NCBI GenBank assembly: GCA_031254575.1
Contig: JAIRUE010000112.1
Span: 3,811 to 67,810 of the forward strand
Length of the DNA stretch: 64,000 nt
From: Oscillospiraceae bacterium
GTDB taxonomy: Bacteria; Bacillota; Clostridia; Oscillospirales; UBA929
Direction: 5' to 3'
Shown: piece after piece, positions 1 to 64,000 of the stretch
Layout: every line of letters starts with the position of its first letter
How positions within the stretch are numbered: position 1 is the first letter of the stretch
Notes under the pieces: model-generated
What the model saw: the letters and a program-made list of their open reading frames with translations, nothing else
The model's database searches: none
What the model was told of the DNA's origin: nothing
Made by a program: the position numbers and the translations under genes

Positions 1-416
1 CCGCCCTTGACTAGCTTCATCACCCACAGCACCGCGCCGTACAGCATAGACGCAAGCACGCCGTAGACCAGCACCGGCCCCGCGATGACAAACATCTTCG
101 CCGCCATGCCCGCGACCAGACCCTCGCTCTTAAACTCCATCGCGGGCGCGACCATCGAGTTGGAAAATCCGGTGATGGGGACGAGCGTACCCGCGCCCGC
201 CCATTTGGCGACGCTGTCGTAGGCGCGGAAAGCCGTCAGGACGGCGGCCGCGGCGACCAGCGTCATCGAGGCTGTGGCGGACGCCGTTTCCACGGGCAGT
301 CCCAACGCCTTGTACCAGTCGATCAAGCCCTGCCCCAGCACGCAGATAGCCCCCCCGCTCAGCCACGCGAGCGCCGTGTCGCGCGCAAGGCGGCTTGACG
401 GGGCTTTGGATTTCAC
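1..416 (-). CDS. spoVAC: Stage V sporulation protein AC (SpoVAC); C-terminal end runs off the window start
   Basis: Hand translation of the minus strand; the frame is absent from the ORF track because it has no stop in the window. It reads (M)KSKAPSSRLARDTALAWLSGGAICVLGQGLIDWYKALGL...AGAGTLVPITGFSNSMVAPAMEFKSEGLVAGMAAKMFVIAGPVLVYGVLA. From memory this is collinear with B. subtilis SpoVAC (GGLICAIGQGL, VPVTGFANS, EHKSEG). The only in-frame start is GTG at 416. Confidence 0.8.
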   Translation of the reverse strand, partial: MKSKAPSSRLARDTALAWLSGGAICVLGQGLIDWYKALGLPVETASATASMTLVAAAAVLTAFRAYDSVAKWAGAGTLVPITGFSNSMVAPAMEFKSEGLVAGMAAKMFVIAGPVLVYGVLASMLYGAVLWVMKLVKG

Positions 417-502
417 ATATTGCGCGTATTCTTTCTTCGTCATGTTGATCACGGAGCATACCCCCAACAGTTTGTTGGGGGTATTATTGCACGTTTTGCC
501 GT

Positions 503-2593
503 TTATAATCCGCCGGCCGTTTCAAACAGTCTGTTCCACGTTAGCTGGCCGACGATGCCGTCTGGGGTCAGGCCGAACTGGCGCTGGAACGCGATGACGG
601 CGTTGCGGGTGCCGGTGCCGAATACGCTGTCCTCCGCCACGCGCGGAACCGAGGGGTAATTCGCCGCGATCCTGTTGAGAGCTTGCTGGATCGACAGCAC
701 ATAGCCGCCGACAGACCCTTGGGCAATGTAGAAGCCGGGGAAGGGCGGGATACCGGGCGGCGGCGCGGTCCCTCCGCCCGTTCCGCCCGCCTCGCGGATC
801 AGGCGCTCCCATGTGATCGGGCCGACGATGCCGTCGGGGGTCAGGCCGAACTGGCGCTGGAAGGCGGTCACCGCGTTCTGCGTCATGTTGCCGAAGATAC
901 CGTCCACCGTCAGGCGCGGGATGCCGGGGACGGACGCGGCGACCGCGTTGATCGCGTTCTGTATCGTGCGCACGGCTTCGCCTCTGGACCCGTTGCGCAG
1001 CGGAGACCCTGGATACGCCGGCAGCGACGGGTTTGGGGGGACGGGGATCTCGTTTTCGATGCTTCTGAAAACGGAGTACAGCCTGTTCCATGTGGCGGGG
1101 CCGACAATGCCGTCCGGGGTCAGGCCGAACTGGCGCTGGAAGGCGGTAACGGCGTCCCGCGTGCCGGTGCCGAATACGCTGTCGGGAATGACCGTCGGGA
1201 CCATGGGGAAAAACGCCGAAATAAAGTTGATTAAAAACTGTAATTCCGCCACATCCCCGCCGCGCGAACCTATTTGCAGAACCGACGCGGGCGGGGCGGC
1301 TCCGAGGCCGATGCGTTCCCCCTCGCTGCTGAGCTCGGCCAGCTTGGTGACGGCGACATAGATATAGGAGATGCTGAACCAGGTCGCCCTGCCGATAACC
1401 CCGTCGGGGACAAGGTGGAATATTTCCTGATACGCTTTGACGGCGGCGGTCGTGTCGGGACCGAAGGTGCCGTTGGGATTGGCGATCAGCGGGATCAGCG
1501 GGTAGTTGGCCCGTATGCGGTTGAGAAAGCGCTGCATCCGCGCCACGTCCGGCCCGTTGCTGCCTTCGCGGAGCACGGTTCCGGGATAGGATTCGGTGAT
1601 GGACTGAAAATTGTTGCTCTCGACCAGCTCCAGATCGTTCGGATAATACCGGCGCAGGATCTGCAGCGGCGTGAGGCCCTGATTGGCGAGCGTCACGGTG
1701 CCCCACTGCGACATGCCGGGACAGGTGGCGGTGGTGCCGTTGCAAAACTCGGTGAAAAACGGGTTCCGGTGGCCTATGCGCCTTGCGTAGGTGTTGAAGT
1801 ATTGGTCCACAAGCTGGCTGATGTTGGAGAAGATGTCCCGGTTTTCCACAAAGGCCATGTCAAACTGCGTGGAATTTGTGATGTCAAACGGAAATCCGCG
1901 GGAACGGTACCACTCGGTATAGACGCGGTTGAGGGCAAAGGTGACGATGGCGTGGATGTTGGCCAGCAGCGAGGCTTGAGGCCATGTGGGGAAAATTTCA
2001 CTGGAGACGACGTTTTTGATGTACTCCCTGAACGGGACGCGTATGTTGCGCGCCGCCGTGTTGTTGGGCGTGCCCAGATGGACGGTGATGTAATCTGGAA
2101 CGATGACTTCGTTGAGAATATACGGTTCCGGGGGCGGGTCCTGTCCGGCCTGCCCGACATAGGCGGTGACGTATCCGGGCGCGTCGTCTTCGTCCACCGG
2201 GCCCGGCATGAGGCGCTCTCCGGGCATCTCGACGGCGGGCGGGGGGATCTCGAAATGTTCCGGTTGCTGATTGGCAGACGTTGCGGGCATCATATGTACC
2301 GGCAGGAAGGCTTCGATCCCGTCAAAAACGGGAATATTGCTGATGACCGTCGTTACAAATCCGGGTTTGCTGATCGTGACCTCCACCGTATTATAGCGCG
2401 GCCCGGGATCGTTGGGCTCCAGCGTGTGTTCTCTGTCGGGCGCTTCCATGTCGATCTTATTCGTATTGCCGTCCGCGTCGGACATCATGTCCGCCAGTAT
2501 CCGGCCATGCTCACGGATAACAACTCTTACGCCGCTGATCGGCAAGGCGTCGTCAGCCGCGCGGGTCTCAATCATCAGGGTACCCTTTCCCAT
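503..2593 (-). CDS. SleC-like spore cortex-lytic / peptidoglycan-binding protein (N-terminal beta-sandwich, lytic core, 4x PG_binding_1)
   Basis: The track ORF is 503..3058, but its first 155 codons are Arg-rich and overlap the divergent gene region. ATG at 2593 follows GGAAAGGGGAG. The core ITVHLGTPNNTAARNIRVPFREYIKNVVSSEIFPTWP...NRVYTEWYRSRGFPFDIT...CPGMSQWG resembles clostridial SleC-type enzymes. Four C-terminal repeats end in FGLTPDGIVGxxTW. Confidence 0.7.
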   Translation of the reverse strand: MGKGTLMIETRAADDALPISGVRVVIREHGRILADMMSDADGNTNKIDMEAPDREHTLEPNDPGPRYNTVEVTISKPGFVTTVISNIPVFDGIEAFLPVHMMPATSANQQPEHFEIPPPAVEMPGERLMPGPVDEDDAPGYVTAYVGQAGQDPPPEPYILNEVIVPDYITVHLGTPNNTAARNIRVPFREYIKNVVSSEIFPTWPQASLLANIHAIVTFALNRVYTEWYRSRGFPFDITNSTQFDMAFVENRDIFSNISQLVDQYFNTYARRIGHRNPFFTEFCNGTTATCPGMSQWGTVTLANQGLTPLQILRRYYPNDLELVESNNFQSITESYPGTVLREGSNGPDVARMQRFLNRIRANYPLIPLIANPNGTFGPDTTAAVKAYQEIFHLVPDGVIGRATWFSISYIYVAVTKLAELSSEGERIGLGAAPPASVLQIGSRGGDVAELQFLINFISAFFPMVPTVIPDSVFGTGTRDAVTAFQRQFGLTPDGIVGPATWNRLYSVFRSIENEIPVPPNPSLPAYPGSPLRNGSRGEAVRTIQNAINAVAASVPGIPRLTVDGIFGNMTQNAVTAFQRQFGLTPDGIVGPITWERLIREAGGTGGGTAPPPGIPPFPGFYIAQGSVGGYVLSIQQALNRIAANYPSVPRVAEDSVFGTGTRNAVIAFQRQFGLTPDGIVGQLTWNRLFETAGGL

Positions 2594-2707
2594 TGCCGTA
2601 ATTCTCCCCTTTCCGTTTTTATCCCATCCTATTCCGGATGAGTGGTTTATGTGTATCCTCCGGCGTTTTGGTAAAGAATAAACGCAAAAACAGGCGGGGG
2701 TTGTCCG

Positions 2708-4543
2708 ATGAAGAGGTTTTTCGCGTTTTGTCTTCTTTTTTGCATCTTTGCGTCCTGCGCGCGCCCGACGTTCGCGCCGGACCGTCCGCCAAGGCCGGCG
2801 GCCACGCCGGAGGAGCGGGGCAAAGAGGCTTCCTTTACGCTTTTCTGGTATGTAAACGGGAGCGATCTGGAATCGGGCGGCGAGAACAACATAGGCGGCG
2901 CGTTCACCGAAAACCTGCGTGAGATGCTCTCCGCGCTTCCGTCCGACGAACGCTTCCGGGTTCTGATTTTTACAGGGGGAACGCGGGAGTGGAAAACGGA
3001 GGGGTTTTCCCCGGAGCAAAACCAGGTCCATCTCGTCACCGATGAGGGGTTGACGCACGGCCCGGCGCTGCCGGAGGGCAGCGTCGCGGAGTCCAGAACG
3101 CTCGCGGCCTTTTTACGGTATGGCTTGGAAACGTTTCCCGCCGGCCGTTACGGGCTTATCTTCTGGGACCACGGCAGCGGGGTGCCGGTCGGGTTTGGGT
3201 ATGACGAGCTGCGCGAGCCGCGCTATATGGATCTGACCGCGCTTGGGGAAGGGCTGGAAAACGGCCTGCGCGGCGGGCGCCTGGCCTTTATCGGGTTCGA
3301 CACATGCCTGATGGCGACCGTCGAGACGGCGGCAACCTGCGCGCCGTATGCCGACATCCTGATCGCGTCGGAGGAGCTGGAACCGTTCGGCGGCTGGTCG
3401 TATACAGAGCTGATGGGGGCGCTGGGAAAAAACCCGGCTACCGACGCGGAGGAAATCGGGCGCGTTATCGTCAACGCCTATTTTGCCTCGCGCAGGAACG
3501 CGGGGGAGACGCTGACCCTTTCGGTGACCGATTTGCGGAAGCTCGGGCCGGTGATCGGGGCTGTGGATGAAATGGCAGGGGGGATTAAACGGCTGCTGGA
3601 CGAAGAGGGCTTTTTCCACGTATCGCGCATCCGGTCCCGCGTGAAGTATTACGGGGGGCCCAACCAGAGCGTGGACATGATCGACCTCGTACATCTCGCG
3701 CAGCGCCTGCACAGTGAGTACCCGGAAGAGGCGGCGCGCCTGGCCGGCGCCGTGCGGAACTGCGTTCTGATCAACCGGCATACGGCAAGCGCGCCCAATT
3801 CCAACGGGCTTTCGATCTACTTTCCCTATGAAAACGAGGGCGTTTACAAAAATCACCTCGACCTCTATCTGCAATGCGGTTTCTCAGAACCCTATGCCGA
3901 ATTTGTGCGCGATTTCACAACACGGCTGGAACAGGGGGACGCGTCGCTGTATATGGTCGGGCTGAAACCGCAAAAGACGAAAAGCGGCGCGTATACCGCC
4001 CCCATTCCTCCCGAATGGCAAGTCCTGAAAGCCCAGTGGGTGCTGGCCCGGCCGCGGGGTTACGGCGTTTACCTGCTGGTCGGGCTGGACGACGGGGTGA
4101 CGCTGGACGAAACGGAGGGCAGGGCGCTGGGGGTCCCTCCCAAGGTGTGGCTTACCGTCAATAAAACCCCCGCCTTCGCTTACCGCGAAGACGGGTCCGA
4201 CGGGTCCGTACTGTATTCGGTTCCCGCCGAGCTGGACGGGAATAAGGTCAACCTGACCGCTTCCTGTAAGGACGGGCGCTTCACCTTTTTGGGGGCCGTG
4301 CCGGAGGTGAAGGACGGACGCATACCGCTGCCTAAAATGCTTCCGCTTGAAAAAGGCGATACCGTGACGCTGCTGTATCCGAAAATCGACACGCGCCGCC
4401 CCGGGCATAAGGAGGAGTACGGGCGCTCTCCGACGTTTACGGTCGGCGAGCCGATGACGTTCGCCCTCTCGCCCGTTGACGGCGTATGCGGATTTCTGCT
4501 GACCGACTGCTATAACAACGAGTATGTGAGCGACGTGCGGTAG
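2708..4543 (+). CDS. Clostripain-family (C11) cysteine peptidase, probable lipoprotein
   Basis: 611 aa. The N-terminal signal has a lipobox-like LFCIFASC. Sequence context is C11-like: LIFWDHGSG ... FIGFDTCLMATVETA ... SEELEPFGGWSY. Confidence 0.75.
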   Translation: MKRFFAFCLLFCIFASCARPTFAPDRPPRPAATPEERGKEASFTLFWYVNGSDLESGGENNIGGAFTENLREMLSALPSDERFRVLIFTGGTREWKTEGFSPEQNQVHLVTDEGLTHGPALPEGSVAESRTLAAFLRYGLETFPAGRYGLIFWDHGSGVPVGFGYDELREPRYMDLTALGEGLENGLRGGRLAFIGFDTCLMATVETAATCAPYADILIASEELEPFGGWSYTELMGALGKNPATDAEEIGRVIVNAYFASRRNAGETLTLSVTDLRKLGPVIGAVDEMAGGIKRLLDEEGFFHVSRIRSRVKYYGGPNQSVDMIDLVHLAQRLHSEYPEEAARLAGAVRNCVLINRHTASAPNSNGLSIYFPYENEGVYKNHLDLYLQCGFSEPYAEFVRDFTTRLEQGDASLYMVGLKPQKTKSGAYTAPIPPEWQVLKAQWVLARPRGYGVYLLVGLDDGVTLDETEGRALGVPPKVWLTVNKTPAFAYREDGSDGSVLYSVPAELDGNKVNLTASCKDGRFTFLGAVPEVKDGRIPLPKMLPLEKGDTVTLLYPKIDTRRPGHKEEYGRSPTFTVGEPMTFALSPVDGVCGFLLTDCYNNEYVSDVR

Positions 4544-4568
4544 GGGTATGGGGTGCTTAAAACCGGGG

Positions 4569-4602
4569 TAAAAAATCCCCCGCCGTTTTACCGGCGGGGG
4601 AT
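4569..4602 (-). terminator. Rho-independent terminator after the SLH gene (hairpin shared with the convergent C11 gene)
   Basis: The 11-bp stem ATCCCCCGCCG/CGGCGGGGGAT spans 4575-4602. The A6 run on the plus side (4570-4575) gives a U-tract for the minus-strand transcript. Confidence 0.75.
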
Positions 4603-4616
4603 GAATTGCGTAAACC

Positions 4617-7292
4617 CTACATCCGCCCGATAATCAACCGCACCTTATATCCCCACGGGTCGGTGTAGACGTCGAAATAATTGCAGTATACGCGCGCGTC
4701 GGAGAGCGGCATCATCTCGCCGATAGATGGGACGTACACCCCCGTTAAGGCCGAGGCAACCGGCACCTCGTCGCCCTTAAGCGTCACAGACCTGTTGCCG
4801 TTGAAATCCTCCCTCGTCAGTCCGTCGTACCGGATACAGTCCACAAGGCCTGTGACGACGCCCCCGTCGCCGCTGAGGGCGTTGCCCGACGCCAGTCCTA
4901 TGACAGCCCCCTTGCGCGGGGGGGTGAACGAATTGCAAAGGAACCATTCCGAGACGCCGCCTCCGGTGGTGGAAACGCCCGCTACGGTGTAGGAGTACTG
5001 TTCGCCGGACATTGAGGAGCCGCCCTCTTCTTTGCTGTCGGCATAGCCGTAGGCGTACGCGTCGCCGGTCACGTCGTTGAGAACAATAGCGGTCACATAT
5101 CCCGCGGATCCTGTTTCGGCGTGGATGACCTTAGCGGCGGGGACGCGGCCCATAGGGATGTCGGAGAGCGACAGGCGCACGGCGCGCCCCGCGCTGCCCA
5201 CCTGCTCGTAAACGGTACACCACGGCGCGAGCGGGACGGAACCAAGCCTTTTCGCGGTGACGTTGAGATCGCCCCTGCCGCCGCTCTGCGGCTCGAACGG
5301 CGTAAGATAGATCCTGTCGCCGGAGGAGCCTTGAAAATGCCCCACCCAGCCCGTCATCAGCGCGTACGGGCCTGCCGGCTCGCCGCTCAGCGTCAGCGGA
5401 GTCCAGCCGACGAGGACGCCGCTGTTATCCGCCGTGACAAGGCCGATAGTGGTTCCGGCAACCTCACCGGGACCACGCACGTCGGCGATCCGCCACCCGG
5501 ATGCTCCCGTGTCGGGGATCAGCAGGAAAACACAACGCTGTCCGCTGAACTGGGGCATCTTTGCCGTGGCTTCGGGCAGCAGTTCAAATGTCCTGCCCAT
5601 CATGGTGAGAGTGGAGGGCGCCGCGGGGCTGGGCTTGGGATCGGTGTAGTATCCTGAAACGCGCATGCTGTACGCCTCCACGATGCCCGCGCTTTCATAA
5701 AACATCAGGACGTCCCATCTCTCGAGCATATCCCGCTCGGCCGGAAAACCGTTTTTGTAGAGGACCGCGTCCTCGGCGGTCTTGCCGAACGCGCCGGTGA
5801 GCGGGTCGACGCCTTTCACGGGCTGCTTTTCCAGCACCGCGAGTTTGTAGCTGCCGGAACCGCGCGTCAGGGAACGGTAAATATACTGGAGGGTTTTGTT
5901 TTCGTCGTAGGCCAGCAGGAATATTTCGCCGGTGCGGATGTTCTCCCAGACGTCGTCAAACTCGTCCTCCGTCTCCCCCCAAACCGGGAGCTTTTTGGAG
6001 ATGGGGATGAATCCGCCCTTATCGTCAAATAATCCGTTGGACTGTATTCCGGTGACGGTAAGGGAGGCGTATGTGTAGGAGCGGGAGGGGGTAAAGCTGA
6101 CGGCGTACCGTTCGCGGTCGACCAAAAGCCGTCCCCAGCGGCCGCACAGCGCGGCGTCGATCGTCCCCCTGACGGGATAGCGCGCCCCGTCCGGGCCGGC
6201 GGCATAGGTCTGCCCGCCCGACGTCAGCATCCTCAGCACGGTGTTGTACGGCGTGCCGATTTGATTCTCTTTACTGTCGCGCACGATATAGAGCAGCGCG
6301 TTCCCCCGGTAGGCCAGCGTGACGGGTTCCTCCTCCCAGAAGTCGCCCGCCTTGTCATAAGCGCTGCTGGAGCCGCCCCAGTCCCACACCTTAAGCGACG
6401 AGGCCACCGGTATAAACGCGCCGCCCTTGAGCGAGAGGCCGTCCGCCTGGTTCTTCATGACGGTGACCTGCCTGTAGGATACCGTTTGGTCAAGCGCGAC
6501 CGAGAGGATATTATTCCCCTTATCGGCCATCATGGACGCCAGCCTGCCCTTATAGGACTCGTCCAGCGTGCCGCGGTAGGTATAGGTTTTGTCACCGTGG
6601 AAAATCTCGGTGACCCCGCCGTCCGTTTCAAAGACGAGGACGGTTTCAATAGGCTCCGCCTTAAAGGCTTTTTCCATAAAAGTCACGCCGTCGCCGTCCC
6701 TGATTTCGGCAAAGAGGAAGTTATAAATAAGCCTGGCGGCCTCCCCGCGCGTCATCTTATGGTCCGCCCCGAAAGACATGCCCCTGCTGGTGCCCAGCGC
6801 CTCCGCCTTGGCGATATAGCTGTACGGCCAGTTGAGGCCGACATGCTCGTCCTTGTAGCCCAGCAGTTTCATCAGCACGGTGATGAGCTGCCCGTACAGC
6901 ATGGGGTCGTTGGGATGGAACAGCCCGTCGGTGCTGCCGACCATGACGGGGGGCTGATCGTTTATACGCGAGGTGGCGGCGTTGATCCACCTGTGCGCCC
7001 AGTGACTGGCGAGCACGTCGGGGAAGCGCACCGTGCCGCCGTAGACAGAAACGTCGAACGTACCGGAGAGCCGCACGCCGATGACTGCCAGATCGGCGCG
7101 GGTAAACAGCCGGTCCGGGGAATAGTTGGAGCCGCCGGTGCCGCTGACGATCTTGAGCCGGTACAAAAGCTCCGCCGCCTGCCGCGTCGCGGCGTCGGGG
7201 ATGTCGGTAAACGGCCCGGCCGCGCCGGCGGGGGGTATGCCGAAGATGGGGAGCAGGCAGAGTATAAGCAAAAAGCTGACAAACCGTTTCAT
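4617..7292 (-). CDS. SLH (S-layer homology) domain cell-wall protein, 891 aa, remainder unassigned
   Basis: A signal peptide (MKRFVSFLLILCLLPIFGIPPAGAA) is followed by three SLH-like modules (FTDIPD..., FPDVLASHWAHRWINAA, MTRGEAARLIYNFL). The ATG lies 9 nt after the permease stop, and the RBS TAGGAGG contains that stop codon. Confidence 0.8.
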   Translation of the reverse strand: MKRFVSFLLILCLLPIFGIPPAGAAGPFTDIPDAATRQAAELLYRLKIVSGTGGSNYSPDRLFTRADLAVIGVRLSGTFDVSVYGGTVRFPDVLASHWAHRWINAATSRINDQPPVMVGSTDGLFHPNDPMLYGQLITVLMKLLGYKDEHVGLNWPYSYIAKAEALGTSRGMSFGADHKMTRGEAARLIYNFLFAEIRDGDGVTFMEKAFKAEPIETVLVFETDGGVTEIFHGDKTYTYRGTLDESYKGRLASMMADKGNNILSVALDQTVSYRQVTVMKNQADGLSLKGGAFIPVASSLKVWDWGGSSSAYDKAGDFWEEEPVTLAYRGNALLYIVRDSKENQIGTPYNTVLRMLTSGGQTYAAGPDGARYPVRGTIDAALCGRWGRLLVDRERYAVSFTPSRSYTYASLTVTGIQSNGLFDDKGGFIPISKKLPVWGETEDEFDDVWENIRTGEIFLLAYDENKTLQYIYRSLTRGSGSYKLAVLEKQPVKGVDPLTGAFGKTAEDAVLYKNGFPAERDMLERWDVLMFYESAGIVEAYSMRVSGYYTDPKPSPAAPSTLTMMGRTFELLPEATAKMPQFSGQRCVFLLIPDTGASGWRIADVRGPGEVAGTTIGLVTADNSGVLVGWTPLTLSGEPAGPYALMTGWVGHFQGSSGDRIYLTPFEPQSGGRGDLNVTAKRLGSVPLAPWCTVYEQVGSAGRAVRLSLSDIPMGRVPAAKVIHAETGSAGYVTAIVLNDVTGDAYAYGYADSKEEGGSSMSGEQYSYTVAGVSTTGGGVSEWFLCNSFTPPRKGAVIGLASGNALSGDGGVVTGLVDCIRYDGLTREDFNGNRSVTLKGDEVPVASALTGVYVPSIGEMMPLSDARVYCNYFDVYTDPWGYKVRLIIGRM

Positions 7293-7301
7293 AATTTCCT
7301 C

Positions 7302-8582
7302 CTATTCCGTTCTCAGCGCGTCCACAGGCTGAAGCGACGCGGCCTTGATAGCCGGGTAGATACCGAAGATGATCCCCATCGCCAGAGAACCGGAGAACGC
7401 CACGAAGGTGATCGGCAGGTCGGGCTGCGCGATGAGGTCGTATTGCATTTTGCCCCAGTAGAGGGTCACGGTGAACCCGGCGATCACGCCCAGCAGGCCG
7501 CCCGCGCCGGACAGGATCGCCGCCTCGATGAGGAACTGCGTGACGATGGTGCGGCGCGGCGCGCCGATGGCCTTGCGCACGCCGATCTCGCGCGTCCGCT
7601 CGGTCACCGTCACCAGCATGATGTTCATGATGCCGATGCCGCCGACAAAGAGGGAGATGGCGGCGATCAGCGTCAGAAAGCGCGTCTGCTGCTGCTCCGC
7701 GGCGTCCATGTCGTCATACCACTGAAAGTTGCTCCAGACATTGTAGCTGCCGTTGAAGCTGTTCCAGTCTATAAAGCCCATACCGTCGTAGTTGTTCCAG
7801 TCCATCTGTGTAATCATGGTGCCGAGGAAGTCGTTGAGCAGCTCCACCACCTCGCGGGCGGCGTTGGGGTCAAATACCTTGATCATATATTCGTTGATGG
7901 TCATCTCCGGGTTTATGTAGCGCGAGGCGGTGTAGGGGACGACCATCATATTGTCTTCGGAGTACATCAAAAAATCCTCGTCGCTGTAATAATCCGGCTT
8001 TTTCATCCGCTCGCGGTAGACGCCGACGATGGTGAACGGTATATTCTTAATATAAACGGTTTCACCGAGGGGGTCGCGGTAGGAGAAAAGCCTGTCGCGC
8101 ACCATCGAGCCGATGACCACCACCTGATTGCCCCGCTCGATGTCCATATAGGTGAGATCCCGCCCGGAATCCAGCTCATACTGCTGCACATAGGAGAATT
8201 GCTCGCTGCCGTAGTAGATCTGGCGCACTTCCATGTCCCGGTCGCTCCAGCTGGCGGAAGCCCGCCACTCGCTGGCGCTGGGCGTGATCCCCTCCGTCAG
8301 GTCGGCCAGGTCGTTGTTGATATAGGCGTTCAGCTCCCGCGCGATGACCGAGTTGGGGGTGGCGCCCGCCATATACTCGTAGCTGTAAAAATACACCTGA
8401 ACCATATTCTCGCTCAGTTTCCGCCACAGGTCCATATTGGCGGCGTTCTGCGCCTTGGTGACGCTGACCAGCGCGATGACCGCCGTGACGCCGATGGCGG
8501 TGCCGAGCATGGTGAGGAAAGTGCGCCCCTTTTTGGCCAGAAGGGTCTGAAACGCCATGCGGACCGACTGCCAGAACTTCAT
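7302..8582 (-). CDS. MacB/FtsX-family ABC transporter permease
   Basis: 426 aa with an N-terminal TM segment (GRTFLTMLGTAIGVTAVIALVSV), a large extracytoplasmic domain and a C-terminal FtsX block (TERTREIGVRKAIGA...). The start overlaps the ATPase stop. Confidence 0.85.
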   Translation of the reverse strand: MKFWQSVRMAFQTLLAKKGRTFLTMLGTAIGVTAVIALVSVTKAQNAANMDLWRKLSENMVQVYFYSYEYMAGATPNSVIARELNAYINNDLADLTEGITPSASEWRASASWSDRDMEVRQIYYGSEQFSYVQQYELDSGRDLTYMDIERGNQVVVIGSMVRDRLFSYRDPLGETVYIKNIPFTIVGVYRERMKKPDYYSDEDFLMYSEDNMMVVPYTASRYINPEMTINEYMIKVFDPNAAREVVELLNDFLGTMITQMDWNNYDGMGFIDWNSFNGSYNVWSNFQWYDDMDAAEQQQTRFLTLIAAISLFVGGIGIMNIMLVTVTERTREIGVRKAIGAPRRTIVTQFLIEAAILSGAGGLLGVIAGFTVTLYWGKMQYDLIAQPDLPITFVAFSGSLAMGIIFGIYPAIKAASLQPVDALRTE

Positions 8583-9415
8583 AAGGCGCTTCCTCCTGCT
8601 TCCGGGGAACGGGCGTTTTGTCCGGACCCGCTCTCCCCGTGGGTAGAAATCTGGGAAGGAGGCCCGTTCCCGCCCGCGAAAGCGGCCCGCGGGCCCGCGT
8701 CGGCATCGATAAGCCCGGTGTCCTCCACGATCCGCCCGTCCTTGATCCGGACATTCCGCCTGGCCATCTGCGCGACCGCCGGGTCGTGGGTGATCAGGAC
8801 GATGGTGGTGCCGGCGGTGTTCAGGGCGTCGAGTATCTGTATGACATGCTCGCCGGTGCGGGAGTCGAGATTGCCGGTCGGCTCGTCGGCCAGAATGATG
8901 TTGGGATTGGTCGCCAGCGCCCGCGCGATGGCGACGCGCTGCTGCTGTCCGCCCGACATCTGCCCCGGCTTGTGGTCCATCCGCTCATAGAGCCCCACCC
9001 TGTCAAGCGCGTCCATCGCCATCTGGCGGCGCTTCGAGCCGTGGACGCCCTGATATATCAGCGGCAGCTCCACATTCTCCAGCGCCGTCAGCCCGCTCAG
9101 GAGGTTGAAGCCCTGAAAGATAAACCCGATCTGCTCGTTGCGGACCTGGGCCAGCTCATAGTCGTACAAATTACAGACGTTCTCGCCGTTGAGGTAGTAA
9201 TCCCCGTAGGTGGGGATGTCGAGGCAGCCCAGAATGTTCATCAGCGTCGATTTGCCGGAGCCGGACGCGCCGACAATGGCGATATACTCGCCCTGCGACA
9301 CCGACAGCGACACGCCGTCAAGGGCGCGCACCTCGCTCTCGTGGCCTTCGTTGTAAATCTTATAGATGTTGTACAGCTCGATCAGAGCTCCCGTCAAGTT
9401 CCCCATCCCGCTCAC
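8579..9415 (-). CDS. ABC transporter ATP-binding protein (MacB/LolD-type) with low-complexity C-terminal tail
   Basis: Walker A is GASGSGKST, the signature is SGGQQQR and Walker B is ILADEPT. The GTG start overlaps the adaptor stop (GTGA). The last ~50 aa are Gly/Ser/Pro/Ala-rich. Confidence 0.9.
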   Translation of the reverse strand: MSGMGNLTGALIELYNIYKIYNEGHESEVRALDGVSLSVSQGEYIAIVGASGSGKSTLMNILGCLDIPTYGDYYLNGENVCNLYDYELAQVRNEQIGFIFQGFNLLSGLTALENVELPLIYQGVHGSKRRQMAMDALDRVGLYERMDHKPGQMSGGQQQRVAIARALATNPNIILADEPTGNLDSRTGEHVIQILDALNTAGTTIVLITHDPAVAQMARRNVRIKDGRIVEDTGLIDADAGPRAAFAGGNGPPSQISTHGESGSGQNARSPEAGGSAL

Positions 9416-11781
9416 CGGCCTGGCGCCGGCATAACGACAACACCGCCGCCGCCATCAATGACTACGCCGCCCCCGCCAACCACGCCGCCCCCGCCGCTGG
9501 GCATGGGCCTGCTGATGACGGGCCCGTCGCCGCCGGACTTGTCATCCCCGGCGGGTTCATCCCCTCCGTCGGGAGAGGGCTCGTCCCCGCTGTCCCCGCC
9601 GTCGTCAGCAGGGTCTTCGCCGCCGTCAGAAAACCCATCGTCAGGGAAGCCGCCGTCCACAAAACCGTCGTCCGCGGGCCATTCGCCGCCCGGCAGCACC
9701 GGCTTGCCAAAGTCGCCGCCGGGAGCGCCGGGGTCAAACGGGTCGAGCGGGATCCAGTTGCCCCATTCGTCGTAGTACCCGTCGCCAAGGGGTTCCTCCT
9801 CGTCGGGCGAAGGCGATACCTTATCCCTGTCCTCCCAGCCCCTGTTATAGCCGTCGTCAAAAGCGTCCCTGGCCTCCCCCTCGTAATCGACCTCAAAATC
9901 ATAGGTGGGGGCGGGCGAAGGCAGGATGTCGGTCTTCTGGGTGAAAACCTCCCAGTTGTCCCATTCGGGCAGCAGTCCCTCTGTGACCTCGATATACCGG
10001 GCGCTCTGGATGCCGCATTTGACCATGACGGCGTAAAATCCGGGCGGCACGATCCCCTCGGGCAGCTCGACGGCGCTTTCGGGCGCTTTGCCGTCCCTCG
10101 TTTTGAGGAACACATAGTCGTCCCTTCCGTAGTTTTTAATGGCCTGGATGGGCACGACGATCGGGTTTTCGGAGATGTCAAGGGTGATGCTGAAGTTGGC
10201 GCCGGTCCCCTCCATCAATTGCCCCTTGCTGTTATCGACCGCGATAATAACGGGGAAGTACGCCCCGCCGCCGGTCTGGTTGGCCGTCCGGTCGATGCTG
10301 GTGAGAGTCCCGGGGATGGTGGTCATCTCGCCGTTGACGTAGGCGTCCACATCGACGGACATGCCCACACTGACCTTTTGAATGTCGCTCTGGTAGATCT
10401 CGCCCCGCAGCGTCAGGGTATCCATCAGCGCGACGACGATCTGTACGGGGTTGTTCGGGGAAATCGTCATCCCCGGCCAAAGGTCCACATAGCTCATGAC
10501 GGCGCCGGAAATGGGGGCGCGGAAGGTCAGGTCGTCCATTTTCTGGTATTCTTGATCGATCGAATCCAGCAGCGACTGGATCTGTTCGTTCTTACCCTCG
10601 ATACTGGCCTCATATCCGGCGATGGTTTCCTCGAGGATGCGGATCTGCCCCGTGTAACCCTCTTCGATGCTGGTGTCCGGGATGAAGTCCAGCTCCAGCA
10701 GCAGGTCGCCTTTATTGTATGTATAACGGTCGCGCAGGTTGATATAATTGAGCCGCCCATACGATTTCATACTCAGTTCTATCTCGTTGATGCACTTCAG
10801 AAGGCCGGACTCCGCCGGGAGGATAGGCTCGCCGCCCGCCGAGCGCATCGACGCGGTGGCCAGCATGCCCGCCTTGAGCGCGCCGGGATTGTCCATCGTG
10901 ATCTCGACTTCAAAGGACACCGAGCCGTCCTCGCCGATATTGCGTATCTTTTCAACGGCCGTCACCTTGCCGTCCACCGTCGCCATAGCGCCGGGGATCG
11001 ACACGTCGCAGGGCTGGCCGATATAGATGTCGTTCTCGTACCCGTAGGAAAAATAAAGGGTCAGCGTCATCTGCGAATCATCGACCAGAAAGCCGAGATA
11101 GCTGTTTTCGGTGATCAGGCTGCCCAGCGTCAGCGGCAGAGCGTCCTTGGCGCGCTCGACGCGCCCCGAAAAAGGCGCGTAAAGCCGCGCCGCCGCCTGC
11201 ATGGCGATCTGCTCGGCGTTGGCTTTTTGCAGATCCTCATAGACTTTGCCGATCTGTTCCCGCGTCTCCGCGATCCTTGTTTCAAAGCCCGCGATGTCCG
11301 TCCCGGCGGCGGCGATCTGTTTATTCAGGTCGGCCACGGCCTTGTCGATGGCGGAGGAGTCAAGGACGACCAGAATATCGCCCTCCTGCACCGGCATCCC
11401 GTACATAACGTTGCTTTGCAGCACCGCGCCCTCCCCCATGACCGTGACCGTCTCGCTGTTCTCGGGCTGGAGGTAGCCGTAGCCGCTGATCGTGTTCTTG
11501 ATCTCGGCGGGTTTGTTGTCGGTCCCGTCCCAGAGCTCGATCCGGCCGGTGAGGTAATACTCCGGCGCCGGGGCAAAGAAGACATAGTAGGTGAGCAGCG
11601 CCAGTCCGCCCGCCGTCGCCAGGCCGATGGCGATAAACAGTATCCTCTTCAGGATGCGTTTCCGCCGTCCGGGGCGGTTTCGCCTGACAGGCGGCGGAGT
11701 GGCGGACTGCCTCTCCATCTCCCGGGGAACTTCCGCCGTCTTCGGCGCTTCCGCGACCGCGGTATAGGTCTTATCGTCCAT
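9412..11781 (-). CDS. HlyD/MacA-family periplasmic-adaptor-like protein, double length with acidic Gly/Asp/Pro C-terminal tail
   Basis: The track ORF is 9412..11826. I prefer ATG 11781, which has AAGGAG 6 nt upstream; a TATAAT box sits only 5 nt from the 11826 ATG. It has one TM segment (ILFIAIGLATAGGLALLTYYVFF). The lipoyl plus coiled-coil hairpin signature occurs twice (GDILVVLDSS...APFSGRV and GDLLLELDF...APISGAV). Confidence 0.8.
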   Translation of the reverse strand: MDDKTYTAVAEAPKTAEVPREMERQSATPPPVRRNRPGRRKRILKRILFIAIGLATAGGLALLTYYVFFAPAPEYYLTGRIELWDGTDNKPAEIKNTISGYGYLQPENSETVTVMGEGAVLQSNVMYGMPVQEGDILVVLDSSAIDKAVADLNKQIAAAGTDIAGFETRIAETREQIGKVYEDLQKANAEQIAMQAAARLYAPFSGRVERAKDALPLTLGSLITENSYLGFLVDDSQMTLTLYFSYGYENDIYIGQPCDVSIPGAMATVDGKVTAVEKIRNIGEDGSVSFEVEITMDNPGALKAGMLATASMRSAGGEPILPAESGLLKCINEIELSMKSYGRLNYINLRDRYTYNKGDLLLELDFIPDTSIEEGYTGQIRILEETIAGYEASIEGKNEQIQSLLDSIDQEYQKMDDLTFRAPISGAVMSYVDLWPGMTISPNNPVQIVVALMDTLTLRGEIYQSDIQKVSVGMSVDVDAYVNGEMTTIPGTLTSIDRTANQTGGGAYFPVIIAVDNSKGQLMEGTGANFSITLDISENPIVVPIQAIKNYGRDDYVFLKTRDGKAPESAVELPEGIVPPGFYAVMVKCGIQSARYIEVTEGLLPEWDNWEVFTQKTDILPSPAPTYDFEVDYEGEARDAFDDGYNRGWEDRDKVSPSPDEEEPLGDGYYDEWGNWIPLDPFDPGAPGGDFGKPVLPGGEWPADDGFVDGGFPDDGFSDGGEDPADDGGDSGDEPSPDGGDEPAGDDKSGGDGPVISRPMPSGGGGVVGGGGVVIDGGGGVVVMPAPGR

Positions 11782-11831
11782 GCGCGTCTCCTTTTCTTTG
11801 GGAAAATTGGCATTGTTGTCCTGCATAACCC

Positions 11832-11860
11832 ATTATACGCCTTTTGGGTGGACAAGACAA
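11832..11860 (-). promoter_or_regulatory. Sigma-A-type promoter of the adaptor-ATPase-permease-SLH operon
   Basis: On the minus strand: TTGTCT, a 17-nt spacer, then TATAAT. A ~45-nt leader follows to the AAGGAG RBS. Confidence 0.6.
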
Positions 11861-11961
11861 TAACAAACTAGAAACAAACTATTAACATTTCCTTAACAAA
11901 CCGGGGGCGGCGCACAAAAAACCCCCTATTTTTCCTTAGACGGAGAAACCGGGGTTTTGTT

Positions 11962-12006
11962 CCATAAAATATAAATAAACTCTTGTGGTACCTGGCGGTA
12001 CAAGAG
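11962..12006 (-). terminator. Rho-independent terminator downstream of polC
   Basis: On the minus strand, the hairpin CTCTTGTACC-GCCA-GGTACCACAAGAG (11980-12006) is followed by TTTATTTATATTTTA. Confidence 0.6.
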
Positions 12007-12093
12007 AATTCGCGTCGCTCCCGGGTCCGCGGGCATATACGGAAGAGGCCTCCGTGTCCGCCCGCCGGACATGACACAAGGCGACATAATCGC

Positions 12094-15000
12094 CTATCCG
12101 AACAGTGTCGTCTGCGCGGTTTCCGGCAGCCCGCCGAACGCCCCGGCGGCGCGCAGGGTCTCGATATGCGCCTTGGTTACCGCGCCGCAGCGCGACGCCA
12201 GATTATCCTCTGCGAGAAACGGGCCTTTTGCCCGCTGTCTGGCGATATTTTTCACCGCCTCCCTGCCCAGCCCCGCCAAAGCCATCAGCGGTACGGCAAC
12301 GAGCCCCGGCCCCGCCGGCGTAAAGCGCATGCCCGGCGAGGTGTGGACGTCCGGCGGCTTGAAGGTGATGCCGCGCCGCAGCATTTCATACGCGGCTTCC
12401 AGAACGACCGCCTTGTCCTGCTCCGTCTTTGAGGCGTCCTTGTCCTGTTCCGTCCGCCTGACGGCGGACTTAATGGCGTCTGCGCCCCCGCGGCATACGT
12501 CGTAGCTGAAATCGTCAATTTTCAGCGTGAAATAGACGGCGTAGAACGCCTCGGGCCTGTGCGCCTTGTACCACGCGATGCGGGCGCTCATCATCGCGTA
12601 GGCGGCGGCGTGCGCTTTGGGGAACAGATACTTGATCGCCCTGCACGAGCCGATATACCAGTCCGGCACGCCGGCGGAGCGCATGGCGGCCTCCCATTCG
12701 GCCTGTAAACCCTTGCCCCTGCGGACGCTCTCGCTGATAGAAAGGCTCTGCTTGGCGGAAATTCCCCTGGAAATGAGGTACAGAGTAATGTCGTCACGGG
12801 CGCAGATGACCTCGCGCAGCGTGGCCTTTCCGTCATCGATCAGCTTTTCGGCGTTGCCGCGCCAGACGTCGGTGCCGTGCGACAGCCCGGCGATCCGCAC
12901 CAGCTCGTCAAAGGTGGAGGGCTTTGTCTTTTGCAGCATCCCCCGCACAAAACGGGTGCCGTATTCGGGGATGCCGACGGTGCCCACGGGACCGATCAGG
13001 TCGTCGTTTTCAAAGCCCAGCGCCGAGGTGGAGGAAAAGAGGCTCATAGTGACGGGGTCGTCCAGCGGGTGGCTCAGGGAGTCCTCTTTGGTCAGTTCTT
13101 CCATGCGGCGGATGAAGGTCGGGCAGTCGTGGCCGAGGATGTCGAGCTTGAGCAGGTTTTCCTCGATGGCGTGGTAGTCGAAATGGGTGCAGACCGTGCC
13201 GCCGCGCTTATTGGCGGCAAAGTGGACGGGGCAGAAATCATAGATCTCAAGATCCTGAGGGACGATGATCATGCCGCCGGGGTGCTGCCCGGTGGTCGTT
13301 TTGACGCCCTCGCAGCCTTTCGCCAGACGCCTCAATTCCGCGTCGGATACGTCCAGCCCGGCCGCCTCAAGGTATTTAAGCGTATACCCCAGCGCGTTCT
13401 TCCCGCCGATGGTGGTAATCGTGCCGGCCCGGAAAACCTTGTCCGCGCCGAACAGCTTGGTGAGGTGCGCCCCGGCGTGTTCGTGGTAGTCGCTGGAGAA
13501 ATTGAGGTCGATGTCGGGTTTTTTGTCGGCGTCGAAGCCCAGAAAGGTCGCGAACGGAATGTCAAAACCGTCTTTTTCAAGGTTCGCCCCGCAGACGGGG
13601 CAATTTTTGTCCGGCAGGTCGATGCCGCAGCCTGCGTACGCCGCGTGCCCGTCCGCGCCGGATTGCGGCGGGGACGAATCATCTTCCCGGACGGTTCCCG
13701 GAAACTCGCTGTATCGGCATTCCGGGCAGCGGTAGTGCGGCGGCAGGGCGTTGACCTCGGTAATGCCCGCGAAATACGCCGCGACGCTGGAGCCGACCGA
13801 GCCGCGCGAACCGACAAGGTATCCTTTTTTCATACTGCGCCGCACCAGCTTTTGAGAGATGGTGTAGATGATGTCGTATCCCTTGCCGATGATGGAACTC
13901 AATTCCTTCTCCAGCCGTTCCCCGATCAGCGGCGGCAGCTCGTCGCCGTACAGGGCGCGGGCGCGCTCGTACGCAAGCCCGCGCAGTTCCTCCGCGCTTC
14001 CCTTGAGGACGGGGAAATACTCTCCCCCGCGCACGGGGGATATGTCCCCGACCGAATCCGCGACGGCCCGGGGCGCGGTTACGACCACTTCATAGGCGGT
14101 CTCCGCGCCCAGATAGGAAAATTCCTCAAGCATTTCGTCCGTCGTTTTGAAATACAGCGGCAGAGGGTAGGGATCAAGCATGTTTTTATTCGCGAGCAGG
14201 ATGTTCCGGTGAATCTCGTCCTCCGGGTCGAGAAAATGCACGTCGCCGGTGGCGCAGACGGGCTTATTCAGTTCCCTGCCCAGCCGTACGACGGAGCGGT
14301 TCCACTCGCGGAGATGTTCGTCGTCCCTGGCGTGCCCGTTGCGGACCAAAAACCGGTTATTGCAGAGGGGCTGTATTTCCAGAAAATCATAAAAAGACGC
14401 GGTTTGTAAAGCGTCCTCCCACGGCAGTCCTTCCCGGACGGCGGAAAACACCTCGCCGCGCTCGCAGGCCGCGCCGATAACGATCCCCTCGCGCCACTGT
14501 TCCAGCAGTTCCCGCGTGAGGCAGGGGCGGCGCTTAAAATGCTCCAGATGGGCAAGGGATACGAGCCGGTAAAGGTTGCGCAGCCCGTCCTGGGTGCGGG
14601 CAATGAGGATGATATGATACATCCTGTCCAATTGGGTTTTTGCCCGCTCGCCGCCGTCCTCCGGCCCGGACGGAACTTTGGGCGCGCCGCCGCCCGGCAC
14701 GGTAAGGTAACCCTCGCAGCCGTACAGCACTTTGACGCCGTACTTCTTCCCCGCGGCCATCGCCTCCGGGAAGGCGTGGCAGACGCCGTGGTCGGTCACG
14801 GCGACGGCGGGATGCCTCCACCTCGCCGCCAGGGCAATCGCTTCCGCGACGGGCGTAACGGCGTCTTTCTCGCTCATCTGCGTATGTAAATGCAATTCCA
14901 CGCGCTTTTCCGGCGCCGTGTCCTCCCGCGGGGGCGCTTCCGCGCTTTCAACACAGGCCGCCGCGAGGGCCCATTCCTCTTTTTCCATCACCGTATAGGA

Positions 15001-15594
15001 CTCCATCTCCCCGAAAACCGTGACATGCCCCCTGCCCTCACAAATCTCCCCGATACGCTTCTCCAGCCCCGGCGGGACTTTGCCCTTTTCAAAAACGCAC
15101 CGCACACAGACCGAGCCGGTGCCGTCGGTGATATAAAATTCGGTCATTACGGCGTCGCGCCAGCGGTTTTGCAGGCGCATCCGGCGTTCCCGCGTCTCCC
15201 CGACGGCGAAGACGCGCCCGCGCGCGCAGGCTTTGGCCTTTTCTCTGGGCAGCGTGTCGATGGACATGACCTCCATGCGGGGCGGTTTTCCGAACAGAAC
15301 CCGCGGGCCGCGGCGCCCGTCCGGTTCGGATCGCCGTGGCGCCGCGGCTTTCCGCCCGCGCTCCGCAACCGCGTCCGGCCGCGCGCCGGTGAACAGAACC
15401 CTCACATCCGCCAGTCCCATCGCCTCGCGGATGCGCCGCCCGGCGTCCTCCGCCCAGCCCGGTACGGGCTCGGTCCCGGCCAGTTCCACGGTCAGGCGGT
15501 TCTCCTCCCGCTTGACGCGCAGGGCTTTAACCGCCGGGTCGGAAGAACCGGCGGGCAGGCAGGACGGAAAGACCTCTGAAAAGGGTTTCACCAA
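12094..15594 (-). CDS. polC: PolC-type DNA polymerase III alpha subunit, apparently lacking the exonuclease insertion
   Basis: 1166 aa in the canonical Firmicute position after ispG/rseP. It has PHP motifs (VELHLHTQMS, AVTDHG), the PolC Zn-finger region (HYRCPECRYSEF...CPVCGANLEKDGFDIPFATFLGF), GSRGSVGSS and KAHAAAYAMM, and ends in TTLFG as B. subtilis PolC does. The start is TTG 15594 or GTG 15591, after GGGGGAG. Confidence 0.9.
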   Translation of the reverse strand: MVKPFSEVFPSCLPAGSSDPAVKALRVKREENRLTVELAGTEPVPGWAEDAGRRIREAMGLADVRVLFTGARPDAVAERGRKAAAPRRSEPDGRRGPRVLFGKPPRMEVMSIDTLPREKAKACARGRVFAVGETRERRMRLQNRWRDAVMTEFYITDGTGSVCVRCVFEKGKVPPGLEKRIGEICEGRGHVTVFGEMESYTVMEKEEWALAAACVESAEAPPREDTAPEKRVELHLHTQMSEKDAVTPVAEAIALAARWRHPAVAVTDHGVCHAFPEAMAAGKKYGVKVLYGCEGYLTVPGGGAPKVPSGPEDGGERAKTQLDRMYHIILIARTQDGLRNLYRLVSLAHLEHFKRRPCLTRELLEQWREGIVIGAACERGEVFSAVREGLPWEDALQTASFYDFLEIQPLCNNRFLVRNGHARDDEHLREWNRSVVRLGRELNKPVCATGDVHFLDPEDEIHRNILLANKNMLDPYPLPLYFKTTDEMLEEFSYLGAETAYEVVVTAPRAVADSVGDISPVRGGEYFPVLKGSAEELRGLAYERARALYGDELPPLIGERLEKELSSIIGKGYDIIYTISQKLVRRSMKKGYLVGSRGSVGSSVAAYFAGITEVNALPPHYRCPECRYSEFPGTVREDDSSPPQSGADGHAAYAGCGIDLPDKNCPVCGANLEKDGFDIPFATFLGFDADKKPDIDLNFSSDYHEHAGAHLTKLFGADKVFRAGTITTIGGKNALGYTLKYLEAAGLDVSDAELRRLAKGCEGVKTTTGQHPGGMIIVPQDLEIYDFCPVHFAANKRGGTVCTHFDYHAIEENLLKLDILGHDCPTFIRRMEELTKEDSLSHPLDDPVTMSLFSSTSALGFENDDLIGPVGTVGIPEYGTRFVRGMLQKTKPSTFDELVRIAGLSHGTDVWRGNAEKLIDDGKATLREVICARDDITLYLISRGISAKQSLSISESVRRGKGLQAEWEAAMRSAGVPDWYIGSCRAIKYLFPKAHAAAYAMMSARIAWYKAHRPEAFYAVYFTLKIDDFSYDVCRGGADAIKSAVRRTEQDKDASKTEQDKAVVLEAAYEMLRRGITFKPPDVHTSPGMRFTPAGPGLVAVPLMALAGLGREAVKNIARQRAKGPFLAEDNLASRCGAVTKAHIETLRAAGAFGGLPETAQTTLFG

Positions 15595-15622
15595 AAGTAA
15601 CTCCCCCGAAAAAATTGTAAAC

Positions 15623-16744
15623 TTAATCCCGCGGTTGTGGTAATTCCCCGGCCATCCCGCGCGCCTCCGTTACCAGCGCCTCCAGAATCTCGTCCTCACG
15701 GATGATCCTCACGGCCTCGCCCTTGCGGAACAGAAGAGCATCTCCCTCGTGAGCGGGCGAATGGCCCTCGTCCCGCAATCCGCTAAGCCGGGCATTGGGT
15801 CTCGCGCCCCGCCAGCCCGCCACGCCTATGTCCGCGTCCCGCGCCTCGCCCGGGCCGTTGACCGCGCAGCCCATCACGGCGACTTTGAGCGGCGCGCGAA
15901 TGCCGGAAAGCCGCTCCTCCGCCGCGCGGGCCAGCGCCGCCACATCGATGCCGCGCCGGGCGCAGGTGGGGCAGGAAATGATTTCAACGCCGCCCGTCCG
16001 CAGCCCGACGGCTTTCAGCAGCGCGATCCCGGCGCGCGCCTCTTCGACCGGCGGCGCGGTCAGCGAAACGCGGATCGTATCGCCGATCCCGTCAAGCAGC
16101 AGCGCGCCGATCCCGGCGGCGGACTTGATCAGCCCGTGATAGCCTGTCCCCGCTTCGGTCACGCCAAGGTGCAAGGGCAAATCGGTGCGCTCCGCCGCCA
16201 TGCGGTTGACGGCGACGGTATCGGCGACGCCGGACGCTTTGAAAGAGAGGCATATCCCGGTAAATCCCATGTCCTCCAGGATGGCCGCCTGTTCCAGCCC
16301 CGACCGCAGCATCGCCTCGCGCAGGCCGTGTTTTTCAATCAGCGCCCGCTTGACCGAGCCGCCGTTGACGCCGATGCGTATCGGTATCTTTCGCTCGCCG
16401 CAGGCGCGCGCGACCTCGCGCACCCGTTCCTTTGAGCCGATATTGCCGGGGTTGACGCGCACCTTGGCCGCGCCGTTCTCGGCGGCGCGGACAGCGAGTT
16501 TATAGTCAAAATGGATGTCAGCCACGACGGGGAGGGGACTGCCCCTTACAATATCCCGCAGCGCCTCCGCCGCGTCCGCGTCCGGCACCGCGACCCGTAC
16601 GAGGTCGCACCCGGCGGCGTGCAGGTCCCGTATCTGCGACAGTGTCGCCTCCGCGTCGCGCGTGTCGGTATCGCACATCGACTGCACCGTTACCGGCGCG
16701 CCCCCGCCGATCAGAACGCCGCCGGCGCTGATTTGGCGCGTCAC
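15623..16744 (-). CDS. ispG: 4-hydroxy-3-methylbut-2-enyl diphosphate synthase (IspG/GcpE)
   Basis: The track ORF (to 17155) runs through rseP. The real start is the GTG overlapping the rseP stop (GTGA). The product reads MTRQISAGGVLIGGGAPVTVQSMCDTDT...VADIHFDYKLA...RVNPGNIG...IISCPTCARR. Confidence 0.9.
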   Translation of the reverse strand: MTRQISAGGVLIGGGAPVTVQSMCDTDTRDAEATLSQIRDLHAAGCDLVRVAVPDADAAEALRDIVRGSPLPVVADIHFDYKLAVRAAENGAAKVRVNPGNIGSKERVREVARACGERKIPIRIGVNGGSVKRALIEKHGLREAMLRSGLEQAAILEDMGFTGICLSFKASGVADTVAVNRMAAERTDLPLHLGVTEAGTGYHGLIKSAAGIGALLLDGIGDTIRVSLTAPPVEEARAGIALLKAVGLRTGGVEIISCPTCARRGIDVAALARAAEERLSGIRAPLKVAVMGCAVNGPGEARDADIGVAGWRGARPNARLSGLRDEGHSPAHEGDALLFRKGEAVRIIREDEILEALVTEARGMAGELPQPRD

Positions 16745-17850
16745 AGCCCCACCAGCCGCCGTATGTCGTTGAAAAAAATGAATATCATCAGCCCGAACAG
16801 CAGCAGCATCGTAACGCCGTGGATATAGCCTTCCACTTTCGCGCTGAGGGGCTTTTTGCGCACCAGCACCAAAAAGGCCGAAATGAACAGGAAGAAAATC
16901 CGCCCGCCGTCCAGCGCCGGGATCGGCAGCAGGTTGACCACCGCGAGGTTGACGGCCACCAGCCCGGCCAATTGCAGCAGCTGGCGCATCTGGTCGGACA
17001 GGGCGGTTTCTTCCTCGCTGATGATCTCGTTGACGGCGCCGCCGAGGCCCACAAAGCCCACCAGGTCGCCCGCTCCGGCCGCGCCGGAGATGAGGTCGCC
17101 CAGGCTGATCCAAACCAGCCGCACAAAATCCACGGTGGACGCGCCGGCGTGCCACAGCGTTTTGGAAGCGGTCAGTTCCTCGGCGGCGCCGACGGTGAAG
17201 CCGAATTTCTGCCCGCCGTCCAGCTGCCGGGTCACATCGGAGACGGTGACCCTTTCGCCGCCGCGCTCCATCACGAACGTATAGGGCGTATCGGCGTCAC
17301 GCCCGAGAAAGAGATAGAAGTCGCTGAGGTTGTAAATACGGTGGCCGTTAATGGAATAAAAGCGGTCTCCCGTCTGTATTTGGCCGGCATAGGGGAAATC
17401 CGGCTCCAGGGAGGTGATGTCGGGCATGGCGACGTAATTGACGGAGCTAAAGAGGATGAGAAAGAAGAGAAAGCCCAGCAAAAAATTCATCGCGGCCCCG
17501 CTGACCAGCATGAAAACCTTCTGCCAGATTCCCTTGTTGCGGAAATGCGCAGGGTCGTCGGAGGCCTCGTCCTCGCCCAAATCGCAGAAGCCGCCGACGG
17601 GAAAGGCGCGAAGGGAAAATTTTGTTCCCATCGGCTCCCCGTTTTCGTCTTTTTTCTGCCGCCTGTAGAGGACGGGCCCCATGCCGATGGCAAACTCGCG
17701 CACCCGCATGCCGCAGAGCCGGGCCGCGAGAAAATGCCCCAGCTCGTGCGCCGTGATCAGCACGCCGAGGATGAGGATCAGGATGAGCGCGGAGATAACC
17801 GGCAAAATATCACCACCTATATAAATTGACTGTCTGTAAAACATCTTCAA
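16741..17850 (-). CDS. rseP: RIP site-2 metalloprotease RseP/RasP (M50)
   Basis: HELGHFLAARLCGMRVREFAIGMGP is present, with a PDZ-like middle region and C-terminal NLLPIPALDGG. An alternative start, TTG 17805, lies directly after the dxr stop and follows AGGTGGTGA. Confidence 0.9.
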   Translation of the reverse strand: MKMFYRQSIYIGGDILPVISALILILILGVLITAHELGHFLAARLCGMRVREFAIGMGPVLYRRQKKDENGEPMGTKFSLRAFPVGGFCDLGEDEASDDPAHFRNKGIWQKVFMLVSGAAMNFLLGFLFFLILFSSVNYVAMPDITSLEPDFPYAGQIQTGDRFYSINGHRIYNLSDFYLFLGRDADTPYTFVMERGGERVTVSDVTRQLDGGQKFGFTVGAAEELTASKTLWHAGASTVDFVRLVWISLGDLISGAAGAGDLVGFVGLGGAVNEIISEEETALSDQMRQLLQLAGLVAVNLAVVNLLPIPALDGGRIFFLFISAFLVLVRKKPLSAKVEGYIHGVTMLLLFGLMIFIFFNDIRRLVGL

Positions 17851-18970
17851 CGGAGGGGTTTTCGATATACGGCGCGTCGTCCAGCGCCCGCTCCACCCGT
17901 TCCGCGATCTCCGTAAATCCGCATTCCCCGCGCAGGAACGCCGTTACCGCCGCCTCGCCCGCGCCGCACAGCGCCGCGCCCATGTTGCCGCCGCGCCGCG
18001 CCGCGCGTTCCGCCAGCGCAAGGCAAGGGAAGCGGCCGCGGTCAGGTTCCTCAAAGGTCAGGGTACTTCGCGCGGTAAAACCGAGCTTCGCCGCCGGGCC
18101 GGGCAGGCGCGCCGGATAGGTCAGCGCGTACTGTATCGGCAGGCGCATGTCGGGCGGGGCGAGCTGCGCGATGACCGCGCCGTCAGTATATTCCACCATC
18201 GAATGAATAATGCTCTCCGGGTGCAGTACCACGTCTGTCTGTTCCGGGCGCAGGGAAAACAGGTGGATCGCCTCGATAATTTCCAGCCCCTTGTTCAGCA
18301 GAGTTGCCGAATCGACGGTGACCTTGGGGCCCATACGCCATGTCGGGTGTTTCAGCGCCATCTCCGGCGTGACGGAACGGAGCTGTTCTTTGGAAAAGTC
18401 CCTGAACGGCCCGCCGGACGCGGTAAGAATAACGCGGGAAACCTCCTCCCGCCGCCCGCCTTGCAGGCACTGAAAAATTGCGCTGTGTTCGCTGTCCACC
18501 GGTATAATGCCCCGTTTGGCGGCATTTGTTACCAGTCCGCCGCCGCAGACAAGGCTTTCCTTGTTGGCCAGCAGCAGCCGTTTGCCCGAGTCCAGCGCCG
18601 CGAGAGTGGGGCGCAGGCCGCTTATCCCCGACAGGGCGTTGAGAACGGTATCCGCGCCGGGAAAAACCGCCGCCTCAAGAATGCTCTCCGCGCCGCAGAG
18701 GACTTTGACCGGCGTATCGGCCAGCGAACTTTTGAGGGCGCGCCCAGCTTCCGCGTCCGCGACGCAGACGAGCTCCGGCAAAAACCGCCGCGCCTGCTCC
18801 TCCAGCAGCGGGGTGTTGCGTCCCGCCGCGAGAACGGCGATCCCCGGCTCAAAAGGCAGGAAGTGCGTTCCCTCTCTCCCACGGTCCGGCCCGGACGTCC
18901 GCAGCGCCTCGCAGACGGCGAGCGCCTGACGGCCGATCGAACCGGTGGAACCGAGCAAGGAGAGCGTCAT
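17810..18970 (-). CDS. dxr: 1-deoxy-D-xylulose 5-phosphate reductoisomerase
   Basis: The N-terminus reads LSLLGSTGSIGRQAL. Further matches are LLANKESLV, PVDSEHSAIFQC and ILTASGGPFR. Confidence 0.95.
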   Translation of the reverse strand: MTLSLLGSTGSIGRQALAVCEALRTSGPDRGREGTHFLPFEPGIAVLAAGRNTPLLEEQARRFLPELVCVADAEAGRALKSSLADTPVKVLCGAESILEAAVFPGADTVLNALSGISGLRPTLAALDSGKRLLLANKESLVCGGGLVTNAAKRGIIPVDSEHSAIFQCLQGGRREEVSRVILTASGGPFRDFSKEQLRSVTPEMALKHPTWRMGPKVTVDSATLLNKGLEIIEAIHLFSLRPEQTDVVLHPESIIHSMVEYTDGAVIAQLAPPDMRLPIQYALTYPARLPGPAAKLGFTARSTLTFEEPDRGRFPCLALAERAARRGGNMGAALCGAGEAAVTAFLRGECGFTEIAERVERALDDAPYIENPSVEDVLQTVNLYRW

Positions 18971-19800
18971 GAAACAGCCTCTATCGCGGGCAGCAAAATA
19001 ATCAGAACCTCCAGTACCGGCGCGGCGAACAGCAAACTGTCAAAGCGGTCGAGAACGCCGCCGTGCCCCGGCAGCAGCGAGCCAAAATCCTTGATCTGAA
19101 ACTCGCGCTTGACGAGGCTCATCGAAAGATCGCCCAGCTGCCCCGCAAGGCTTCCCGCAAGACCGTACAGCAGCAGCAGCGGGTAGCTGACAGCACGGCC
19201 GAAAACTGTCTGCATCAGAACGCCGTAAAGGACCATGCCGGCCAGGACGCCAATCAGGCCGCCAACGGAGCCTTCAACCGTTTTTTTGGGGCTGACGGGA
19301 GTGAGCTTATGCCTGCCCCAGGCCGACCCTGTGAAGTAGGCGCAGGTATCCCCCAAAAGCGCGGCTATAAACGGCAGCATGATAACGTATTTTCCGCCGG
19401 CAAACGCCATGACGCGGATGAGCGAGGAAAAAAACGAGGGAATACAGACAGCCGTCGTAAAGATGACGCCGATATGCTTGAATGTGACCCGTTCATGGTC
19501 GGCGACGGCTTCCCCGAAAAGCGCCATCAGGAAGAGCAGCGGGCCCGCGAGCCGGAGCGAGCCGGCATAATCCCCGAGGCAGGGTCTTATGTAAAACCAG
19601 ACGGGCACGCAGGCGGCAAAGACAACGGCGCAGGCGGACAGCCTTTTTTTAGGGGCAAAGCCCGTGTTGCCCAGCAGTTCCCAGACGGACAGAGCGGAAA
19701 TGAGGGAGATAACCGCCGCAAGCGTCCAGTCCGGCGCGAAAAACAGGACAAGCGGCAGGACGGGCAAAAGGATGATTCCCACAATGATCCGCACACGCAT
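18967..19800 (-). CDS. cdsA: Phosphatidate cytidylyltransferase (CdsA)
   Basis: The track ORF extends into uppS. ATG 19800 gives MRVRIIVGIILLPVLPLVLFF... and ends with the CTP-transferase signature SLVKREFQIKDFGSLLPGHGGVLDRFDS. Confidence 0.9.
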   Translation of the reverse strand: MRVRIIVGIILLPVLPLVLFFAPDWTLAAVISLISALSVWELLGNTGFAPKKRLSACAVVFAACVPVWFYIRPCLGDYAGSLRLAGPLLFLMALFGEAVADHERVTFKHIGVIFTTAVCIPSFFSSLIRVMAFAGGKYVIMLPFIAALLGDTCAYFTGSAWGRHKLTPVSPKKTVEGSVGGLIGVLAGMVLYGVLMQTVFGRAVSYPLLLLYGLAGSLAGQLGDLSMSLVKREFQIKDFGSLLPGHGGVLDRFDSLLFAAPVLEVLIILLPAIEAVS

Positions 19801-19852
19801 AAAAACGACCGCCTCCTGACAAGCCGCGGACAAAACACGGGGGCCGTATCCC

Positions 19853-20560
19853 TTACAGTCCCCCGTATCTGCGGTTTCGATCGGAATAATTCTCAAGAAT
19901 GGAGACCAGTTCTTTTTTTGAAAAGTCTGGCCACAGCGTATCGGTGAAAAACAGCTCGGCATAGGCGAGCTGCCACGGCATGAAGTTGGACAGGCGCCAC
20001 TCGCCCCCGGTCCGGATACAGAGATCGGGGTCGGGAAGGAACGCCGTGTCAAGGTGGCGCGAAAAGGTGTCCTCGGTCACGTCTCCGGTCTCCGCGCCCG
20101 AGGAAAGGTGCATCAGCTCGCGGGCCGCGCGCACGATCTCGTCGCGTCCGCCGTAGTTGACGCAGATGCCGCACAGACAGCCGTCATACCGCGCCGAGAC
20201 CTTCTCCGCCCGCTCCATCTGCTCCCGTATATCCCCGGGGAGCGGCTCAAGGTCCCCCAGGAATTTCAGCCGCACGCGGTCGCGCTCCATTTTCTCCAGC
20301 GATTCGGAGATATAACGGCGCAGAAGGTCATAGATCTCCTCTACCTCCTCCCCCGGTCGCAGCCGCCTGTTTTCGGTGGAAAGGGCGTAGACGGTAAGGT
20401 TCCGGACGCCGATGTCGCGGCAAAACGTGGCGATGGTGCGGAACGTCTCCGCTCCCGCCGCGTGCCCCGCCTTGCGCGGCAGGCCGCGCCGCCGCGCCCA
20501 GCGCCCGTTTCCGTCCATGATGACGGCGATGTGGCCCGGCAGTGTCGCAGGCAGCTTCAA
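19853..20560 (-). CDS. uppS: Isoprenyl transferase / undecaprenyl diphosphate synthase
   Basis: HIAVIMDGNGRWA is present, along with TVYALSTEN, LCIRTGGEWRLSNFMPWQLAYAELFF. Confidence 0.95.
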   Translation of the reverse strand: MKLPATLPGHIAVIMDGNGRWARRRGLPRKAGHAAGAETFRTIATFCRDIGVRNLTVYALSTENRRLRPGEEVEEIYDLLRRYISESLEKMERDRVRLKFLGDLEPLPGDIREQMERAEKVSARYDGCLCGICVNYGGRDEIVRAARELMHLSSGAETGDVTEDTFSRHLDTAFLPDPDLCIRTGGEWRLSNFMPWQLAYAELFFTDTLWPDFSKKELVSILENYSDRNRRYGGL

Positions 20561-21108
20561 ACTTCCATCAATTCCTTTTCCTTTTTTGCGGTAAGCGCGT
20601 CGATGTCCCTGACCGCATTGTCGGTCAGTTCCTGAACGTCGCGCTCGGTGTCGCGCAGGTCGTCCTCGGTGATCTCGCTCTTTTTCTGCTGCTTCTTATA
20701 GGCCTCGATGGCGTCGCGCCGGATGTTGCGCACCGCCACCTTGGCCTCCTCGCCGTATTTGTGTACAAGCCGGGTCAGTTCCTTGCGGCGTTCTTCCGTG
20801 AGCTGCGGGAACGCCAGGCGGATGACCTTGCCGTCGTTGGTCGGGTTGATGCCCAGGTCGGACGCCTGTATGGCCTTTTCAACGGCCTTGAGCACCGACG
20901 CGTCCCACGGCTGGATGACCAGAACGCGCGGCTCGGGCGTGGAGACCGACGCGATCTGCGCCACCGGCGTGGTGACGCCGTAGTAGTCGACCGACACGCG
21001 CTCGAGCACGGCGGCGCTGGCGCGCCCCGCGCGGATCGTGGCGTAACTGTGGCCCAGCATCTCCAGCGTTTTTGCGATCCTGTCCTCTATTTCGGGGTAA
21101 CTGCCCAT
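20557..21108 (-). CDS. frr: Ribosome recycling factor
   Basis: 183 aa, with FPQLTEERRKELTRLVHKYGEEAKVAVRNIRRDA. Confidence 0.95.
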   Translation of the reverse strand: MGSYPEIEDRIAKTLEMLGHSYATIRAGRASAAVLERVSVDYYGVTTPVAQIASVSTPEPRVLVIQPWDASVLKAVEKAIQASDLGINPTNDGKVIRLAFPQLTEERRKELTRLVHKYGEEAKVAVRNIRRDAIEAYKKQQKKSEITEDDLRDTERDVQELTDNAVRDIDALTAKKEKELMEV

Positions 21109-21123
21109 ACGGATCGTCCTTTC

Positions 21124-21837
21124 TTACCGTACCATGGTACCTATTTTTTCGCCCATAACGGCGCGGTATATATTTTCCGGGTCGCTCAGCGCGAACAGCA
21201 GGACGGGAATGCGGTTGTCCCGGATAAAGCTGGCCGCCGCCGCGTCCATCGCCTTGAGGTCGTCGCGGAGAAAATCGCCGGGGGACAGTTCGTCGTATCT
21301 GCGCGCGCCGGGGTTGGTTTTGGGGTCGTCGTCGTATACGCCGTCCACATTCTTGGCGAGAAGGACGATATTCGCCCCGATCTCCGCGCCGCGCAGCAGG
21401 GCCGCCGTGTCTGTGGTAAAATAGGGATTGCCCGTCCCGCAGCCGAAGACGACCACCCGGCCCTTGTCAAGATGGGATATGGCGCGCAGGCGGGCGAACG
21501 GTTCGGCGAAAGGCCGCATTTCAACGGCGGTCTGCACACGCACCTCAATGCCGTTTCTCTCCAGCACGTCTGCGATGGCGAGGCAGTTGATGGCGGTGGC
21601 CAGCATCCCCATATGATCGGCCCGCGAACGGTCCATCCTGCCGCCGCCGTCCTTGGCCCCGCGCCAGATATTCCCCCCGCCGATCACCAGGCCGATCTGA
21701 ACGCCCTCGTCAAGGCAGCGCCTGATGACGCCGGAGATGCCCTCGATGACGCCGAAGGACAGGACTTCGCCGCCGCCGCCCGCGATGGCCTCCCCGCTGA
21801 TCTTGACGAGCACCCGTTTATATACAGGCCCGGCCAT
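21124..21837 (-). CDS. pyrH: UMP kinase
   Basis: [15 protein letters not shown] is present, along with [18 protein letters not shown] and [22 protein letters not shown]. Confidence 0.95.
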   Translation of the reverse strand: [237 protein letters not shown]

Positions 21838-21869
21838 GCTCTTCCCTCCCCGCGTTCATGTCAACCGGC

Positions 21870-21898
21870 ATTATACCATACCGTGCGCGGGGGCGCAA
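21870..21898 (-). promoter_or_regulatory. Sigma-A-type promoter of the pyrH...polC block
   Basis: On the minus strand: TTGCGC, a 17-nt spacer, then TATAAT, about 30 nt upstream of the GGGGAGGGAAG RBS. Confidence 0.5.
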
Positions 21899-22110
21899 GT
21901 ATATTGCGCCGGATTTTCCGCCCGCCAGTCTGGAAAAAACAGGTGGGCCGTCATTGCCGGTTTGCATAAAAAGGAAATTGAAACTGAACAACATATCGTA
22001 CTCGAATAATATAAACCTACTATATCTTGAAATAAATGATTGCCGTCTTTGTGCATTCTGCTCTTTTTTCGGCAAAACCAAGAATTATTGGGTAAATTGG
22101 GAAAAACCTA

Positions 22111-22139
22111 TTGACGAACGGGCCTGATGGGAGTATGAT
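22111..22139 (+). promoter_or_regulatory. Sigma-A-type promoter of the M23 peptidase gene
   Basis: TTGACG, a 17-nt spacer, then TATGAT. It lies in a 350-bp AT-rich divergent intergenic region. Confidence 0.6.
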
Positions 22140-22185
22140 GAAATGGCTTGTTACCGTTTTGTAACCAATCGACAGAAGGAGCGTC

Positions 22186-23835
22186 TTGATCATGGCTGAA
22201 ACCGTATGGGGGCGTGCGCCGTCAAGGCCCTATGCCCGTACGGGACTATACACGGGCAATGACCTCTGCTGGGAAGTCTCGCGCCTGACGGCCCGCCGGT
22301 ATAAACGCGCCTGCCGCCGCGCCGGACGGGAGAGCCTCCGTCTTCGCCTGTCGGGTGGCTCTTCCGCTTTCCTCTCAGCCTTTTCGCGGGCGGCCGATCC
22401 GTTCCGGACCGCCGCCGCCGCGCTTGTCTACGGTTCGGCCGGGTGCGCCGCGCGCCTGCGCAACATGGGCCGGAGCGGGAGCTTTTCCCTGGAGCGGTCC
22501 GGAGGGGCGGCGCGCGGCAAGCATAACCATGTCCGCTTCAATACGGCGCTGGCGTTCCTCGCCGCGGGCGTGCTCATCTTCGCCGCCTCCATATACAGGG
22601 TCGGCCTCGAGGTGCTCCTCGATGGGGAGAGCATCGGCTATGTCGCCAGCCAAAGCGTCGTTGAGACTTCCCTCGCCGCCGTTTCTCAGCGCGCCGGGGA
22701 TATTTTAGGGCGTTCGTTTACCGTTTCGCCCGACATCATCTACCGTTTCTCCATCGTCAGCAGGAATCAGATGTATGACAGCGCGGGCGTCGAGGCGGGA
22801 CTGCTCGGCAGCATCCCGGATATAGACCGCCTGTGCGTGCTGTCCGTGGACGGGCAGCCGGTCGGCGCCGCGTGGACGCCTTCCGACCTTCAGGAGGTTT
22901 TGCGCGCGCTTTTGGCGGAATATCCGTCCGACGGCCAGACGGTTTTCCCGCAGGAAGTTTCTATCCAGAGCCAGCTGGCCCCGATTTCGCTGCTCCGGAC
23001 TCAGGACGAACTTCTTTCGACGCTGACCCACCCGGTCCGCGAGGAGATCCGCGTGACCGTAGGGGAGGGCGACACCCTTGAATCCCTCGCGGCGGCATGC
23101 AGAGTCCCCGTCGAAACGCTGCTTTCGCTCAACCCATTACTGGACGGCGGAACGCCGGTCAGCGGGCAGACCCTGCTGGTTCAGAGGGCGAAGCCGATGC
23201 TGTCCGTTATGTATAAGGAGCAGGTCTCCTATTTGCAGCCCGTCGCGTACAAGACGGAAACCGTTGACGATCCGACCCTCTGGCTGGGGGAAACAAAGGT
23301 GATCACGGAGGGCGTGGACGGAGAGGCGCTGGTCATGGCGGTGCAGACTTCCCTCGACGGCTACGCGCCCGAAACCGAGGTGACCAGCATGCTGACCGTG
23401 ACGGCGCCGGTCAATGAGGTCATCGCCAACGGGACAAAGACCCGCAGCGCCACCAACACCTTCATTCGCCCTTATTACGGCCAGATCTCCTCCAAATTCG
23501 GCATGCGCAAACTGCTCGGCAAGTATGAAATGCATTACGGCGTCGATTTCAGAGGGCCGATCGGGGATCCCATCGTAGCCTCCGACGGCGGCGTCATTGC
23601 CTATGCCGGGACCAAGGCCGGGTACGGGCTGTGCGTCATCATCGACCATCAAAACGGCTACAAGACGCTCTACGGCCACTGCTCCAAGCTGCTCGTCAAA
23701 GAGGGGCAGAAGGTGGGCCAGGGCGAGCGGATTGCCAACATCGGCAACACGGGCCGTACCACGGGACCGCACGTCCACTTCGAGGTACAGGTCAACGGCG
23801 TGGCGAAGAACCCGATGAATTATATCTATCAATAA
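22186..23835 (+). CDS. M23 family metallopeptidase with LysM-like and G5-like modules
   Basis: The C-terminus has HYGVDFRGPIGDPIVASDGGVIAYAG...IIDHQNGYKTLYGHCS...GNTGRTTGPHVHFEV (HxxxD/HxH). The middle region has VTVGEGDTLESLAAACRVPVETLLSLNP (LysM-like) and ETKVITEGVDGEALV (G5-like). The start is TTG 22186 or ATG 22192, after AGAAGGAG. Confidence 0.85.
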   Translation: MIMAETVWGRAPSRPYARTGLYTGNDLCWEVSRLTARRYKRACRRAGRESLRLRLSGGSSAFLSAFSRAADPFRTAAAALVYGSAGCAARLRNMGRSGSFSLERSGGAARGKHNHVRFNTALAFLAAGVLIFAASIYRVGLEVLLDGESIGYVASQSVVETSLAAVSQRAGDILGRSFTVSPDIIYRFSIVSRNQMYDSAGVEAGLLGSIPDIDRLCVLSVDGQPVGAAWTPSDLQEVLRALLAEYPSDGQTVFPQEVSIQSQLAPISLLRTQDELLSTLTHPVREEIRVTVGEGDTLESLAAACRVPVETLLSLNPLLDGGTPVSGQTLLVQRAKPMLSVMYKEQVSYLQPVAYKTETVDDPTLWLGETKVITEGVDGEALVMAVQTSLDGYAPETEVTSMLTVTAPVNEVIANGTKTRSATNTFIRPYYGQISSKFGMRKLLGKYEMHYGVDFRGPIGDPIVASDGGVIAYAGTKAGYGLCVIIDHQNGYKTLYGHCSKLLVKEGQKVGQGERIANIGNTGRTTGPHVHFEVQVNGVAKNPMNYIYQ

Positions 23836-23890
23836 AAGCGGCGGGCCACGGCATAGCGCAATCATCGGCTATAAAAACAGGTGTGTATCC

Positions 23891-23919
23891 GCATGAACGG
23901 CGTATAACAGGACACAATA
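23891..23919 (+). promoter_or_regulatory. Candidate forespore (sigma-G/F-type) promoter for gpr
   Basis: GCATG, a 17-nt spacer, then CACAATA. This fits my recollection of the GHATR-17/18-CAHWHTA consensus. It overlaps the upstream terminator hairpin. Confidence 0.4.
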
Positions 23920-23937
23920 GGGTGTCCTGTTATTTTT
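23904..23937 (+). terminator. Rho-independent terminator of the M23 gene
   Basis: A 12-bp stem ATAACAGGACAC/GTGTCCTGTTAT is followed by TTTTT. Confidence 0.8.
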
Positions 23938-23955
23938 CGTATGGAGGGAATCCGA

Positions 23956-24864
23956 ATGGCGGCGTCCAAACGCACCGACCTCGCGCTGGAGGCGCGGGAG
24001 CTGATCCAGGAGAGCAGCGAGGCGACGACCGAGATCGAAGGCGTCGTCGCGCGGGAATATAAGCGGCACGGCTGTCCCGTCACGCGGGTGGAAATCATCA
24101 GCGAAGCGGGCGAGCAGGCGATGGGCAAACCCGTCGGAAACTATGTAACCGTGGAAATGCAGGGGCTTATGCGCCATGAAGAGGACGCGTTCAGGCGTTC
24201 CGTGCAGGCCATCGCAGACGAGCTTTCCCCGATGCTGCCGGTCGGCGGGATGTACGGCGTCCTGCTGGCGGGACTGGGCAACCGCGACATCACGCCCGAC
24301 GCCATCGGGCCGCTGGCTATGCAGAACAGCGTCGTAACGCGGCATCTGGTGGACAAAATGCCGGAGAATTTCGGGCACATGCGCCCCGTCGCCGCCATCT
24401 CGCCCGGCGTATTGGGCACGACCGGCATGGAGAGCGCCGAGCTCATCCTCGGCGCGATACAGTACGCGCGGCCCGGCGCGGTCGTCATCATCGACGCGCT
24501 GACCTCGCGCCGCCTGTCGCGGCTGTGTTCGACGGTGCAGCTCGCGGACAGCGGGATCGTCCCCGGCTCCGGCGTAGGCAACGCGCGGGCGGCGCTGAAC
24601 AAAAAGACGCTGGGCGTGCCGGTCATCTCGGTCGGCGTGCCGACGGTCGTCGACGCGGTGACGCTGATGGCCGACCTCACCGAGCAGGCAGGCCAGCCCG
24701 AACCGGATTGGGACGAGATCTCCAAATTCTCAGGCGGGCTGATGGTCACGCCCAAGGAAATCGACACGCAGGTGGAAACGCTCGCCCGCGTCATCGGCTA
24801 CGCGGTGAGTATCGCGCTGCACCCGGAGATGGACGTGGACGACGTGCAGGGGTTTTTAAGCTGA
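23956..24864 (+). CDS. gpr: GPR endopeptidase (germination/spore protease, A25)
   Basis: MAASKRTDLALEARELI..., then GNYVTVEM, GLGNRDITPDAIGP, VIIDALTSR and SGIVPGSGVGN. The track ORF starts 5 codons earlier, but GGAGGG precedes ATG 23956. Confidence 0.9.
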   Translation: MAASKRTDLALEARELIQESSEATTEIEGVVAREYKRHGCPVTRVEIISEAGEQAMGKPVGNYVTVEMQGLMRHEEDAFRRSVQAIADELSPMLPVGGMYGVLLAGLGNRDITPDAIGPLAMQNSVVTRHLVDKMPENFGHMRPVAAISPGVLGTTGMESAELILGAIQYARPGAVVIIDALTSRRLSRLCSTVQLADSGIVPGSGVGNARAALNKKTLGVPVISVGVPTVVDAVTLMADLTEQAGQPEPDWDEISKFSGGLMVTPKEIDTQVETLARVIGYAVSIALHPEMDVDDVQGFLS

Positions 24865-24869
24865 CGGAA

Positions 24870-26249
24870 TCACACCGCCGGCCTTGTAATATCCTTTATC
24901 CATTTCCTTTGGCGGAAGCGCCAGAGGGAGGCGGCGAGTTTCCAGATCTCCTCGGCGGTCATCACGCAGAAGACCGCAAACGCTCCCCAATGAAGCCCCA
25001 GGCCCGCGAGCGCGCCCAACGGCACCGCCAGACAGTACATCGATATGAGGTCGATCAGCATTGCCGCCCTGGCGTCGCCGCCGCCGCGCAAAATGCCGAC
25101 GATAATGGTGAAGTTGACGGCGCGCGCCGGGGCGGCCAGACAGGATATAAACAGCATTGCCCGCGCCAGCGCCTCCGTTTCCGCGCTTTCGGCGAAGAGC
25201 GGTATCAGATGGGGCGACAGCACAAACACCGTCAGCGCGGCTAAAAGGCCGCCCGCAAACACACCGGCCGCCAATGCCCGGCGGAGCATGGCCGCTCCCA
25301 TTTCAGCCATCCCCTCCGTACGGCCCGACCCCAGTTCCTTGCAAATCACGACCGCGATGGCGTGGCCCACGCCGAAATACAGCGCGGAAGCAAGGCGCTC
25401 GATATTGAGCGCGATGGTATAGGCGGCGACGCCCGACGCGCCGGACGGCATATAGGCGAGGATGACGGGGAACAGCGAGAAACCGAGGCCCCACAGCGCC
25501 TCGTTGGCGATGATAGGCCCGCAGATACGCAGATAGTCCGCCCGCAGCGTCCGCCCGGGCCGCAGCATCAAACGCGGTTTAAGGGTGAAACGGGTGTCGC
25601 GCAGGACAAAAAAGACGGTGACGGCGATCTCCAGCACGCGGGCCAGCAGCGTGGCAATCGCCGCGCCGCGTACGCCGAGGGCCGGGAAGGGGCCTTTGCC
25701 AAAAATGAGCAGATAATTGAGAACCGTATTGACCGACATCGACAGGATAAGCACATTCATCCCCATGCGCGGGTTTTCCATCGCGCGCTGCGCGCCTAAA
25801 AGCAACATGGTCACGCCGTTCAGCACCATCGACGGCGCGACAATGCGCGCATACTCCGCCGCCACCGCCGCGAGGGCGGGGTCGGATGTGGTGAGCGACA
25901 TCATTTGCAGGGGAAACAGTGTGATAACGCCGCACACCAGCAGCGTGGACGCGCCGCCCAGCATGATCCCGATGCCGAGCAGCCGGTTGACGGCGTCTTT
26001 GTCGCCCCGTCCCCAATACTGGCCCACAAGGACCGTCATCCCGCTCTGTATGCCGAATATGAACAGCGATATGACAAAAAACCATGCGTTGGCCAGCGTC
26101 AGCGCCGCAAGCTCCGTTTCGCCCAGGGTGCCCACCATGAAGGTGTCGAACAGCCCCAGCGACTGGTTGATAAGGTTTTGCAGCATGATGGGCACAGCCA
26201 GCGTGAGCAGGCGGCGCGTCAGCCCTGTCATAGGCCGGTCCGTTTTCAT
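24870..26249 (-). CDS. MATE family efflux transporter
   Basis: The product is 12-TM-like, beginning LLTLAVPIMLQNLINQSLGLFDTFMVGTLGETELAALTLAN. ATG 26249 overlaps the stop of the upstream small ORF (ATGA). The track uses GTG 26255. Confidence 0.9.
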   Translation of the reverse strand: MKTDRPMTGLTRRLLTLAVPIMLQNLINQSLGLFDTFMVGTLGETELAALTLANAWFFVISLFIFGIQSGMTVLVGQYWGRGDKDAVNRLLGIGIMLGGASTLLVCGVITLFPLQMMSLTTSDPALAAVAAEYARIVAPSMVLNGVTMLLLGAQRAMENPRMGMNVLILSMSVNTVLNYLLIFGKGPFPALGVRGAAIATLLARVLEIAVTVFFVLRDTRFTLKPRLMLRPGRTLRADYLRICGPIIANEALWGLGFSLFPVILAYMPSGASGVAAYTIALNIERLASALYFGVGHAIAVVICKELGSGRTEGMAEMGAAMLRRALAAGVFAGGLLAALTVFVLSPHLIPLFAESAETEALARAMLFISCLAAPARAVNFTIIVGILRGGGDARAAMLIDLISMYCLAVPLGALAGLGLHWGAFAVFCVMTAEEIWKLAASLWRFRQRKWIKDITRPAV

Positions 26250-26413
26250 AAACACCTTGTCCTTGGCAGTTTATGCAGGCGTGTGGCGAGCACGGGAACG
26301 AGCACGACCGCGAGACCCAGTTCCAGCAGGCCGTTAACGCTCAATACGAAGCCTGTGATATTCTGGAATGTGCGGCGGTCCTTTTCATATTGGGATACAG
26401 GATTGCCTCGCAT
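26246..26413 (-). CDS. Small (55 aa) single-TM hypothetical protein, translationally coupled to the MATE gene
   Basis: Below the track cutoff. AAGGAGGGATTATT precedes the ATG. The product is MRGNPVSQYEKDRRTFQNITGFVLSVNGLLELGLAVVLVPVLATRLHKLPRTRCL, and its stop overlaps the MATE ATG. Confidence 0.5.
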   Translation of the reverse strand: MRGNPVSQYEKDRRTFQNITGFVLSVNGLLELGLAVVLVPVLATRLHKLPRTRCL

Positions 26414-26520
26414 AATAATCCCTCCTTGCCGCTGTCACCGAGCTGCTCCATCGCCCGAGCAACGCCTAGCGTACGCTTGGCGCGGATGGAGCGTGACACG
26501 ACTGAATATAGCGCGGCGGG
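26414..26520 (-). promoter_or_regulatory. Copy B of a conserved modular leader/repeat element (short central hairpin)
   Basis: Blocks 26421-26460 and 26479-26514 are ~88% identical to 27171-27210 and 27311-27346. GCUCCAUC pairs with GAUGGAGC around the palindrome CGCCAAGCGUACGCUAGGCG. The element ends at the SD. Confidence 0.5.
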
Positions 26521-27162
26521 TCAGCCCTGTCCGTTCAGAATTTTCTTCAGAGGAACGCAAACGCCGGCGCCTACGATCCCGGCAATCGCGGCTTCCAGCA
26601 GGCCGTTGGTGGCGGCGACTACGGCGAGAGCGCCCAGCAGGGCGCTGTACGCAATGTCGTTCGCGGAAGCGTATGGCTGGCCGAAAAACACATAAATACC
26701 CCCAAGGACGAGGACCGTCGCGGTCAGACCGCCCAGGACGCCGCTCAGGGCGCAGGAAATCACCGGGCGGATTTTCCGTTTTTCAAACAGTTTATACAGC
26801 GCGCCGGCAGCAACGCCGACCATAACGCGCGGAACAAAGCAGATGACAAGGCTCCAGCCGTTGCCCCGCAGGTCGCCGACCGAATAGAACGGGGTGAATA
26901 CGAACGCCAGCGGGGAAGGCGGCATGAAAGTCCAGACAATGAAACTGAACAGGCCGGAAAAGAATCCCATGGCCGCGCCGGATCTCGTGCCTAGCAGGAT
27001 CGCCGCGATAATGACCGGGACGTACATAAGGGTTGCGACCATCGGGCCGATAGGGATGGAGCCGAGCGGGGTAAAGCAGAAGACGGCCTCTATGGCGAGC
27101 AGGATGGAAAACTGCGTCAGGGAACGGATACGGCTGCTTTGGGATAAAGTGTCGCGTCGCAT
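26521..27162 (-). CDS. ECF transporter S-component-like membrane protein (substrate unknown; PanT-like by context)
   Basis: 213 aa from ATG 27162, after AAGGAGGA. It is a 6-TM small integral membrane protein (FSILLAIEAVFCFTPLGSIPIGPMVATLMYVPVIIAAILLG...). It lies immediately downstream of coaX. Confidence 0.6.
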   Translation of the reverse strand: MRRDTLSQSSRIRSLTQFSILLAIEAVFCFTPLGSIPIGPMVATLMYVPVIIAAILLGTRSGAAMGFFSGLFSFIVWTFMPPSPLAFVFTPFYSVGDLRGNGWSLVICFVPRVMVGVAAGALYKLFEKRKIRPVISCALSGVLGGLTATVLVLGGIYVFFGQPYASANDIAYSALLGALAVVAATNGLLEAAIAGIVGAGVCVPLKKILNGQG

Positions 27163-27350
27163 GGAAAATTCCTCCTTGCTGCTGCTCCCGAGCAGCTCCA
27201 TCGCCCGAGCAGGTCAGATAAAACGCGGAAGCGTTTGCCAAACCGAAGAAAGCCGTGAAACGGCGGACTGTTTGGCATAAGCATGAGCGGTTTATCTGAC
27301 CGCCCGCGAGGGCGCGGATGGAGCGTGACACGATTGGATACAGCGCACAT
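27163..27350 (-). promoter_or_regulatory. Copy A of the conserved modular leader/repeat element (long central hairpin)
   Basis: It has the same flanks as copy B. The centre is replaced by CGCCCUCGCGGGCG plus a ~90-nt hairpin (GGUCAGAUAAA...UUUAUCUGACC). A GCUGCUCGGGAGCAGC hairpin lies directly before the SD. Confidence 0.5.
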
Positions 27351-27380
27351 ATTTTATTTATGTATAGAACCTCGCGGTCC

Positions 27381-28148
27381 TTATACAACATTTTTCGCGT
27401 AAATCAAACGCAGACCTTCCAGCAATAGATACGGCTCGTGGCGCACCTCGCGGCGCATGTGCGGAACAATGCGCTCGCTGAGGCCGCCGGTGGCGAACAC
27501 GGTGAACGGCAATCCCGTTTCCTCCTCGGCGCGCGCGGTCATGCCGTCGAGCATGGACGCCCAGCCGAAGACCGCGCCGGAGCGCATACTGTCGACGGTA
27601 TTGCTGCCGACGACATGGGACGGCGTGTCGAAGCTGATTTTGGGCAACTGCGCGGCCTTTGCGCTGAGCGCCTCAAGCGAGGTGACGAGGCCGGGCATAA
27701 TGGCCCCGCCGAGAAAACGCCCCCTGGCGTCGATGACGCTCATCGTCGTGGCGGTGCCCATGTCAAAGATAATAACGGGTCCTCTGACCGCCGCCAGCGC
27801 CGCGACGGCGTTGCAGACCATATCGCTGCCCAGCTGCGCGGGGTTGTCGATGAGGATGTCCAGACCCGTTTTCACGCCGGGGCCGACCATAAGCGGTTCG
27901 CCGCCGGTCATCAGGGCGATGCCGCCGCACAGCGCGCCGGTCGCGGGCCAGGCCACGGAACTGACGATCGAGCCGGTGATCTGCTCCGGTTTCAAGCCGT
28001 GCAGGGACAGTATGTCACGCAGCAGCACCGCCCATTCGTCGGCGGTACGCCAGTGCGCGGTGTGCGCACGCGCCGTGCAGACGAGCCGCGCGCCGTCGAA
28101 AACGCCCGCCAAAATATTGGTATTGCCCATATCCAGCGCCAGCAGCAT
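27381..28148 (-). CDS. coaX: Type III pantothenate kinase
   Basis: The N-terminus is MLLALDMGNTNILAGVF. Further matches are IIFDMGTATT and SGAVFGWASMLDG. Confidence 0.9.
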   Translation of the reverse strand: MLLALDMGNTNILAGVFDGARLVCTARAHTAHWRTADEWAVLLRDILSLHGLKPEQITGSIVSSVAWPATGALCGGIALMTGGEPLMVGPGVKTGLDILIDNPAQLGSDMVCNAVAALAAVRGPVIIFDMGTATTMSVIDARGRFLGGAIMPGLVTSLEALSAKAAQLPKISFDTPSHVVGSNTVDSMRSGAVFGWASMLDGMTARAEEETGLPFTVFATGGLSERIVPHMRREVRHEPYLLLEGLRLIYAKNVV

Positions 28149-28245
28149 GGTTCGCGCCTCCCGTCACATGATATAGATCATAGCCGGTATGAGGGCTTTT
28201 GTCAATAGAGCGCTTGCGCGGCCAGGCAACGCCATGAAGAAATCA

Positions 28246-28275
28246 TTGCAAATTTGATACCCCCTGTGCTATAAT
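28246..28275 (+). promoter_or_regulatory. Sigma-A-type promoter (extended -10) of the HD-thrS pair
   Basis: TTGCAA, an 18-nt spacer, then TGcTATAAT. Confidence 0.6.
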
Positions 28276-28309
28276 ACTCCTATTCTTATGCAAAGGACTG
28301 GAACGGCCT

Positions 28310-28975
28310 TTGGAAAACATCACCTACGCCGACGTCAAACACTGTGAGGAGATCAACACCTATATCCGCCAGGCCGACGCGTCGCTCAAGGCGATGGGTT
28401 TTACCGAGCACGCGTTTTCCCATGTGGAGCGCTGCGCCGACTTCGCCAGCCGCTGGCTGCTGGAACTCGGCGGGAGCGGGCGGGACGCGGAACTCGCGCG
28501 GATCGCCGCCTATATGCACGACATCGGCAACGTGATAAACCGCCACAACCACGCCCAGATCGGCGCGGTGCTGGCGTTCGGCCTGCTCGGCAAGCTGGGG
28601 ATGCCGCCGGAGGAGGTGGCCGCCGTCGTCGCCGCCATCGGAAACCACGACGAGGCCACGGCGTATCCCGTCAACGCCGTCGCGGCCGCGCTGATCCTGG
28701 CCGACAAGACCGACGTGCGGCGCACGCGGGTGCGCAACGACGATATAAGCGCGTTTGACATCCACGACCGCGTAAACTACGCCGTCACCCGCGCCGATAC
28801 GGAGCTGGACGCGGAAGCCCGTATCCTGACTCTTGACCTCGATGTGGACACGGAGATCTGTTCGGTGACGGACTATTTTGAGATATTTATGGGACGTATG
28901 CTGCTCTGCCGCCGCGCCGCAGGGTTCTTCGGCCTGCACTTCAAACTGATTATCAACGGTTCCGTTTTAATGTAG
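28310..28975 (+). CDS. HD domain-containing phosphohydrolase
   Basis: HVERCADFA...AAYMHDIGNVINRHNHAQIG...GNHDE...LILADKTD. The start is TTG with a weak RBS, so the start is uncertain. Confidence 0.7.
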   Translation: MENITYADVKHCEEINTYIRQADASLKAMGFTEHAFSHVERCADFASRWLLELGGSGRDAELARIAAYMHDIGNVINRHNHAQIGAVLAFGLLGKLGMPPEEVAAVVAAIGNHDEATAYPVNAVAAALILADKTDVRRTRVRNDDISAFDIHDRVNYAVTRADTELDAEARILTLDLDVDTEICSVTDYFEIFMGRMLLCRRAAGFFGLHFKLIINGSVLM

Positions 28976-28986
28976 GAGGGTTCATC

Positions 28987-30723
28987 ATGGATATAGGCAC
29001 AGGCCGCCACTCGCTGGCGCATATCATGGCGCAGGCCGTCACGGAGCTGTTTCCCGGCGTGAAGCTGGGCATCGGGCCCTGCATAAGCGACGGGTTTTAC
29101 TATGACTTTGACCTGCCCCGGCCGATCACCAACGAACACTTTCCGCAGATCGAGGAACGGATGGCGGAGATCATCAAAACCCAGGCCCCGCTGACACGGG
29201 AGGAGTATCCGTCCAAAGACGCCGCGCTGGCGGCGTTCGCCGGGCAGTCCTATAAAGAGGAGCTGATCCGCGACCTGCCGGCGGACGAGCCCGTCACCTC
29301 CTACCGCACCGGTAATGGGTTTTGCGACCTCTGCCGCGGCCCGCATGTGGAAAACACCCGCGAACTGCTTTCGTGGGCGTATAAGATCCACGCCGTGGCG
29401 GGCGCGTACTGGCGGGGGAGCGAGAAGAACCCGATGCTGACCCGGCTTTACGCCTACGCCTTTCCCAAAAAAGACGAACTCAAAGCCCATATCGCGGGGA
29501 TCGAGGAGGCGCAGAAGCGCGACCACCGCAAATTGGGGCCGCAGCTGAATCTGTTTGAGCTTTTCGAGGAGGGACCGGGCTTTCCGTTCTTCCTGCCCAA
29601 AGGGATGCTGCTGCGCAATGTTTTGGAGAAGTTTTGGGAGAGGAAGCATCTGGAGGCGGGATACGACGAGGTGAAAACCCCCGTTATCCTCAGCGAGGAT
29701 CTGTGGCGCCGTTCCGGCCACTGGGACCATTATCAAAAGAATATGTACTTCACCGAGATAGACGAGGGCGCGTACGCCGTCAAGCCGATGAACTGCCCCG
29801 GCGCGATGCTGATATACAGGCACGGCCTGCACAGCTACCGCGAGCTGCCCATCCGGATGGCCGAGCGTGGCCTCGTTCACCGCCATGAACTGTCCGGCGC
29901 GCTGCACGGGCTGCTGCGGGTGCGCTGCTTCACACAGGACGACGCGCACATCTTTATGACACCGGAGCAGATCGAGGGCGAGATCATATCCGTTATCCGC
30001 CTGATCGACGACTTTTACGGCACGTTCGGCTTCGCGTACAACATCGAGCTGTCCACCCGCCCCGAGGATTTTATGGGCGAGATCGCCGACTGGGACCACG
30101 CTGAGGCGTCACTGAAGCAGGCGCTGGAGAAAGCCGGGAAGGAATACGCCGTCAACGAGGGCGACGGCGCGTTTTACGGCCCGAAGATCGATTTCCATCT
30201 GCGGGACTGTCTGGGCCGTACGTGGCAGTGCGGCACGATACAGCTCGATTTTCAGATGCCGGAGCGGTTTGACCTGCATTATGTCGGGCCGGACGGCGCG
30301 CGCCACCGCCCGGTGATGATCCACCACGTCGTGCTGGGTTCGTTCGAGCGGTTCATCGGCATTTTGATCGAACATTTCGCCGGCGCGTTTCCCCTCTGGC
30401 TCGCGCCGGTGCAGGTGGGCGTCGTCCCGGTGCGGGAGCACCACAACGGACGCGCGGGCGAGGTTTTGTCGGCTCTGCGAAAAGCCGGCCTGCGCTGTGA
30501 GGCACTGCTGGGGGACGAGGGCATGGGCGGAAAGGTCAACAAATTCCGCCAGGACAAGGTCCCCTATACGCTGGTCATCGGCGACCGCGAGGCGGAGGCG
30601 GGCACGGTGTCGGTCAGGATACGCGGCGGCAAACAGGCGCAGGACGTGCCGCTGGAAGCGTTTGTCAGGGCTTGCGCGGCGATGGACGGGGGACTTGCGC
30701 CGGAACTGGCGGAGACGTTTTAA
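28987..30723 (+). CDS. thrS: Threonine--tRNA ligase, short form without N-terminal TGS domain
   Basis: It starts at the editing-domain motif RHSLAHIMAQAV...DGFYYDF. Further matches are RDHRKLG, the class II core (FRVRCFTQDDAHIF, GAFYGPKIDF) and an anticodon-binding C-terminus. AGGAGGG is the RBS. Confidence 0.9.
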   Translation: MDIGTGRHSLAHIMAQAVTELFPGVKLGIGPCISDGFYYDFDLPRPITNEHFPQIEERMAEIIKTQAPLTREEYPSKDAALAAFAGQSYKEELIRDLPADEPVTSYRTGNGFCDLCRGPHVENTRELLSWAYKIHAVAGAYWRGSEKNPMLTRLYAYAFPKKDELKAHIAGIEEAQKRDHRKLGPQLNLFELFEEGPGFPFFLPKGMLLRNVLEKFWERKHLEAGYDEVKTPVILSEDLWRRSGHWDHYQKNMYFTEIDEGAYAVKPMNCPGAMLIYRHGLHSYRELPIRMAERGLVHRHELSGALHGLLRVRCFTQDDAHIFMTPEQIEGEIISVIRLIDDFYGTFGFAYNIELSTRPEDFMGEIADWDHAEASLKQALEKAGKEYAVNEGDGAFYGPKIDFHLRDCLGRTWQCGTIQLDFQMPERFDLHYVGPDGARHRPVMIHHVVLGSFERFIGILIEHFAGAFPLWLAPVQVGVVPVREHHNGRAGEVLSALRKAGLRCEALLGDEGMGGKVNKFRQDKVPYTLVIGDREAEAGTVSVRIRGGKQAQDVPLEAFVRACAAMDGGLAPELAETF

Positions 30724-30755
30724 GGCGGAACGGGCAGGGACAGCCCGCCCCCCGG

Positions 30756-31574
30756 CTACCGGTTCTTCTCACTTTGCGCGAAGAAGAAGGTGCCGAGGAT
30801 CAGGCACCCCACCGTCAGCGCGGCAATGGCGGCGAAGTTCACAACAGGGTTGAACATCACCACGCTGTCATACTCCGGCGTTCCGGCGTAGACAACCGCG
30901 CGGACAAGGTCAAGACAATAGGTCATCGGCATCAGGCGGCTGAGTATCATCAACACGCCGCTTGAGTTTCCGATAGGAATGATCGCGCCGGACAGGAACA
31001 TCTGCGGCATGGAGATCAGCATGACCGCCATGCTCGCGGTCTTTTTGCTTTTGATCAGCCCGATGACGATCATCGCCAGCGCCCCGCCGGACAAACACAT
31101 CAGAGGGGACAGCGCCAGAATAAGCAGCAGCTTGCCGAACGGCAGGGTGTTCCCCATGATCAGCCCGACGATCAGCGTCCCGGCCATGCTGACGATCGCG
31201 CCGAAGGAACCGCCCAGGATTTTGCCGACCACCAGCGAGTAGCGGGACACAGGCGACACCAGCATCTCCTGGTTAAAGTCGATTTCGTGATCGTCCACAA
31301 GGCTCGCCATGCCCGTTGACGTGATCATAAACAGCATATTGACCAGCATACCGACCAGCATAAACTGCCCGAACTCGAAACCGAGGCCGCCCGCCATGTT
31401 CTGCATCAGGTTGCCGCCGATCATACCCATCATCACAAGCGGCATGGCAAGGCTCATGATCGCCGTGCCGGGCGATTTCAAAAACACCGTGATTTCCCGC
31501 GCCATAACGGTTAATACCGTGTTCAGTTCCCGGAACAGCCGGGATTTTTTCCGTGTCAGAGCCAGCGCGCTCAT
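30756..31574 (-). CDS. ABC-2 type transporter permease
   Basis: 272 aa and 6-TM. It has an ATGA overlap with the upstream ATPase gene. Confidence 0.8.
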   Translation of the reverse strand: MSALALTRKKSRLFRELNTVLTVMAREITVFLKSPGTAIMSLAMPLVMMGMIGGNLMQNMAGGLGFEFGQFMLVGMLVNMLFMITSTGMASLVDDHEIDFNQEMLVSPVSRYSLVVGKILGGSFGAIVSMAGTLIVGLIMGNTLPFGKLLLILALSPLMCLSGGALAMIVIGLIKSKKTASMAVMLISMPQMFLSGAIIPIGNSSGVLMILSRLMPMTYCLDLVRAVVYAGTPEYDSVVMFNPVVNFAAIAALTVGCLILGTFFFAQSEKNR

Positions 31575-32368
31575 GCCGCTTCCCTCCCTGTCCTGTTCAA
31601 AAACTCCACATACGCGTCTTCCAGCGAGGGCAGGCAGACTTTGGGCGTGGGATCGTACTGAACCGTCCGCTTCATTTCGTCCGGCGAACAGCAGGCGGCG
31701 ATTTTACCGCGGTTGATGATGCACACCGTATCGACCTTTTCCGCCTCGTCGATGTAGTGCGTCGTCAGGAACACCGTCGTGCCGTATTGGTTGCGGACGT
31801 CGTTGATGTACTCCCACAGCCCCCGGCGGCTCACCGCGTCCAGTCCTTGCGTCGGCTCGTCGAGGAACAGCACGTCCGGCGTGTGGATAAGGCTGCGGAT
31901 GATCTCCAGCTTGCGCTGCATCCCGCCGGACAGCTTTTTGATAGGCTTGAACAGCGCGTCCTGTATACCCACGATTTCGGCCAGATCCAACACCCGCTTA
32001 CGGTAGGCCGCGGGCATCAGCTTAAAGGTCGGGCGGTAGCCGCACATTCCATACAGACAGGCGTGGAAGCGGATGTTCTGCTCCGCTGTCAGCTGCGGGT
32101 CAAGACTGGGCTGCTGAAAGATGATCCCCACTTTTTCGCGCACCCGGCGCGCCTCTTTGTCCACGTCGTACCCGGCGATTTTCACCTCTCCGGAGGTCTT
32201 GGCCAGGGTAGTGGTCAGGATGGAAATAGTGGTGGTCTTGCCCGCGCCGTTGGGGCCGAGGAAGGCGAAGAACTCGCCTTTCTCCACCCCGAAGCTGACG
32301 CCGTCCACCGACGGGGTTTTCGCGCCCCGGTACTGTTTCACCAGATCGCGCACTTCGATCATCCCCAT
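31571..32368 (-). CDS. ABC transporter ATP-binding protein (DrrA/ABC-2 type)
   Basis: GPNGAGKTTT, LSGGMQRKLEI and LFLDEPTQGLD are present. I chose ATG 32368, after GGAAGGAG; the track starts 13 codons earlier at a GTG. Confidence 0.85.
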   Translation of the reverse strand: MGMIEVRDLVKQYRGAKTPSVDGVSFGVEKGEFFAFLGPNGAGKTTTISILTTTLAKTSGEVKIAGYDVDKEARRVREKVGIIFQQPSLDPQLTAEQNIRFHACLYGMCGYRPTFKLMPAAYRKRVLDLAEIVGIQDALFKPIKKLSGGMQRKLEIIRSLIHTPDVLFLDEPTQGLDAVSRRGLWEYINDVRNQYGTTVFLTTHYIDEAEKVDTVCIINRGKIAACCSPDEMKRTVQYDPTPKVCLPSLEDAYVEFLNRTGREAA

Positions 32369-32460
32369 GACGGTTTCTTCTCCTTCCTGCCAAACAGTGA
32401 TTTGCACAGTTTTTCGATCCCGTAGATTAACAAAACAATAAATGACATTGAAAATACCTC

Positions 32461-33054
32461 CTATTCGTCTTCATTTTCGTCGCGGAGGCCAAACCCTCCA
32501 TATCCCGCAAAGCCGCCGTGACGCCCGCGATCCTCCGTAAATCCGTGCGGACGGCCGTGAAACTGTCCCCCGATAAACGGCGCCAGACGCTCGCGTTCCG
32601 TCCGCATACGGGCAAACCACTCCTCGTCCCCGCCGGAACCCGCCGTCAGCGCGCCGATGATACGGTCAAGGAATTCGCCGAACGCCCGCCGTTCATCCCC
32701 CGATAAGCACGCGAAGATGTCCCCGGCCTCAGGCGTATCCGGCGATTCCTCCGAACGGCCTTTTTCAGTCAGCCTGACCAGCATGACCCGTTTGTCCCGC
32801 TCGGACGGTTCGCGGGTGATGTAACTGCTTTTTTCCAGTTTCGCCAGCAGTTCGTTGAGGGACGAGACCCGCACCCCCAGCAGATAGGACAGGTCTTTTG
32901 TGCTGATGCCGTCTTTCATCTTCAAAATGGCAAGGATACGCCCCTGCCCCCGGGTGGTGTCGGCCATCGGGCCGCCCCGCGCCCAGCCGCGGATGTGCTG
33001 CCTGTGCAGCAGCCATTGAAGCCGCGCCAGCTTTTCATACAGTTCTTCGTTCAT
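32461..33054 (-). CDS. MarR family transcriptional regulator
   Basis: ATG 33054 gives MNEELYEKLARLQWLLHR.... The winged-HTH reads ILAILKMKDGISTKDLSYLLGVRVSSLNELLAKLEKSSYITREPSERDKRVMLVRLTEKG. Confidence 0.8.
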   Translation of the reverse strand: MNEELYEKLARLQWLLHRQHIRGWARGGPMADTTRGQGRILAILKMKDGISTKDLSYLLGVRVSSLNELLAKLEKSSYITREPSERDKRVMLVRLTEKGRSEESPDTPEAGDIFACLSGDERRAFGEFLDRIIGALTAGSGGDEEWFARMRTERERLAPFIGGQFHGRPHGFTEDRGRHGGFAGYGGFGLRDENEDE

Positions 33055-33073
33055 ACAACGACCTCCCAACAAT

Positions 33074-33123
33074 TTAACGGTACCGTCTGAATATAGTATA
33101 AACGGTACCGTTAAGATTGTCAA
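33074..33123 (-). promoter_or_regulatory. marR-ABC operon promoter with two copies of the palindrome AACGGTACCGTT (probable MarR operators)
   Basis: On the minus strand: TTGACA, a 17-nt spacer, then TATACT. One 12-bp perfect palindrome fills the spacer (33101-33112). A second (33076-33086, 11/12) lies just downstream of the -10. Confidence 0.6.
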
Positions 33124-33202
33124 GTATTTTTTTGCGGGTACAGGTAAAAAATTTTTACAAGGCATTATATATGAGCCGTCCCCGTTGCGGCCGTAGCTTT
33201 GC

Positions 33203-33238
33203 GCAAAAAATCCCCCCGCCGTGAAGCGGAGGGATTTT
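33203..33238 (-). terminator. Rho-independent terminator after tuf (bidirectional shape)
   Basis: The hairpin TCCCTCCGC-TTCAC-GGCGGGGGGA is flanked by an A6 run on one side and a T5 run on the other. Confidence 0.75.
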
Positions 33239-33254
33239 TCGTATATCGGATCGT

Positions 33255-34454
<1,200 letters not shown>

Positions 34455-34498
34455 AGCGGTATATCCTCCCTTTGTTACCATTGTCATTCGTATGGCCT

Positions 34499-34527
34499 AT
34501 TGTATACGACCGGCATTGAAATTGCAA
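34499..34527 (-). promoter_or_regulatory. Internal sigma-A-type promoter in front of tuf
   Basis: On the minus strand: TTGCAA, a 17-nt spacer, then TACAAT. Confidence 0.5.
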
Positions 34528-34599
34528 GAGTTTTTTGTAAAATGTTTGGCGGGGATCCGCAAGACGCCCCCGCCCGCCCGCGGGCGGCGGAACGCCCTG

Positions 34600-36663
34600 T
34601 TATCCGCTCATTTTCTCCTGAAGCGCTTTCGGTACCTCGACATAGCTGTGCGGTTCCATCGAATAGACGCCGCGCCCCTGGGTAAAGGTGCGCAGGTCGG
34701 TGGCGTAGCCGAACATCTCGGAGAGCGGCACGTGAGCCGAAACCTGCTGCGCGCCGGGGATGGCCTCGGTGCCCTGGATCATGCCGCGCCGCCGATTCAG
34801 ATCGCCCATCACGTCGCCGAGGTATTCCTCCGGCACGGTGACCGAAACCAGCATAATCGGCTCCAGTATCACGGGCCCGGCCTTGCGGCAGCCTTCCTTG
34901 AACGCCATGGACGCGGCGATCTTGAAGGCCATCTCCGACGAGTCGACCTCGTGGAACGAGCCGTCATAGAGCGTCACCTTTACGTCCACGACGGGATAGC
35001 CCGCCAGTATGCCGGAGTTCATGGCCCCCTGAATGCCCTGATCGACGGCGGGAATATACTCCTTGGGGACCGTGCCGCCGACAATTTTGTTGATAAATTC
35101 ATACCCCTTGCCCGGTTCGTTGGGTTCAAGCATGAGCTTGACGTGGCCGTACTGGCCGCGCCCGCCCGTTTGCCGGGCGTATTTGTGGTCGACGTCCGCG
35201 GGCTTGCGGATGGTCTCCTTAAAGGCGACCGAGGGTTTGCCGACGTTTGCCTCGACCTTGAACTCGCGCAGCAGGCGGTCTACGATGATCTCCAGGTGCA
35301 GCTCGCCCATGCCGGCGATGATGGTCTGGCCGGTCTCCTGATCGGTGTAGGCGCGGAACGTGGGGTCTTCCTCGGAGAGCTTTTGCAGGGCGATGCTCAT
35401 TTTTTCCTGGCCCGCTTTGGTGCGCGGCTCGATGGCGACGCGGATGACCGGTTCGGGAAACTCCATCGACTCCAGCACCACGGGCGCCTTCGCGTCGCAC
35501 AGGGTGTCGCCGGTGGTGGTGTTTTTGAGACCCACGGCGGCGGCAATATCCCCCGCGTAAACCGTGTCGATGTCCTCGCGGTGGTTGGCGTGCATCAGCA
35601 GGATGCGCCCGAACCTCTCGCTGCGGCCGCAGTTGGCGTTGAGGACGGAGGAACCGGTCGCGGCCGTGCCGGAATAGACGCGGAAAAAGGTCAGCTTGCC
35701 CACATAGGGGTCGGTCATGATCTTAAAGGCCAGCGCGGAGAACGGCGCGCCGTCGTCGGACGGGCGGGCCGCCTCGTCCCCGCCGTCGGGGTCGGTCCCC
35801 ATGACGGGCGGGATGTCGAGCGGGGACGGCATATAATCCACGATGGCGTCGAGCAGGTTCTGCACGCCCTTATTGCGGTACGACGTGCCGCACAGTACCG
35901 GCACCAGCTTGTTGGCGATGACGGCCCTCCGGATGACGGGGCGCACCATAGCGGGCGTGGCGTCCTCGCCGCCCAGCACGGTTTCGGCCAGCCCGTCGTC
36001 AAAGAGGGTGAGCGCGTCAAGCATCACCTCGCGGCACCGTTCCGCCTCGTCCAGCAGTTCCGCCGGAATGTCCTCCTCGCGGATGTCCTTGCCCAGTTCG
36101 TCATAGGCGATATAGGCGCGCATGTCAACCAGGTCAATGACGCCCTTAAAGAGACCCTCCGCCCCGATAGGAAGCTGGACGGGGACGGCGTTGCATTTGA
36201 GCCGGTCGCGCATCATCCCGACGACATGGTGAAAGTCCGCGCCGGTGATGTCCATCTTGTTGACGTAGGCGATACGCGGAACGCCGTAGCGGTCGGCCTG
36301 CCGCCAGACCGTCTCCGACTGCGGCTCGACGCCCCCTTTGGCGCAGAAAACCGCGACCGCGCCGTCCAAAACCCGCAGGCTCCGCTCGACTTCCATCGTG
36401 AAGTCCACATGGCCCGGGGTGTCGATGATATTGATGCGGCAGTCCTTCCACATTGTCGTGGTGGCGGCCGACGTGATGGTGATGCCGCGCTCCTGCTCCT
36501 GTTCCATCCAGTCCATCGTGGCGTTGCCCTCGTGGACCTCGCCCAGCTTATGGTTGCGGCCGGTATAGAACAGGATGCGCTCGGTCGTCGTCGTCTTGCC
36601 GGCGTCGATGTGCGCCATGATGCCGATATTACGGGTCATTTCAAGGGATACTTGCCGTGGCAT
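34600..36663 (-). CDS. fusA: Elongation factor G
   Basis: [25 protein letters not shown] is present, along with [12 protein letters not shown]; 687 aa. Confidence 0.97.
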
Positions 36664-36686
36664 GAGTATGTCTCCTTACTGTGTAG

Positions 36687-36729
36687 GGGACGCCCCCGCG
36701 CCAAGCGTACGCTTGGTTATGGGCGTCCC
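36687..36729 (-). repeat. Nested palindromic hairpin in the rpsG-fusA spacer (member of an intergenic repeat family)
   Basis: The outer 9-bp stem GGGACGCCC/GGGCGTCCC encloses CGCGCCAAGCGTACGCTTGG. The same core occurs at 26463-26482, with a variant at 60369-60391. Confidence 0.7.
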
Positions 36730-36757
36730 GGCGATTTGATTTTTACGTGTCGCCGCT

Positions 36758-37228
36758 CTACCAGCGGTAGTGAGCAAACGCTTTATTTGCGTCGGCCATT
36801 TTGTGCATATCCTCGCGCTTTTTGACCGAGGAGCCGGTGTTGTTGCCGGCGTCGAGTATCTCGCCGGCCAGCCGCTCCGCCATCGTCTTCTCGCCGCGGT
36901 TGCGGGCAAAGCCCACCAGCCAGCGCAGGGCCAGCGTCTGGCGGCGCTCCTCGCGCACCTCGATCGGCACCTGATAGGTCGAGCCGCCGACACGGCGGGC
37001 CTTGACCTCCAGCGACGGCATCGTGTTGGCCAGGGCGGCCATAAACACGTCGAGCGGTTCCTTGCCGCTTTTATCGCGGATGATGTCAAACGCGCCGTAG
37101 ACGACCTTCTGGGCGACGCCTTTCTTGCCGTCGATCATCACGCCGTTGATGAGTTTGGTGACGACGCGCGAATTGAACAGCGGGTCGGGCAAGACTTCCC
37201 TTCTGGGGACAAATCCTCTTCTTGGCAC
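36758..37228 (-). CDS. rpsG: 30S ribosomal protein S7
   Basis: [28 protein letters not shown].... GTG start after GAAGGAGGGA. Confidence 0.95.
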
Positions 37229-37270
37229 TTTCTTCCCTCCTTCACATGCGTGAGTTCACAGGTACTGTGC

Positions 37271-37366
37271 AATTGAGAATTGACAATTGGGAATTGACAA
37301 TAGACAATTGCGTTTGAGAGGCCCTTTCCGGATAATTGTCAACTGTGCATTGTCAATTGTCAATTA
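37271..37366. repeat. Inverted arrays of 7-bp tandem repeats (AATTGAC x6 / TCAATTG x5) in the rpsL-rpsG spacer
   Basis: 37271-37312 reads AATTGAG AATTGAC AATTGGG AATTGAC AATAGAC AATTGCG. 37332-37366 reads ATAATTG TCAACTG TGCATTG TCAATTG TCAATTA. A GC-rich 19-nt centre separates them. Confidence 0.85.
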
Positions 37367-37795
37367 TTTCTTGGCGGGGGCTGCGGTTTTAGGCGTCTTC
37401 GCGCCGTATTTGGAGCGGGCCTGGCGGCGGTTGGCGACGCCCTGGGTGTCCATGGTGCCGCGGATGATGTGATAGCGCACGCCGCCGACGTCTTTGACGC
37501 GTCCGCCCCGGATCATCACGACGCTGTGCTCCTGCAAATTGTGCCCGACGCCGGGGATGTACGCGCTGACTTCATAGCCGTTGGACAGGCGTACGCGGGC
37601 GACCTTGCGCAGCGCGGAATTGGGCTTACGGGGCGTCTCAGTGCGCACGTTGGTGCAGACGCCGCGCTTCTGCGGGCTGGGATCGTCGGTCAGGCGTTTT
37701 CTGAGGGTGTTGATGCCCTTTTGCAGCGCGGGAGCCTTGGATTTATGGGTGGCTTTCTTGCGTCCCTTGCGGACAAGCTGGCTTACGGTTGGCAT
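37364..37795 (-). CDS. rpsL: 30S ribosomal protein S12
   Basis: [24 protein letters not shown]...[19 protein letters not shown]-like core. The track ORF (to 38233) fuses it to upstream non-coding sequence and the tRNA. Confidence 0.95.
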
Positions 37796-37820
37796 GAGGT
37801 TCCTCCTTTCTTCAGGGCTT

Positions 37821-37909
37821 TGGCGGAGGGAGTGGGAGTCGAACCCACGGTCCCTTGCGGGAACACCGGTTTTCAAGACCGGCTCCTTAGACCACTCGGA
37901 CATCCCTCC
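37821..37909 (-). tRNA. tRNA-Ser (anticodon UGA), CCA encoded
   Basis: Hand-folded. The acceptor stem is GGAGGGA/TCCCTCC and the D arm is TCC-GAGTGGTCTAA-GGA. The anticodon stem CCGGT/ACCGG carries the loop CTTGAAA. There is a long variable arm (TCCC-GCAA-GGGA), a T arm GTGGG-TTCGACT-CCCAC, discriminator G and CCA. Confidence 0.9.
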
Positions 37910-37929
37910 GTGAGGGACAGGCGGCTCAG

Positions 37930-38172
37930 TCACTGCGGGATAAGGTTGAGGGCGATGGTGAGGACGATGAAGAGAACGGCGACCCATTTGGTCATGCGGG
38001 CCAGCCGCGCGTCCCATGTCCGCGCCTTGTTCTTTGTGAGGAAAGCGTCGGCGGCGCCGGAAATCGCGCCCGACAGCCCCGAGCGCTTGCCCGACTGGAA
38101 CAGCACCACGACGATCAGGAAGACCGACGTGACGATTTGAATAACGGTCAAAATCAGCGGCAGGGTTTCCAT
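37930..38172 (-). CDS. secG: Preprotein translocase subunit SecG
   Basis: 80 aa with two TM segments and the motif [21 protein letters not shown]. Confidence 0.8.
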
Positions 38173-38233
38173 AGGCGTTCAACTCCTTGTCATGCGGGGG
38201 TTTTAGCGCTTTTAAGCACAGAAACGCCCACAT

Positions 38234-38262
38234 AGCATATCAGATTATTATCCGCCTGTCAA
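38234..38262 (-). promoter_or_regulatory. Sigma-A-type promoter of secG-tRNA-Ser-rpsL...
   Basis: On the minus strand: TTGACA, a 17-nt spacer, then TATGCT. Confidence 0.6.
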
Positions 38263-38301
38263 CATTTATATTCATAATTTCCCGCCCCATCAAAATTTTG
38301 C

Positions 38302-38330
38302 TTGCAATCGGCCTAAACCCGTGGTATAAT
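38302..38330 (+). promoter_or_regulatory. Sigma-A-type promoter of rpsB-tsf
   Basis: TTGCAA, a 17-nt spacer, then TATAAT. A ~105-nt GC-rich leader follows, with hairpins CGCGCCTTACGGGCGCG and GTCCCGCACAGGGCGGGAC. Confidence 0.65.
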
Positions 38331-38441
38331 GCCAAACGCGCCTTACGGGCGCGAAATACACACGCGCGCGCATAAAAACAGTGTCCCGCACAGGGCGGGA
38401 CGCGGCTCCCCGCGCGCGGAGGATTAAAGGAGGAGCAGGCT

Positions 38442-39194
38442 ATGGCAGTCGTATCCATGAAGCAATTGCTTGAGGCGGGCGTGCATTTCGGCCATCAGAC
38501 CCGCCGCTGGAACCCCAAAATGGCGCAGTTTATCTTCACCGAGCGCAACGGCATCTACATCATCGACCTGCAAAAGACCGTCCGCAAACTGGAGGAAGCG
38601 TATAACTTTGTCCGCGACATGGCCTCGGAGGGGCAGACCCTTTTGTTTGTCGGGACCAAGAAACAGGCGCAGGAGGCCATCCGCGAGGAAGCGGAACGCG
38701 TGGGGATGTTTTTCGTCAACGCGCGCTGGCTGGGCGGTATGCTGACCAACTTCAAAACCATGCGCCGCCGCGTGGACCGCTTGAACCAACTCCGCAAAAT
38801 GGAGGCGGACGGCACCTTTGACATGCTGCCCAAGAAGGAAGTCATCAAGCTGCGCGGCGAGATCAACAAACTTGAAAAATACCTCGGCGGCGTCAAGGAA
38901 ATGCACCGGCTGCCCGGCGCGCTGTTCATCGTGGACCCGCGCAAGGAGCGCAACGCCATTGCCGAGGCGCGCAAACTGGGCGTGCCGATCGTGGCGATCG
39001 TGGACACCAACTGCGATCCCGACGAAATAGATTACCCCATTCCCGGAAATGACGACGCCATCCGCGCCATCAAGCTCATTTCGCAGACAATGGCCAACGC
39101 CGTCCTTGAGGGACGGCAGGGCAGGCTGGGCGCGGCGGCGGAAGGCGAAGAGGGCGAAGACGGGAAAGACGGGGACGAAGGAGACGAGGAATAA
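38442..39194 (+). CDS. rpsB: 30S ribosomal protein S2
   Basis: [27 protein letters not shown].... The C-terminal tail is acidic. Confidence 0.97.
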
Positions 39195-40120
39195 TGGCAT
39201 TTACCGCCAAAGACGTGCAGACGCTGCGCGAAATGACCGGCGTCGGCATGATGGACTGCAAAAAGGCCCTGGCCGAGACGGACGGCGATATGGACAAGGC
39301 TGTGGAGGTGCTGCGCGAGAAAGGGATGGCCGCCGCCGCGAAAAAGGCCTCCCGCATTGCCGCCGAGGGCGTGTGCTATGCCGCGGTCTGTGAGGAATGC
39401 GGCGCGGGCGCTATTGTGGAGTGCAACAGCGAGACGGACTTTGTGGCTAAAAACGAGCAGTTCGCCGCGTTTGTCAGGACGGTTGCCGATACCGTCCTCA
39501 AAAAAGACCCCGCCGATCTTGAGGCGCTGCAAAACTGTGACGCGGGCGATGGGCAGACCATAGGCGAGGCGCTGTCCGGCCTGGTGCTCAAGATAGGCGA
39601 GAACATGCGCGTCCGCCGCTTCGCGCGCTTCGCGGAGCCGGTCAACGCGGCGTACGTCCACATGGGCGGCAAGATCGCGGTCCTTGTGCATATGGACGTG
39701 GCCGAATCCCTCAGGGGGAATCCCGCCGTCACCGAACTGGGACGCGACGTGGCGATGCAGATCGCGGCGATGCGCCCGCTGTGGGTGGACGAAAACGACG
39801 CCGACGCCGATACGGTTGCCAAAGAGCGCGAGATCCTTACGGCGCAGGTGAAGCAGGACGAGAGCAACGCCAAAAAACCTGAAGCCGTCGTGGAAAAGAT
39901 CGTCGAGGGCCGCGTCCGCAAATACCTCGCGGACGTCTGCCTGCTGATGCAGTCCTATGTCAAGGGGGATAAGATCACCGTCGGGCAGCATGTGGCGCAG
40001 GTGGCGAAGGAACTGGGCGGCGGGATAAAGGTGACGCGGTTCGAGCGGTTTGAAAAGGGCGAGGGACTGGAGAAGCGCGTGGACGACCTGGCCGCCGAAG
40101 TGGCGAAGATGGTGCAATAA
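39194..40120 (+). CDS. tsf: Elongation factor Ts
   Basis: [44 protein letters not shown]. It has a TAATG overlap with rpsB. Confidence 0.95.
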   Translation: MAFTAKDVQTLREMTGVGMMDCKKALAETDGDMDKAVEVLREKGMAAAAKKASRIAAEGVCYAAVCEECGAGAIVECNSETDFVAKNEQFAAFVRTVADTVLKKDPADLEALQNCDAGDGQTIGEALSGLVLKIGENMRVRRFARFAEPVNAAYVHMGGKIAVLVHMDVAESLRGNPAVTELGRDVAMQIAAMRPLWVDENDADADTVAKEREILTAQVKQDESNAKKPEAVVEKIVEGRVRKYLADVCLLMQSYVKGDKITVGQHVAQVAKELGGGIKVTRFERFEKGEGLEKRVDDLAAEVAKMVQ

Positions 40121-40130
40121 ACGAATCGCA

Positions 40131-40167
40131 AAGCCTCCGCCCCAAACCGGGCGGGGGCTTGCTTTGT
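40131..40167 (+). terminator. Probable terminator after tsf
   Basis: The stem AAGCCTCCGCCC/GGGCGGGGGCTT is followed by a weak U-tract (GCTTTG). Confidence 0.5.
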
Positions 40168-40239
40168 ACGGCAGAGGTAAACATCCGTCAAAGCGCGACA
40201 AGGCGATATTTACGCGGCGCGGGACGCGTAGAAACTCGT

Positions 40240-41952
40240 TTACCCGTCCGCCGTTTTCATCATTTTATCCGCGATCCGGGCGGCGCAGCAAAACACGGCG
40301 TACCCGCCGCCCAGGCAGGCAGGCGCCAGGATGGCCGCGGCTGCCCAGACCGGGAGCAGCTTTTGCAGCGCGTAAGCCGCGAAACCAATGACAACGGCGA
40401 TCCCTATGTCAAGCAGCAGGCCTAAAATGCTGTTGAAATTCTGTTTCATGGCCTCGGCCTCGCTGTTCCATTTGCGTTTAGGTTTCAACGCGTCGGGGAT
40501 GATCGCCGCCGCGAGCAGCGGAAAAGCGGCGCAGGAGCCTGCCACCAGCCCGAACACGGCCTGGGCGGGGGTGAATCCCGCAAGGATGGAGAGTACGGCG
40601 AGCGACAGCACGGCCCCGCCGAGCGACAGCGTAAAGCCGGCAAGCAGCCGCGCCGCGACCTGCGTCCGCGCCGGCACCGGAACCGTCTGCGAGAGCCACA
40701 GCATCCTCCCCTCGCGGGAAAAGCTGGTCGAGACCCCTGTTGAGCCCATCACGCCCGTCAGCATCACCACACCGGCGGCCAGCAGATAAAACATGTCGCC
40801 GGACGAGCCGCCGAGAAGGCTATTGAGCAGGTCCTTCAGTTCCCCGGCCCCGGCCGACAGGCCGCCGGTGCCGATCAGGCCGACGGCGAGCATCAGCGGC
40901 AGGATGACGATACCGGTCAGAATATTGAGCGCGTATACCGGCGTGCGGAATATGGTGCGCATTTCCTTGGAATAGAATGCTCCCAGCGCGCCGCCGGCCT
41001 TGACGCCTCCCTGTTTGTATCCTTTTTTTTTGGAGCGGGGGGCTTCCAATTGCGCCAATACGCCCTTATAATAGAGGCGGCGGCTCAGCGGAAGGCAGAC
41101 CGCGGCCCCGGCGGCCGCGGCTGCGGCCAGGCCGAAGTATCCCAGAGCCGTTTCGGCGGCGGCTCCGATCAGAGCCTGCGCGCCCCACATCGCCGGCGGG
41201 AAGGCGCGCGTCACGGCCTTTAGCATCGCGCCGGTGTCGGTGAGCATCTCCGTCACCTTGTCCGCGTCGCCCAGCGCCGTGGCGAGCCGCCCCGATAACA
41301 GGCCCTGTCCCAGTGTCATCCCCAGCACCAGCACCATGCCGAAAACCAGCATCAGCGCGTCGCGGTGTCTGGACAGCGCCGTGAGGCGGGTCAGCAGCAT
41401 CGAGAGCAGGGCGGCGAGCGCCATCGGCACGGCGGGCAGCAGCAGCCACACCGGCAGCGCGCGTAAGATCAGCAGCAGAAAAGACGGGGCGGGCAGCTCG
41501 CTCACAACGCCGTATATCACCACGGCGGGCCACAGGAAAACTGCCGTCGTCGCGGCCTCGATGCCGTACGTCATCGTGAATTTTACCGCGAACACCGTCT
41601 GCTCCCGCAGCGGCAGCGCCGCGTATGTTTCGGCGTCCCTCGCGCCGAAGACGAGAGAAAACAGCGACATCGTCCCGAAAAACATCACAATAATCATGCA
41701 GAGCAGGATGACAATGCCCATCACCGGGACCTGCAGCCCCATCTCCGCCGCGCCGCGCAGGAAGGGGAAGAGGATAAGCCCGTAAAAGAGCAGGACGGCC
41801 CCCACGGCGTACAGCAGCAAAAAGCCGAATCCGAGGAGCTTGGCCGTTTCCCTGCCGGAACGCTTCCGCCCTTTCGCGCCGAGCGCCGACAGGGAAAACT
41901 GCATTCGTATATGCAGGAACAGCACACGCCGGTATTCTTGCCACGCGTTCAT
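40240..41952 (-). CDS. Large polytopic membrane protein, putative ABC exporter permease
   Basis: 570 aa with at least 10 predicted TM stretches. It lies 52 nt downstream of an ABC ATPase gene. I see no FtsX or ABC-2 signature. Confidence 0.6.
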   Translation of the reverse strand: MNAWQEYRRVLFLHIRMQFSLSALGAKGRKRSGRETAKLLGFGFLLLYAVGAVLLFYGLILFPFLRGAAEMGLQVPVMGIVILLCMIIVMFFGTMSLFSLVFGARDAETYAALPLREQTVFAVKFTMTYGIEAATTAVFLWPAVVIYGVVSELPAPSFLLLILRALPVWLLLPAVPMALAALLSMLLTRLTALSRHRDALMLVFGMVLVLGMTLGQGLLSGRLATALGDADKVTEMLTDTGAMLKAVTRAFPPAMWGAQALIGAAAETALGYFGLAAAAAAGAAVCLPLSRRLYYKGVLAQLEAPRSKKKGYKQGGVKAGGALGAFYSKEMRTIFRTPVYALNILTGIVILPLMLAVGLIGTGGLSAGAGELKDLLNSLLGGSSGDMFYLLAAGVVMLTGVMGSTGVSTSFSREGRMLWLSQTVPVPARTQVAARLLAGFTLSLGGAVLSLAVLSILAGFTPAQAVFGLVAGSCAAFPLLAAAIIPDALKPKRKWNSEAEAMKQNFNSILGLLLDIGIAVVIGFAAYALQKLLPVWAAAAILAPACLGGGYAVFCCAARIADKMMKTADG

Positions 41953-42004
41953 TCTGTCATCCCTCTCCGTAAGGGCGGCGCCCGCCCGTTTGTCGGTACC
42001 GCCC

Positions 42005-42730
42005 CTAGGCGGTTTCGGTCAGCTCAAAGAAGATCGACTCCAGCGTCGCGTCCTTCTCGCCGGTGCGCAGCGCGTCCATCGTGCCGAGGGCCGCGAGTTT
42101 TCCCTTGTAGATGATGCCGATCCGGTCACACAGCCGCTCGGCCACCTCCAGGATGTGCGTCGAGAAGAAGACGGTGTTGCCCTCCCGGCAGTGGGCGCGC
42201 ATTTCCTCCTTGAGCGCCAGCGCGCTCTTGGGGTCGAGGCCGGTCATCGGCTCGTCCAGCAGCCACAGCGGCGGCTTGTGGAGCAGCGCGCCGGTCAGCG
42301 CCAGCTTCTGCTTCATGCCGTGGCTGTAGGAGCGGACAAGCTCACCCGCCGCGTCGGTTATCTCAAACATGGCGAGGTATTTTTCGATCCGCTCCCGCCG
42401 CTCTTTCTCCGGCACGCCGTAGACGTCGCCGATGAAATTGAGATATTCGATGCCCTTGAGCCTGTCGAAGACGTCGTGGCTGTCCGGCACGTACCCGATC
42501 AGCTTCTTGGCCCTGACCGGCTCCGCGAGCATGTCGGCTCCGCCGACGGACACGCCGCCCGCGTCCGGGGCCAGGATGCCGGCAATCATCTTGATGGTGG
42601 TGGTCTTGCCCGCACCGTTGGGCCCGATGAACCCGAAGATCTCGCCGCGCTCCGTCTTCAGGCTGAGGTCGTCCACCGCTTTTACGCGCCCGCGCGCGTA
42701 GCTTTTGGTGAGGTTTTTCAGTTCGATCAC
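42005..42730 (-). CDS. ABC transporter ATP-binding protein
   Basis: GPNGAGKTTT, SHGMKQKLAL and LLDEPMTGLD are present. GTG start after GGAAAGGGGA. Confidence 0.9.
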   Translation of the reverse strand: MIELKNLTKSYARGRVKAVDDLSLKTERGEIFGFIGPNGAGKTTTIKMIAGILAPDAGGVSVGGADMLAEPVRAKKLIGYVPDSHDVFDRLKGIEYLNFIGDVYGVPEKERRERIEKYLAMFEITDAAGELVRSYSHGMKQKLALTGALLHKPPLWLLDEPMTGLDPKSALALKEEMRAHCREGNTVFFSTHILEVAERLCDRIGIIYKGKLAALGTMDALRTGEKDATLESIFFELTETA

Positions 42731-42976
42731 AGTTCGCCGTCCCCTTTCCGTACCGTGTCACGCCGCGAAAAAACGCCAAACGGACACATATTCCGCGCTC
42801 TCCCGTGACTTGTGAATTATATTTACAGATGTGAATTCCAGTTACGATTATACCATATCCCACTGTCCGGCGCAAGGGGGATTTTTCCTTTCCTTATAAA
42901 TGCTCCCTTATTCCGCCAAACGCCGTTCCGGATGCGTAAACCGGAAAGAACAGCCCAATCCCGCAAGTTATGCACA

Positions 42977-42997
42977 TTATCCACAGGGTTATACACA
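42977..42997 (+). promoter_or_regulatory. Two head-to-tail DnaA-box-like 9-mers
   Basis: TTATCCACA (exact consensus), then ggg, then TTATACACA (1 mismatch). They lie in a 386-bp AT-rich divergent intergenic region. Confidence 0.3.
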
Positions 42998-43116
42998 ACC
43001 TTTATGTCAACCGCGCCAACATTTTACAAAAATTTCATCATTTCGACACCCCTTTCAGACTATAATCAAAAGGTGCGGAAAACACGAAAAATTAAAACCC
43101 GCGGCGGACGACAGGA

Positions 43117-43809
43117 GTGGCGGCCATGACACAAAAAACAGCGCTTATCATCGAGGACGACCGGAATATCGCGGAACTGCTCCGCCTCTATATGGAAAAG
43201 GATGGCTTTTCCGTCCTTACCGCCGGTGACGGGCGCGCCGGCCTGAAACTGTTCGCGGACACGTCGCCGGCTATCGTGCTGCTTGACCTCATGCTGCCCC
43301 TGACGGACGGCTGGGAGGTGTGCAGGGAGATCCGCGCGCAGGGCAGGACCCCGGTCATCATGATCACCGCCAAAACCGAGACCTTTGACAAGGTGCAGGG
43401 GCTGGAGATGGGCGCCGACGATTATATCGGCAAACCCTTTGACATGAAGGAGGTCATGGCGCGCGTCCACGCGGTGCTGCGGCGGGCGGGCGGAGGCGAC
43501 AAACCCCGGCGGCTGGCGTTTGATAACCTTGTTATCGACATGGACTCGTTTACCCTTACCGTCGGCGGCAAGGCTGTCGATACCCCGCCCAAGGAGCTGG
43601 AACTGCTCTATCATCTCGCGTCCTTGCCCAACCGCGTCTTTACGCGCAACCAGCTGCTGGACGAGGTGTGGGGGTTTGATTACTTCGGCGACAGCCGCAC
43701 GGTGGACGTCCATGTCAAGCGCCTGCGCGAAAAGCTGGAGGGCATCTCGGAGCTGTGGTCGCTCAAGACGGTTTGGGGCGTGGGATATAAATTCGAGTCC
43801 CATGCGTAA
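43117..43809 (+). CDS. OmpR/PhoB-family response regulator
   Basis: The receiver reads LIIEDDRNIAELL...VLLDLMLPLTDG...ITAKT. The winged helix reads LTVGGKAVDTPPKELELLYHLA...RTVDVHVKRLREKL...TVWGVGYKF. Confidence 0.9.
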   Translation: MAAMTQKTALIIEDDRNIAELLRLYMEKDGFSVLTAGDGRAGLKLFADTSPAIVLLDLMLPLTDGWEVCREIRAQGRTPVIMITAKTETFDKVQGLEMGADDYIGKPFDMKEVMARVHAVLRRAGGGDKPRRLAFDNLVIDMDSFTLTVGGKAVDTPPKELELLYHLASLPNRVFTRNQLLDEVWGFDYFGDSRTVDVHVKRLREKLEGISELWSLKTVWGVGYKFESHA

Positions 43810-45268
43810 GACGATCTTTTACCGCTACTTCATACGCTCCGTTATCCTGCTCTCGGTCAGTATGCTGGCGCTCTCGGCGTCGTTCGTGGTGGGGGCGTCC
43901 CGTATCCTGGGCGCGCAGCAGCGGGTCAAGATGCGCGCGGCGGCGCAGCAGGTGCGGGAATATGTGGTGCCCCGTATCACTTTAGAGGGCATAGGGCTTG
44001 CCGTTCAGCGGGAGCTCCTCGGCGTCCTGCCGCTGATGGCCGGTATCGGTGAGATGAACATCCTCATCTGCGGCCCGGACGGCGCGGTCGTCCTCAATTC
44101 CGCCGCTTCCCTGACGGGAACGGCGGAGCAGCGGCTGCCGGAAAAGGCCCTGGAACTGCTGAAGACCGGCGGGGACGCCGCCCTGCCCCCGCGTATAATG
44201 GGGGAGCTTGTCCCCGACGCGGCGATGACCATAGCGGCCCCGCTCATCGTCAATGTCATACAGCCGGGCGTCGGCGCCGCCGAAATGGTAATGGGGTATA
44301 TTCTGGTCAGCACCTATCAGTCCGGCACCCGGATGCTGATGAACGAATTTCTGCGCAACTGGAGCCTGATGAGCGTGATTGTGGTGCTGCTGAGCGGCGT
44401 CACGGCGTATTTTTCCGCCCGGAGGCAGACGCGGCCGCTGCGGCAGATGGCGGCCTGCGCCCACAGTTTTGAGCGGGGCGACTTCTCCGCGCGGGCGGAC
44501 GTGGAGGAGTTTCAGGACGGCGAGATACACGACCTCGCGCAGGCTTTCAACGGCATGGCGGAGACGCTGCAGCGCGGCGAGGAGCTGCGGCGCGGCTTCA
44601 TCGCCAACGTGTCGCACGAGCTCAAGACGCCGATGACCACCATATCGGGCTTCATCGGCGGCATTTTGGACGGCACGGTGCCGGAGGGAAAGCGGGGGGA
44701 GACGCTGCAGATCGTGCGGGACGAGGTCATGCGCCTTTCCCGCCTGGTGGAGAGCACCGCCAGCCTCTCCCGCCTCCAGACGGGGCAGCTGGAACTGCAT
44801 CCGCGCCCGTTCGACATTGCCGAGCTGTCGCTGCGCATCCTGCTGGGTTTTGAGGGGCGGATCGAGGAAAAAGAGCTGGAGGTCAGGCTCGACGTGCCGG
44901 AACAGGAGACGCTCTATGTCCGCGCCGACCCCGATTCGATCACGCAGGTGCTGACCAACCTGCTCGACAACGCCGTCAAATTCTCCGTCCGGGGCGGCGA
45001 ACTGGGATTGGCCGTCCGCCCCCTCGCGGGCAAGGCGCGGGTGTCGGTCTCGAATCACGGCCCCACCATCCCGCCCGGGGACCTGCCGTATGTCTTCGAC
45101 CGCTTCTACAAAGCCGACCGCTCCCGCAGCGCCGACCGCACCGGGCTGGGGCTGGGCCTGTTTCTGGTGCGCAGCATCCTCAGCGCCCACGACGAGGGCA
45201 TAAGCGTCACAAGCGCGGATGGGCGTACGGAATTTACCTTTACACTGACGGAGTGCCGGGAACCGTGA
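43802..45268 (+). CDS. Sensor histidine kinase (HAMP-HisKA-HATPase)
   Basis: ATG 43802 overlaps the response-regulator stop by 8 nt. The H-box is FIANVSHELKTPMTTI, the N-box is LTNLLDNAVKF, and GLGLGLFLVRSI is present. There are two TM segments. Confidence 0.9.
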   Translation: MRKTIFYRYFIRSVILLSVSMLALSASFVVGASRILGAQQRVKMRAAAQQVREYVVPRITLEGIGLAVQRELLGVLPLMAGIGEMNILICGPDGAVVLNSAASLTGTAEQRLPEKALELLKTGGDAALPPRIMGELVPDAAMTIAAPLIVNVIQPGVGAAEMVMGYILVSTYQSGTRMLMNEFLRNWSLMSVIVVLLSGVTAYFSARRQTRPLRQMAACAHSFERGDFSARADVEEFQDGEIHDLAQAFNGMAETLQRGEELRRGFIANVSHELKTPMTTISGFIGGILDGTVPEGKRGETLQIVRDEVMRLSRLVESTASLSRLQTGQLELHPRPFDIAELSLRILLGFEGRIEEKELEVRLDVPEQETLYVRADPDSITQVLTNLLDNAVKFSVRGGELGLAVRPLAGKARVSVSNHGPTIPPGDLPYVFDRFYKADRSRSADRTGLGLGLFLVRSILSAHDEGISVTSADGRTEFTFTLTECREP

Positions 45269-45303
45269 ACGGCGCTGTGGACGGACCGAAAGGATGATGT
45301 GGC

Positions 45304-46872
45304 GTGTATACGTATCAAAATCCCGTTATCAAAGGCTTTAACCCCGATCCCAGCGTCTGCCGCGCGGGGGAGGACTACTATCTCGTCACGTCCTCGTTCG
45401 AGTATTTCCCGGGCGTGCCCGTCTACCACAGCAAAAACCTCGCCGACTGGACGCTGGTCGGCCACTGCCTGACCCGGAGGGAACAGCTTGTCCTCGACGG
45501 CGCCCGCCCCTCCGGCGGCATTTACGCGCCGACCATACGGGTCCACGGCGGGCGGTTTTATATGACAACGACCAACGTCTCCCACCGGGGCAATTTTATC
45601 GTCACCGCGTCCGACCCGCGCGGCCCGTGGAGCGACCCGGTCTGGGTGACGCAGGGCGGCATCGACCCGTCGCTCCTCTTTGACGGCGGCGCGGTGTACT
45701 TCACCTCCACCGACACCATAGGCGGGCGGACCGGTATCTTCCTGTGCGAGCTGGACCCGGAAAGCCTTGAGCGGCGGACGGAGCCTGTTTTCCTGACGGC
45801 GGGCGGCGGGGGACGGTTCGCCGAAGCGCCGCATTTGTATAAAATAGGGAAATATTACTATTTGTTGTTAGCCGAAGGCGGCACCGAGTACGGACACATG
45901 GTCACGATCTTCCGCAGTCTTGCCGTTGCCGGGCCGTATGAGCCGTGCCCGCGCAACCCCATCCTGACCCACAGGGGTATGGACGCGCAGCACAGCCCCG
46001 TCCAGTGTACCGGCCACGCGGAACTGTTCGAGGATCACAACGGCAACTGGTGGATGGCCGCGCTGGGGGTGCGCCAGCTTCCGGGCGTCTTTCTGCACAA
46101 TCTGGGCCGCGAGACTTTCCTCGCCCCCGTTGCGTGGGATGAGGACGGCTGGCCCGCCGTCGCGCCGGAGCGGGCGTCCGGGGCAAACGATGAGCAATCC
46201 GTATCCTCTCACCGGGGCGGCGTGCTGGCTCTCACCATGACCGGCCCCCTGCCCGGCGAACCGGCGGCGCGTTGCGATTGTTCCCCCGGCGAGGCGGATT
46301 GGGTTTCGCCCTCCGGGCCGGATTTCCTCTATATCCGCAACCCCGAACCGTCCCGCTATCTCCGCGATCCGCAGAACAACACGCTGACCTTGCGCGGCAA
46401 CGGCATGGCCCTGCGCGAAACGGAGGGGGCGCCGCCGGTATTCCTGGGCGTGCGGCAGACGGAGTTTGATATGGCCGCGCAGGCCGAGGTCACCGTCACG
46501 GAGGACGGCGGCAAGGGCGGTCTCGTCGCCTATTACGGCCCCGATTACCACTACGCGGTCTATCTGACCCGGTACGGCGGCGTGACCTACCTGCGGACGG
46601 TGCGGCGCGTACATGATCTGGAGGCGCGGTCGGAGCGGGTGCAAATCTACGGCGAAACGGCTACGCTCCGTATTATCGCAGGAAAAGATTTCTATACGTT
46701 ATACTGGCTGGACCCGTCCGGCAATCCGGCGGAGCTGGCGCGGGGAGCCACGGCGGGGCTGTGTACCGAGGGCACGGCGTCGATGACGTTCACCGGGACG
46801 CTGCTGGGGATGTTTTGCGAGCGGGGCGAGGTCGTGTTCAGGGGGTTTGGCGTGGGCGGAACTCCGAAATGA
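45304..46872 (+). CDS. Glycoside hydrolase family 43 (beta-xylosidase/alpha-L-arabinofuranosidase type)
   Basis: YQNPVIKGFNPDPSVCRAGEDYYLVTSSFEYFPGVPVYHSKNLADW...IYAPTIRVHGGRFYM...EAPHLYKIGKYYYLLLAEGGT. GTG start after AAAGGATGA. Confidence 0.85.
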   Translation: MYTYQNPVIKGFNPDPSVCRAGEDYYLVTSSFEYFPGVPVYHSKNLADWTLVGHCLTRREQLVLDGARPSGGIYAPTIRVHGGRFYMTTTNVSHRGNFIVTASDPRGPWSDPVWVTQGGIDPSLLFDGGAVYFTSTDTIGGRTGIFLCELDPESLERRTEPVFLTAGGGGRFAEAPHLYKIGKYYYLLLAEGGTEYGHMVTIFRSLAVAGPYEPCPRNPILTHRGMDAQHSPVQCTGHAELFEDHNGNWWMAALGVRQLPGVFLHNLGRETFLAPVAWDEDGWPAVAPERASGANDEQSVSSHRGGVLALTMTGPLPGEPAARCDCSPGEADWVSPSGPDFLYIRNPEPSRYLRDPQNNTLTLRGNGMALRETEGAPPVFLGVRQTEFDMAAQAEVTVTEDGGKGGLVAYYGPDYHYAVYLTRYGGVTYLRTVRRVHDLEARSERVQIYGETATLRIIAGKDFYTLYWLDPSGNPAELARGATAGLCTEGTASMTFTGTLLGMFCERGEVVFRGFGVGGTPK

Positions 46873-46875
46873 CAG

Positions 46876-46911
46876 GCGAACCGCCCGGCCCTGCGGCCGG
46901 CGGTTCGCTTT
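46876..46911 (+). terminator. Hairpin terminator between convergent GH43 and membrane-protein genes
   Basis: GCGAACCGCC(C)GGCC-CTGC-GGCCGGCGGTTCGC followed by TTT. Confidence 0.55.
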
Positions 46912-48052
46912 ACAGGATGGACAGCACCCGGATGATCAGCCAGACGTAGGATGCGGCGAGTACCAGCAGGCCGGCCGCGACGCCGGTCCTGACCGCCGGG
47001 CGGGCGTAGTTGAAGCCCAGATTGCCGCCGAACCGGTCCTCGACGATATTCGCCGGGTCGTCGGGGTTGTGGTAGAACATGCCCAATACCCAGGTTTTGT
47101 CGTCGCCCCGCCCGGACGTGCCTCCGGCGGCCAGCGGGACAGGGGTTTCAGCGGATATTTTGGGTTTCAGCTTGCACCCGCCCTGCCCGCAGCGTACCGA
47201 CAGAACGATGAGCCAAAGGGTAGGGGGGGCGTAAAAGATATGGATCACCCATAAGTACGCCGTCAGTTCCGGCCACAGCATCGTGAAGCCGACAAAGGTT
47301 AAGACCGCCGCCATCGACAGGACCAGCGCGCCGATGGCGTTTCCCATTTTCCTGCGGTACAGCGTGTGCTGCGCGAACGAGAGCATCGGGTCGGTCCGGT
47401 CGATTTGCAGCTTTGCCCGCACAAACATGATCCCGACCGGAACCATTGAAGCCGTTATAAGCAGGCTGACAAACGGCACAATAAAGACCTGCCATTTGCC
47501 GCCCCAGCCGTTCGGGATTCCGCTCCCGCCGTAGTGCGTGACGATGGTGTCCGGCAGGGACGGGTAGACTGCCAGCGCGGCGGCGAAGCCCGCGCAGACA
47601 AGCAGGCCCGCCGCGGCGTACCAGCCCCACGGCATCTCCGCCAGCGTCCCGCGCGAGTGCGACGAGGCGGTGTCGGCGAAGACGGCGTTCGGCACCGTCC
47701 AGCCGCGTTCCGCTTTGAGCCGTCCGGCCTTTTTCCAGTTCGGAATAAAGGCCGCCATCTGAATGGGGATGAACAGCAGCGGGAGGATCAGGCTGCCGAG
47801 CAGCGTTATACGGGGCGCGAGGATGTACTGCGTGACCGTGAGGGCGAGGACGGCGGCGGTCCCGCACAGGCAGGCCGCGACATAGTTCTTTTTCATCGCC
47901 CGCGCCTCCGGGTCGTCCTGCGCTTCCGGCGGGACGCGCACGCCGAACAGGAAGGTTTTGCGCGTCAGCCTGGGGACGACCGGCAGCAGAATACCGCAGA
48001 GCAGCGCGATAAACAGGTTGACGATAAAGCAAAACAGGGTGATCTCCTTCAT
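46910..48052 (-). CDS. DUF1648/DUF5808-type membrane protein (GntR-associated)
   Basis: ATG 48052 overlaps the GntR stop (ATGA). The protein is polytopic, with LPDTIVTHYGGSGIPNGWGGK and C-terminal FYHNPDDPANIVEDRFGGNLGFNYARP motifs. Confidence 0.7.
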   Translation of the reverse strand: MKEITLFCFIVNLFIALLCGILLPVVPRLTRKTFLFGVRVPPEAQDDPEARAMKKNYVAACLCGTAAVLALTVTQYILAPRITLLGSLILPLLFIPIQMAAFIPNWKKAGRLKAERGWTVPNAVFADTASSHSRGTLAEMPWGWYAAAGLLVCAGFAAALAVYPSLPDTIVTHYGGSGIPNGWGGKWQVFIVPFVSLLITASMVPVGIMFVRAKLQIDRTDPMLSFAQHTLYRRKMGNAIGALVLSMAAVLTFVGFTMLWPELTAYLWVIHIFYAPPTLWLIVLSVRCGQGGCKLKPKISAETPVPLAAGGTSGRGDDKTWVLGMFYHNPDDPANIVEDRFGGNLGFNYARPAVRTGVAAGLLVLAASYVWLIIRVLSIL

Positions 48053-48447
48053 AATGTACCTCCGTTCATGGACGCGCCTTTCGCGTCGCGGTAGCAATCG
48101 GCGCAAAGCGTGATAAACTCGCCCTCGCCGATCTCACGGCAGATGGCTTCGGCGGCCGTCAGCAAAAGACGGCGGGAAAGGCTTGCGGAAAAGGCGGCGT
48201 CCCGCTCCGTTTTCCGCGCCACGACCGCCCCCTTGCGCCGGTCCATGGCGATGTAGCCCTCGTCGCAGAGGATGGCGTACGCCTTGTTGACGGTGTGGAA
48301 GTTGACGCCGAGGTCGGCGGCAAGGCCGCGGACGGAGGGCAGCGCCTCGCCCGGAGCGAGCCGCCCCGACGCGATGCCGGCGACGATCTGGTCGCGCAGC
48401 TGCTCGTAGATGGGCGAGGGGGAGAGCGTGTCAACCGCGAGGATCAT
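48049..48447 (-). CDS. GntR family (YtrA-like, short) transcriptional regulator
   Basis: PIYEQLRDQIVAGIASGRLAPGEALPSVRGLAADLGVNFHTVNKAYAIL; 132 aa. Confidence 0.9.
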   Translation of the reverse strand: MILAVDTLSPSPIYEQLRDQIVAGIASGRLAPGEALPSVRGLAADLGVNFHTVNKAYAILCDEGYIAMDRRKGAVVARKTERDAAFSASLSRRLLLTAAEAICREIGEGEFITLCADCYRDAKGASMNGGTL

Positions 48448-48463
48448 AGGACCTCTCCTTTGC

Positions 48464-48491
48464 GTTATAATTGTTATATATGAAGTATAAC
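48464..48491. promoter_or_regulatory. Candidate GntR operator (inverted repeat GTTATA-N7-TATAAC plus extra half-site)
   Basis: GTTATAattGTTATAtatgaagTATAAC lies directly upstream of the gntR RBS. Confidence 0.4.
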
Positions 48492-48540
48492 AGATGTATC
48501 ACGCCTTGTCAACAGGAAAATGAAAAAACCGTCAAATTTC

Positions 48541-48569
48541 TTGACAGTTTCCCAAAATTTCTGTATTGT
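48541..48569 (+). promoter_or_regulatory. Candidate promoter of the secreted HExxH protein gene
   Basis: TTGACA, a 17-nt spacer, then TATTGT. It is flanked by TTGTCAA inverted half-sites at 48506 and 48566. Confidence 0.45.
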
Positions 48570-48593
48570 CAATAGTATCAGGAGGGATCACCC

Positions 48594-49790
48594 ATGAAAA
48601 AATTCAGTTTCCGCAGTTTCGTCCTCGGCGCGCTGGCGGCGGCGCTCATCCTCACCGTGGCCGCGCCCGCGCTGGCCGAACCCATCGAGGCCGCGTTCAA
48701 CTCTATCAACATCTACGTCAACGGGGCGCGGGTAGCGGCGAAGGGCGAGATGTTCGTCACCGGCGGCAACGCCGTCCCGTTCAGCATCAACTACCAGGGG
48801 ACGACCTATCTGCCGATGAAGAAGCTGGCGCAGATTTTGGGCAAGGAGGTCTCGTGGGACGCGGAGACCGGCACGGCGCGCATTGATGAGGCGGGCGCGG
48901 AACCCTCTCCGTCGCCCTCGCCTTCGCCCCAAGGCAACGTGATTTATGACTGGCAAGGCAATGTCGTTCCGCCCGAAAAATATAACCCCTTATTGTTCGG
49001 CAAAAATGTCCAGTTCAGCGAAAGTTGGCTTAAACTTATCAACGGACGCGATATCACGAACGAAAAAATGGAATTGGAACGCGATTACACAGACAGACTT
49101 TATACCGCCATGAAAGATTTTTTTAACGGTAAAGCGCCAATGGATGGGAAAAGAATTTTTCTTGAATCTATCATAAATGATGGTGGCATTGGGCATGCTG
49201 CCTGTTGGTTAGGCTCAAATTATATTAGATTTCACGACGACTTTGCTGAGCGCAAACTACGTGACCTTGTTTCAAAAGACGGAACAAGCGATACCGAAGC
49301 CCATGAAATGGCACATTTATTTTTGAGTATGTCAGAAAATATGATAAATACCATACCTGAACACGAATCTTTTGCGGATTTTTTGGCACTTTACGCGCAT
49401 GAAAAGACAGGGATAAAAGTTTTGGATACGTCGGTTAGCGATTTTCCAGTTAATGCGAAAGAAATAATATCAAAAGATAAAGAAAATTTTAGAAAGTTTA
49501 GTATTGACAACTTGTTAAATGAAGCCCCAAAATATTTATCAAATTATCTAAATTACGAACTCGTTGACATCGTCGGCTGGGATGTTTACAAAACGGTTTT
49601 GAACGGATATGCGGACGACAAAAACCCGCGCGCGAACAACGTCAACGCAAATTCAAGTTTCGAGAAAAAAATGTTGGAATTTTTGGCGCGCATCGGCGAA
49701 GAATACGGCGATATGAGTATCGTTCGCCAATTACCCGACAACGGCGCGGTTTACGATATGTTGGTGGCGCGCGTCAATGCGGAAAAATAG
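48594..49790 (+). CDS. Secreted protein: signal peptide, copper-amine-oxidase-N-like stalk domain, PSPSPS linker, low-GC HExxH (putative metallopeptidase-like) domain
   Basis: The signal ends in ...APALA. The stalk motif is NIYVNGARV...GTTYLPMKKLAQILGKEVSWDAETGTARI. It also has EPSPSPSPSP and TEAHEMAHLF. The function of the C-terminal domain is not established. Confidence 0.6.
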   Translation: MKKFSFRSFVLGALAAALILTVAAPALAEPIEAAFNSINIYVNGARVAAKGEMFVTGGNAVPFSINYQGTTYLPMKKLAQILGKEVSWDAETGTARIDEAGAEPSPSPSPSPQGNVIYDWQGNVVPPEKYNPLLFGKNVQFSESWLKLINGRDITNEKMELERDYTDRLYTAMKDFFNGKAPMDGKRIFLESIINDGGIGHAACWLGSNYIRFHDDFAERKLRDLVSKDGTSDTEAHEMAHLFLSMSENMINTIPEHESFADFLALYAHEKTGIKVLDTSVSDFPVNAKEIISKDKENFRKFSIDNLLNEAPKYLSNYLNYELVDIVGWDVYKTVLNGYADDKNPRANNVNANSSFEKKMLEFLARIGEEYGDMSIVRQLPDNGAVYDMLVARVNAEK

Positions 49791-50388
49791 GCGGCGGGGT
49801 AACGTCAGAGCGGCGCTGATTTCCGGGGTTTTCATAGGTTTTTGCGTTCTCGGTTTATTTTTGATAACAAACCGCAAAAATGCGGACCCGATGCCGTCTG
49901 ATCCGGGTGAGAACAGTCCCGCGCCGTCCGGGCCGGGCGGAAGCGCCCCCGCGCCGTCCCCCGAAGAGAGCGGCTTTCCCGGCGAAACGCCGCCGGAACC
50001 ATCCCCCCTTTCGGTCAGGGAACTGCTGGGACTTGGGGATGTTCGCCCCGCCGGCGTGGAAGGCATCAGTTTTATTCAAAACAGGGAGACGCAGAAGACC
50101 TGGCACACATCCGGCCGGGAGATCATTTCCCAGGTGATGGAGCACTTTGACGCGCTGGAGGGGGATCTCGTTTCCGGCGGGGCAAGCGGCGGCGCGTACT
50201 TATGGATGAAAATTGAGCTGAAAGACCGGGAAACCCCCGTTGAGGTGACGGTCAGCACTGTGACCCTCTACCGGGGCTCGGAGCTCCGCCCCATAGACGG
50301 CATGGCGCAAAGCGTTGAAATCACCGGCGGGGCCAAGACGGAGGAGGAATGGGAAGCCATCCTTGCCGCCTGCGAAAGAGTGCCGTGA
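49777..50388 (+). CDS. Membrane-anchored hypothetical protein with Pro-rich linker
   Basis: 203 aa. The start overlaps the upstream gene by 14 nt. It begins RKNRRRGN, followed by a TM segment (ALISGVFIGFCVLGLFLI), a P/S/G linker and a ~120-aa unassigned domain. Confidence 0.55.
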   Translation: MRKNRRRGNVRAALISGVFIGFCVLGLFLITNRKNADPMPSDPGENSPAPSGPGGSAPAPSPEESGFPGETPPEPSPLSVRELLGLGDVRPAGVEGISFIQNRETQKTWHTSGREIISQVMEHFDALEGDLVSGGASGGAYLWMKIELKDRETPVEVTVSTVTLYRGSELRPIDGMAQSVEITGGAKTEEEWEAILAACERVP

Positions 50389-50393
50389 ATACA

Positions 50394-50427
50394 AGTCCCC
50401 GGCGCGGTCCGCGCCGGGGACTTTTTC
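50394..50427 (+). terminator. Rho-independent terminator (shared with convergent mutS2)
   Basis: AGTCCCCGGCGCGG/CCGCGCCGGGGACT followed by TTTTT. Confidence 0.8.
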
Positions 50428-50439
50428 ACATTGCGCGTT

Positions 50440-52791
50440 TTACCTCAGCGTCACCACCGTGACCCCCGTCTCCCCCTCGCCGTATTTGCCCAGACGGAAG
50501 CCCTTGACCGACTTATTCTTTTTCAGCGCGGCGTGGACGGCGGCGCGCAGCGCGCCCGTCCCCTTGCCGTGAATGACCGTGACCGTCTCCAGCCTGCGCA
50601 TCACCGCGTCGTCGATGAACCGCTCCATCAGCAGAACGCCGTCGTCGGACGCCTGCCCGCGCAGGTCGATCTCCAGACTGACCGGCTCCGGCGCGCGTGA
50701 CAGCGAAACGCCGCCACCCGGTCTTTTCTTTTCCTTTTTCGGCTCGCACGGCCTCAGCCCGTCCAGCGGCGCGGTCACCTTCATGATGCCCGCCTGCAGC
50801 GGGATCATCCCGTTTTTGTCCGCCTCGCCCAGCACGACGGCGCGGGTGCCGGTGGAAATCAGCACAACCTCCGTCCCCGGCGCGGGCGGTTTTTCAAATA
50901 AAAGCTCCGGTTCCGGCGGGAGCGGGTTCCCGCCCAGCTCGTCCTCGGCCTTGTTGAGCTTCCGCCGCGCCTCGGCCAGTTCTTCCGCCGCCGCGTTCTG
51001 CTTGGCGCGGGCAATCTCCCGCGCCGCCTCCTCGGCGGCGGCCCGCGCCCCGTTCAGGATGCGCCGCGCCTCGGCGCGCGCGCTTTCGGCGGCTTTTTCA
51101 TGCTCCCGCTCTATCCGTCCGCGCAGTTCCTCCGACTTGCGCCTGTCCGCCTCGCTCTGCCGCAGGGCGCGTTCGGCTTCGGCCCGGTGGTTTTCCATCG
51201 CCGAGCGCTGGCTCTCCAGTTTTGACAGCATATCCTCAAACGCCGCGTCGTGTACGCCGATGCGCTGTTTCGCCGCCCCGATGATATGCTCCGGCAGGCC
51301 CAGCCTCTGCGAGATGGCGAAGGCGTTGCTGCGCCCGGGGATGCCGGTCAGCAGGCGGAAGGTGGGGCGGAGGGTTTCCACGTCAAATTCGCAGCTCGCG
51401 TTTTCCACGCCGGAGGTGGACATGGCGTAGGTCTTCAGTTCCGCGTAGTGCGTCGTGGCGGCGACCCGGCAGCCCTGCGCCCGCGCCTGCTCGATGATGG
51501 CGACGGCCAGCGCCGCGCCCTCCACCGGGTCGGTGCCCGCGCCCAGCTCGTCGAACAGCACCAGGCTGTCCGGCCCGGCTTCGTTGAGAATGGCGACGAT
51601 GTTGCGCATGTGGGAGGAGAAGGTGGACAAACTCTGCGCGATCGACTGCTCGTCGCCGATGTCCGCGTACACGCCGGAGGTAAAAGCGGCCTCGCTCCCC
51701 TCCGCGGCGGGGATATGCAGCCCGCAGGCCGCCATCAGCGTCAGCAGGCCGAGCGTCTTGAGCGCCACGGTCTTGCCGCCGGTGTTGGGGCCGGTGATGA
51801 CGAGCGTGTCAAACGATTTGCCCAGGCGTATATCCACCGGCACGGCCGTTCCCTTCGGCAGAAGCGGGTGCCGCGCCCTGCGCAGGTCGGCCGCGCCGTC
51901 CCTGCCCGGCAGCGGGCGCGACGCGTCCATCTCCGAGGAGAGTTTGGCGCGCGCGAAAACGGCGTCGATGGCGACCAGCGCGTCGTAATCCTCCGCGATC
52001 ACGTCCCCGGATTCGTCGCATTCCGCCGTCAGCTCCGCGAGGATGCGCTCGATCTCCTTGCGCTCCTTCCCCTCCAGTTCGCGCAGTTCGTTGCTGGCCT
52101 GCACCGCCGCCGCCGGCTCGATGAACAGCGTCGCGCCGGAGGACGATACGTCGTGCAGCAGGCCCGGCACATCGTTTTTGTTCTCGGCCTTGACGGGGAT
52201 GACAAACCGCCCGTTCCGCTGGGTGATCAGCGCGTCCTGAAGGTATTTGGCGTGGGAGGAGATGATTTTTTGCAAAATGTCGCGTATTTTCGAGGCCGCC
52301 GCGCGCATATGCCGCCGGACGGAGGCCAGTTCCCCGCTCGCGTGGTCGGCGATCTCCTCCTCATTCAGGATACAGCCGGTGATATGGTCCTCCAGCGGCT
52401 TGTCGCCGGTCAGCCGGCGGAACAGGCCGTCCAGACGCGACGGCTCCGCGCGCCCTTTGTCCGCCGCGTACGACCTGACGGTGCGCGCCGCCCACAGGAC
52501 CGAGGCGACGTCGAGCAGTTCGCGCGTGTTCAGCGCGCCGCCCAGGCTCGCGCGCGACAGGGCGGGCGCGACGGGCCTTATGCCGGACAGGGCGGGCGCG
52601 CCGCGCAGTTCCAGCATGGCGCGCGCCGCGCTTGTCTGCTCCTGCCGCTCCCCGGCCTCCGCGAGGCTGGCGGCGGGGCGCAGCGCGAGGCAGCGTTCTT
52701 TCGCCTCCTCCGACACGGCAAAGGCCGCCAGCATGTCCAAAACACGCGGCAGTTCCAGCGTTTGCAGGGATTTATCGGTCAGTGCGCTCAT
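50440..52791 (-). CDS. mutS2: Endonuclease MutS2 (MutS domain plus C-terminal Smr)
   Basis: 783 aa with Walker A ITGPNTGGKTV, then LFDELGAGTDP, a long coiled coil, and the Smr domain IDLRGQASDDGVLLMERFIDDA...VIHGKGTGALR. Confidence 0.9.
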   Translation of the reverse strand: MSALTDKSLQTLELPRVLDMLAAFAVSEEAKERCLALRPAASLAEAGERQEQTSAARAMLELRGAPALSGIRPVAPALSRASLGGALNTRELLDVASVLWAARTVRSYAADKGRAEPSRLDGLFRRLTGDKPLEDHITGCILNEEEIADHASGELASVRRHMRAAASKIRDILQKIISSHAKYLQDALITQRNGRFVIPVKAENKNDVPGLLHDVSSSGATLFIEPAAAVQASNELRELEGKERKEIERILAELTAECDESGDVIAEDYDALVAIDAVFARAKLSSEMDASRPLPGRDGAADLRRARHPLLPKGTAVPVDIRLGKSFDTLVITGPNTGGKTVALKTLGLLTLMAACGLHIPAAEGSEAAFTSGVYADIGDEQSIAQSLSTFSSHMRNIVAILNEAGPDSLVLFDELGAGTDPVEGAALAVAIIEQARAQGCRVAATTHYAELKTYAMSTSGVENASCEFDVETLRPTFRLLTGIPGRSNAFAISQRLGLPEHIIGAAKQRIGVHDAAFEDMLSKLESQRSAMENHRAEAERALRQSEADRRKSEELRGRIEREHEKAAESARAEARRILNGARAAAEEAAREIARAKQNAAAEELAEARRKLNKAEDELGGNPLPPEPELLFEKPPAPGTEVVLISTGTRAVVLGEADKNGMIPLQAGIMKVTAPLDGLRPCEPKKEKKRPGGGVSLSRAPEPVSLEIDLRGQASDDGVLLMERFIDDAVMRRLETVTVIHGKGTGALRAAVHAALKKNKSVKGFRLGKYGEGETGVTVVTLR

Positions 52792-52829
52792 GGCGGTTTC
52801 CTTTCGGGAGGATTGATCGGTTTGCGCTC

Positions 52830-52858
52830 AGTATACCCCTCTTTCGCGGGCCTGTCAA
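52830..52858 (-). promoter_or_regulatory. Sigma-A-type promoter of mutS2
   Basis: On the minus strand: TTGACA, a 17-nt spacer, then TATACT. Confidence 0.6.
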
Positions 52859-52885
52859 CGGAGCGGGGCGGAGCCTGTTTGCGCG

Positions 52886-52914
52886 TTGAAACCGAATTAA
52901 CACTTACTTAATAT
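52886..52914 (+). promoter_or_regulatory. Orphan plus-strand promoter in the prs-mutS2 spacer
   Basis: TTGAAA, a 17-nt spacer, then TAATAT, with no plus-strand gene downstream. Confidence 0.45.
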
Positions 52915-52920
52915 TCCATG

Positions 52921-53055
52921 CGTTGTTTTGTAACACTTGGGTGGTATGATGAACAATGCAAGCAGGCAGTAGCGTTTTTCATCTTTTCCCCTCCTATACA
53001 AGAGCCCCCGCCCGCGCCGGACGCATACCGGCGGCGGCGGGGGTTTTTGTTTTGT
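52921..53055 (+). ncRNA. Candidate ~135-nt small RNA (promoter-to-terminator unit, unclassified)
   Basis: It is bounded by the orphan promoter and the plus-oriented terminator at 53005-53055. It contains a CCCCUCCU anti-SD-like tract (52988-52995). It is antisense to a 24-codon ORF that has a strong RBS. Confidence 0.3.
53005..53055 (+). terminator. Strong hairpin with plus-strand U-tract
   Basis: CCCCCGCCCGCGCCGG-ACGCATA-CCGGCGGCGGCGGGGG followed by TTTTTGTTTTGTT. On the minus strand (after prs) the trailing tract is poor (CTCTTGTAT). Confidence 0.7.
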
Positions 53056-53067
53056 TGATAAATACAG

Positions 53068-54189
53068 CTATTTTCTTTTTGAACTGAGGACCTTTTCAAT
53101 ACGCGCGGAGGGGTCGAGGAGGTGGCTGAGCGACTGGTCGAAATTAAGGGTGCTGACGATATAGGCTATATATTTTGACATATCGACGCTGCAATACCAT
53201 TTGCGCGAGAGAAGCGCCTGCGGCTGGTAGATGAGGTTTGTGGTGTACACGCGCTCCACAAGCCCGTCCTCGTAAGCCCGGTCGAAAGCGTCCAGCCCGG
53301 AGCAGAACTGGCCGAAGGTGGCGAAGACGAAGATACGGTGTGCGCCGAGATCTTTTATGCGCTTCAGGATCGAGAGCACCGACTCGCCGGACGCGATGAT
53401 GTCGTCCACAACGATGACGTCCTTCCCGTCCAGCCGTTCGCCGAGAAACTCGTGGCTGACGATGGGGTTGCGCCCGTCGATCACTTTCGTGTAATCGCGG
53501 CGTTTATAGAACATGCCGAGATCAAGGCCCATGACGGTGGCGTAATAGATGCAGCTCGCCATGCCGCCCTCGTCGGGGGATACGATCATAATGCGATTCC
53601 TGTCGATCTCCAGATCCTCCGCGGTGTTGAGCAGGGCGCGTATCATCTGGTAAGTCGTTCGCACGTTCTCAAAGCCATGGAGCGGGATGGCGTTCTGCAC
53701 GCGCGCGTCGTGGGCGTCAAAGGTGATGATATTGTGTACGCCCATCGCCGTCAGTTCCTGCAGCGCCAGCGCGCAGTCAAGCGACTCGCGCGCGAAGCGG
53801 CGGTGCTGCCGCCCCTCATACAGCAGCGGCATGATCACGGTCAGGCGGCGCGCCTTGCCGTTGGTGGCCGCGATGATGCGTTTTAAGTCCTGAAAATGGT
53901 CGTCCGGGCTCATCGGCACTTCCATCTCATACATTTTATATGTGACGCCGTAGTTGAACACGTCGGCGAGGATATAGAGGTCGTAGCCGCGCACCGATTC
54001 GCGGATCATGCCCTTGGCCTCGCCGGTGGAGAAGCGGGGGCAGACATAGGGCAGTAAAATGCTCCGTCCGTCGCCGCCGTCCCGGATGTTCCAGCTGCGC
54101 AGGTATTCGTCAATCTGGGCCGCCAGAGGCTCGCAGCCGCGCATCCCGATCAGGCCCGGGCGGCCGATCTGCGGGTTGTCCGTGAGCAC
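53068..54189 (-). CDS. prs: Ribose-phosphate pyrophosphokinase (long clostridial form)
   Basis: The track ORF runs into rsmA. GTG 54189 follows GGAAGTGG. Matches are TVIMPLLYEGRQHRR, ITFDAHD and VVDDIIASGESV. Confidence 0.8.
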   Translation of the reverse strand: MLTDNPQIGRPGLIGMRGCEPLAAQIDEYLRSWNIRDGGDGRSILLPYVCPRFSTGEAKGMIRESVRGYDLYILADVFNYGVTYKMYEMEVPMSPDDHFQDLKRIIAATNGKARRLTVIMPLLYEGRQHRRFARESLDCALALQELTAMGVHNIITFDAHDARVQNAIPLHGFENVRTTYQMIRALLNTAEDLEIDRNRIMIVSPDEGGMASCIYYATVMGLDLGMFYKRRDYTKVIDGRNPIVSHEFLGERLDGKDVIVVDDIIASGESVLSILKRIKDLGAHRIFVFATFGQFCSGLDAFDRAYEDGLVERVYTTNLIYQPQALLSRKWYCSVDMSKYIAYIVSTLNFDQSLSHLLDPSARIEKVLSSKRK

Positions 54190-54200
54190 AGAACCACTTC

Positions 54201-55052
54201 CTATCCCGTTATTATATCTGTAAACGTACGCGCCAATGTAAGATATTGCGCCGGGGACAGCGTTTCCCCGCGCGCCGAGGGGTCGCACCCCGCCGCCGTC
54301 AGGCGTTCCGCCGCCGCCTCTTTCGGCAGCGACAGCCCCGCGGACAGCGCGTTGAGCAGGGTCTTGCGGCGGGCGGCGAACGCGGCTTTCACAATCCGCA
54401 GGGCGCGGGGGACAAGGCATTCCCGCGCCGGGTCCGGCGGGAGACGGTCAAGGCGGATGACCGAGGAGGTTACCGCGGGGCGGGGCATAAAACAGTCCGG
54501 CCCCACGTCGAACAGAATAGAGCAGTCTGCGTGCAGCGCCGTAAAGACCGTGATCGCGCCGTATTCCGGCGTGGAGGGATTCGCGGCCAGCCGCCGCGCC
54601 ACCTCGCGCTGCACCATCACGACAATGGGGTCAAAACGGCCTTGTCCCACCAGCCGCGTCAGCAGCGGCGTGGTCACCGAGTACGGCAGATTTGCGCAGA
54701 CGGCCGGCGAAAAGCCTTCCGGCAGCAGGGAGGGCAAATCGAGGCGCAGGGCGTCACCCTCCGTCAGCGTCACATTGTCAAAGCCGGACAGGTTTTGCCG
54801 CAGTATAGGGATCAGACGCCTGTCCTTCTCCACCGCGGCGACATGCCCGCAGGCTCCGGCCAGCGCCGCCGTCAGCGCGCCGAAGCCGGGGCCTATCTCC
54901 AGTACGGCTTGTCCTTTTGAAAAAAGAGCCGCCATCCGTCCGGGCACCCACGAAGCCGTCAGAAAATTCTGCCCCTTGCGCTTGTCAAAACGGAAACCGT
55001 GTTCCGCGAGGATCCGCCTGATCACATCCGGGCGGCACAGGTCGCCGGGCAT
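54201..55052 (-). CDS. rsmA: 16S rRNA (adenine1518/1519-N6)-dimethyltransferase
   Basis: FRFDKRKGQNFL, VLEIGPGFGALT and CANLPYSVTTPLL are present. Confidence 0.93.
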   Translation of the reverse strand: MPGDLCRPDVIRRILAEHGFRFDKRKGQNFLTASWVPGRMAALFSKGQAVLEIGPGFGALTAALAGACGHVAAVEKDRRLIPILRQNLSGFDNVTLTEGDALRLDLPSLLPEGFSPAVCANLPYSVTTPLLTRLVGQGRFDPIVVMVQREVARRLAANPSTPEYGAITVFTALHADCSILFDVGPDCFMPRPAVTSSVIRLDRLPPDPARECLVPRALRIVKAAFAARRKTLLNALSAGLSLPKEAAAERLTAAGCDPSARGETLSPAQYLTLARTFTDIITG

Positions 55053-55079
55053 GAAACCCCTCCCGTCAGCGGGGACGCG

Positions 55080-56147
55080 TCAGGCCAGAATATACAGATA
55101 CCCTTTCTGGCGGCCGAAATTCACGCATTCCTGCCATGTGTCGAAATAGAGGTCGATAATATTGCCCTTGATGGCGCCGCCCGTGTCCTCGGTGCGCGCC
55201 TTGCCGTAGACCCACGCGCCGTTCCGCGAGGTGACAAAGACGTTGATGCGCAGCGGGATGACCCTGGGATCGACGGCGATGGTGCCCACGCGGGCTATGT
55301 TGCCGATGGCGTTTATTTTGTTCACCTGCCGCTCCGTGGTGTAGGCGGTGCAGATGACGTCCATCCGTTTTGTGTAGCGGGCCAGCGACCCGTCGGCCAG
55401 CTTGACGGTGCCGCCCGTGCCGTGTACGACGACCTCCGAAACGGGCTCTTTAACGGTCTCTTTCAGCAGCAGGCGGTCCGAGACGACCTCCCCGTCGCGC
55501 AGGATCACCTCATAGGTGAGCCTGCTCTCGCCTTCCTCGCCCTCGGTGGTGACGACGCTTGCCCCGTAGTTGACGTAAGAGCTGTCCTGCGTGACCGTGT
55601 CGAAGGGAATGGATTCTTTCTCATACCGGCTGATGATGTCGATCCGCGTGACGGTGATCTCCATCCCCTCCTCGATGGGCGTCTCGGGAGAGGGGTTGAT
55701 GATGTCGTATTCCCTGGGGATATAGGAGGTTTTGACGAGCGCGTCGGCCACCGTGCCGCCGAAGCAGGTGACCGGCACCGTCACGCCGTCCAGCGTGACG
55801 GCCACGCCGCTCGTCCGCGTGATCTGGATCTCGGCCGCGCTGCCGCTGAGCAATCCTTTGGGCAGGTATACCTGGTCGGTGGCGCGTATGTGTATCCCGG
55901 CCTCGGCCAGCGCGGCCTCGGCGTCGCGGGTGTATGTCTCGTGGATGGTCACGCGGCCCTGATCGATGATGACGAAAAAGTTGAGCTGGGTGACGTAGAA
56001 GGAGTAGAGCCACAGGGAGACGATGCAGAGTACGGGGACAAGGACCAGCCGGCCGGTCAGCGCGTGCCGCAGACGGCGGCCGAACAGCGCGCACCAGTCG
56101 CCTGTCCGGCGGGCCGCGCCCGCGAAACGCCGCAGATGAAACAGCAT
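55080..56147 (-). CDS. YabE-like protein (DUF348-type repeats, G5, C-terminal 3D domain)
   Basis: It has an N-terminal TM segment, G5-like GASVVTTEGEEGESRLTYEV and a 3D-domain end (ICTAYT...GTIAVDPRVIPL...YGKARTEDTGGAIKGNIIDLYF). Its position upstream of rsmA matches Bacillus. Confidence 0.8.
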   Translation of the reverse strand: MLFHLRRFAGAARRTGDWCALFGRRLRHALTGRLVLVPVLCIVSLWLYSFYVTQLNFFVIIDQGRVTIHETYTRDAEAALAEAGIHIRATDQVYLPKGLLSGSAAEIQITRTSGVAVTLDGVTVPVTCFGGTVADALVKTSYIPREYDIINPSPETPIEEGMEITVTRIDIISRYEKESIPFDTVTQDSSYVNYGASVVTTEGEEGESRLTYEVILRDGEVVSDRLLLKETVKEPVSEVVVHGTGGTVKLADGSLARYTKRMDVICTAYTTERQVNKINAIGNIARVGTIAVDPRVIPLRINVFVTSRNGAWVYGKARTEDTGGAIKGNIIDLYFDTWQECVNFGRQKGYLYILA

Positions 56148-56182
56148 AACCTTCTCCCCCTCCCCGTCAGTCTATGCCGCTA

Positions 56183-56209
56183 TGTAACCATATGTAACCG
56201 CATTGTAAC
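56183..56209 (-). promoter_or_regulatory. Three helically phased GTTACA direct repeats upstream of the yabE-like gene
   Basis: On the plus strand, TGTAAC occurs at 56183, 56193 and 56204 (10/11-nt spacing). The repeats overlap a possible GTTACA-18-TAGACT promoter. Confidence 0.35.
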
Positions 56210-56304
56210 TTATGCGCATTATACCAAGATTTCGGCCTCCCGTCAAGCCTTACTTTATAGGGCTTCTTGCCGAATCGCCGGGTTTGCGCGCCCGTGAGCG
56301 CCCG

Positions 56305-56343
56305 CGAAACGCGAAACAAGCCGGGGAGCGTGTCCCCGGCTTG
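56305..56343 (-). terminator. Probable terminator after the LRR gene
   Basis: On the minus strand, the hairpin CAAGCCGGGGA-CACGC-TCCCCGGCTTG is followed by TTTCGCGTTTC. Confidence 0.5.
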
Positions 56344-56362
56344 GTGGGTTTGTGGTGGAAGG

Positions 56363-57478
56363 TCATCGCCCGTTGATGGCTTCATAAAATTCTCGCGGCA
56401 TGTCATAGGAGTCATAGGTATATGAGTTTCCTTTATAGGTTGCTGTCAGCCCTGTGCAACCGTAGAACGCTTCGCGACCAACGCTCGTCACGCTGTCGGG
56501 GATAGTTACGCTTGTCAGCCCTGTGCACTTGTAGAACGCCCCGTCACCAATGCTCGTGACGCTGTTGGGGATGGACACGCTTGTCAGCCCCGTGCAATAG
56601 CAGAACGCAGTGTTGCCAATCTCAGTCACACTATTGGGAATGGTCACGCTCGTCAGCCCTGTGCACATGTAGAACGCCCAGTCACCGATGCTCGTCACGC
56701 TGTCGGGAATGCTGTATGTACCTTTTTTACCCGGAGGATATAGCGTAAGGGTTGTTTTTCCCTTATTGAATAACACTCCGTCAATATCGGTATAGGCTTT
56801 ATTGCCCGAAGTCACAGTTATTCTCGTCAGCCCTGTGCAATAGTAAAACGCCAATTCACCGATGCTCGTCACGCTGTCGGGGATAGTCACGCTTGTCAGC
56901 CCCGTGCAACCGCCGAACGCCTTGTCACCGATGCTCGTCACGCTGTCGGGGATAGTCACGCTTGTCAGCCCCGTGCAACCGCCGAACGCCCCGGAACCAA
57001 TGTTCGTGACGCTGTTGGGAATATAAATCTCTATAATAGGGCGCTCATTATAAATGCTCTCATAAAAAACACTCTCATCAATATCATAATAGCCCTTATC
57101 TTTCCCTATTCTCTTCACCGGCTCGCCCTCAATTTTTTCCGGTATCCGCACTTTGAGCGCGTTGCCTGTATATTTTGTAATTACAATTCCTCCCAACGCC
57201 GTGTCGTAGTCATACTCAAAATTGCTCACGGGAGTTTCGGGCAAATCGGCGGGCGGCGGGTTGTATTCACCAGCGGGGGTTTCAGAAGTATCAGAGGGTG
57301 AAAGATCGTTTCCGCTGCCGGGAGTTTCGGAAACGCCGGAAGGTGAAGGATTGCCCCCGCCGCCGGAAGTTTCCGATAAACCGGACGGCGACGGGCCGCC
57401 GCCCCCGCCTCCGCCGTCGCATCCGGCGGCTAAAACAAAGATGGCGGCCAACGCCAAACTCAGGGCACGTTTTCTCAT
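56363..57478 (-). CDS. BspA-type leucine-rich-repeat (LRR_5) lipoprotein
   Basis: ATG 57478 follows AAAAGGGG. The lipobox is LAAGC. A repetitive G/P/S/E/T linker is followed by at least 7 repeats of ~23 aa (IPDSVTSIGxxAFxxCTGLTSVT). Confidence 0.85.
   Translation of the reverse strand: MRKRALSLALAAIFVLAAGCDGGGGGGGPSPSGLSETSGGGGNPSPSGVSETPGSGNDLSPSDTSETPAGEYNPPPADLPETPVSNFEYDYDTALGGIVITKYTGNALKVRIPEKIEGEPVKRIGKDKGYYDIDESVFYESIYNERPIIEIYIPNSVTNIGSGAFGGCTGLTSVTIPDSVTSIGDKAFGGCTGLTSVTIPDSVTSIGELAFYYCTGLTRITVTSGNKAYTDIDGVLFNKGKTTLTLYPPGKKGTYSIPDSVTSIGDWAFYMCTGLTSVTIPNSVTEIGNTAFCYCTGLTSVSIPNSVTSIGDGAFYKCTGLTSVTIPDSVTSVGREAFYGCTGLTATYKGNSYTYDSYDMPREFYEAINGR
56857..56994. repeat. Near-perfect 69-bp tandem duplication inside the LRR gene
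   Basis: 56857-56920 is identical to 56926-56989 (64/64 nt). This equals one 23-aa LRR unit. Confidence 0.9.
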
Positions 57479-57531
57479 GGCAATAATCCCCTTTTTGTTC
57501 CGCAAAAGTCTTTGCGGATATTTTGGTAACC

Positions 57532-57560
57532 ATTATAACTTATAGATAGGGTATAGTCAA
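57532..57560 (-). promoter_or_regulatory. Sigma-A-type promoter of the LRR gene
   Basis: On the minus strand: TTGACT, a 17-nt spacer, then TATAAT. Confidence 0.6.
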
Positions 57561-57599
57561 TATGTAGAGTATGATAGCTTACCCTTTGAGGTGGGGACA

Positions 57600-57803
57600 A
57601 TGATAAGCTACGAACCTTTTTACCAGACCTTATTCCGTAAGGGTATCACCGAATATCAGCTTATCTTCAAGCAGGGCTTCACCGCCAACACCCTCCACCG
57701 CATGAAACACGGCAAGGCCATCACCACCACCACGCTCGACACCTTGTGCTTCATCCTCAACTGCGGGGTTTCCGATATACTGGAATATGTGGAGGATTGC
57801 TAG
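57600..57803 (+). CDS. Small XRE/Cro-type helix-turn-helix protein
   Basis: 67 aa from ATG 57600, after GGTGGGG. The sequence ITEYQLIFKQGFTANTLHRMKHGKAITTTTLDTLCFILNCGVSDILEY is typical of the short HTH_26-like family. Confidence 0.7.
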   Translation: MISYEPFYQTLFRKGITEYQLIFKQGFTANTLHRMKHGKAITTTTLDTLCFILNCGVSDILEYVEDC

Positions 57804-57921
57804 AAAAACGCGGAATTGAAATATGCGCGGGAAAAAGCCGCCCGGATGAGGGGCGGTTACTTCATTTTTCCGTGTTTTTCCGCGTTCGCGGGGAATACTA
57901 CCGCCGAAAGGGGCGGGAAAT

Positions 57922-58917
57922 ATGCCAAAGAAGAAAATCGCCGTCGTCGGCGCGGGCTTTGTCGGCTCGACGGCGGCGTATACCATGATGATGAACAACA
58001 CGGCGGATGAAATCGTATTGATCGACATAAACCGCGACAAGGCGGAGGGCGACGCGCTGGATATGAACCACGGCATGAGCTTCCTGCCGCCGGTCAGGTT
58101 CTATTCCGGCTGGTACGGCGACTGCGCCGACGCGGCGCTGGTGGTCCTGACGGCGGGCGCGGCGCAGAAGCCCGGCGAGAGGCGGATGGAACTGCTGGGG
58201 CGCAACCTGCGCGTGTTTGACGACATTCTGTCGCAATTGCTGCCGAACCTGGCCCCGAACGCGCTGCTGCTGACGGTCACCAACCCCGTGGACGTGCTGA
58301 CACAGTACGTTTTGGAACGGTCGGGCCTGCCGCCGTCCCGCGTGATGGGTTCCGGCACCGTGCTGGACACGTCGCGGCTCAAGTGGGCGATCGCGGAACA
58401 GGTCGGCGTGGACCCGCGCAACGTCCACACCTTTGTCGTCGGCGAGCACGGCGACACCGAGGTGGCGGCTTTTTCCGCGACGACCGTTTCGGGGATGCGG
58501 CTGGATCAATACTGCGGCGGCGCGCCGCTGGGGATGTCCGGGACAGGCGCGGGATACCGGCAAAGCCTTCTCTCCTGCGAGGCCTTTTTCCATTCCCTGC
58601 ACGACGGGGTGCGCCGCGCGGCGTACGGCATCATCGAAAAAAAGGGCGCAACCTACTACGCGGTCGCGCTGGCGGTCAACCGTATCGCGGAAGCCGCGCT
58701 GAACGATCAGAAGGCCGTCCTGACCGTGTCGGGGCTGGTTGACGGCGCGTACGGCATCGGCGGCGTCTGCCTGTCGCTGCCGCGCGTCGTCGGCGCGGGC
58801 GGGATCGAGCGGCTTTTGGAAGTGCCGTATGACGGCGGGGAAATCAGAGCGCTGCGGCACAGCGCGGAAACGATACGGAAAGCGTACGCGGCGGCGTGCG
58901 TGCCGGTCCGCGCCTGA
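57922..58917 (+). CDS. ldh: L-lactate dehydrogenase
   Basis: KIAVVGAGFVGSTAAY is present, along with VLTAGAAQKPGERRMELL, TNPVDV, MGSGTVLDTSRL and VVGEHGDT. Confidence 0.92.
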   Translation: MPKKKIAVVGAGFVGSTAAYTMMMNNTADEIVLIDINRDKAEGDALDMNHGMSFLPPVRFYSGWYGDCADAALVVLTAGAAQKPGERRMELLGRNLRVFDDILSQLLPNLAPNALLLTVTNPVDVLTQYVLERSGLPPSRVMGSGTVLDTSRLKWAIAEQVGVDPRNVHTFVVGEHGDTEVAAFSATTVSGMRLDQYCGGAPLGMSGTGAGYRQSLLSCEAFFHSLHDGVRRAAYGIIEKKGATYYAVALAVNRIAEAALNDQKAVLTVSGLVDGAYGIGGVCLSLPRVVGAGGIERLLEVPYDGGEIRALRHSAETIRKAYAAACVPVRA

Positions 58918-58919
58918 CC

Positions 58920-60329
58920 TCAGGGCATCATCAGCTCGATCCAGCCGGTAAAGCCTTTTTCGTTGGGCACATAGGGGTAGCTGATCAGCAGGACGTCGTC
59001 AATATCATGCCCGGTGACAAAATCGGCCAGCTTGCATTTGGGCAGGTCTTCCCGGTTGTATTTGCGGTAGTCAAAGACGTAGATATTTTCATAGTGCGCG
59101 AGCAGGAACGGGATGAGGGCGTTGCCGTAGGATTCCTTGACGACGGCGATCGACTTGCCGTTTTTGTTGTCGGTGCTGATATGGATAAGCGCCTGGTCGC
59201 CGTTTGTGAAGCAGACGTATTTGTTGGAGGCGCCGTTGGGCAGATTTGTGTTGACCACGGGGATGCTCCAGCCGTTTTTCATGGAGGCGTCGCCGTAAGC
59301 CGTGGCGGTATATTCGCCGGGCGGCACGAAATATTCCACCGTATCGGGGTGATCCGCCGCGGCGGCGGCCTGCGGGTGCTGCCTGACCTCGCGGTAAAAG
59401 GAGCCGATGAAGCCCTCATATTCCCCCCGCTCCCACGTCTCTATGTCGGACGGCTCATATCCCAGCGTGTCGCAGAAGCCGGTGTACGCCCAATACGCGC
59501 CGCGCGCCGTCCAGTGATGGTCTGTGCGGTAGAAAAGGTACTCGTCCTTGTGGGCGGCGATCGGGGTAAAGCCGTCCACGGCGGCGATGCGGGGGTCATA
59601 CAGGGCGTAGAGGTCCTCGATCATCTGCCGCTGGTCGCGCGAACTTTGGGTATAGGCCGAGGGCGCGTAGAACGGGAAGCTGTTGGGCACCACCATCGAG
59701 ACGACGCGGCGGTCGGGCAGCGCGTCCTGCAAACGCCCCAGCATGTTCGCGTAGATTTCAAGACGGGCCTTGTTGGTATAGGACATGTGCATGATCCGGT
59801 CGCCGATGATGAGGTAGCCGTTGGTTTCCGCGTCCACCACCGGCTCCGGCGTCGGCGAGGGGGAAGGTTCGGGCGAAGGCTCCGGCTCCGGCTCCGGCGA
59901 CGGGGACGGGGACGGAACGGGTGACGGGGACGGCGACGGCCTGGGAGACGGCGACGGGGACGGCGTGTCCGGGCCGGGGGAGGGAAGCTGGCCTAATATA
60001 TCCTCCAGCGACTCGCCGCCGCCGAGGTCAAACTCACCGCCGATCACGGCGCTGCCGTCTTTAAGCGGGATATAGAGCCACTGCTCGAAACGCCGCGACG
60101 CGCTCATCAGCGCGTCCCGCCCGGGGAACTGATCGGCGTAGTATTCGTCAAAGTCGCCCGTCCACCGCCCCCCGAACAACGCGGATAGGGAAAAGGGCGG
60201 TTTTTGCGCGAGCGGGCGGTTTTCGTCCTCCGATACGGCGGCGTCCCCGTCCCGGACGGAATACAGCCCCAGCCCCGCCAGCGGCAGGAAGAAAAACAGC
60301 GTTATGACGACGGCCCAGCGCCTGTCCAT
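58920..60329 (-). CDS. DHHW family protein (MBOAT partner) with long Pro/Ser/Glu linker
   Basis: It has an N-terminal TM segment, FYRTDHHWTARGAYWAY and an internal ~55-aa SPSPSP/EPEP linker. It lies downstream of the MBOAT gene. Confidence 0.8.
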   Translation of the reverse strand: MDRRWAVVITLFFFLPLAGLGLYSVRDGDAAVSEDENRPLAQKPPFSLSALFGGRWTGDFDEYYADQFPGRDALMSASRRFEQWLYIPLKDGSAVIGGEFDLGGGESLEDILGQLPSPGPDTPSPSPSPRPSPSPSPVPSPSPSPEPEPEPSPEPSPSPTPEPVVDAETNGYLIIGDRIMHMSYTNKARLEIYANMLGRLQDALPDRRVVSMVVPNSFPFYAPSAYTQSSRDQRQMIEDLYALYDPRIAAVDGFTPIAAHKDEYLFYRTDHHWTARGAYWAYTGFCDTLGYEPSDIETWERGEYEGFIGSFYREVRQHPQAAAAADHPDTVEYFVPPGEYTATAYGDASMKNGWSIPVVNTNLPNGASNKYVCFTNGDQALIHISTDNKNGKSIAVVKESYGNALIPFLLAHYENIYVFDYRKYNREDLPKCKLADFVTGHDIDDVLLISYPYVPNEKGFTGWIELMMP

Positions 60330-60348
60330 TTTTTATCCCCCTTGTCCC

Positions 60349-60391
60349 CTTCGGTTTGTCAAACGCTTCCGCGCCAAGCGTGCGCCGGGCG
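60349..60391 (-). repeat. Intergenic repeat-family member between the MBOAT and DHHW genes
   Basis: 60349-60372 is the reverse complement of 27225-27248 (23/24 identical). The adjacent CCGCGCCAAGCGTGCGCCGGGCG is a variant of the 26463/36697 palindrome. Confidence 0.7.
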
Positions 60392-60411
60392 TTGTCCGGC
60401 CATGGGGCGGC

Positions 60412-61812
60412 TCAAAATCTAAAGTATAAAAATGGATTATAACTCTGCCCCGCCAGCGCCGCGGTGCAGAGCAGCAATGTCAGCGTATTGTAGCATAGGG
60501 AAAGCGCGGGCTGCAACAGGGGGGGTCTCTTTTGAACAAAAGAGACCAGCGCCTTGGGCAGCGGGCTGGCCGCCAGCGCGCACAGCAGCAGCAGCGGCAG
60601 CCGTCCGACCCACAGCGAGAGCGTCTCGGTGCCGGAAAACCCGTGGGCGCCGAACAAGCTGGTCATAAACGCGCCCAGCCGCCCCATGTCGGTGAAGTAG
60701 AACAGGACCCAGCCCAGCACGACGGCGGGAAAGGTATAGACCGCCGGGATAATTTTCGCGGCTTTTTCAGGGGCGCGTTTCAGGACAAACCGCTCAAACG
60801 CCAGCCATAAAAAGTAATACAGCCCCCACAGCACAAAGTTCCACGACGCGCCGTGCCACAGCCCGGTGAGGAACCATGTGACAAAGAGGCTCAATACGAC
60901 GCGCCGGCGGTTTCCGCCCAGCGGGATGTAAACGTAATCGCGGAAAAAGGAGCCGAGCGAAATGTGCCAGCGCCGCCAGAAGCCGGTGACGGAAGAGGCA
61001 AAATAAGGGTAGCGGAAATTTTCGCCGTACTGGAAGCCGAACATCCGCCCCAGCCCGACGGCCATATCGGAGTAGCCCGAAAAGTCGAAATATATCTGCG
61101 CGGTATAGAGCAGGATACCCAGCCACGCGTCGGCGGCGGGAAGGGTATGCAGCGGGCCGTCGAGCAAACCCGAGGCGACCGCGCCGGCTGTGTTGGCGAG
61201 CAGGACTTTCTTGCCAAGCCCGCAGCAAAAGCGCGTGACGCCGGCGGCGCAGCCCTCCCAGGTAAACGGGCGGTCATGGAGCTGCTTTTCCAGTTCGGAA
61301 TAGCGCAGGATCGGGCCCGCGATGAGCTGCGGGAACAGGGAGACAAACAGCAAAAAGTCAAGGTATGAGCGCTGTACGCCCACCTTGTCCCGGTATACGT
61401 CGAGGGTATAGGAGAGGGTCTGGAAGGTATAAAAGCTGATGCCGATCGGCAGCGCGATGCCCGGCAGCGCCGGCGAGTAGCGGAACAGCAGGCCGAAGTT
61501 TTCCAGGAAGAAATCGAGGTATTTGAAAACACCCAGCAGCGAGAGGTTGAGGACGACCGAAACGATCAGGGCGATCCTTGCCATGCGCGCGGAGCCGACC
61601 CTCCGCGCCTTGCCGATGACCCGCCCGCAGGTATAGTCAAGCGTGGCGGAAAAGAGCAGCAGGACGACCCAGACAGGCTCGCCCCACGCGTAAAAAAAGA
61701 GCGACAGGACGGTGAGGACCGCGTTTTTGCCGCGCATACCGGGCATGAGGGCGTACAGCAGCATACAGGCGGGCAGGAACCCGTATAAAAAGAGCAGCGA
61801 GGAAAAAACCAA
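60412..61812 (-). CDS. MBOAT family O-acyltransferase (AlgI/DltB-like)
   Basis: 466 aa and polytopic, with FWRRWHISLGSFFRDYVYIPLGGNR...WHGASW (conserved His context). TTG start after GGGAGGA. Confidence 0.88.
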   Translation of the reverse strand: MVFSSLLFLYGFLPACMLLYALMPGMRGKNAVLTVLSLFFYAWGEPVWVVLLLFSATLDYTCGRVIGKARRVGSARMARIALIVSVVLNLSLLGVFKYLDFFLENFGLLFRYSPALPGIALPIGISFYTFQTLSYTLDVYRDKVGVQRSYLDFLLFVSLFPQLIAGPILRYSELEKQLHDRPFTWEGCAAGVTRFCCGLGKKVLLANTAGAVASGLLDGPLHTLPAADAWLGILLYTAQIYFDFSGYSDMAVGLGRMFGFQYGENFRYPYFASSVTGFWRRWHISLGSFFRDYVYIPLGGNRRRVVLSLFVTWFLTGLWHGASWNFVLWGLYYFLWLAFERFVLKRAPEKAAKIIPAVYTFPAVVLGWVLFYFTDMGRLGAFMTSLFGAHGFSGTETLSLWVGRLPLLLLCALAASPLPKALVSFVQKRPPLLQPALSLCYNTLTLLLCTAALAGQSYNPFLYFRF

Positions 61813-61847
61813 CCGTATCGTCCTCCCGTATCCGTATCGACAGAGGC

Positions 61848-61876
61848 ATTATATCCCTTTCCCGGTCCGTTGTCAA
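61848..61876 (-). promoter_or_regulatory. Consensus sigma-A promoter of the MBOAT-DHHW operon
   Basis: On the minus strand: TTGACA, a 17-nt spacer, then TATAAT. Confidence 0.7.
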
Positions 61877-61930
61877 CGAGGTTGGGGAGGACAGGATACC
61901 CATACCGACGGATTTCGCGGAAAAAATTTC

Positions 61931-61959
61931 TTGACAAACGGGAGGGCTCCTCTTATAAT
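61931..61959 (+). promoter_or_regulatory. Consensus sigma-A promoter of paaK
   Basis: TTGACA, a 17-nt spacer, then TATAAT. A ~105-nt leader follows. Confidence 0.7.
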
Positions 61960-62071
61960 GGCGAAAGACAGCCTTGGAGGATTGTAAACGGAAAAGGCGC
62001 GCGTCCGCGGCGATCGGCAATGGTTGCGGCGGGCGTGTTTTCTTTGCCGGGAAAAAACGGGGGGAAACCAT

Positions 62072-63379
62072 ATGGAGCGGTACTGGAACAAAACGGTTGA
62101 GACGATGGAGCGCGGGCGGCTCCGTGAGCTTCAGCTGGAAAAACTGCGCGCCACCGTTGAAAATGTTTACGCCAATGTGCCTTATTACCGCGAAAAGATG
62201 CAGGCCAAAGGGATGCTTCCCGGCGACGTAAAAACCCTGGACAACCTCTCCGACCTTCCCGTCACGACAAAGCAGGACCTGCGGGACACATACCCGTTCG
62301 GCCTGTTCGCCGTGCCGATGGAGGAGATCGTGCGGATACACGCCTCGTCGGGCACCACGGGCAAACAGACGGTCGTAGGCTATACCCGCAGGGATATTGA
62401 CGTTTGGGCGGAATGTATGGCGCGCTGTCTCGTTATGGCGGACGCGGACAAACACTCCCGCGTGCAGGTGAGCTACGGCTACGGCCTGTTTACCGGCGGC
62501 CTCGGCGCGCATTACGGCGCCGAAAAGCTGGGCGCGGTGGCGATACCGGCGTCGTCGGGGAACACGCAGAGACAGATCGCGATGCTGGTGGATTTCGGCG
62601 TGACGCACCTGTGCTGCACCCCTTCCTACGCCATGTATATAGCCGAGACCCTGTATGAGATGGGATTCGCAAAAGACGACATCAAGCTGAAAGCCGGGTG
62701 TTTCGGCGCCGAACCGTGGAGCGCGGGGATGCGGGCCGAGATCGAAAGCCGGCTGGGGATACGCGCCCACGACATATACGGCCTGAGCGAGATCATGGGG
62801 CCGTCCGTTTCGCAGGACTGCCGCTGCCAGAGCGGGCTCCATATCTGGGAGGACTGCTATATCCCCGAAATAACCGATCCCGACACGGGCCTGCCGGTCA
62901 GGGACGGGGAGCAGGGAGACCTTGTGATCACCACGGTCAACAAAGAGGGCATCCCCCTGATCCGCTACAAAACGAGGGATATATGCTCCCTCAACTATGA
63001 AAAGTGCGATTGCGGCCGCACCCATGTGCGGATGTCGAAGCCGGCCGGCCGCACCGACGACATGCTGATTATACGCGGCGTGAACGTCTTCCCGTCCCAG
63101 ATCGAAGCGGTCCTTCTGAGTATGGGGGAGGTACAGCCCCATTACCAGCTTATCGTTGACAGGGTGAACAATCTGGATACGATGACCATTGAGATAGAGG
63201 TATCGGAGAGCGTGTTCTCAGACCACGTAAAGGGAATTGAGGACTATGAGCGGAGGATAGGCAGGCAGATGGAGAGCGTGCTGGGGCTCGGCGCCAAGAT
63301 ACGGCTTGTCGAACCCAAGAGCATCGCCCGCAGCGAGGGAAAAGCCAAAAGGATCATTGACAAGAGAAAATTTGATTAG
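62072..63379 (+). CDS. paaK: Phenylacetate--CoA ligase family protein
   Basis: MERYWNKTVETMERGRLRELQLEKLRATVENVY...IHASSGTTGKQTVVGYT...YGLSEIMGP...GRTDDMLIIRGVNVFPSQIE. ATG 62072 follows GGGGGGAA. Confidence 0.88.
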   Translation: MERYWNKTVETMERGRLRELQLEKLRATVENVYANVPYYREKMQAKGMLPGDVKTLDNLSDLPVTTKQDLRDTYPFGLFAVPMEEIVRIHASSGTTGKQTVVGYTRRDIDVWAECMARCLVMADADKHSRVQVSYGYGLFTGGLGAHYGAEKLGAVAIPASSGNTQRQIAMLVDFGVTHLCCTPSYAMYIAETLYEMGFAKDDIKLKAGCFGAEPWSAGMRAEIESRLGIRAHDIYGLSEIMGPSVSQDCRCQSGLHIWEDCYIPEITDPDTGLPVRDGEQGDLVITTVNKEGIPLIRYKTRDICSLNYEKCDCGRTHVRMSKPAGRTDDMLIIRGVNVFPSQIEAVLLSMGEVQPHYQLIVDRVNNLDTMTIEIEVSESVFSDHVKGIEDYERRIGRQMESVLGLGAKIRLVEPKSIARSEGKAKRIIDKRKFD

Positions 63380-63411
63380 GAAAGTACCGCGCGCCTTCCA
63401 AAAAATCCAGG

Positions 63412-63440
63412 TTGACTTTCCCGGCGGGCCCTGCTATAAT
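63412..63440 (+). promoter_or_regulatory. Sigma-A-type promoter of the amidotransferase gene
   Basis: TTGACT, a 17-nt spacer, then TATAAT. Confidence 0.65.
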
Positions 63441-63450
63441 GGCACATGTG

Positions 63451-63579
63451 TTGAACAAAGGGGTTCATCAGATGATGCGGTGGCTGCTGCCCGCCGGTGC
63501 GCCGGCCGGCCCGTAAAACGCTTCCGCGCGCATCATATGATGAGCGCCTTTTCTATGTTTTGAATGGGAGGTTTGCCGT
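63451..63579 (+). promoter_or_regulatory. Structured 5' leader with 14-codon uORF and long terminator-like hairpin
   Basis: The uORF at 63472-63516 (MMRWLLPAGAPAGP) follows AAAGGGG. A 15-position stem (UCAUCAGAUGAUGCG/CGCAUCAUAUGAUGA, 14 paired) encloses ~55 nt and is followed by GCGCCUUUUCUAUGUUUUG. Confidence 0.45.
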
Positions 63580-64000
63580 ATGCGGCGAGAGGGGCAAATC
63601 AGAATACCGTCCGGCTGCGCCATATCGGGCATTATCGACAGATCGGGCGGGCGGATGAGCGGGGATACGATCATCGAATCCATCGCCGTCATGCACGACC
63701 GCTCCAACGGGCTGGGCGGCGGCTTCGCGGCATACGGGATCTATCCCGAATACAAGGACTATTACGCCTTACATATCTTCTACGATTCCGTATCCGCCAA
63801 AAAAGAGTGCGAGGAGTTTCTGGAGAGGCACTTCGACGTCATCAACCTCTCGAAGATCCCGACGCGGAAGATGAAGGAGATCACCGACGAGCCCCTGATC
63901 TGGCGTTACTTTGTCACGCCCCTGCCCACCAAGCTCGCGGAGAGCCAGCTTGACGAGCGCGAGTTCGCCGCGAAATGCGTTTTCCGGGTCAACACGAGGA
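63580..64000 (+). CDS. Class-II (Ntn) glutamine amidotransferase domain protein, glutamate-synthase-like; 3' end outside the window
   Basis: Hand translation (no stop in the window) gives MRREGQIRIPSGCAISGIIDRSGGRMSGDTIIESIAVMHDRSNGLGGGFAAYGIYPEYKDYYALHIFYD.... The Cys in SGCAISG is typical of Ntn amidotransferases. GGGAGG is the RBS. Confidence 0.65.
   Translation, partial: MRREGQIRIPSGCAISGIIDRSGGRMSGDTIIESIAVMHDRSNGLGGGFAAYGIYPEYKDYYALHIFYDSVSAKKECEEFLERHFDVINLSKIPTRKMKEITDEPLIWRYFVTPLPTKLAESQLDEREFAAKCVFRVNTR

Follow-up and report, generated by a model that had tools for sequence, protein, structure and literature searches.

PolC, an antibiotic target, is the textbook replicase with a built-in DEDDh proofreader. 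PolCs that lack this exonuclease (Exo) domain are already described from Clostridia, having been reported in 2013–14 by Timinskas, Balvociute, Timinskas and Venclovas, who found that 6% of PolCs are without it and that all but one of these belong to Clostridia or Negativicutes (Timinskas et al., NAR 2014, PMC3919608). In 12 complete genomes the exo-less protein is the sole PolC, encoded alongside a canonical DnaE1, and its PHP site is conserved (PMC3919608). Three 'active' proofreaders are the usual number in Clostridia (PMC12926913). Exo has also been removed in the laboratory: an engineered S. aureus PolC without residues 415–609 polymerizes at 330 per second (PMC3656037). In M. tuberculosis DnaE1, mutating the residues of the nine-ligand PHP site abolishes proofreading, and a loop at the Glu–His ligand position lines the path of the primer to that site (PMC5636811). 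The PolC of G. kaustophilus has been reported to lack PHP exonuclease activity, and the literature that we searched contained no experimental report of a PHP exonuclease in a PolC. How PolC and DnaE1 divide their labor was explicitly left to experiment by Timinskas et al. (2014; PMC3919608), and our literature search found no answer to this question.

The 64-kb stretch of DNA analyzed here (the window) carries on its minus strand a polC gene (12094–15594) that encodes a 1166-amino-acid PolC-type DNA polymerase III alpha subunit without an Exo domain. Its ORF begins at a TTG (15594), whereas the NCBI model begins one codon later at a GTG (15591) and yields 1165 amino acids. The protein is identical to MDR0294394.1, which is annotated 'Oscillospiraceae bacterium' and comes from a metagenome-assembled genome (MAG). 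It scored 1207 bits against the NCBIfam PolC equivalog NF001688 (PRK00448; cut-off 873) and 1086 bits against TIGR01405 (cut-off 1043), the PRK00448 match being split into two stretches, of which the one listed runs from residue 319 onward at profile position 608. Pfam recognized the PHP, DNA_pol3_alpha, DNA_pol3_finger and HHH_6 domains. Translation, Pfam and NCBIfam thus confirmed the ORF, coordinates and motifs given in an earlier note, which had called this gene a canonical-locus polC without the proofreading insertion.

The domains follow the order of a PolC, with the OB fold N-terminal to PHP, and then the polymerase core with its Zn module, the HhH and a C-terminal clamp motif. The N-terminal region (residues 1–230; 14905–15594, minus strand) contains, after a small N-terminal domain, a linker that is disordered and rich in Arg and Pro (residues 70–94) and an OB fold (approximately residues 120–217), the last of which forms a beta-rich block in the AlphaFold model and was matched by Foldseek to OB folds such as those of RPA, SSB and AspRS. 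The PHP domain occupies approximately residues 233–486 (14137–14898, minus strand). Four cysteines of the PolC Zn module (C623, C626, C665 and C668; 13591–13728, minus strand), which correspond to C622, C625, C664 and C667 in the 1165-residue numbering of our alignment A1, are invariant in that alignment, and the module contains an insert of low pLDDT at residues 634–650. Also invariant in A1 is an Asp triad comprising D694 and D696 (in PDIDLNF) and D818 (in KLDILGHD; the triad spans 13141–13515, minus strand), which we take to be catalytic because C-family polymerases share a conserved PDxD motif and a third Asp. The triad was present as DDD in all 11 other exo-less loci; its counterpart in the M. 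tuberculosis enzyme is D421, D423 and D587 (PMC5636811). The protein ends in ...AQTTLFG, in which QTTLF (12097–12120, minus strand) was assigned as the beta-clamp-binding motif from homologue C termini, all of which carried Q-x-x-L-F, and from the QxxLF consensus and C-terminal position of this motif in PolC, as given in rows from the supplement of Timinskas et al. (2014; PMC3919608).

The AlphaFold model of the window PolC had a pLDDT of 89.6 and superimposed on 3F2B with a TM score of 0.95 and an rmsd of 2.9 Å (Foldseek), with disorder confined to the loop at the PHP junction and two other inserts; the sequence alignment to 3F2B covered residues 150–1165. Because the N-terminal domain, OB fold, PHP, palm, thumb, fingers, Zn module, HhH and clamp motif are all intact, normal polymerization is expected, and by analogy with the engineered ΔExo PolCs the protein should polymerize as they do.

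What distinguishes the protein lies within the PHP domain, where ~190–200 residues of DEDDh exonuclease are cleanly absent between residues E294 and H327. In a MAFFT alignment of the window PolC with 120 homologues, the full-length relatives had ~230 residues where the window protein had 46 (residues 285–330), and in one of them, the Papillibacter cinnamivorans protein, the extra segment carried the ExoI (FDIETTG), ExoII (HNAEFD) and ExoIII (HRAEDD) motifs. The insertion is replaced by a Gly/Pro-rich loop, TVPGGGAPKVPSGPEDGGERAKTQLDRM, which the junction alignment placed at residues 298–325 (14620–14703, minus strand), between KVLYGCEGYL (residues 288–297) and YHIILIA (from residue 326). The earlier note's description of ~28 Gly/Pro-rich residues between the two halves of PHP therefore held, and its claim that the DEDD insertion is missing was borne out by the alignment gap together with the Pfam and HMM searches described below. 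That note had also set the 1166 residues against ~1430 in B. subtilis-type PolC; a comparison of loops sized the missing segment at ~185–205 residues, such that Exo accounts for this part of the difference, and the rest falls outside the Exo segment. N-terminal length varied widely among relatives, from 184 residues up, with a median of 273. The loop itself is ~19 residues longer than in the closest relatives (32 residues from Glu to His, versus ~13), and its residues 301–320 had a pLDDT below 50 and are predicted to be disordered. In 11 other exo-less loci the Glu-to-His loop ranged from 12 to 33 residues and was not conserved in sequence.

We searched for Exo in other forms. Pfam gave no RNase_T (PF00929) match in the window PolC, even at E ≤ 1. 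We also trained an HMM on the Exo domains of 88 full-length relatives and, with every filter disabled, scanned all six-frame pieces of the whole 64-kb window; its best match had E = 1.9, and none fell within polC, whereas among control loci that carry Exo it detected the domain in 71 of 71 at E ≤ 1e-49. Neither search turned up ExoI–III motifs in the ORF, and the second also led us to reject a pseudogenized remnant or a frame-shifted Exo. A split-off Exo gene beside polC was likewise rejected, as neither the window nor the 8–10-kb flanks of 11 exo-less loci contained one. At the DNA level, TRF found no tandem repeat at the junction, and we rejected a repeat or duplication as the source of the Gly/Pro loop.

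The architecture is not peculiar to this genome. Assemblies at NCBI, JGI, ENA and Logan yielded 32 further exo-less homologues, and in a neighbor-joining tree 30 exo-less sequences, including that of the window, formed one pure clade, with 47–80% identity to the window protein. Full-length Oscillospiraceae PolCs were 52–57% identical to it over the shared core. The closest relatives came from Oscillospiraceae or Clostridiales MAGs, and the best match among the GTDB representatives scanned (67%) was from UBA929; the window also carries the sporulation genes gpr and SleB. The survey of relatives that the earlier note had recommended thus showed an exo-less architecture common to ~30 sequences of one deep clade. 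The loss of Exo is ancient in the lineage of the window and defines a deep clade whose members are Oscillospiraceae-like and uncultured. It also happened more than once in Clostridia, as indicated by a further exo-less PolC (P0028) whose core is nonetheless 84% identical to that of a full-length one (P0037). Only seven conserved substitutions were specific to the clade (at residues 472, 525, 682, 689, 810, 904 and 931); none lies at the PHP site, and with none of the seven being a metal ligand, we rejected compensatory clade-specific substitutions near that site.

These relatives bear on the concern that the gene might be the product of misassembly or of an artefactual deletion, or might be a degenerating paralogue of a full-length polC that resides elsewhere and serves as the true replicase. 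In favor of this, the source is a MAG, of which the analysis covered 64 kb. However, a deletion artefact, also raised in the earlier note, is excluded by the same in-frame architecture in ~30 divergent, independently assembled relatives of one clade. The gene also sits at the canonical position: the genes upstream of polC, pyrH-frr-uppS-cdsA-dxr-rseP-ispG (15623–21837, minus strand; identified by NCBIfam and Pfam), which mark the canonical polC locus, occur in identical order upstream of exo-less polC in GCA_009782215.1 and GCA_031556315.1, indicating that the window gene is the canonical-locus orthologue. Every catalytic and binding motif is invariant, the structural model is of high confidence, and the exo-less copy is the only PolC in the published complete genomes (PMC3919608). 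Our searches, which covered 64 kb of this genome, turned up no second polC. A further but weak test came from the best 80 matches, in which nine exo-less GTDB species were represented and none of them by a second polC locus. Taken together, artefact or paralogy is extremely improbable.

The PHP site of the window PolC has its full set of nine metal ligands (H235, H237, D244, H269, E294, H327, C377, D451 and H453; HHDHEHCDH). Every homologue compared had the same nine (33 of 33 without Exo, 88 of 88 full-length), as did each of 11 exo-less loci, including those of Syntrophomonas and Peptococcaceae. In a HMMER alignment the first ligands, which we checked by eye, matched H14, H16 and D23 of M. 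tuberculosis DnaE1 (7PU7 numbering). By comparison, the Bacilli-type PolCs of known structure, from G. kaustophilus and in 9QPC, have Asn at ligand position 8. Relatives that retain Exo have the site just as intact, and its conservation is therefore not specifically a reaction to losing Exo. With the nine ligands intact, the likeliest substitute for Exo would be PHP-based proofreading in cis, the partner DnaE1, or both. The earlier note had offered proofreading in trans or tolerance of its loss; its premise that Exo is absent stands, but it omitted proofreading by PHP in cis, which is the likeliest option.

A replicase with no exonucleolytic proofreading, in a lineage that tolerates a higher mutation rate or leans on mismatch repair, is very unlikely. 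The proofreading activity of the window PolC is a prediction from sequence, and a purely structural role of PHP is possible (PMC3666897). Nevertheless, the nine ligands are invariant in 44 of 44 exo-less sequences, which would be unexpected for a functionless site, and the clade is old and diverse, with well-conserved proteins.

A separately encoded DnaQ/epsilon-like DEDDh exonuclease might instead associate with the exo-less PolC in the way that epsilon does with DnaE in E. coli. Bacterial proteomes contain on average more than three stand-alone homologues of DnaQ (PMC12926913), and our search covered the 64-kb window of this genome. The supplement of a 2026 survey did not state, genome by genome, which PolCs occur without DnaQ. 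Yet no DEDDh/RNase_T gene was found in the window or within 8–10 kb of polC in the 11 other exo-less loci, and no specific partner is known. We also saw no conserved neighbor gene downstream of polC in the window or in the two syntenic assemblies. On this evidence, a DnaQ partner in trans is quite unlikely.

A different alternative is that PolC is not the main replicase, with most of the genome copied by DnaE1, which has its own PHP proofreader, and PolC without Exo confined to a restricted role in which proofreading is dispensable. Timinskas et al. raised this possibility, noting that clostridial DnaE1 has all the properties of a self-sufficient replicase and that some Clostridia have DnaE1 only; moreover, exo-less PolCs occur only in lineages with both PolC and DnaE1 (PMC3919608). 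Against such a role, PolC has been kept across a deep clade with its motifs invariant, which implies strong purifying selection. No dnaE was found in the 64-kb window, and DnaE1 is putative in this genome. We consider a restricted role for PolC unlikely, while granting it some weight.

The explanation that we favor, with considerable confidence, is that the window gene is, as the analysis shows, a genuine and functional polC orthologue of the natural exo-less class, from which the DEDDh domain was cleanly excised at its point of insertion into PHP, and that proofreading is most likely performed by the protein's own PHP domain, with or without DnaE1. Proofreading would then depend on an intact trinuclear site of nine residues, which matches those of the PHP exonucleases of M. 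tuberculosis DnaE1 and T. thermophilus. In Clostridia PolC is accompanied by a DnaE1, which may also contribute or may do so in place of the PolC PHP. In such a background the DEDDh domain would be a redundant second proofreader, and this redundancy would make its repeated loss possible. More tentatively, the PHP domain of PolC might be the primary replicative proofreader in the window clade and in other exo-less Clostridia. PolC would then come in two flavors, one proofread by DEDDh and one by PHP, with repeated Exo loss marking the lineages that retained an ancestral PHP exonuclease and the variable loop at the excision site forming part of the primer path; we regard this extension as possible rather than probable.

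Natural exo-less PolCs show that the DEDDh domain is dispensable in bacteria with both PolC and DnaE1, and they offer a ready-made system for studying whether the PHP domain of PolC proofreads and how PolC and DnaE1 divide their labor in Clostridia. To the class described by Timinskas et al., the window PolC contributes a deep clade of uncultured Oscillospiraceae and evidence that Exo was lost repeatedly, without introducing a new principle. The likeness to that class is close: judged from rows of the 2014 supplement, the window PolC has the same NTD+OB+PHP+Pol3+HhH composition without Exo, the same HHDHEHCDH ligands and the same C-terminal QxxLF, and its 1166 residues compare with 1191 in the exo-less PolC of Acidaminococcus fermentans (YP_003399045.1). 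Its host likewise belongs to Clostridia, where PolC pairs with DnaE1 (PMC3919608). It differs in that its lineage, an uncultured Oscillospiraceae-like clade known from MAGs only, was not found among the supplement rows available to us, and in that the loop at its excision site is unusually long and Gly/Pro-rich.

The remaining comparisons place the protein among better-studied polymerases. With canonical PolC (of the B. subtilis type, in 9QPC and in Papillibacter cinnamivorans) it shares family and locus, but it lacks the ~200-residue DEDDh exonuclease with its ExoI–III motifs. Like M. tuberculosis DnaE1 (5LEW/7PU7), it is a C-family replicase with nine PHP ligands, no DEDDh domain and a Glu–His loop of similar length (33 residues in DnaE1, 32 in the window PolC); unlike it, it is not of the DnaE type, in which the OB fold is C-terminal, and the two are only ~22% identical. 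The DnaE1 loop is conserved in Actinobacteria and contains residues that have been shown to guide the primer (S100, Y105, K136 and W137 are those of the loop and a beta-hairpin), whereas the window loop is not conserved across its clade and, with its low pLDDT, is predicted to be disordered, so that the path of the DNA would differ from that in DnaE1. The engineered ΔN ΔExo PolC of G. kaustophilus (3F2B/3F2C/3F2D) and that of S. aureus (PMC3656037) had Exo removed at the equivalent point in PHP and closed by a short bridge, and their sequence alignment with the window PolC continues through the junction. They are laboratory constructs that lack the N-terminal domain and have Asn at PHP ligand position 8, whereas the window PolC keeps its N-terminal region and has Asp at that position.

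The polC ORF at 12094–15594 (minus strand) is translated without interruption into 1166 residues, a protein (MDR0294394.1, on a 74-kb contig of an Oscillospiraceae MAG) that NCBI already annotates as PolC and that exceeds the cut-offs of two PolC equivalog models (1207 bits vs 873 for PRK00448, and 1086 bits vs 1043 for TIGR01405). Its Pfam matches were PHP, DNA_pol3_alpha, DNA_pol3_finger and HHH_6, with no match to RNase_T (PF00929) even at E ≤ 1. The earlier note had proposed that this canonical-locus PolC lacks the DEDDh exonuclease domain (Exo) that is inserted in the PHP domain of canonical PolC, and the PF00929 search, an alignment of homologues and an Exo HMM all agreed that it does. 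The positions and motifs reported there were exact: KVLYGCEGYL occupies residues 288–297, a 28-residue Gly/Pro-rich junction loop residues 298–325 (nucleotides 14620–14703, minus strand), and YHIILIA begins at residue 326.

When the protein was aligned with its 120 best homologues, 88 had 228–239 residues in the interval matching query residues 285–330, and the ExoI, ExoII and ExoIII motifs (FDIETTG, HNAEFD and HRAEDD) were present in full-length homologues such as that of Papillibacter cinnamivorans (P0030). The 32 others had only 24–46 residues there, sharing the short interval of the window PolC. The Exo region of these 88 full-length homologues was turned into an HMM. Run with heuristic filters off against all six-frame pieces of the 64-kb window, it gave a best E value of 1.9 and no match in polC, and it likewise had no match in 11 exo-less loci including their flanks. 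In the Exo-bearing loci that served as positive controls, it recovered the domain inside polC every time (71 of 71; E ≤ 1e-49).

Among solved structures the top match was 3F2B, a Geobacillus kaustophilus PolC from which crystallographers had deliberately deleted Exo, and the two proteins aligned in one stretch (residues 150–1165) that crossed the Exo insertion point uninterrupted. An AlphaFold model based on a 50-sequence alignment (mean pLDDT 89.6, pTM 0.81) superposed on 3F2B with a TM score of 0.95 and an rmsd of 2.9 Å, and only residues 70–94, 301–320 and 634–650 were disordered in it. These lie in three low-complexity inserts with predicted disorder (pLDDT below 50), namely an N-terminal linker rich in Arg and Pro (window 15313–15387), the loop at the former Exo site, and an insert within the four-cysteine Zn module (window 13645–13695). 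These may be expansions particular to the lineage, in a genome of 62% GC. The junction loop is ~19 residues longer than the LTLPDGK-DRAH of the closest relatives.

Independent assemblies, synteny, conserved motifs and the quality of the structure model all count against an artefact, a pseudogene or a paralogue, and make it very unlikely that the window polC reflects assembly collapse or a copy in decay. Exo-less homologues, 47–80% identical to the window PolC, came from NCBI, JGI, ENA and Logan data that had been assembled independently. A neighbour-joining tree built on 878 columns of the PolC core placed 30 exo-less sequences, the window included, in one pure, deep clade. All exo-less PolCs examined keep the polymerase aspartates (D694, D696 and D818), the four cysteines of the Zn module and, at the C-terminus, the QxxLF clamp motif. 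A scan of GTDB representatives, among which the window's MAG does not figure, was a weak test in that only the best 80 matches were retained; among those matches it yielded no second polC locus from any of the nine exo-less species.

The window polC sits at the canonical clostridial polC locus, in the order pyrH-frr-uppS-cdsA-dxr-rseP-ispG-polC, and the order from pyrH to ispG recurs upstream of exo-less polC in GCA_009782215.1 and GCA_031556315.1. In the latter locus (L002), a stand-alone 239-aa PHP-domain protein (732–1451) adjoining hprK, probably an ordinary phosphoesterase, lies ~9 kb upstream of polC. Downstream genes differ between exo-less loci; in the window, polC is directly followed by a MacB-type ABC efflux operon (a MacAB-type system) headed by an unusually long HlyD/RND-adaptor-like protein (804 aa; 9412–11826, minus). 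In Bacilli, rimP-nusA-infB lies at the corresponding place.

Two mechanically called ORFs, that of ispG (510 aa; 15623–17155, minus), which overlaps rseP, and that of rpsL (289 aa; 37364–38233, minus), match IspG and S12 only over residues 137–499 and 186–281, respectively; both are over-extended at the 5′ end, and their true starts are probably internal. Two islands of low GC (48000–50000, GC 0.52; 56000–58000, GC 0.54; vs ~0.62 elsewhere in the window) contain, respectively, an ORF with a weak Cu_amine_oxidN1 match and GC3 of 0.56 (48594–49790) and a BspA-type leucine-rich-repeat protein (56363–57505), which may be horizontally acquired surface proteins. An 891-aa protein (4617–7292, minus) matches no family beyond its N-terminal SLH domain. 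Gene content, in the form of a SleB-like cortex-lytic multidomain protein (503–3058, minus) and the germination protease Gpr (23941–24864, plus), indicates endospore formation by the host. A MutS2/Smr-type protein (50440–52791, minus; MutS_V, MSSS and Smr domains) is uninformative on post-replicative mismatch repair because it is not MutS1.

One exo-less homologue stood apart from the main clade. P0028 (1214 aa, from an ENA metagenome) has a core 84% identical to that of the full-length homologue P0037 and only 63% identical to that of the main exo-less clade, and it retains YFVDD, a motif that typifies PolCs with Exo; it represents either a recent independent loss or a single-assembly artefact. 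The neighbour-joining tree suggests at least two Exo losses within Oscillospiraceae-like sequences, and Syntrophomonas, Peptococcaceae and Negativicutes have exo-less PolCs of their own.

The nine PHP metal ligands of the window PolC (H235, H237, D244, H269, E294, H327, C377, D451 and H453) were complete in every one of 33 exo-less sequences (31 homologues besides the window PolC and its duplicate in NCBI, P0001) and in all 11 exo-less loci, including those of the distant Syntrophomonas and Peptococcaceae. Because the site is equally intact in Exo-bearing relatives (88 of 88 full-length homologues), its conservation is permissive and not specific to Exo loss; the clade-specific substitutions numbered only seven, with none at the PHP site. 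In a HMMER alignment, in which the first ligands alone were compared, H14, H16 and D23 of Mycobacterium tuberculosis DnaE1 matched window ligands by eye, and Asp-226 is cited from the literature (PMC5636811). In that enzyme these residues bind three zinc ions as a trinuclear centre, and proofreading is abolished by either D23N or D226N (PMC5636811).

Because the PHP ligands are intact and engineered delta-Exo PolCs are fast polymerases (kpol 330 per second for a Staphylococcus aureus construct; PMC3656037), we favor a model in which the window PolC would most likely polymerise normally, with proofreading most likely provided by its own PHP domain, a DnaE1 partner or both. The DEDDh domain would then be a redundant proofreader in a PolC + DnaE1 background and so could be lost, a redundancy supported by its repeated loss. 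The earlier note's interpretation, that this replicase would need proofreading in trans or tolerate its absence, is only partly supported. Supply by a trans-acting DnaQ appears improbable, and the 64-kb window, which also lacks a dnaE gene, contains no DnaQ or RNase_T gene. An arrangement in which DnaE1 is the main replicase and PolC has a restricted role is unlikely, if slightly less so, and a replicase with no proofreading at all is the least likely of the three. The window PolC is chiefly of value as a pointer to the question of whether proofreading can be carried out by the PHP domain of a PolC; the literature searched contained no demonstration of exonuclease activity by any such domain.

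PHP exonuclease activity is reportedly absent from G. kaustophilus PolC (PMC5636811). Ligand position 8, an Asp in the window PolC (D451), is Asn in PDB entries for Bacilli-type PolCs (G. kaustophilus and 9QPC). In M. tuberculosis DnaE1 a loop at the junction position steers the primer into the PHP site (PMC5636811), whereas the loop of exo-less PolCs is variable (12 to 33 residues), unconserved in sequence and, in the window PolC, predicted to be disordered. A 2026 survey, in which a PHP counts as 'active' if it has the motif HHDHEH[C/H]DH, notes that the usual clostridial complement of active proofreaders is three: PolC-PHP, PolC-DnaQ and DnaE1-PHP (PMC12926913). The same group's earlier survey of ~2000 genomes (Timinskas et al., NAR 2014; PMC3919608) had found Exo absent in 6% of PolCs, confined to Clostridia and Negativicutes apart from a single additional copy in Thermotogae; in these bacteria the partner of PolC is DnaE1, not DnaE3, and the PolC PHP metal site is strongly conserved. 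Its Table S2 lists 12 complete genomes whose sole PolC has the NTD-OB-PHP-Pol3-HhH form beside a canonical DnaE1, and its individual row for Acidaminococcus fermentans PolC gives 1191 aa, HHDHEHCDH and a C-terminal QIELF (PMC3919608). Exo-less PolC is thus a kind already known, described in 2013–14; the window PolC agrees with this class on every feature that could be tested, and adds to it a MAG-only Oscillospiraceae clade.

Follow-up and report, generated by a model that had tools for sequence, protein, structure and literature searches.

Two leader elements that share blocks of sequence lie on the same strand, each beside a start codon: one precedes an ECF-S transporter gene, the other a small ORF followed by a MATE efflux gene. 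The question raised by this locus is whether the pair forms a riboswitch-like leader, as the original prediction held on the strength of conserved junctions and variable helices, or whether another kind of element can take on that appearance. The reading we favour, at a probability of about 75%, is that of a shared short leader of two neighbouring panT genes, each loop of which holds a REP/MITE-like palindromic repeat. Within the window (the whole 64-kb stretch of DNA analysed) the minus-strand order is coaX, which is the gene upstream of copy A, then copy A itself, the 213-aa ECF-S gene, copy B, a 55-codon ORF and the MATE gene.

27381–28148, minus strand: coaX, type III pantothenate kinase (Pfam PF03309, 2.9e-58; NCBIfam NF009855)
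27361–27387, minus strand: hairpin across the coaX stop codon, part of a conserved module upstream of panT
27346–27163, minus strand: copy A leader, 5′ of the ECF-S gene
26521–27162, minus strand: intact ECF-S gene, 213 aa, PanT-like (Pfam PF12822, 1.7e-19)
26514–26414, minus strand: copy B leader, 5′ of the 55-codon ORF
26246–26413, minus strand: 55-codon ORF, an in-frame internal-deletion remnant of a PanT ECF-S gene of the type found at the related locus L014
24870–26249, minus strand: MATE efflux gene (Pfam PF01554, 1.5e-47)

The duplication itself is real. The copies had been estimated to share ~76 nt at ~88% identity; measured directly, the 5′ block (27311–27346 versus 26479–26514) is identical at 33/36 positions and the 3′ block (27167–27211 versus 26417–26461) at 39/45, giving 72/81 over both. 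Two words taken from the blocks, a 23-mer and a 17-mer, are each present exactly two times in the window, where shuffles predict 0.00 and 0.42 occurrences. The two leaders also sit at a like distance from their start codons, as described, with the SD motif AAGGAGG 8 nt before the ATG in copy A and 7 nt before it in copy B. Similarity sets in at exactly GCGCU, continues beyond the ATG for eight codons (19/24 nt) and is then gone (3/15); copy B begins 6 nt past the stop codon of panT, the 213-aa ECF-S gene. These comparisons use block matches and per-sequence folds in place of MAFFT, which misaligns the copies because of an 88-nt insertion in copy A.

Related loci, fetched via homologues of the ECF-S, MATE and coaX proteins, reveal what the outer ends of the two leaders are. 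Ten of these loci (L001, L002, L003, L016, L017, L018, L019, L021, L023 and L024) carry only a short leader of ~45 nt, laid out as GCGCUGYAUCC, a loop of 4–14 nt, GGARCAGCAGCAAGGAGG, a further 7–8 nt and the start codon, which is ATG at all but L016 (GTG). At all ten, RCAGCAGCAAGGAGG follows the 4–14-nt loop without any insert. At a further locus, L022, coaX and the ECF-S gene overlap, which leaves no intergenic leader. The short leader forms P0, a hairpin of 8 bp that has one bulged A (GCUGY-A-UCC/GGA-RCAGC) and is followed by AGC and then by a strong SD, AAGGAGG.

27336–27346, minus strand: copy A P0 5′ arm (GCGCUGUAUCC), kept in 11/11 aligned leaders
27171–27188, minus strand: copy A P0 3′ arm (GGAGCAGC), AGC and SD AAGGAGG (27177–27171)
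26504–26514, minus strand: copy B P0 5′ arm (GCGCUAUAUUC, two changes)
26421–26438, minus strand: copy B P0 3′ arm (GUGACAGC), GGC and SD AAGGAGG (26427–26421)

In an alignment of 11 sequences, with the inserts excised from three, the P0 helix is 96.6% paired. At three pairs both partners have changed, as in GUUGC/GCAAC (L018) and UCUG/CAGA (L002). The covariation score was reached in 0/500 shuffles and the count of both-side-changed pairs in 3/500, and slid registers fall short of P0 pairing. Given this short leader with its covarying P0 in relatives, copies A and B have at their outer ends (GCGCUGUAUCC ... AGCAGCAGCAAGGAGG) the ancestral conserved leader hairpin, and a short P0–SD 5′ leader is common to the coaX-linked PanT genes of this Oscillospiraceae clade. 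Covariation across relatives' intergenic regions, proposed as a check, was found for P0; the insert is absent from 10/11 leader-bearing related loci. The copy B leader looks degraded, with one P0 pair broken. Its two 5′-arm changes happen to form a weak -10-like TATATT. Upstream of copy A, the hairpin across the coaX stop codon is followed by an A/T-rich, -10-like stretch; folding finds an analogous hairpin, with differing inner stems, at nine loci (per-sequence folds were used, the MAFFT alignment of these hairpins being out of register).

The two leaders had been taken to precede unrelated genes, and this does not hold. The intact 213-aa ECF-S protein matches 4RFS_S (4e-12) and also 6ZG3_C, both of them solved PanT structures (PMC7755397), and is 75–76% identical to the coaX-linked ECF-S proteins of L001 and L002. 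At L014, a close relative (coaX 81%, GPR protease 91% and MATE 77% identical), the ECF-S protein likewise matches 4RFS and 6ZG3; the L014 type and the 213-aa type are 25–28% identical and represent different subfamilies. Residues 14–52 of the 55-codon ORF correspond to residues 156–194 of the L014 ECF-S protein, its C terminus (56% identity, E = 1e-11), and the first 13 residues resemble the N termini of other ECF-S proteins. Relative to an L014-type panT, ~142 internal codons have been lost in frame, which makes the ORF a relic of its neighbour's transporter family. A 67-aa ORF that follows the ECF-S gene in L002 shows no resemblance to it. The locus consists of two tandem panT genes, each with its own leader: the upstream one is intact, and the downstream one, an orthologue of the only panT of L014, has decayed. 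Since copy A heads an intact panT and copy B a panT remnant, the pair does not amount to two independent gene associations.

The MATE gene can be placed in the same way. In L014 and L016 the operon runs coaX–leader–ECF-S–MATE without a second leader, and MATE orthologues at 77–78% identity come directly after the ECF-S gene, across a 5-nt spacer in L014 and a 4-nt overlap in L016. In the window, the MATE ATG (26249–26247) overlaps the TGA of the 55-codon ORF (26248–26246) as ATGA, an overlap likewise seen in L016. The link between MATE gene and leader is accidental, a product of operon history. With two panT types from different subfamilies, a foreign allele gained at the shared leader is a better account than simple tandem duplication. 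A second panT allele may have arisen through duplication, or entered through recombination, at the conserved leader, with the stretch from the leader through the first ~13 codons as the shared sequence, after which the resident allele would have decayed. The remnant ORF could owe its survival to a coupling of MATE translation to it, the in-frame stub seemingly serving the gene behind it as a translational coupler.

What sets copies A and B apart from the short leaders is the content of the P0 loop.

27189–27335, minus strand: copy A insert, a 147-nt palindrome in the P0 loop, missing from ten empty-site leaders
26439–26503, minus strand: copy B insert, a 65-nt palindrome in the P0 loop, with closing helix P1 formed by 26492–26485 and 26452–26445

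In copy A, P1 pairs 27324–27317 with 27202–27195 and encloses a nested hairpin of 88 nt (27300–27213), which is the extra hairpin of ~90 nt already noted from the sequence. The closing helix proposed there is borne out too, since GCUCCAUC pairs with GAUGGAGC when either copy is folded to minimum energy; the inner palindrome of copy B is CCAAGCGUACGCUAGG. The inner 65–147 nt are a palindrome that was inserted at the apical loop of P0 and makes the leader one long rod, and the blocks first read as conserved junctions are inside this P0-loop insertion.

Among the 11 leader-bearing related loci, L014 is the only one to carry an insert, a diverged one of ~90 nt at the same point of the P0 loop, with an unrelated inner hairpin. 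Its 5′ block GTGTCGCGCTTTATACGCGGC is 16/21 identical to that of the window, and its 3′ end GGTGAAGCAGC is similar to the window 3′ block; overall, the insert blocks are ~90% identical between A and B and ~75% against L014. As the nhmmer match of the L014 insert to that of the window is weak by sequence alone (E = 0.56), its homology rests on position and blocks. In the L014 equivalent of P1, GCUUUAU/GUGAAGC, pairing has come through two single changes and a double one, a retention that would also be expected of a selected RNA helix. Several routes could have placed an insert in both leaders of the window: duplication of an insert-bearing leader, gene conversion and a second insertion into the same loop are all possible. 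Had an insert-free allele from a relative simply been integrated by a single crossover, only one leader would bear an insert.

By folding, the insert-bearing leaders are rods and not aptamers. The minimum-energy folds of copies A and B and of L014 are each one imperfect rod (P0 > P1 > inner hairpin or hairpins), with no multi-helix junction in any of them and with the SD unpaired or nearly so in all three. Copy A reaches -83.4 kcal/mol (z = -6.0 versus shuffles) and the L014 leader -56.9 kcal/mol (z = -3.2); copy B, at -40.3 kcal/mol (z = -1.7), is not better than shuffles. No U-tract that would mark a terminator or attenuator comes after the rod. The sole terminator-like match is a 5-bp stem tipping the nested hairpin of copy A, and shuffles give as much.

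Database searches find neither a known RNA family nor a wide distribution. Against Rfam 15, the whole window yields one tRNA only at gathering score, and the region 26350–27420 has 0 matches at E ≤ 10. That search covers mepA (the guanidine-IV motif, which had been singled out as the class to try on account of the MATE gene), ykkC, FMN, TPP, THF, ZTP, fluoride and the pan motif, so that the scan advised in the original prediction was carried out and no known class emerged. The L014 leader gives miRNA-precursor noise alone, far below gathering, and the 60.35-kb copy described below gives nothing or miRNA noise. The exact 5′-block 19-mer GTGTCACGCTCCATCCGCG has four matches in 185,579 species genomes (without the window's own), about the number expected by chance and in unrelated phyla; 0/4 are accompanied by a 3′ block, and the longest-running match lies inside an ORF. 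A 21-base pattern from the 3′ block, CTCGGGCGATGGAGCNGCTCGG, is found on four contigs of the JGI metagenomes (without the window's own genome), all of which read as coding sequence without a 5′ block.

Within the window, the two further repeats announced at 36.7 kb and 60.4 kb were both found.

60354–60417, plus strand: third, diverged insert copy, between the minus-strand MBOAT and DHHW genes
60412–61812, minus strand: MBOAT gene
58920–60329, minus strand: DHHW gene
36686–36729: a different hairpin, between rpsG and fusA (gene names inferred from ORF sizes and positions only)

Aligned locally within the window, insert B has its best match outside itself in the third copy (60356–60413; score 54 over a background of ~30), with 48 identities over 61 columns. 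Single-sequence nhmmer matches this copy to the insert at E = 0.005 and to leader B as a whole at 1.5e-4. Joined to its 5′ side is a 25-nt piece (60349–60373) that is 24/25 identical to part of the nested hairpin of copy A. Lying on the plus strand amid the co-directional minus-strand MBOAT and DHHW genes, it is antisense to the operon. At 36.7 kb, the loop of an otherwise different hairpin holds the 18-nt core CCGCGCCAAGCGTACGCT (36696–36713), as in copy B. A profile search found no further insert copies in the 64-kb window, and dispersal there amounts to three copies at two independent loci, one of them inverted, plus the 18-nt fragment; with 64 kb searched, the term dispersed repeat rests on those two loci and that one fragment.

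Taken together, the insert behaves like an intergenic repeat of REP/MITE type. Orthologous sites are filled (A, B and L014) or empty (ten loci), the copies are mosaic and nested, one recurs inverted in the window, and the insert-bearing leaders form hairpins whose stability runs from z = -6.0 in copy A through -3.2 in L014 to -1.7 in copy B. The original prediction had offered such an insertion as its alternative; this stands for the inner insert and not for the outer ends, which are the ancestral P0 leader. Two better-defined classes of element were set aside. A classical MITE would end in terminal inverted repeats with a target-site duplication on either side, whereas reading by eye against the empty sites gives no such duplication at the boundaries of the insert. 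An integron attC arrangement, a gene flanked by two palindromes, does not suit repeats that include the SD and first codons, and the attC cores RYYYAAC and GTTRRRY are absent from A, B and the 60.35-kb copy on both strands. REPs are mobilised by RAYT Y1 transposases, and palindromic elements derived from IS200/IS605 exist; among those ORFs of the window that were scanned, neither a RAYT gene nor another transposase was identified. The insert could represent an undescribed palindromic-element family of uncultured Oscillospiraceae that inserts into hairpin loops, a likelier identity than a cis-regulatory RNA. Candidate cases of loop insertion are the P0 loop, the loop of the rpsG–fusA hairpin and the element's own loop, and palindromic repeats may preferentially land in such loops. 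The rod-like hairpin would be neutral or, if active, probably a structure of general kind that stabilises or helps process the mRNA at its 5′ end or between cistrons while the SD stays free, and not a ligand sensor.

A neighbouring explanation, which we consider unlikely, makes the repeat origin secondary and has the hairpin selected for a role without a ligand, as a target of RNase III or of a protein or as an mRNA stabiliser tuning panT and MATE. A rod-like duplex immediately 5′ of a free SD would suit such a role, as would the excess stability of copy A over shuffles (z = -6.0) and the pairing kept in L014; P0 is also probably at the 5′ end of the transcript, because a -10-like box lies 7–10 nt upstream. 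Yet most relatives manage without the insert, and its inner parts are unrelated between copies. Copy B, moreover, folds no better than shuffles (z = -1.7), has a mismatched P0 and heads a decayed gene.

Very unlikely, in our view, is an origin without any mobile element, in which P0 grew by template switching during replication (quasipalindrome extension) together with gene conversion between short palindromes. The similarities at 60.35 kb and 36.7 kb would then be recombination footprints. Such a process accounts well for palindromes nested as P0 > P1 > inner hairpin > 88-nt hairpin, for pieces held in common as a mosaic, and for boundaries at which neither a target-site duplication nor the terminal inverted-repeat signature of a classical MITE is seen. 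It leaves unexplained a unit of ~60 nt that recurs, in the same internal order and inverted, at an unlinked locus.

We give little credence to the broader proposal that the insert-bearing leader or the P0 module is a lineage-specific cis-regulatory RNA sensing pantothenate, CoA or a protein factor; were it true, PanT uptake would be the process controlled and the 60.35-kb copy a dead relative. The least probable reading is the riboswitch-like regulator proper, in which P1 and its conserved flanks would bind a metabolite (guanidine, pantothenate and CoA are examples) and thereby govern how the ECF-S and MATE genes are translated: two sense-strand copies adjoin an SD, P1 pairing is kept in L014 by one compensatory change and the coaX–panT context would suit an as-yet-unknown pantothenate/CoA sensor, but Rfam has no match down to E = 10, the mepA motif included, the insert is absent from 10/11 orthologous leader-bearing loci that keep the same genes, the genome and metagenome collections hold no true matches, the fold is a single rod (-40 to -83 kcal/mol) without junction, terminator or SD sequestration, the third copy is antisense to its operon, and the second supposed target is itself a decayed member of the one transporter family. 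The insert-bearing leader fails every defining riboswitch feature that was tested, and the proposed riboswitch-like leader is not supported.

With the favoured reading of a short panT leader carrying a palindromic repeat, the locus serves chiefly as a caution. Same-strand copies adjoining an SD, with what appeared to be conserved junctions and variable helices, mimicked a riboswitch; the mimic is a single ancestral leader that was copied together with its gene and bears a palindromic repeat. The locus also illustrates how PanT S-components that are only 25–28% identical swap at one position behind a shared leader and ~13 N-terminal codons. Overall it is what gene gain and decay ordinarily leave behind, combined with a REP/MITE-like repeat, and opens no long-standing question.

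Comparison with known systems places the parts of the locus in different company. Guanidine-IV (mepA motif) and other riboswitches also lie 5′ of a transporter gene and beside the SD; the insert differs from them in having no covariance-model match and no kissing loop or junction, and in not being conserved in relatives, and the MATE gene is downstream here by an accident of operon history. The 5′-terminal stem-loops of the aprE and ermC leaders are mRNA stabilisers of Firmicutes. Like the leaders here, they place a hairpin at the 5′ end or close to it, with a strong free SD behind; in the leaders here that 5′ end is only predicted and a stabilising role putative. REP/BIME and MITE-like repeats are closer to the insert: they too are ~60–150 nt long, hairpin-forming and intergenic or intercistronic, occur in either orientation, are present or absent at orthologous sites and form nested and mosaic copies. 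The insert departs from them in that the P1 arms are its only defined terminal repeats, no target-site duplication was seen and its sequence matches no curated family; it is known from three copies and a fragment within 64 kb. For the genes, the parallel is tandem duplication or allele replacement that leaves a pseudogene relic. The two panT copies here differ from that pattern in coming from different subfamilies, and agree with it in having a leader for each gene copy, in the degradation of one copy by internal deletion and in relatives that carry a single gene at the same position.

The P0 element, an 8-bp ancestral hairpin of the short 5′ leader ahead of panT (ECF-S) genes, follows the pattern GCUGY-A-UCC / GGA-RCAGC and lies immediately upstream of the Shine–Dalgarno sequence AAGGAGG (alignment A4). 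In the same alignment, its conservation, with covariation, spans ECF-S genes that are merely 25–28% identical. These P0-led genes also have their first ~13 codons in common (consensus M-Q-x4-S-Q-x2-K-x-R). In copy A, the leader of the intact panT, P0 is preceded by a second hairpin at the end of coaX:

27336–27346 with 27181–27188, minus strand: P0 arms of the panT leader (copy A; window, alignment A4)
27361–27387, minus strand: hairpin overlapping the coaX stop codon, with counterparts at equivalent positions in relatives

The coaX-stop hairpin is kept in nine loci (the window, L001, L002, L003, L014, L016, L017, L018 and L021), its inner stems varying among them with compensating changes. 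On its 3′ side comes a −10-like box rich in A/T, with GCGCUG after it. The hairpin is found even in L003, where the upstream gene is not coaX, so it is part of the panT leader module, in which it may serve as terminator, operator or promoter element.

Palindromes also occur elsewhere in the window:

36686–36729: strong hairpin in the spacer separating two ORFs, presumably rpsG and fusA

On both strands this hairpin scores a z of roughly −3.5 to −4, and a palindrome, CCAAGCGTACGCTTGG, is nested inside its loop; the same palindrome occurs in copy B. A 32-nt inverted repeat at 37278–37365 consists of motifs resembling TTGACAAT, namely AATTGACAATTGGGAATTGACAATAGACAATT plus its partner, and a tRNA (37824–37909) lies about 460 nt away. 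Periodic direct repeats at 56435–57091 (69-nt unit spacing) and 509–1252 (units of about 275 nt; 0.5–1.25 kb) are probably repeat domains within coding sequence.

For insert B, the 65-nt palindrome in the P0 loop of copy B, L016 gave a weak palindromic match on both strands at 6721–6782 (nhmmer E 0.8–1.6), at the 3′ end of a second MATE gene in this relative. The whole-leader query matched L016 similarly weakly (E 0.64). The match to insert B is probably due to chance.

Copy B carries two substitutions, GCGCTGTATCC to GCGCTATATTC, that create a −10-like TATATT (window 26505–26533, minus strand); 17 nt upstream of it is CGGACA, giving a 9/12 match. Together these may form a new internal promoter for the MATE gene and the 55-codon remnant ORF preceding it. 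The remnant's TGA stop overlaps the MATE ATG as ATGA (26246–26249), suggesting that the in-frame stub has been kept for translational coupling.
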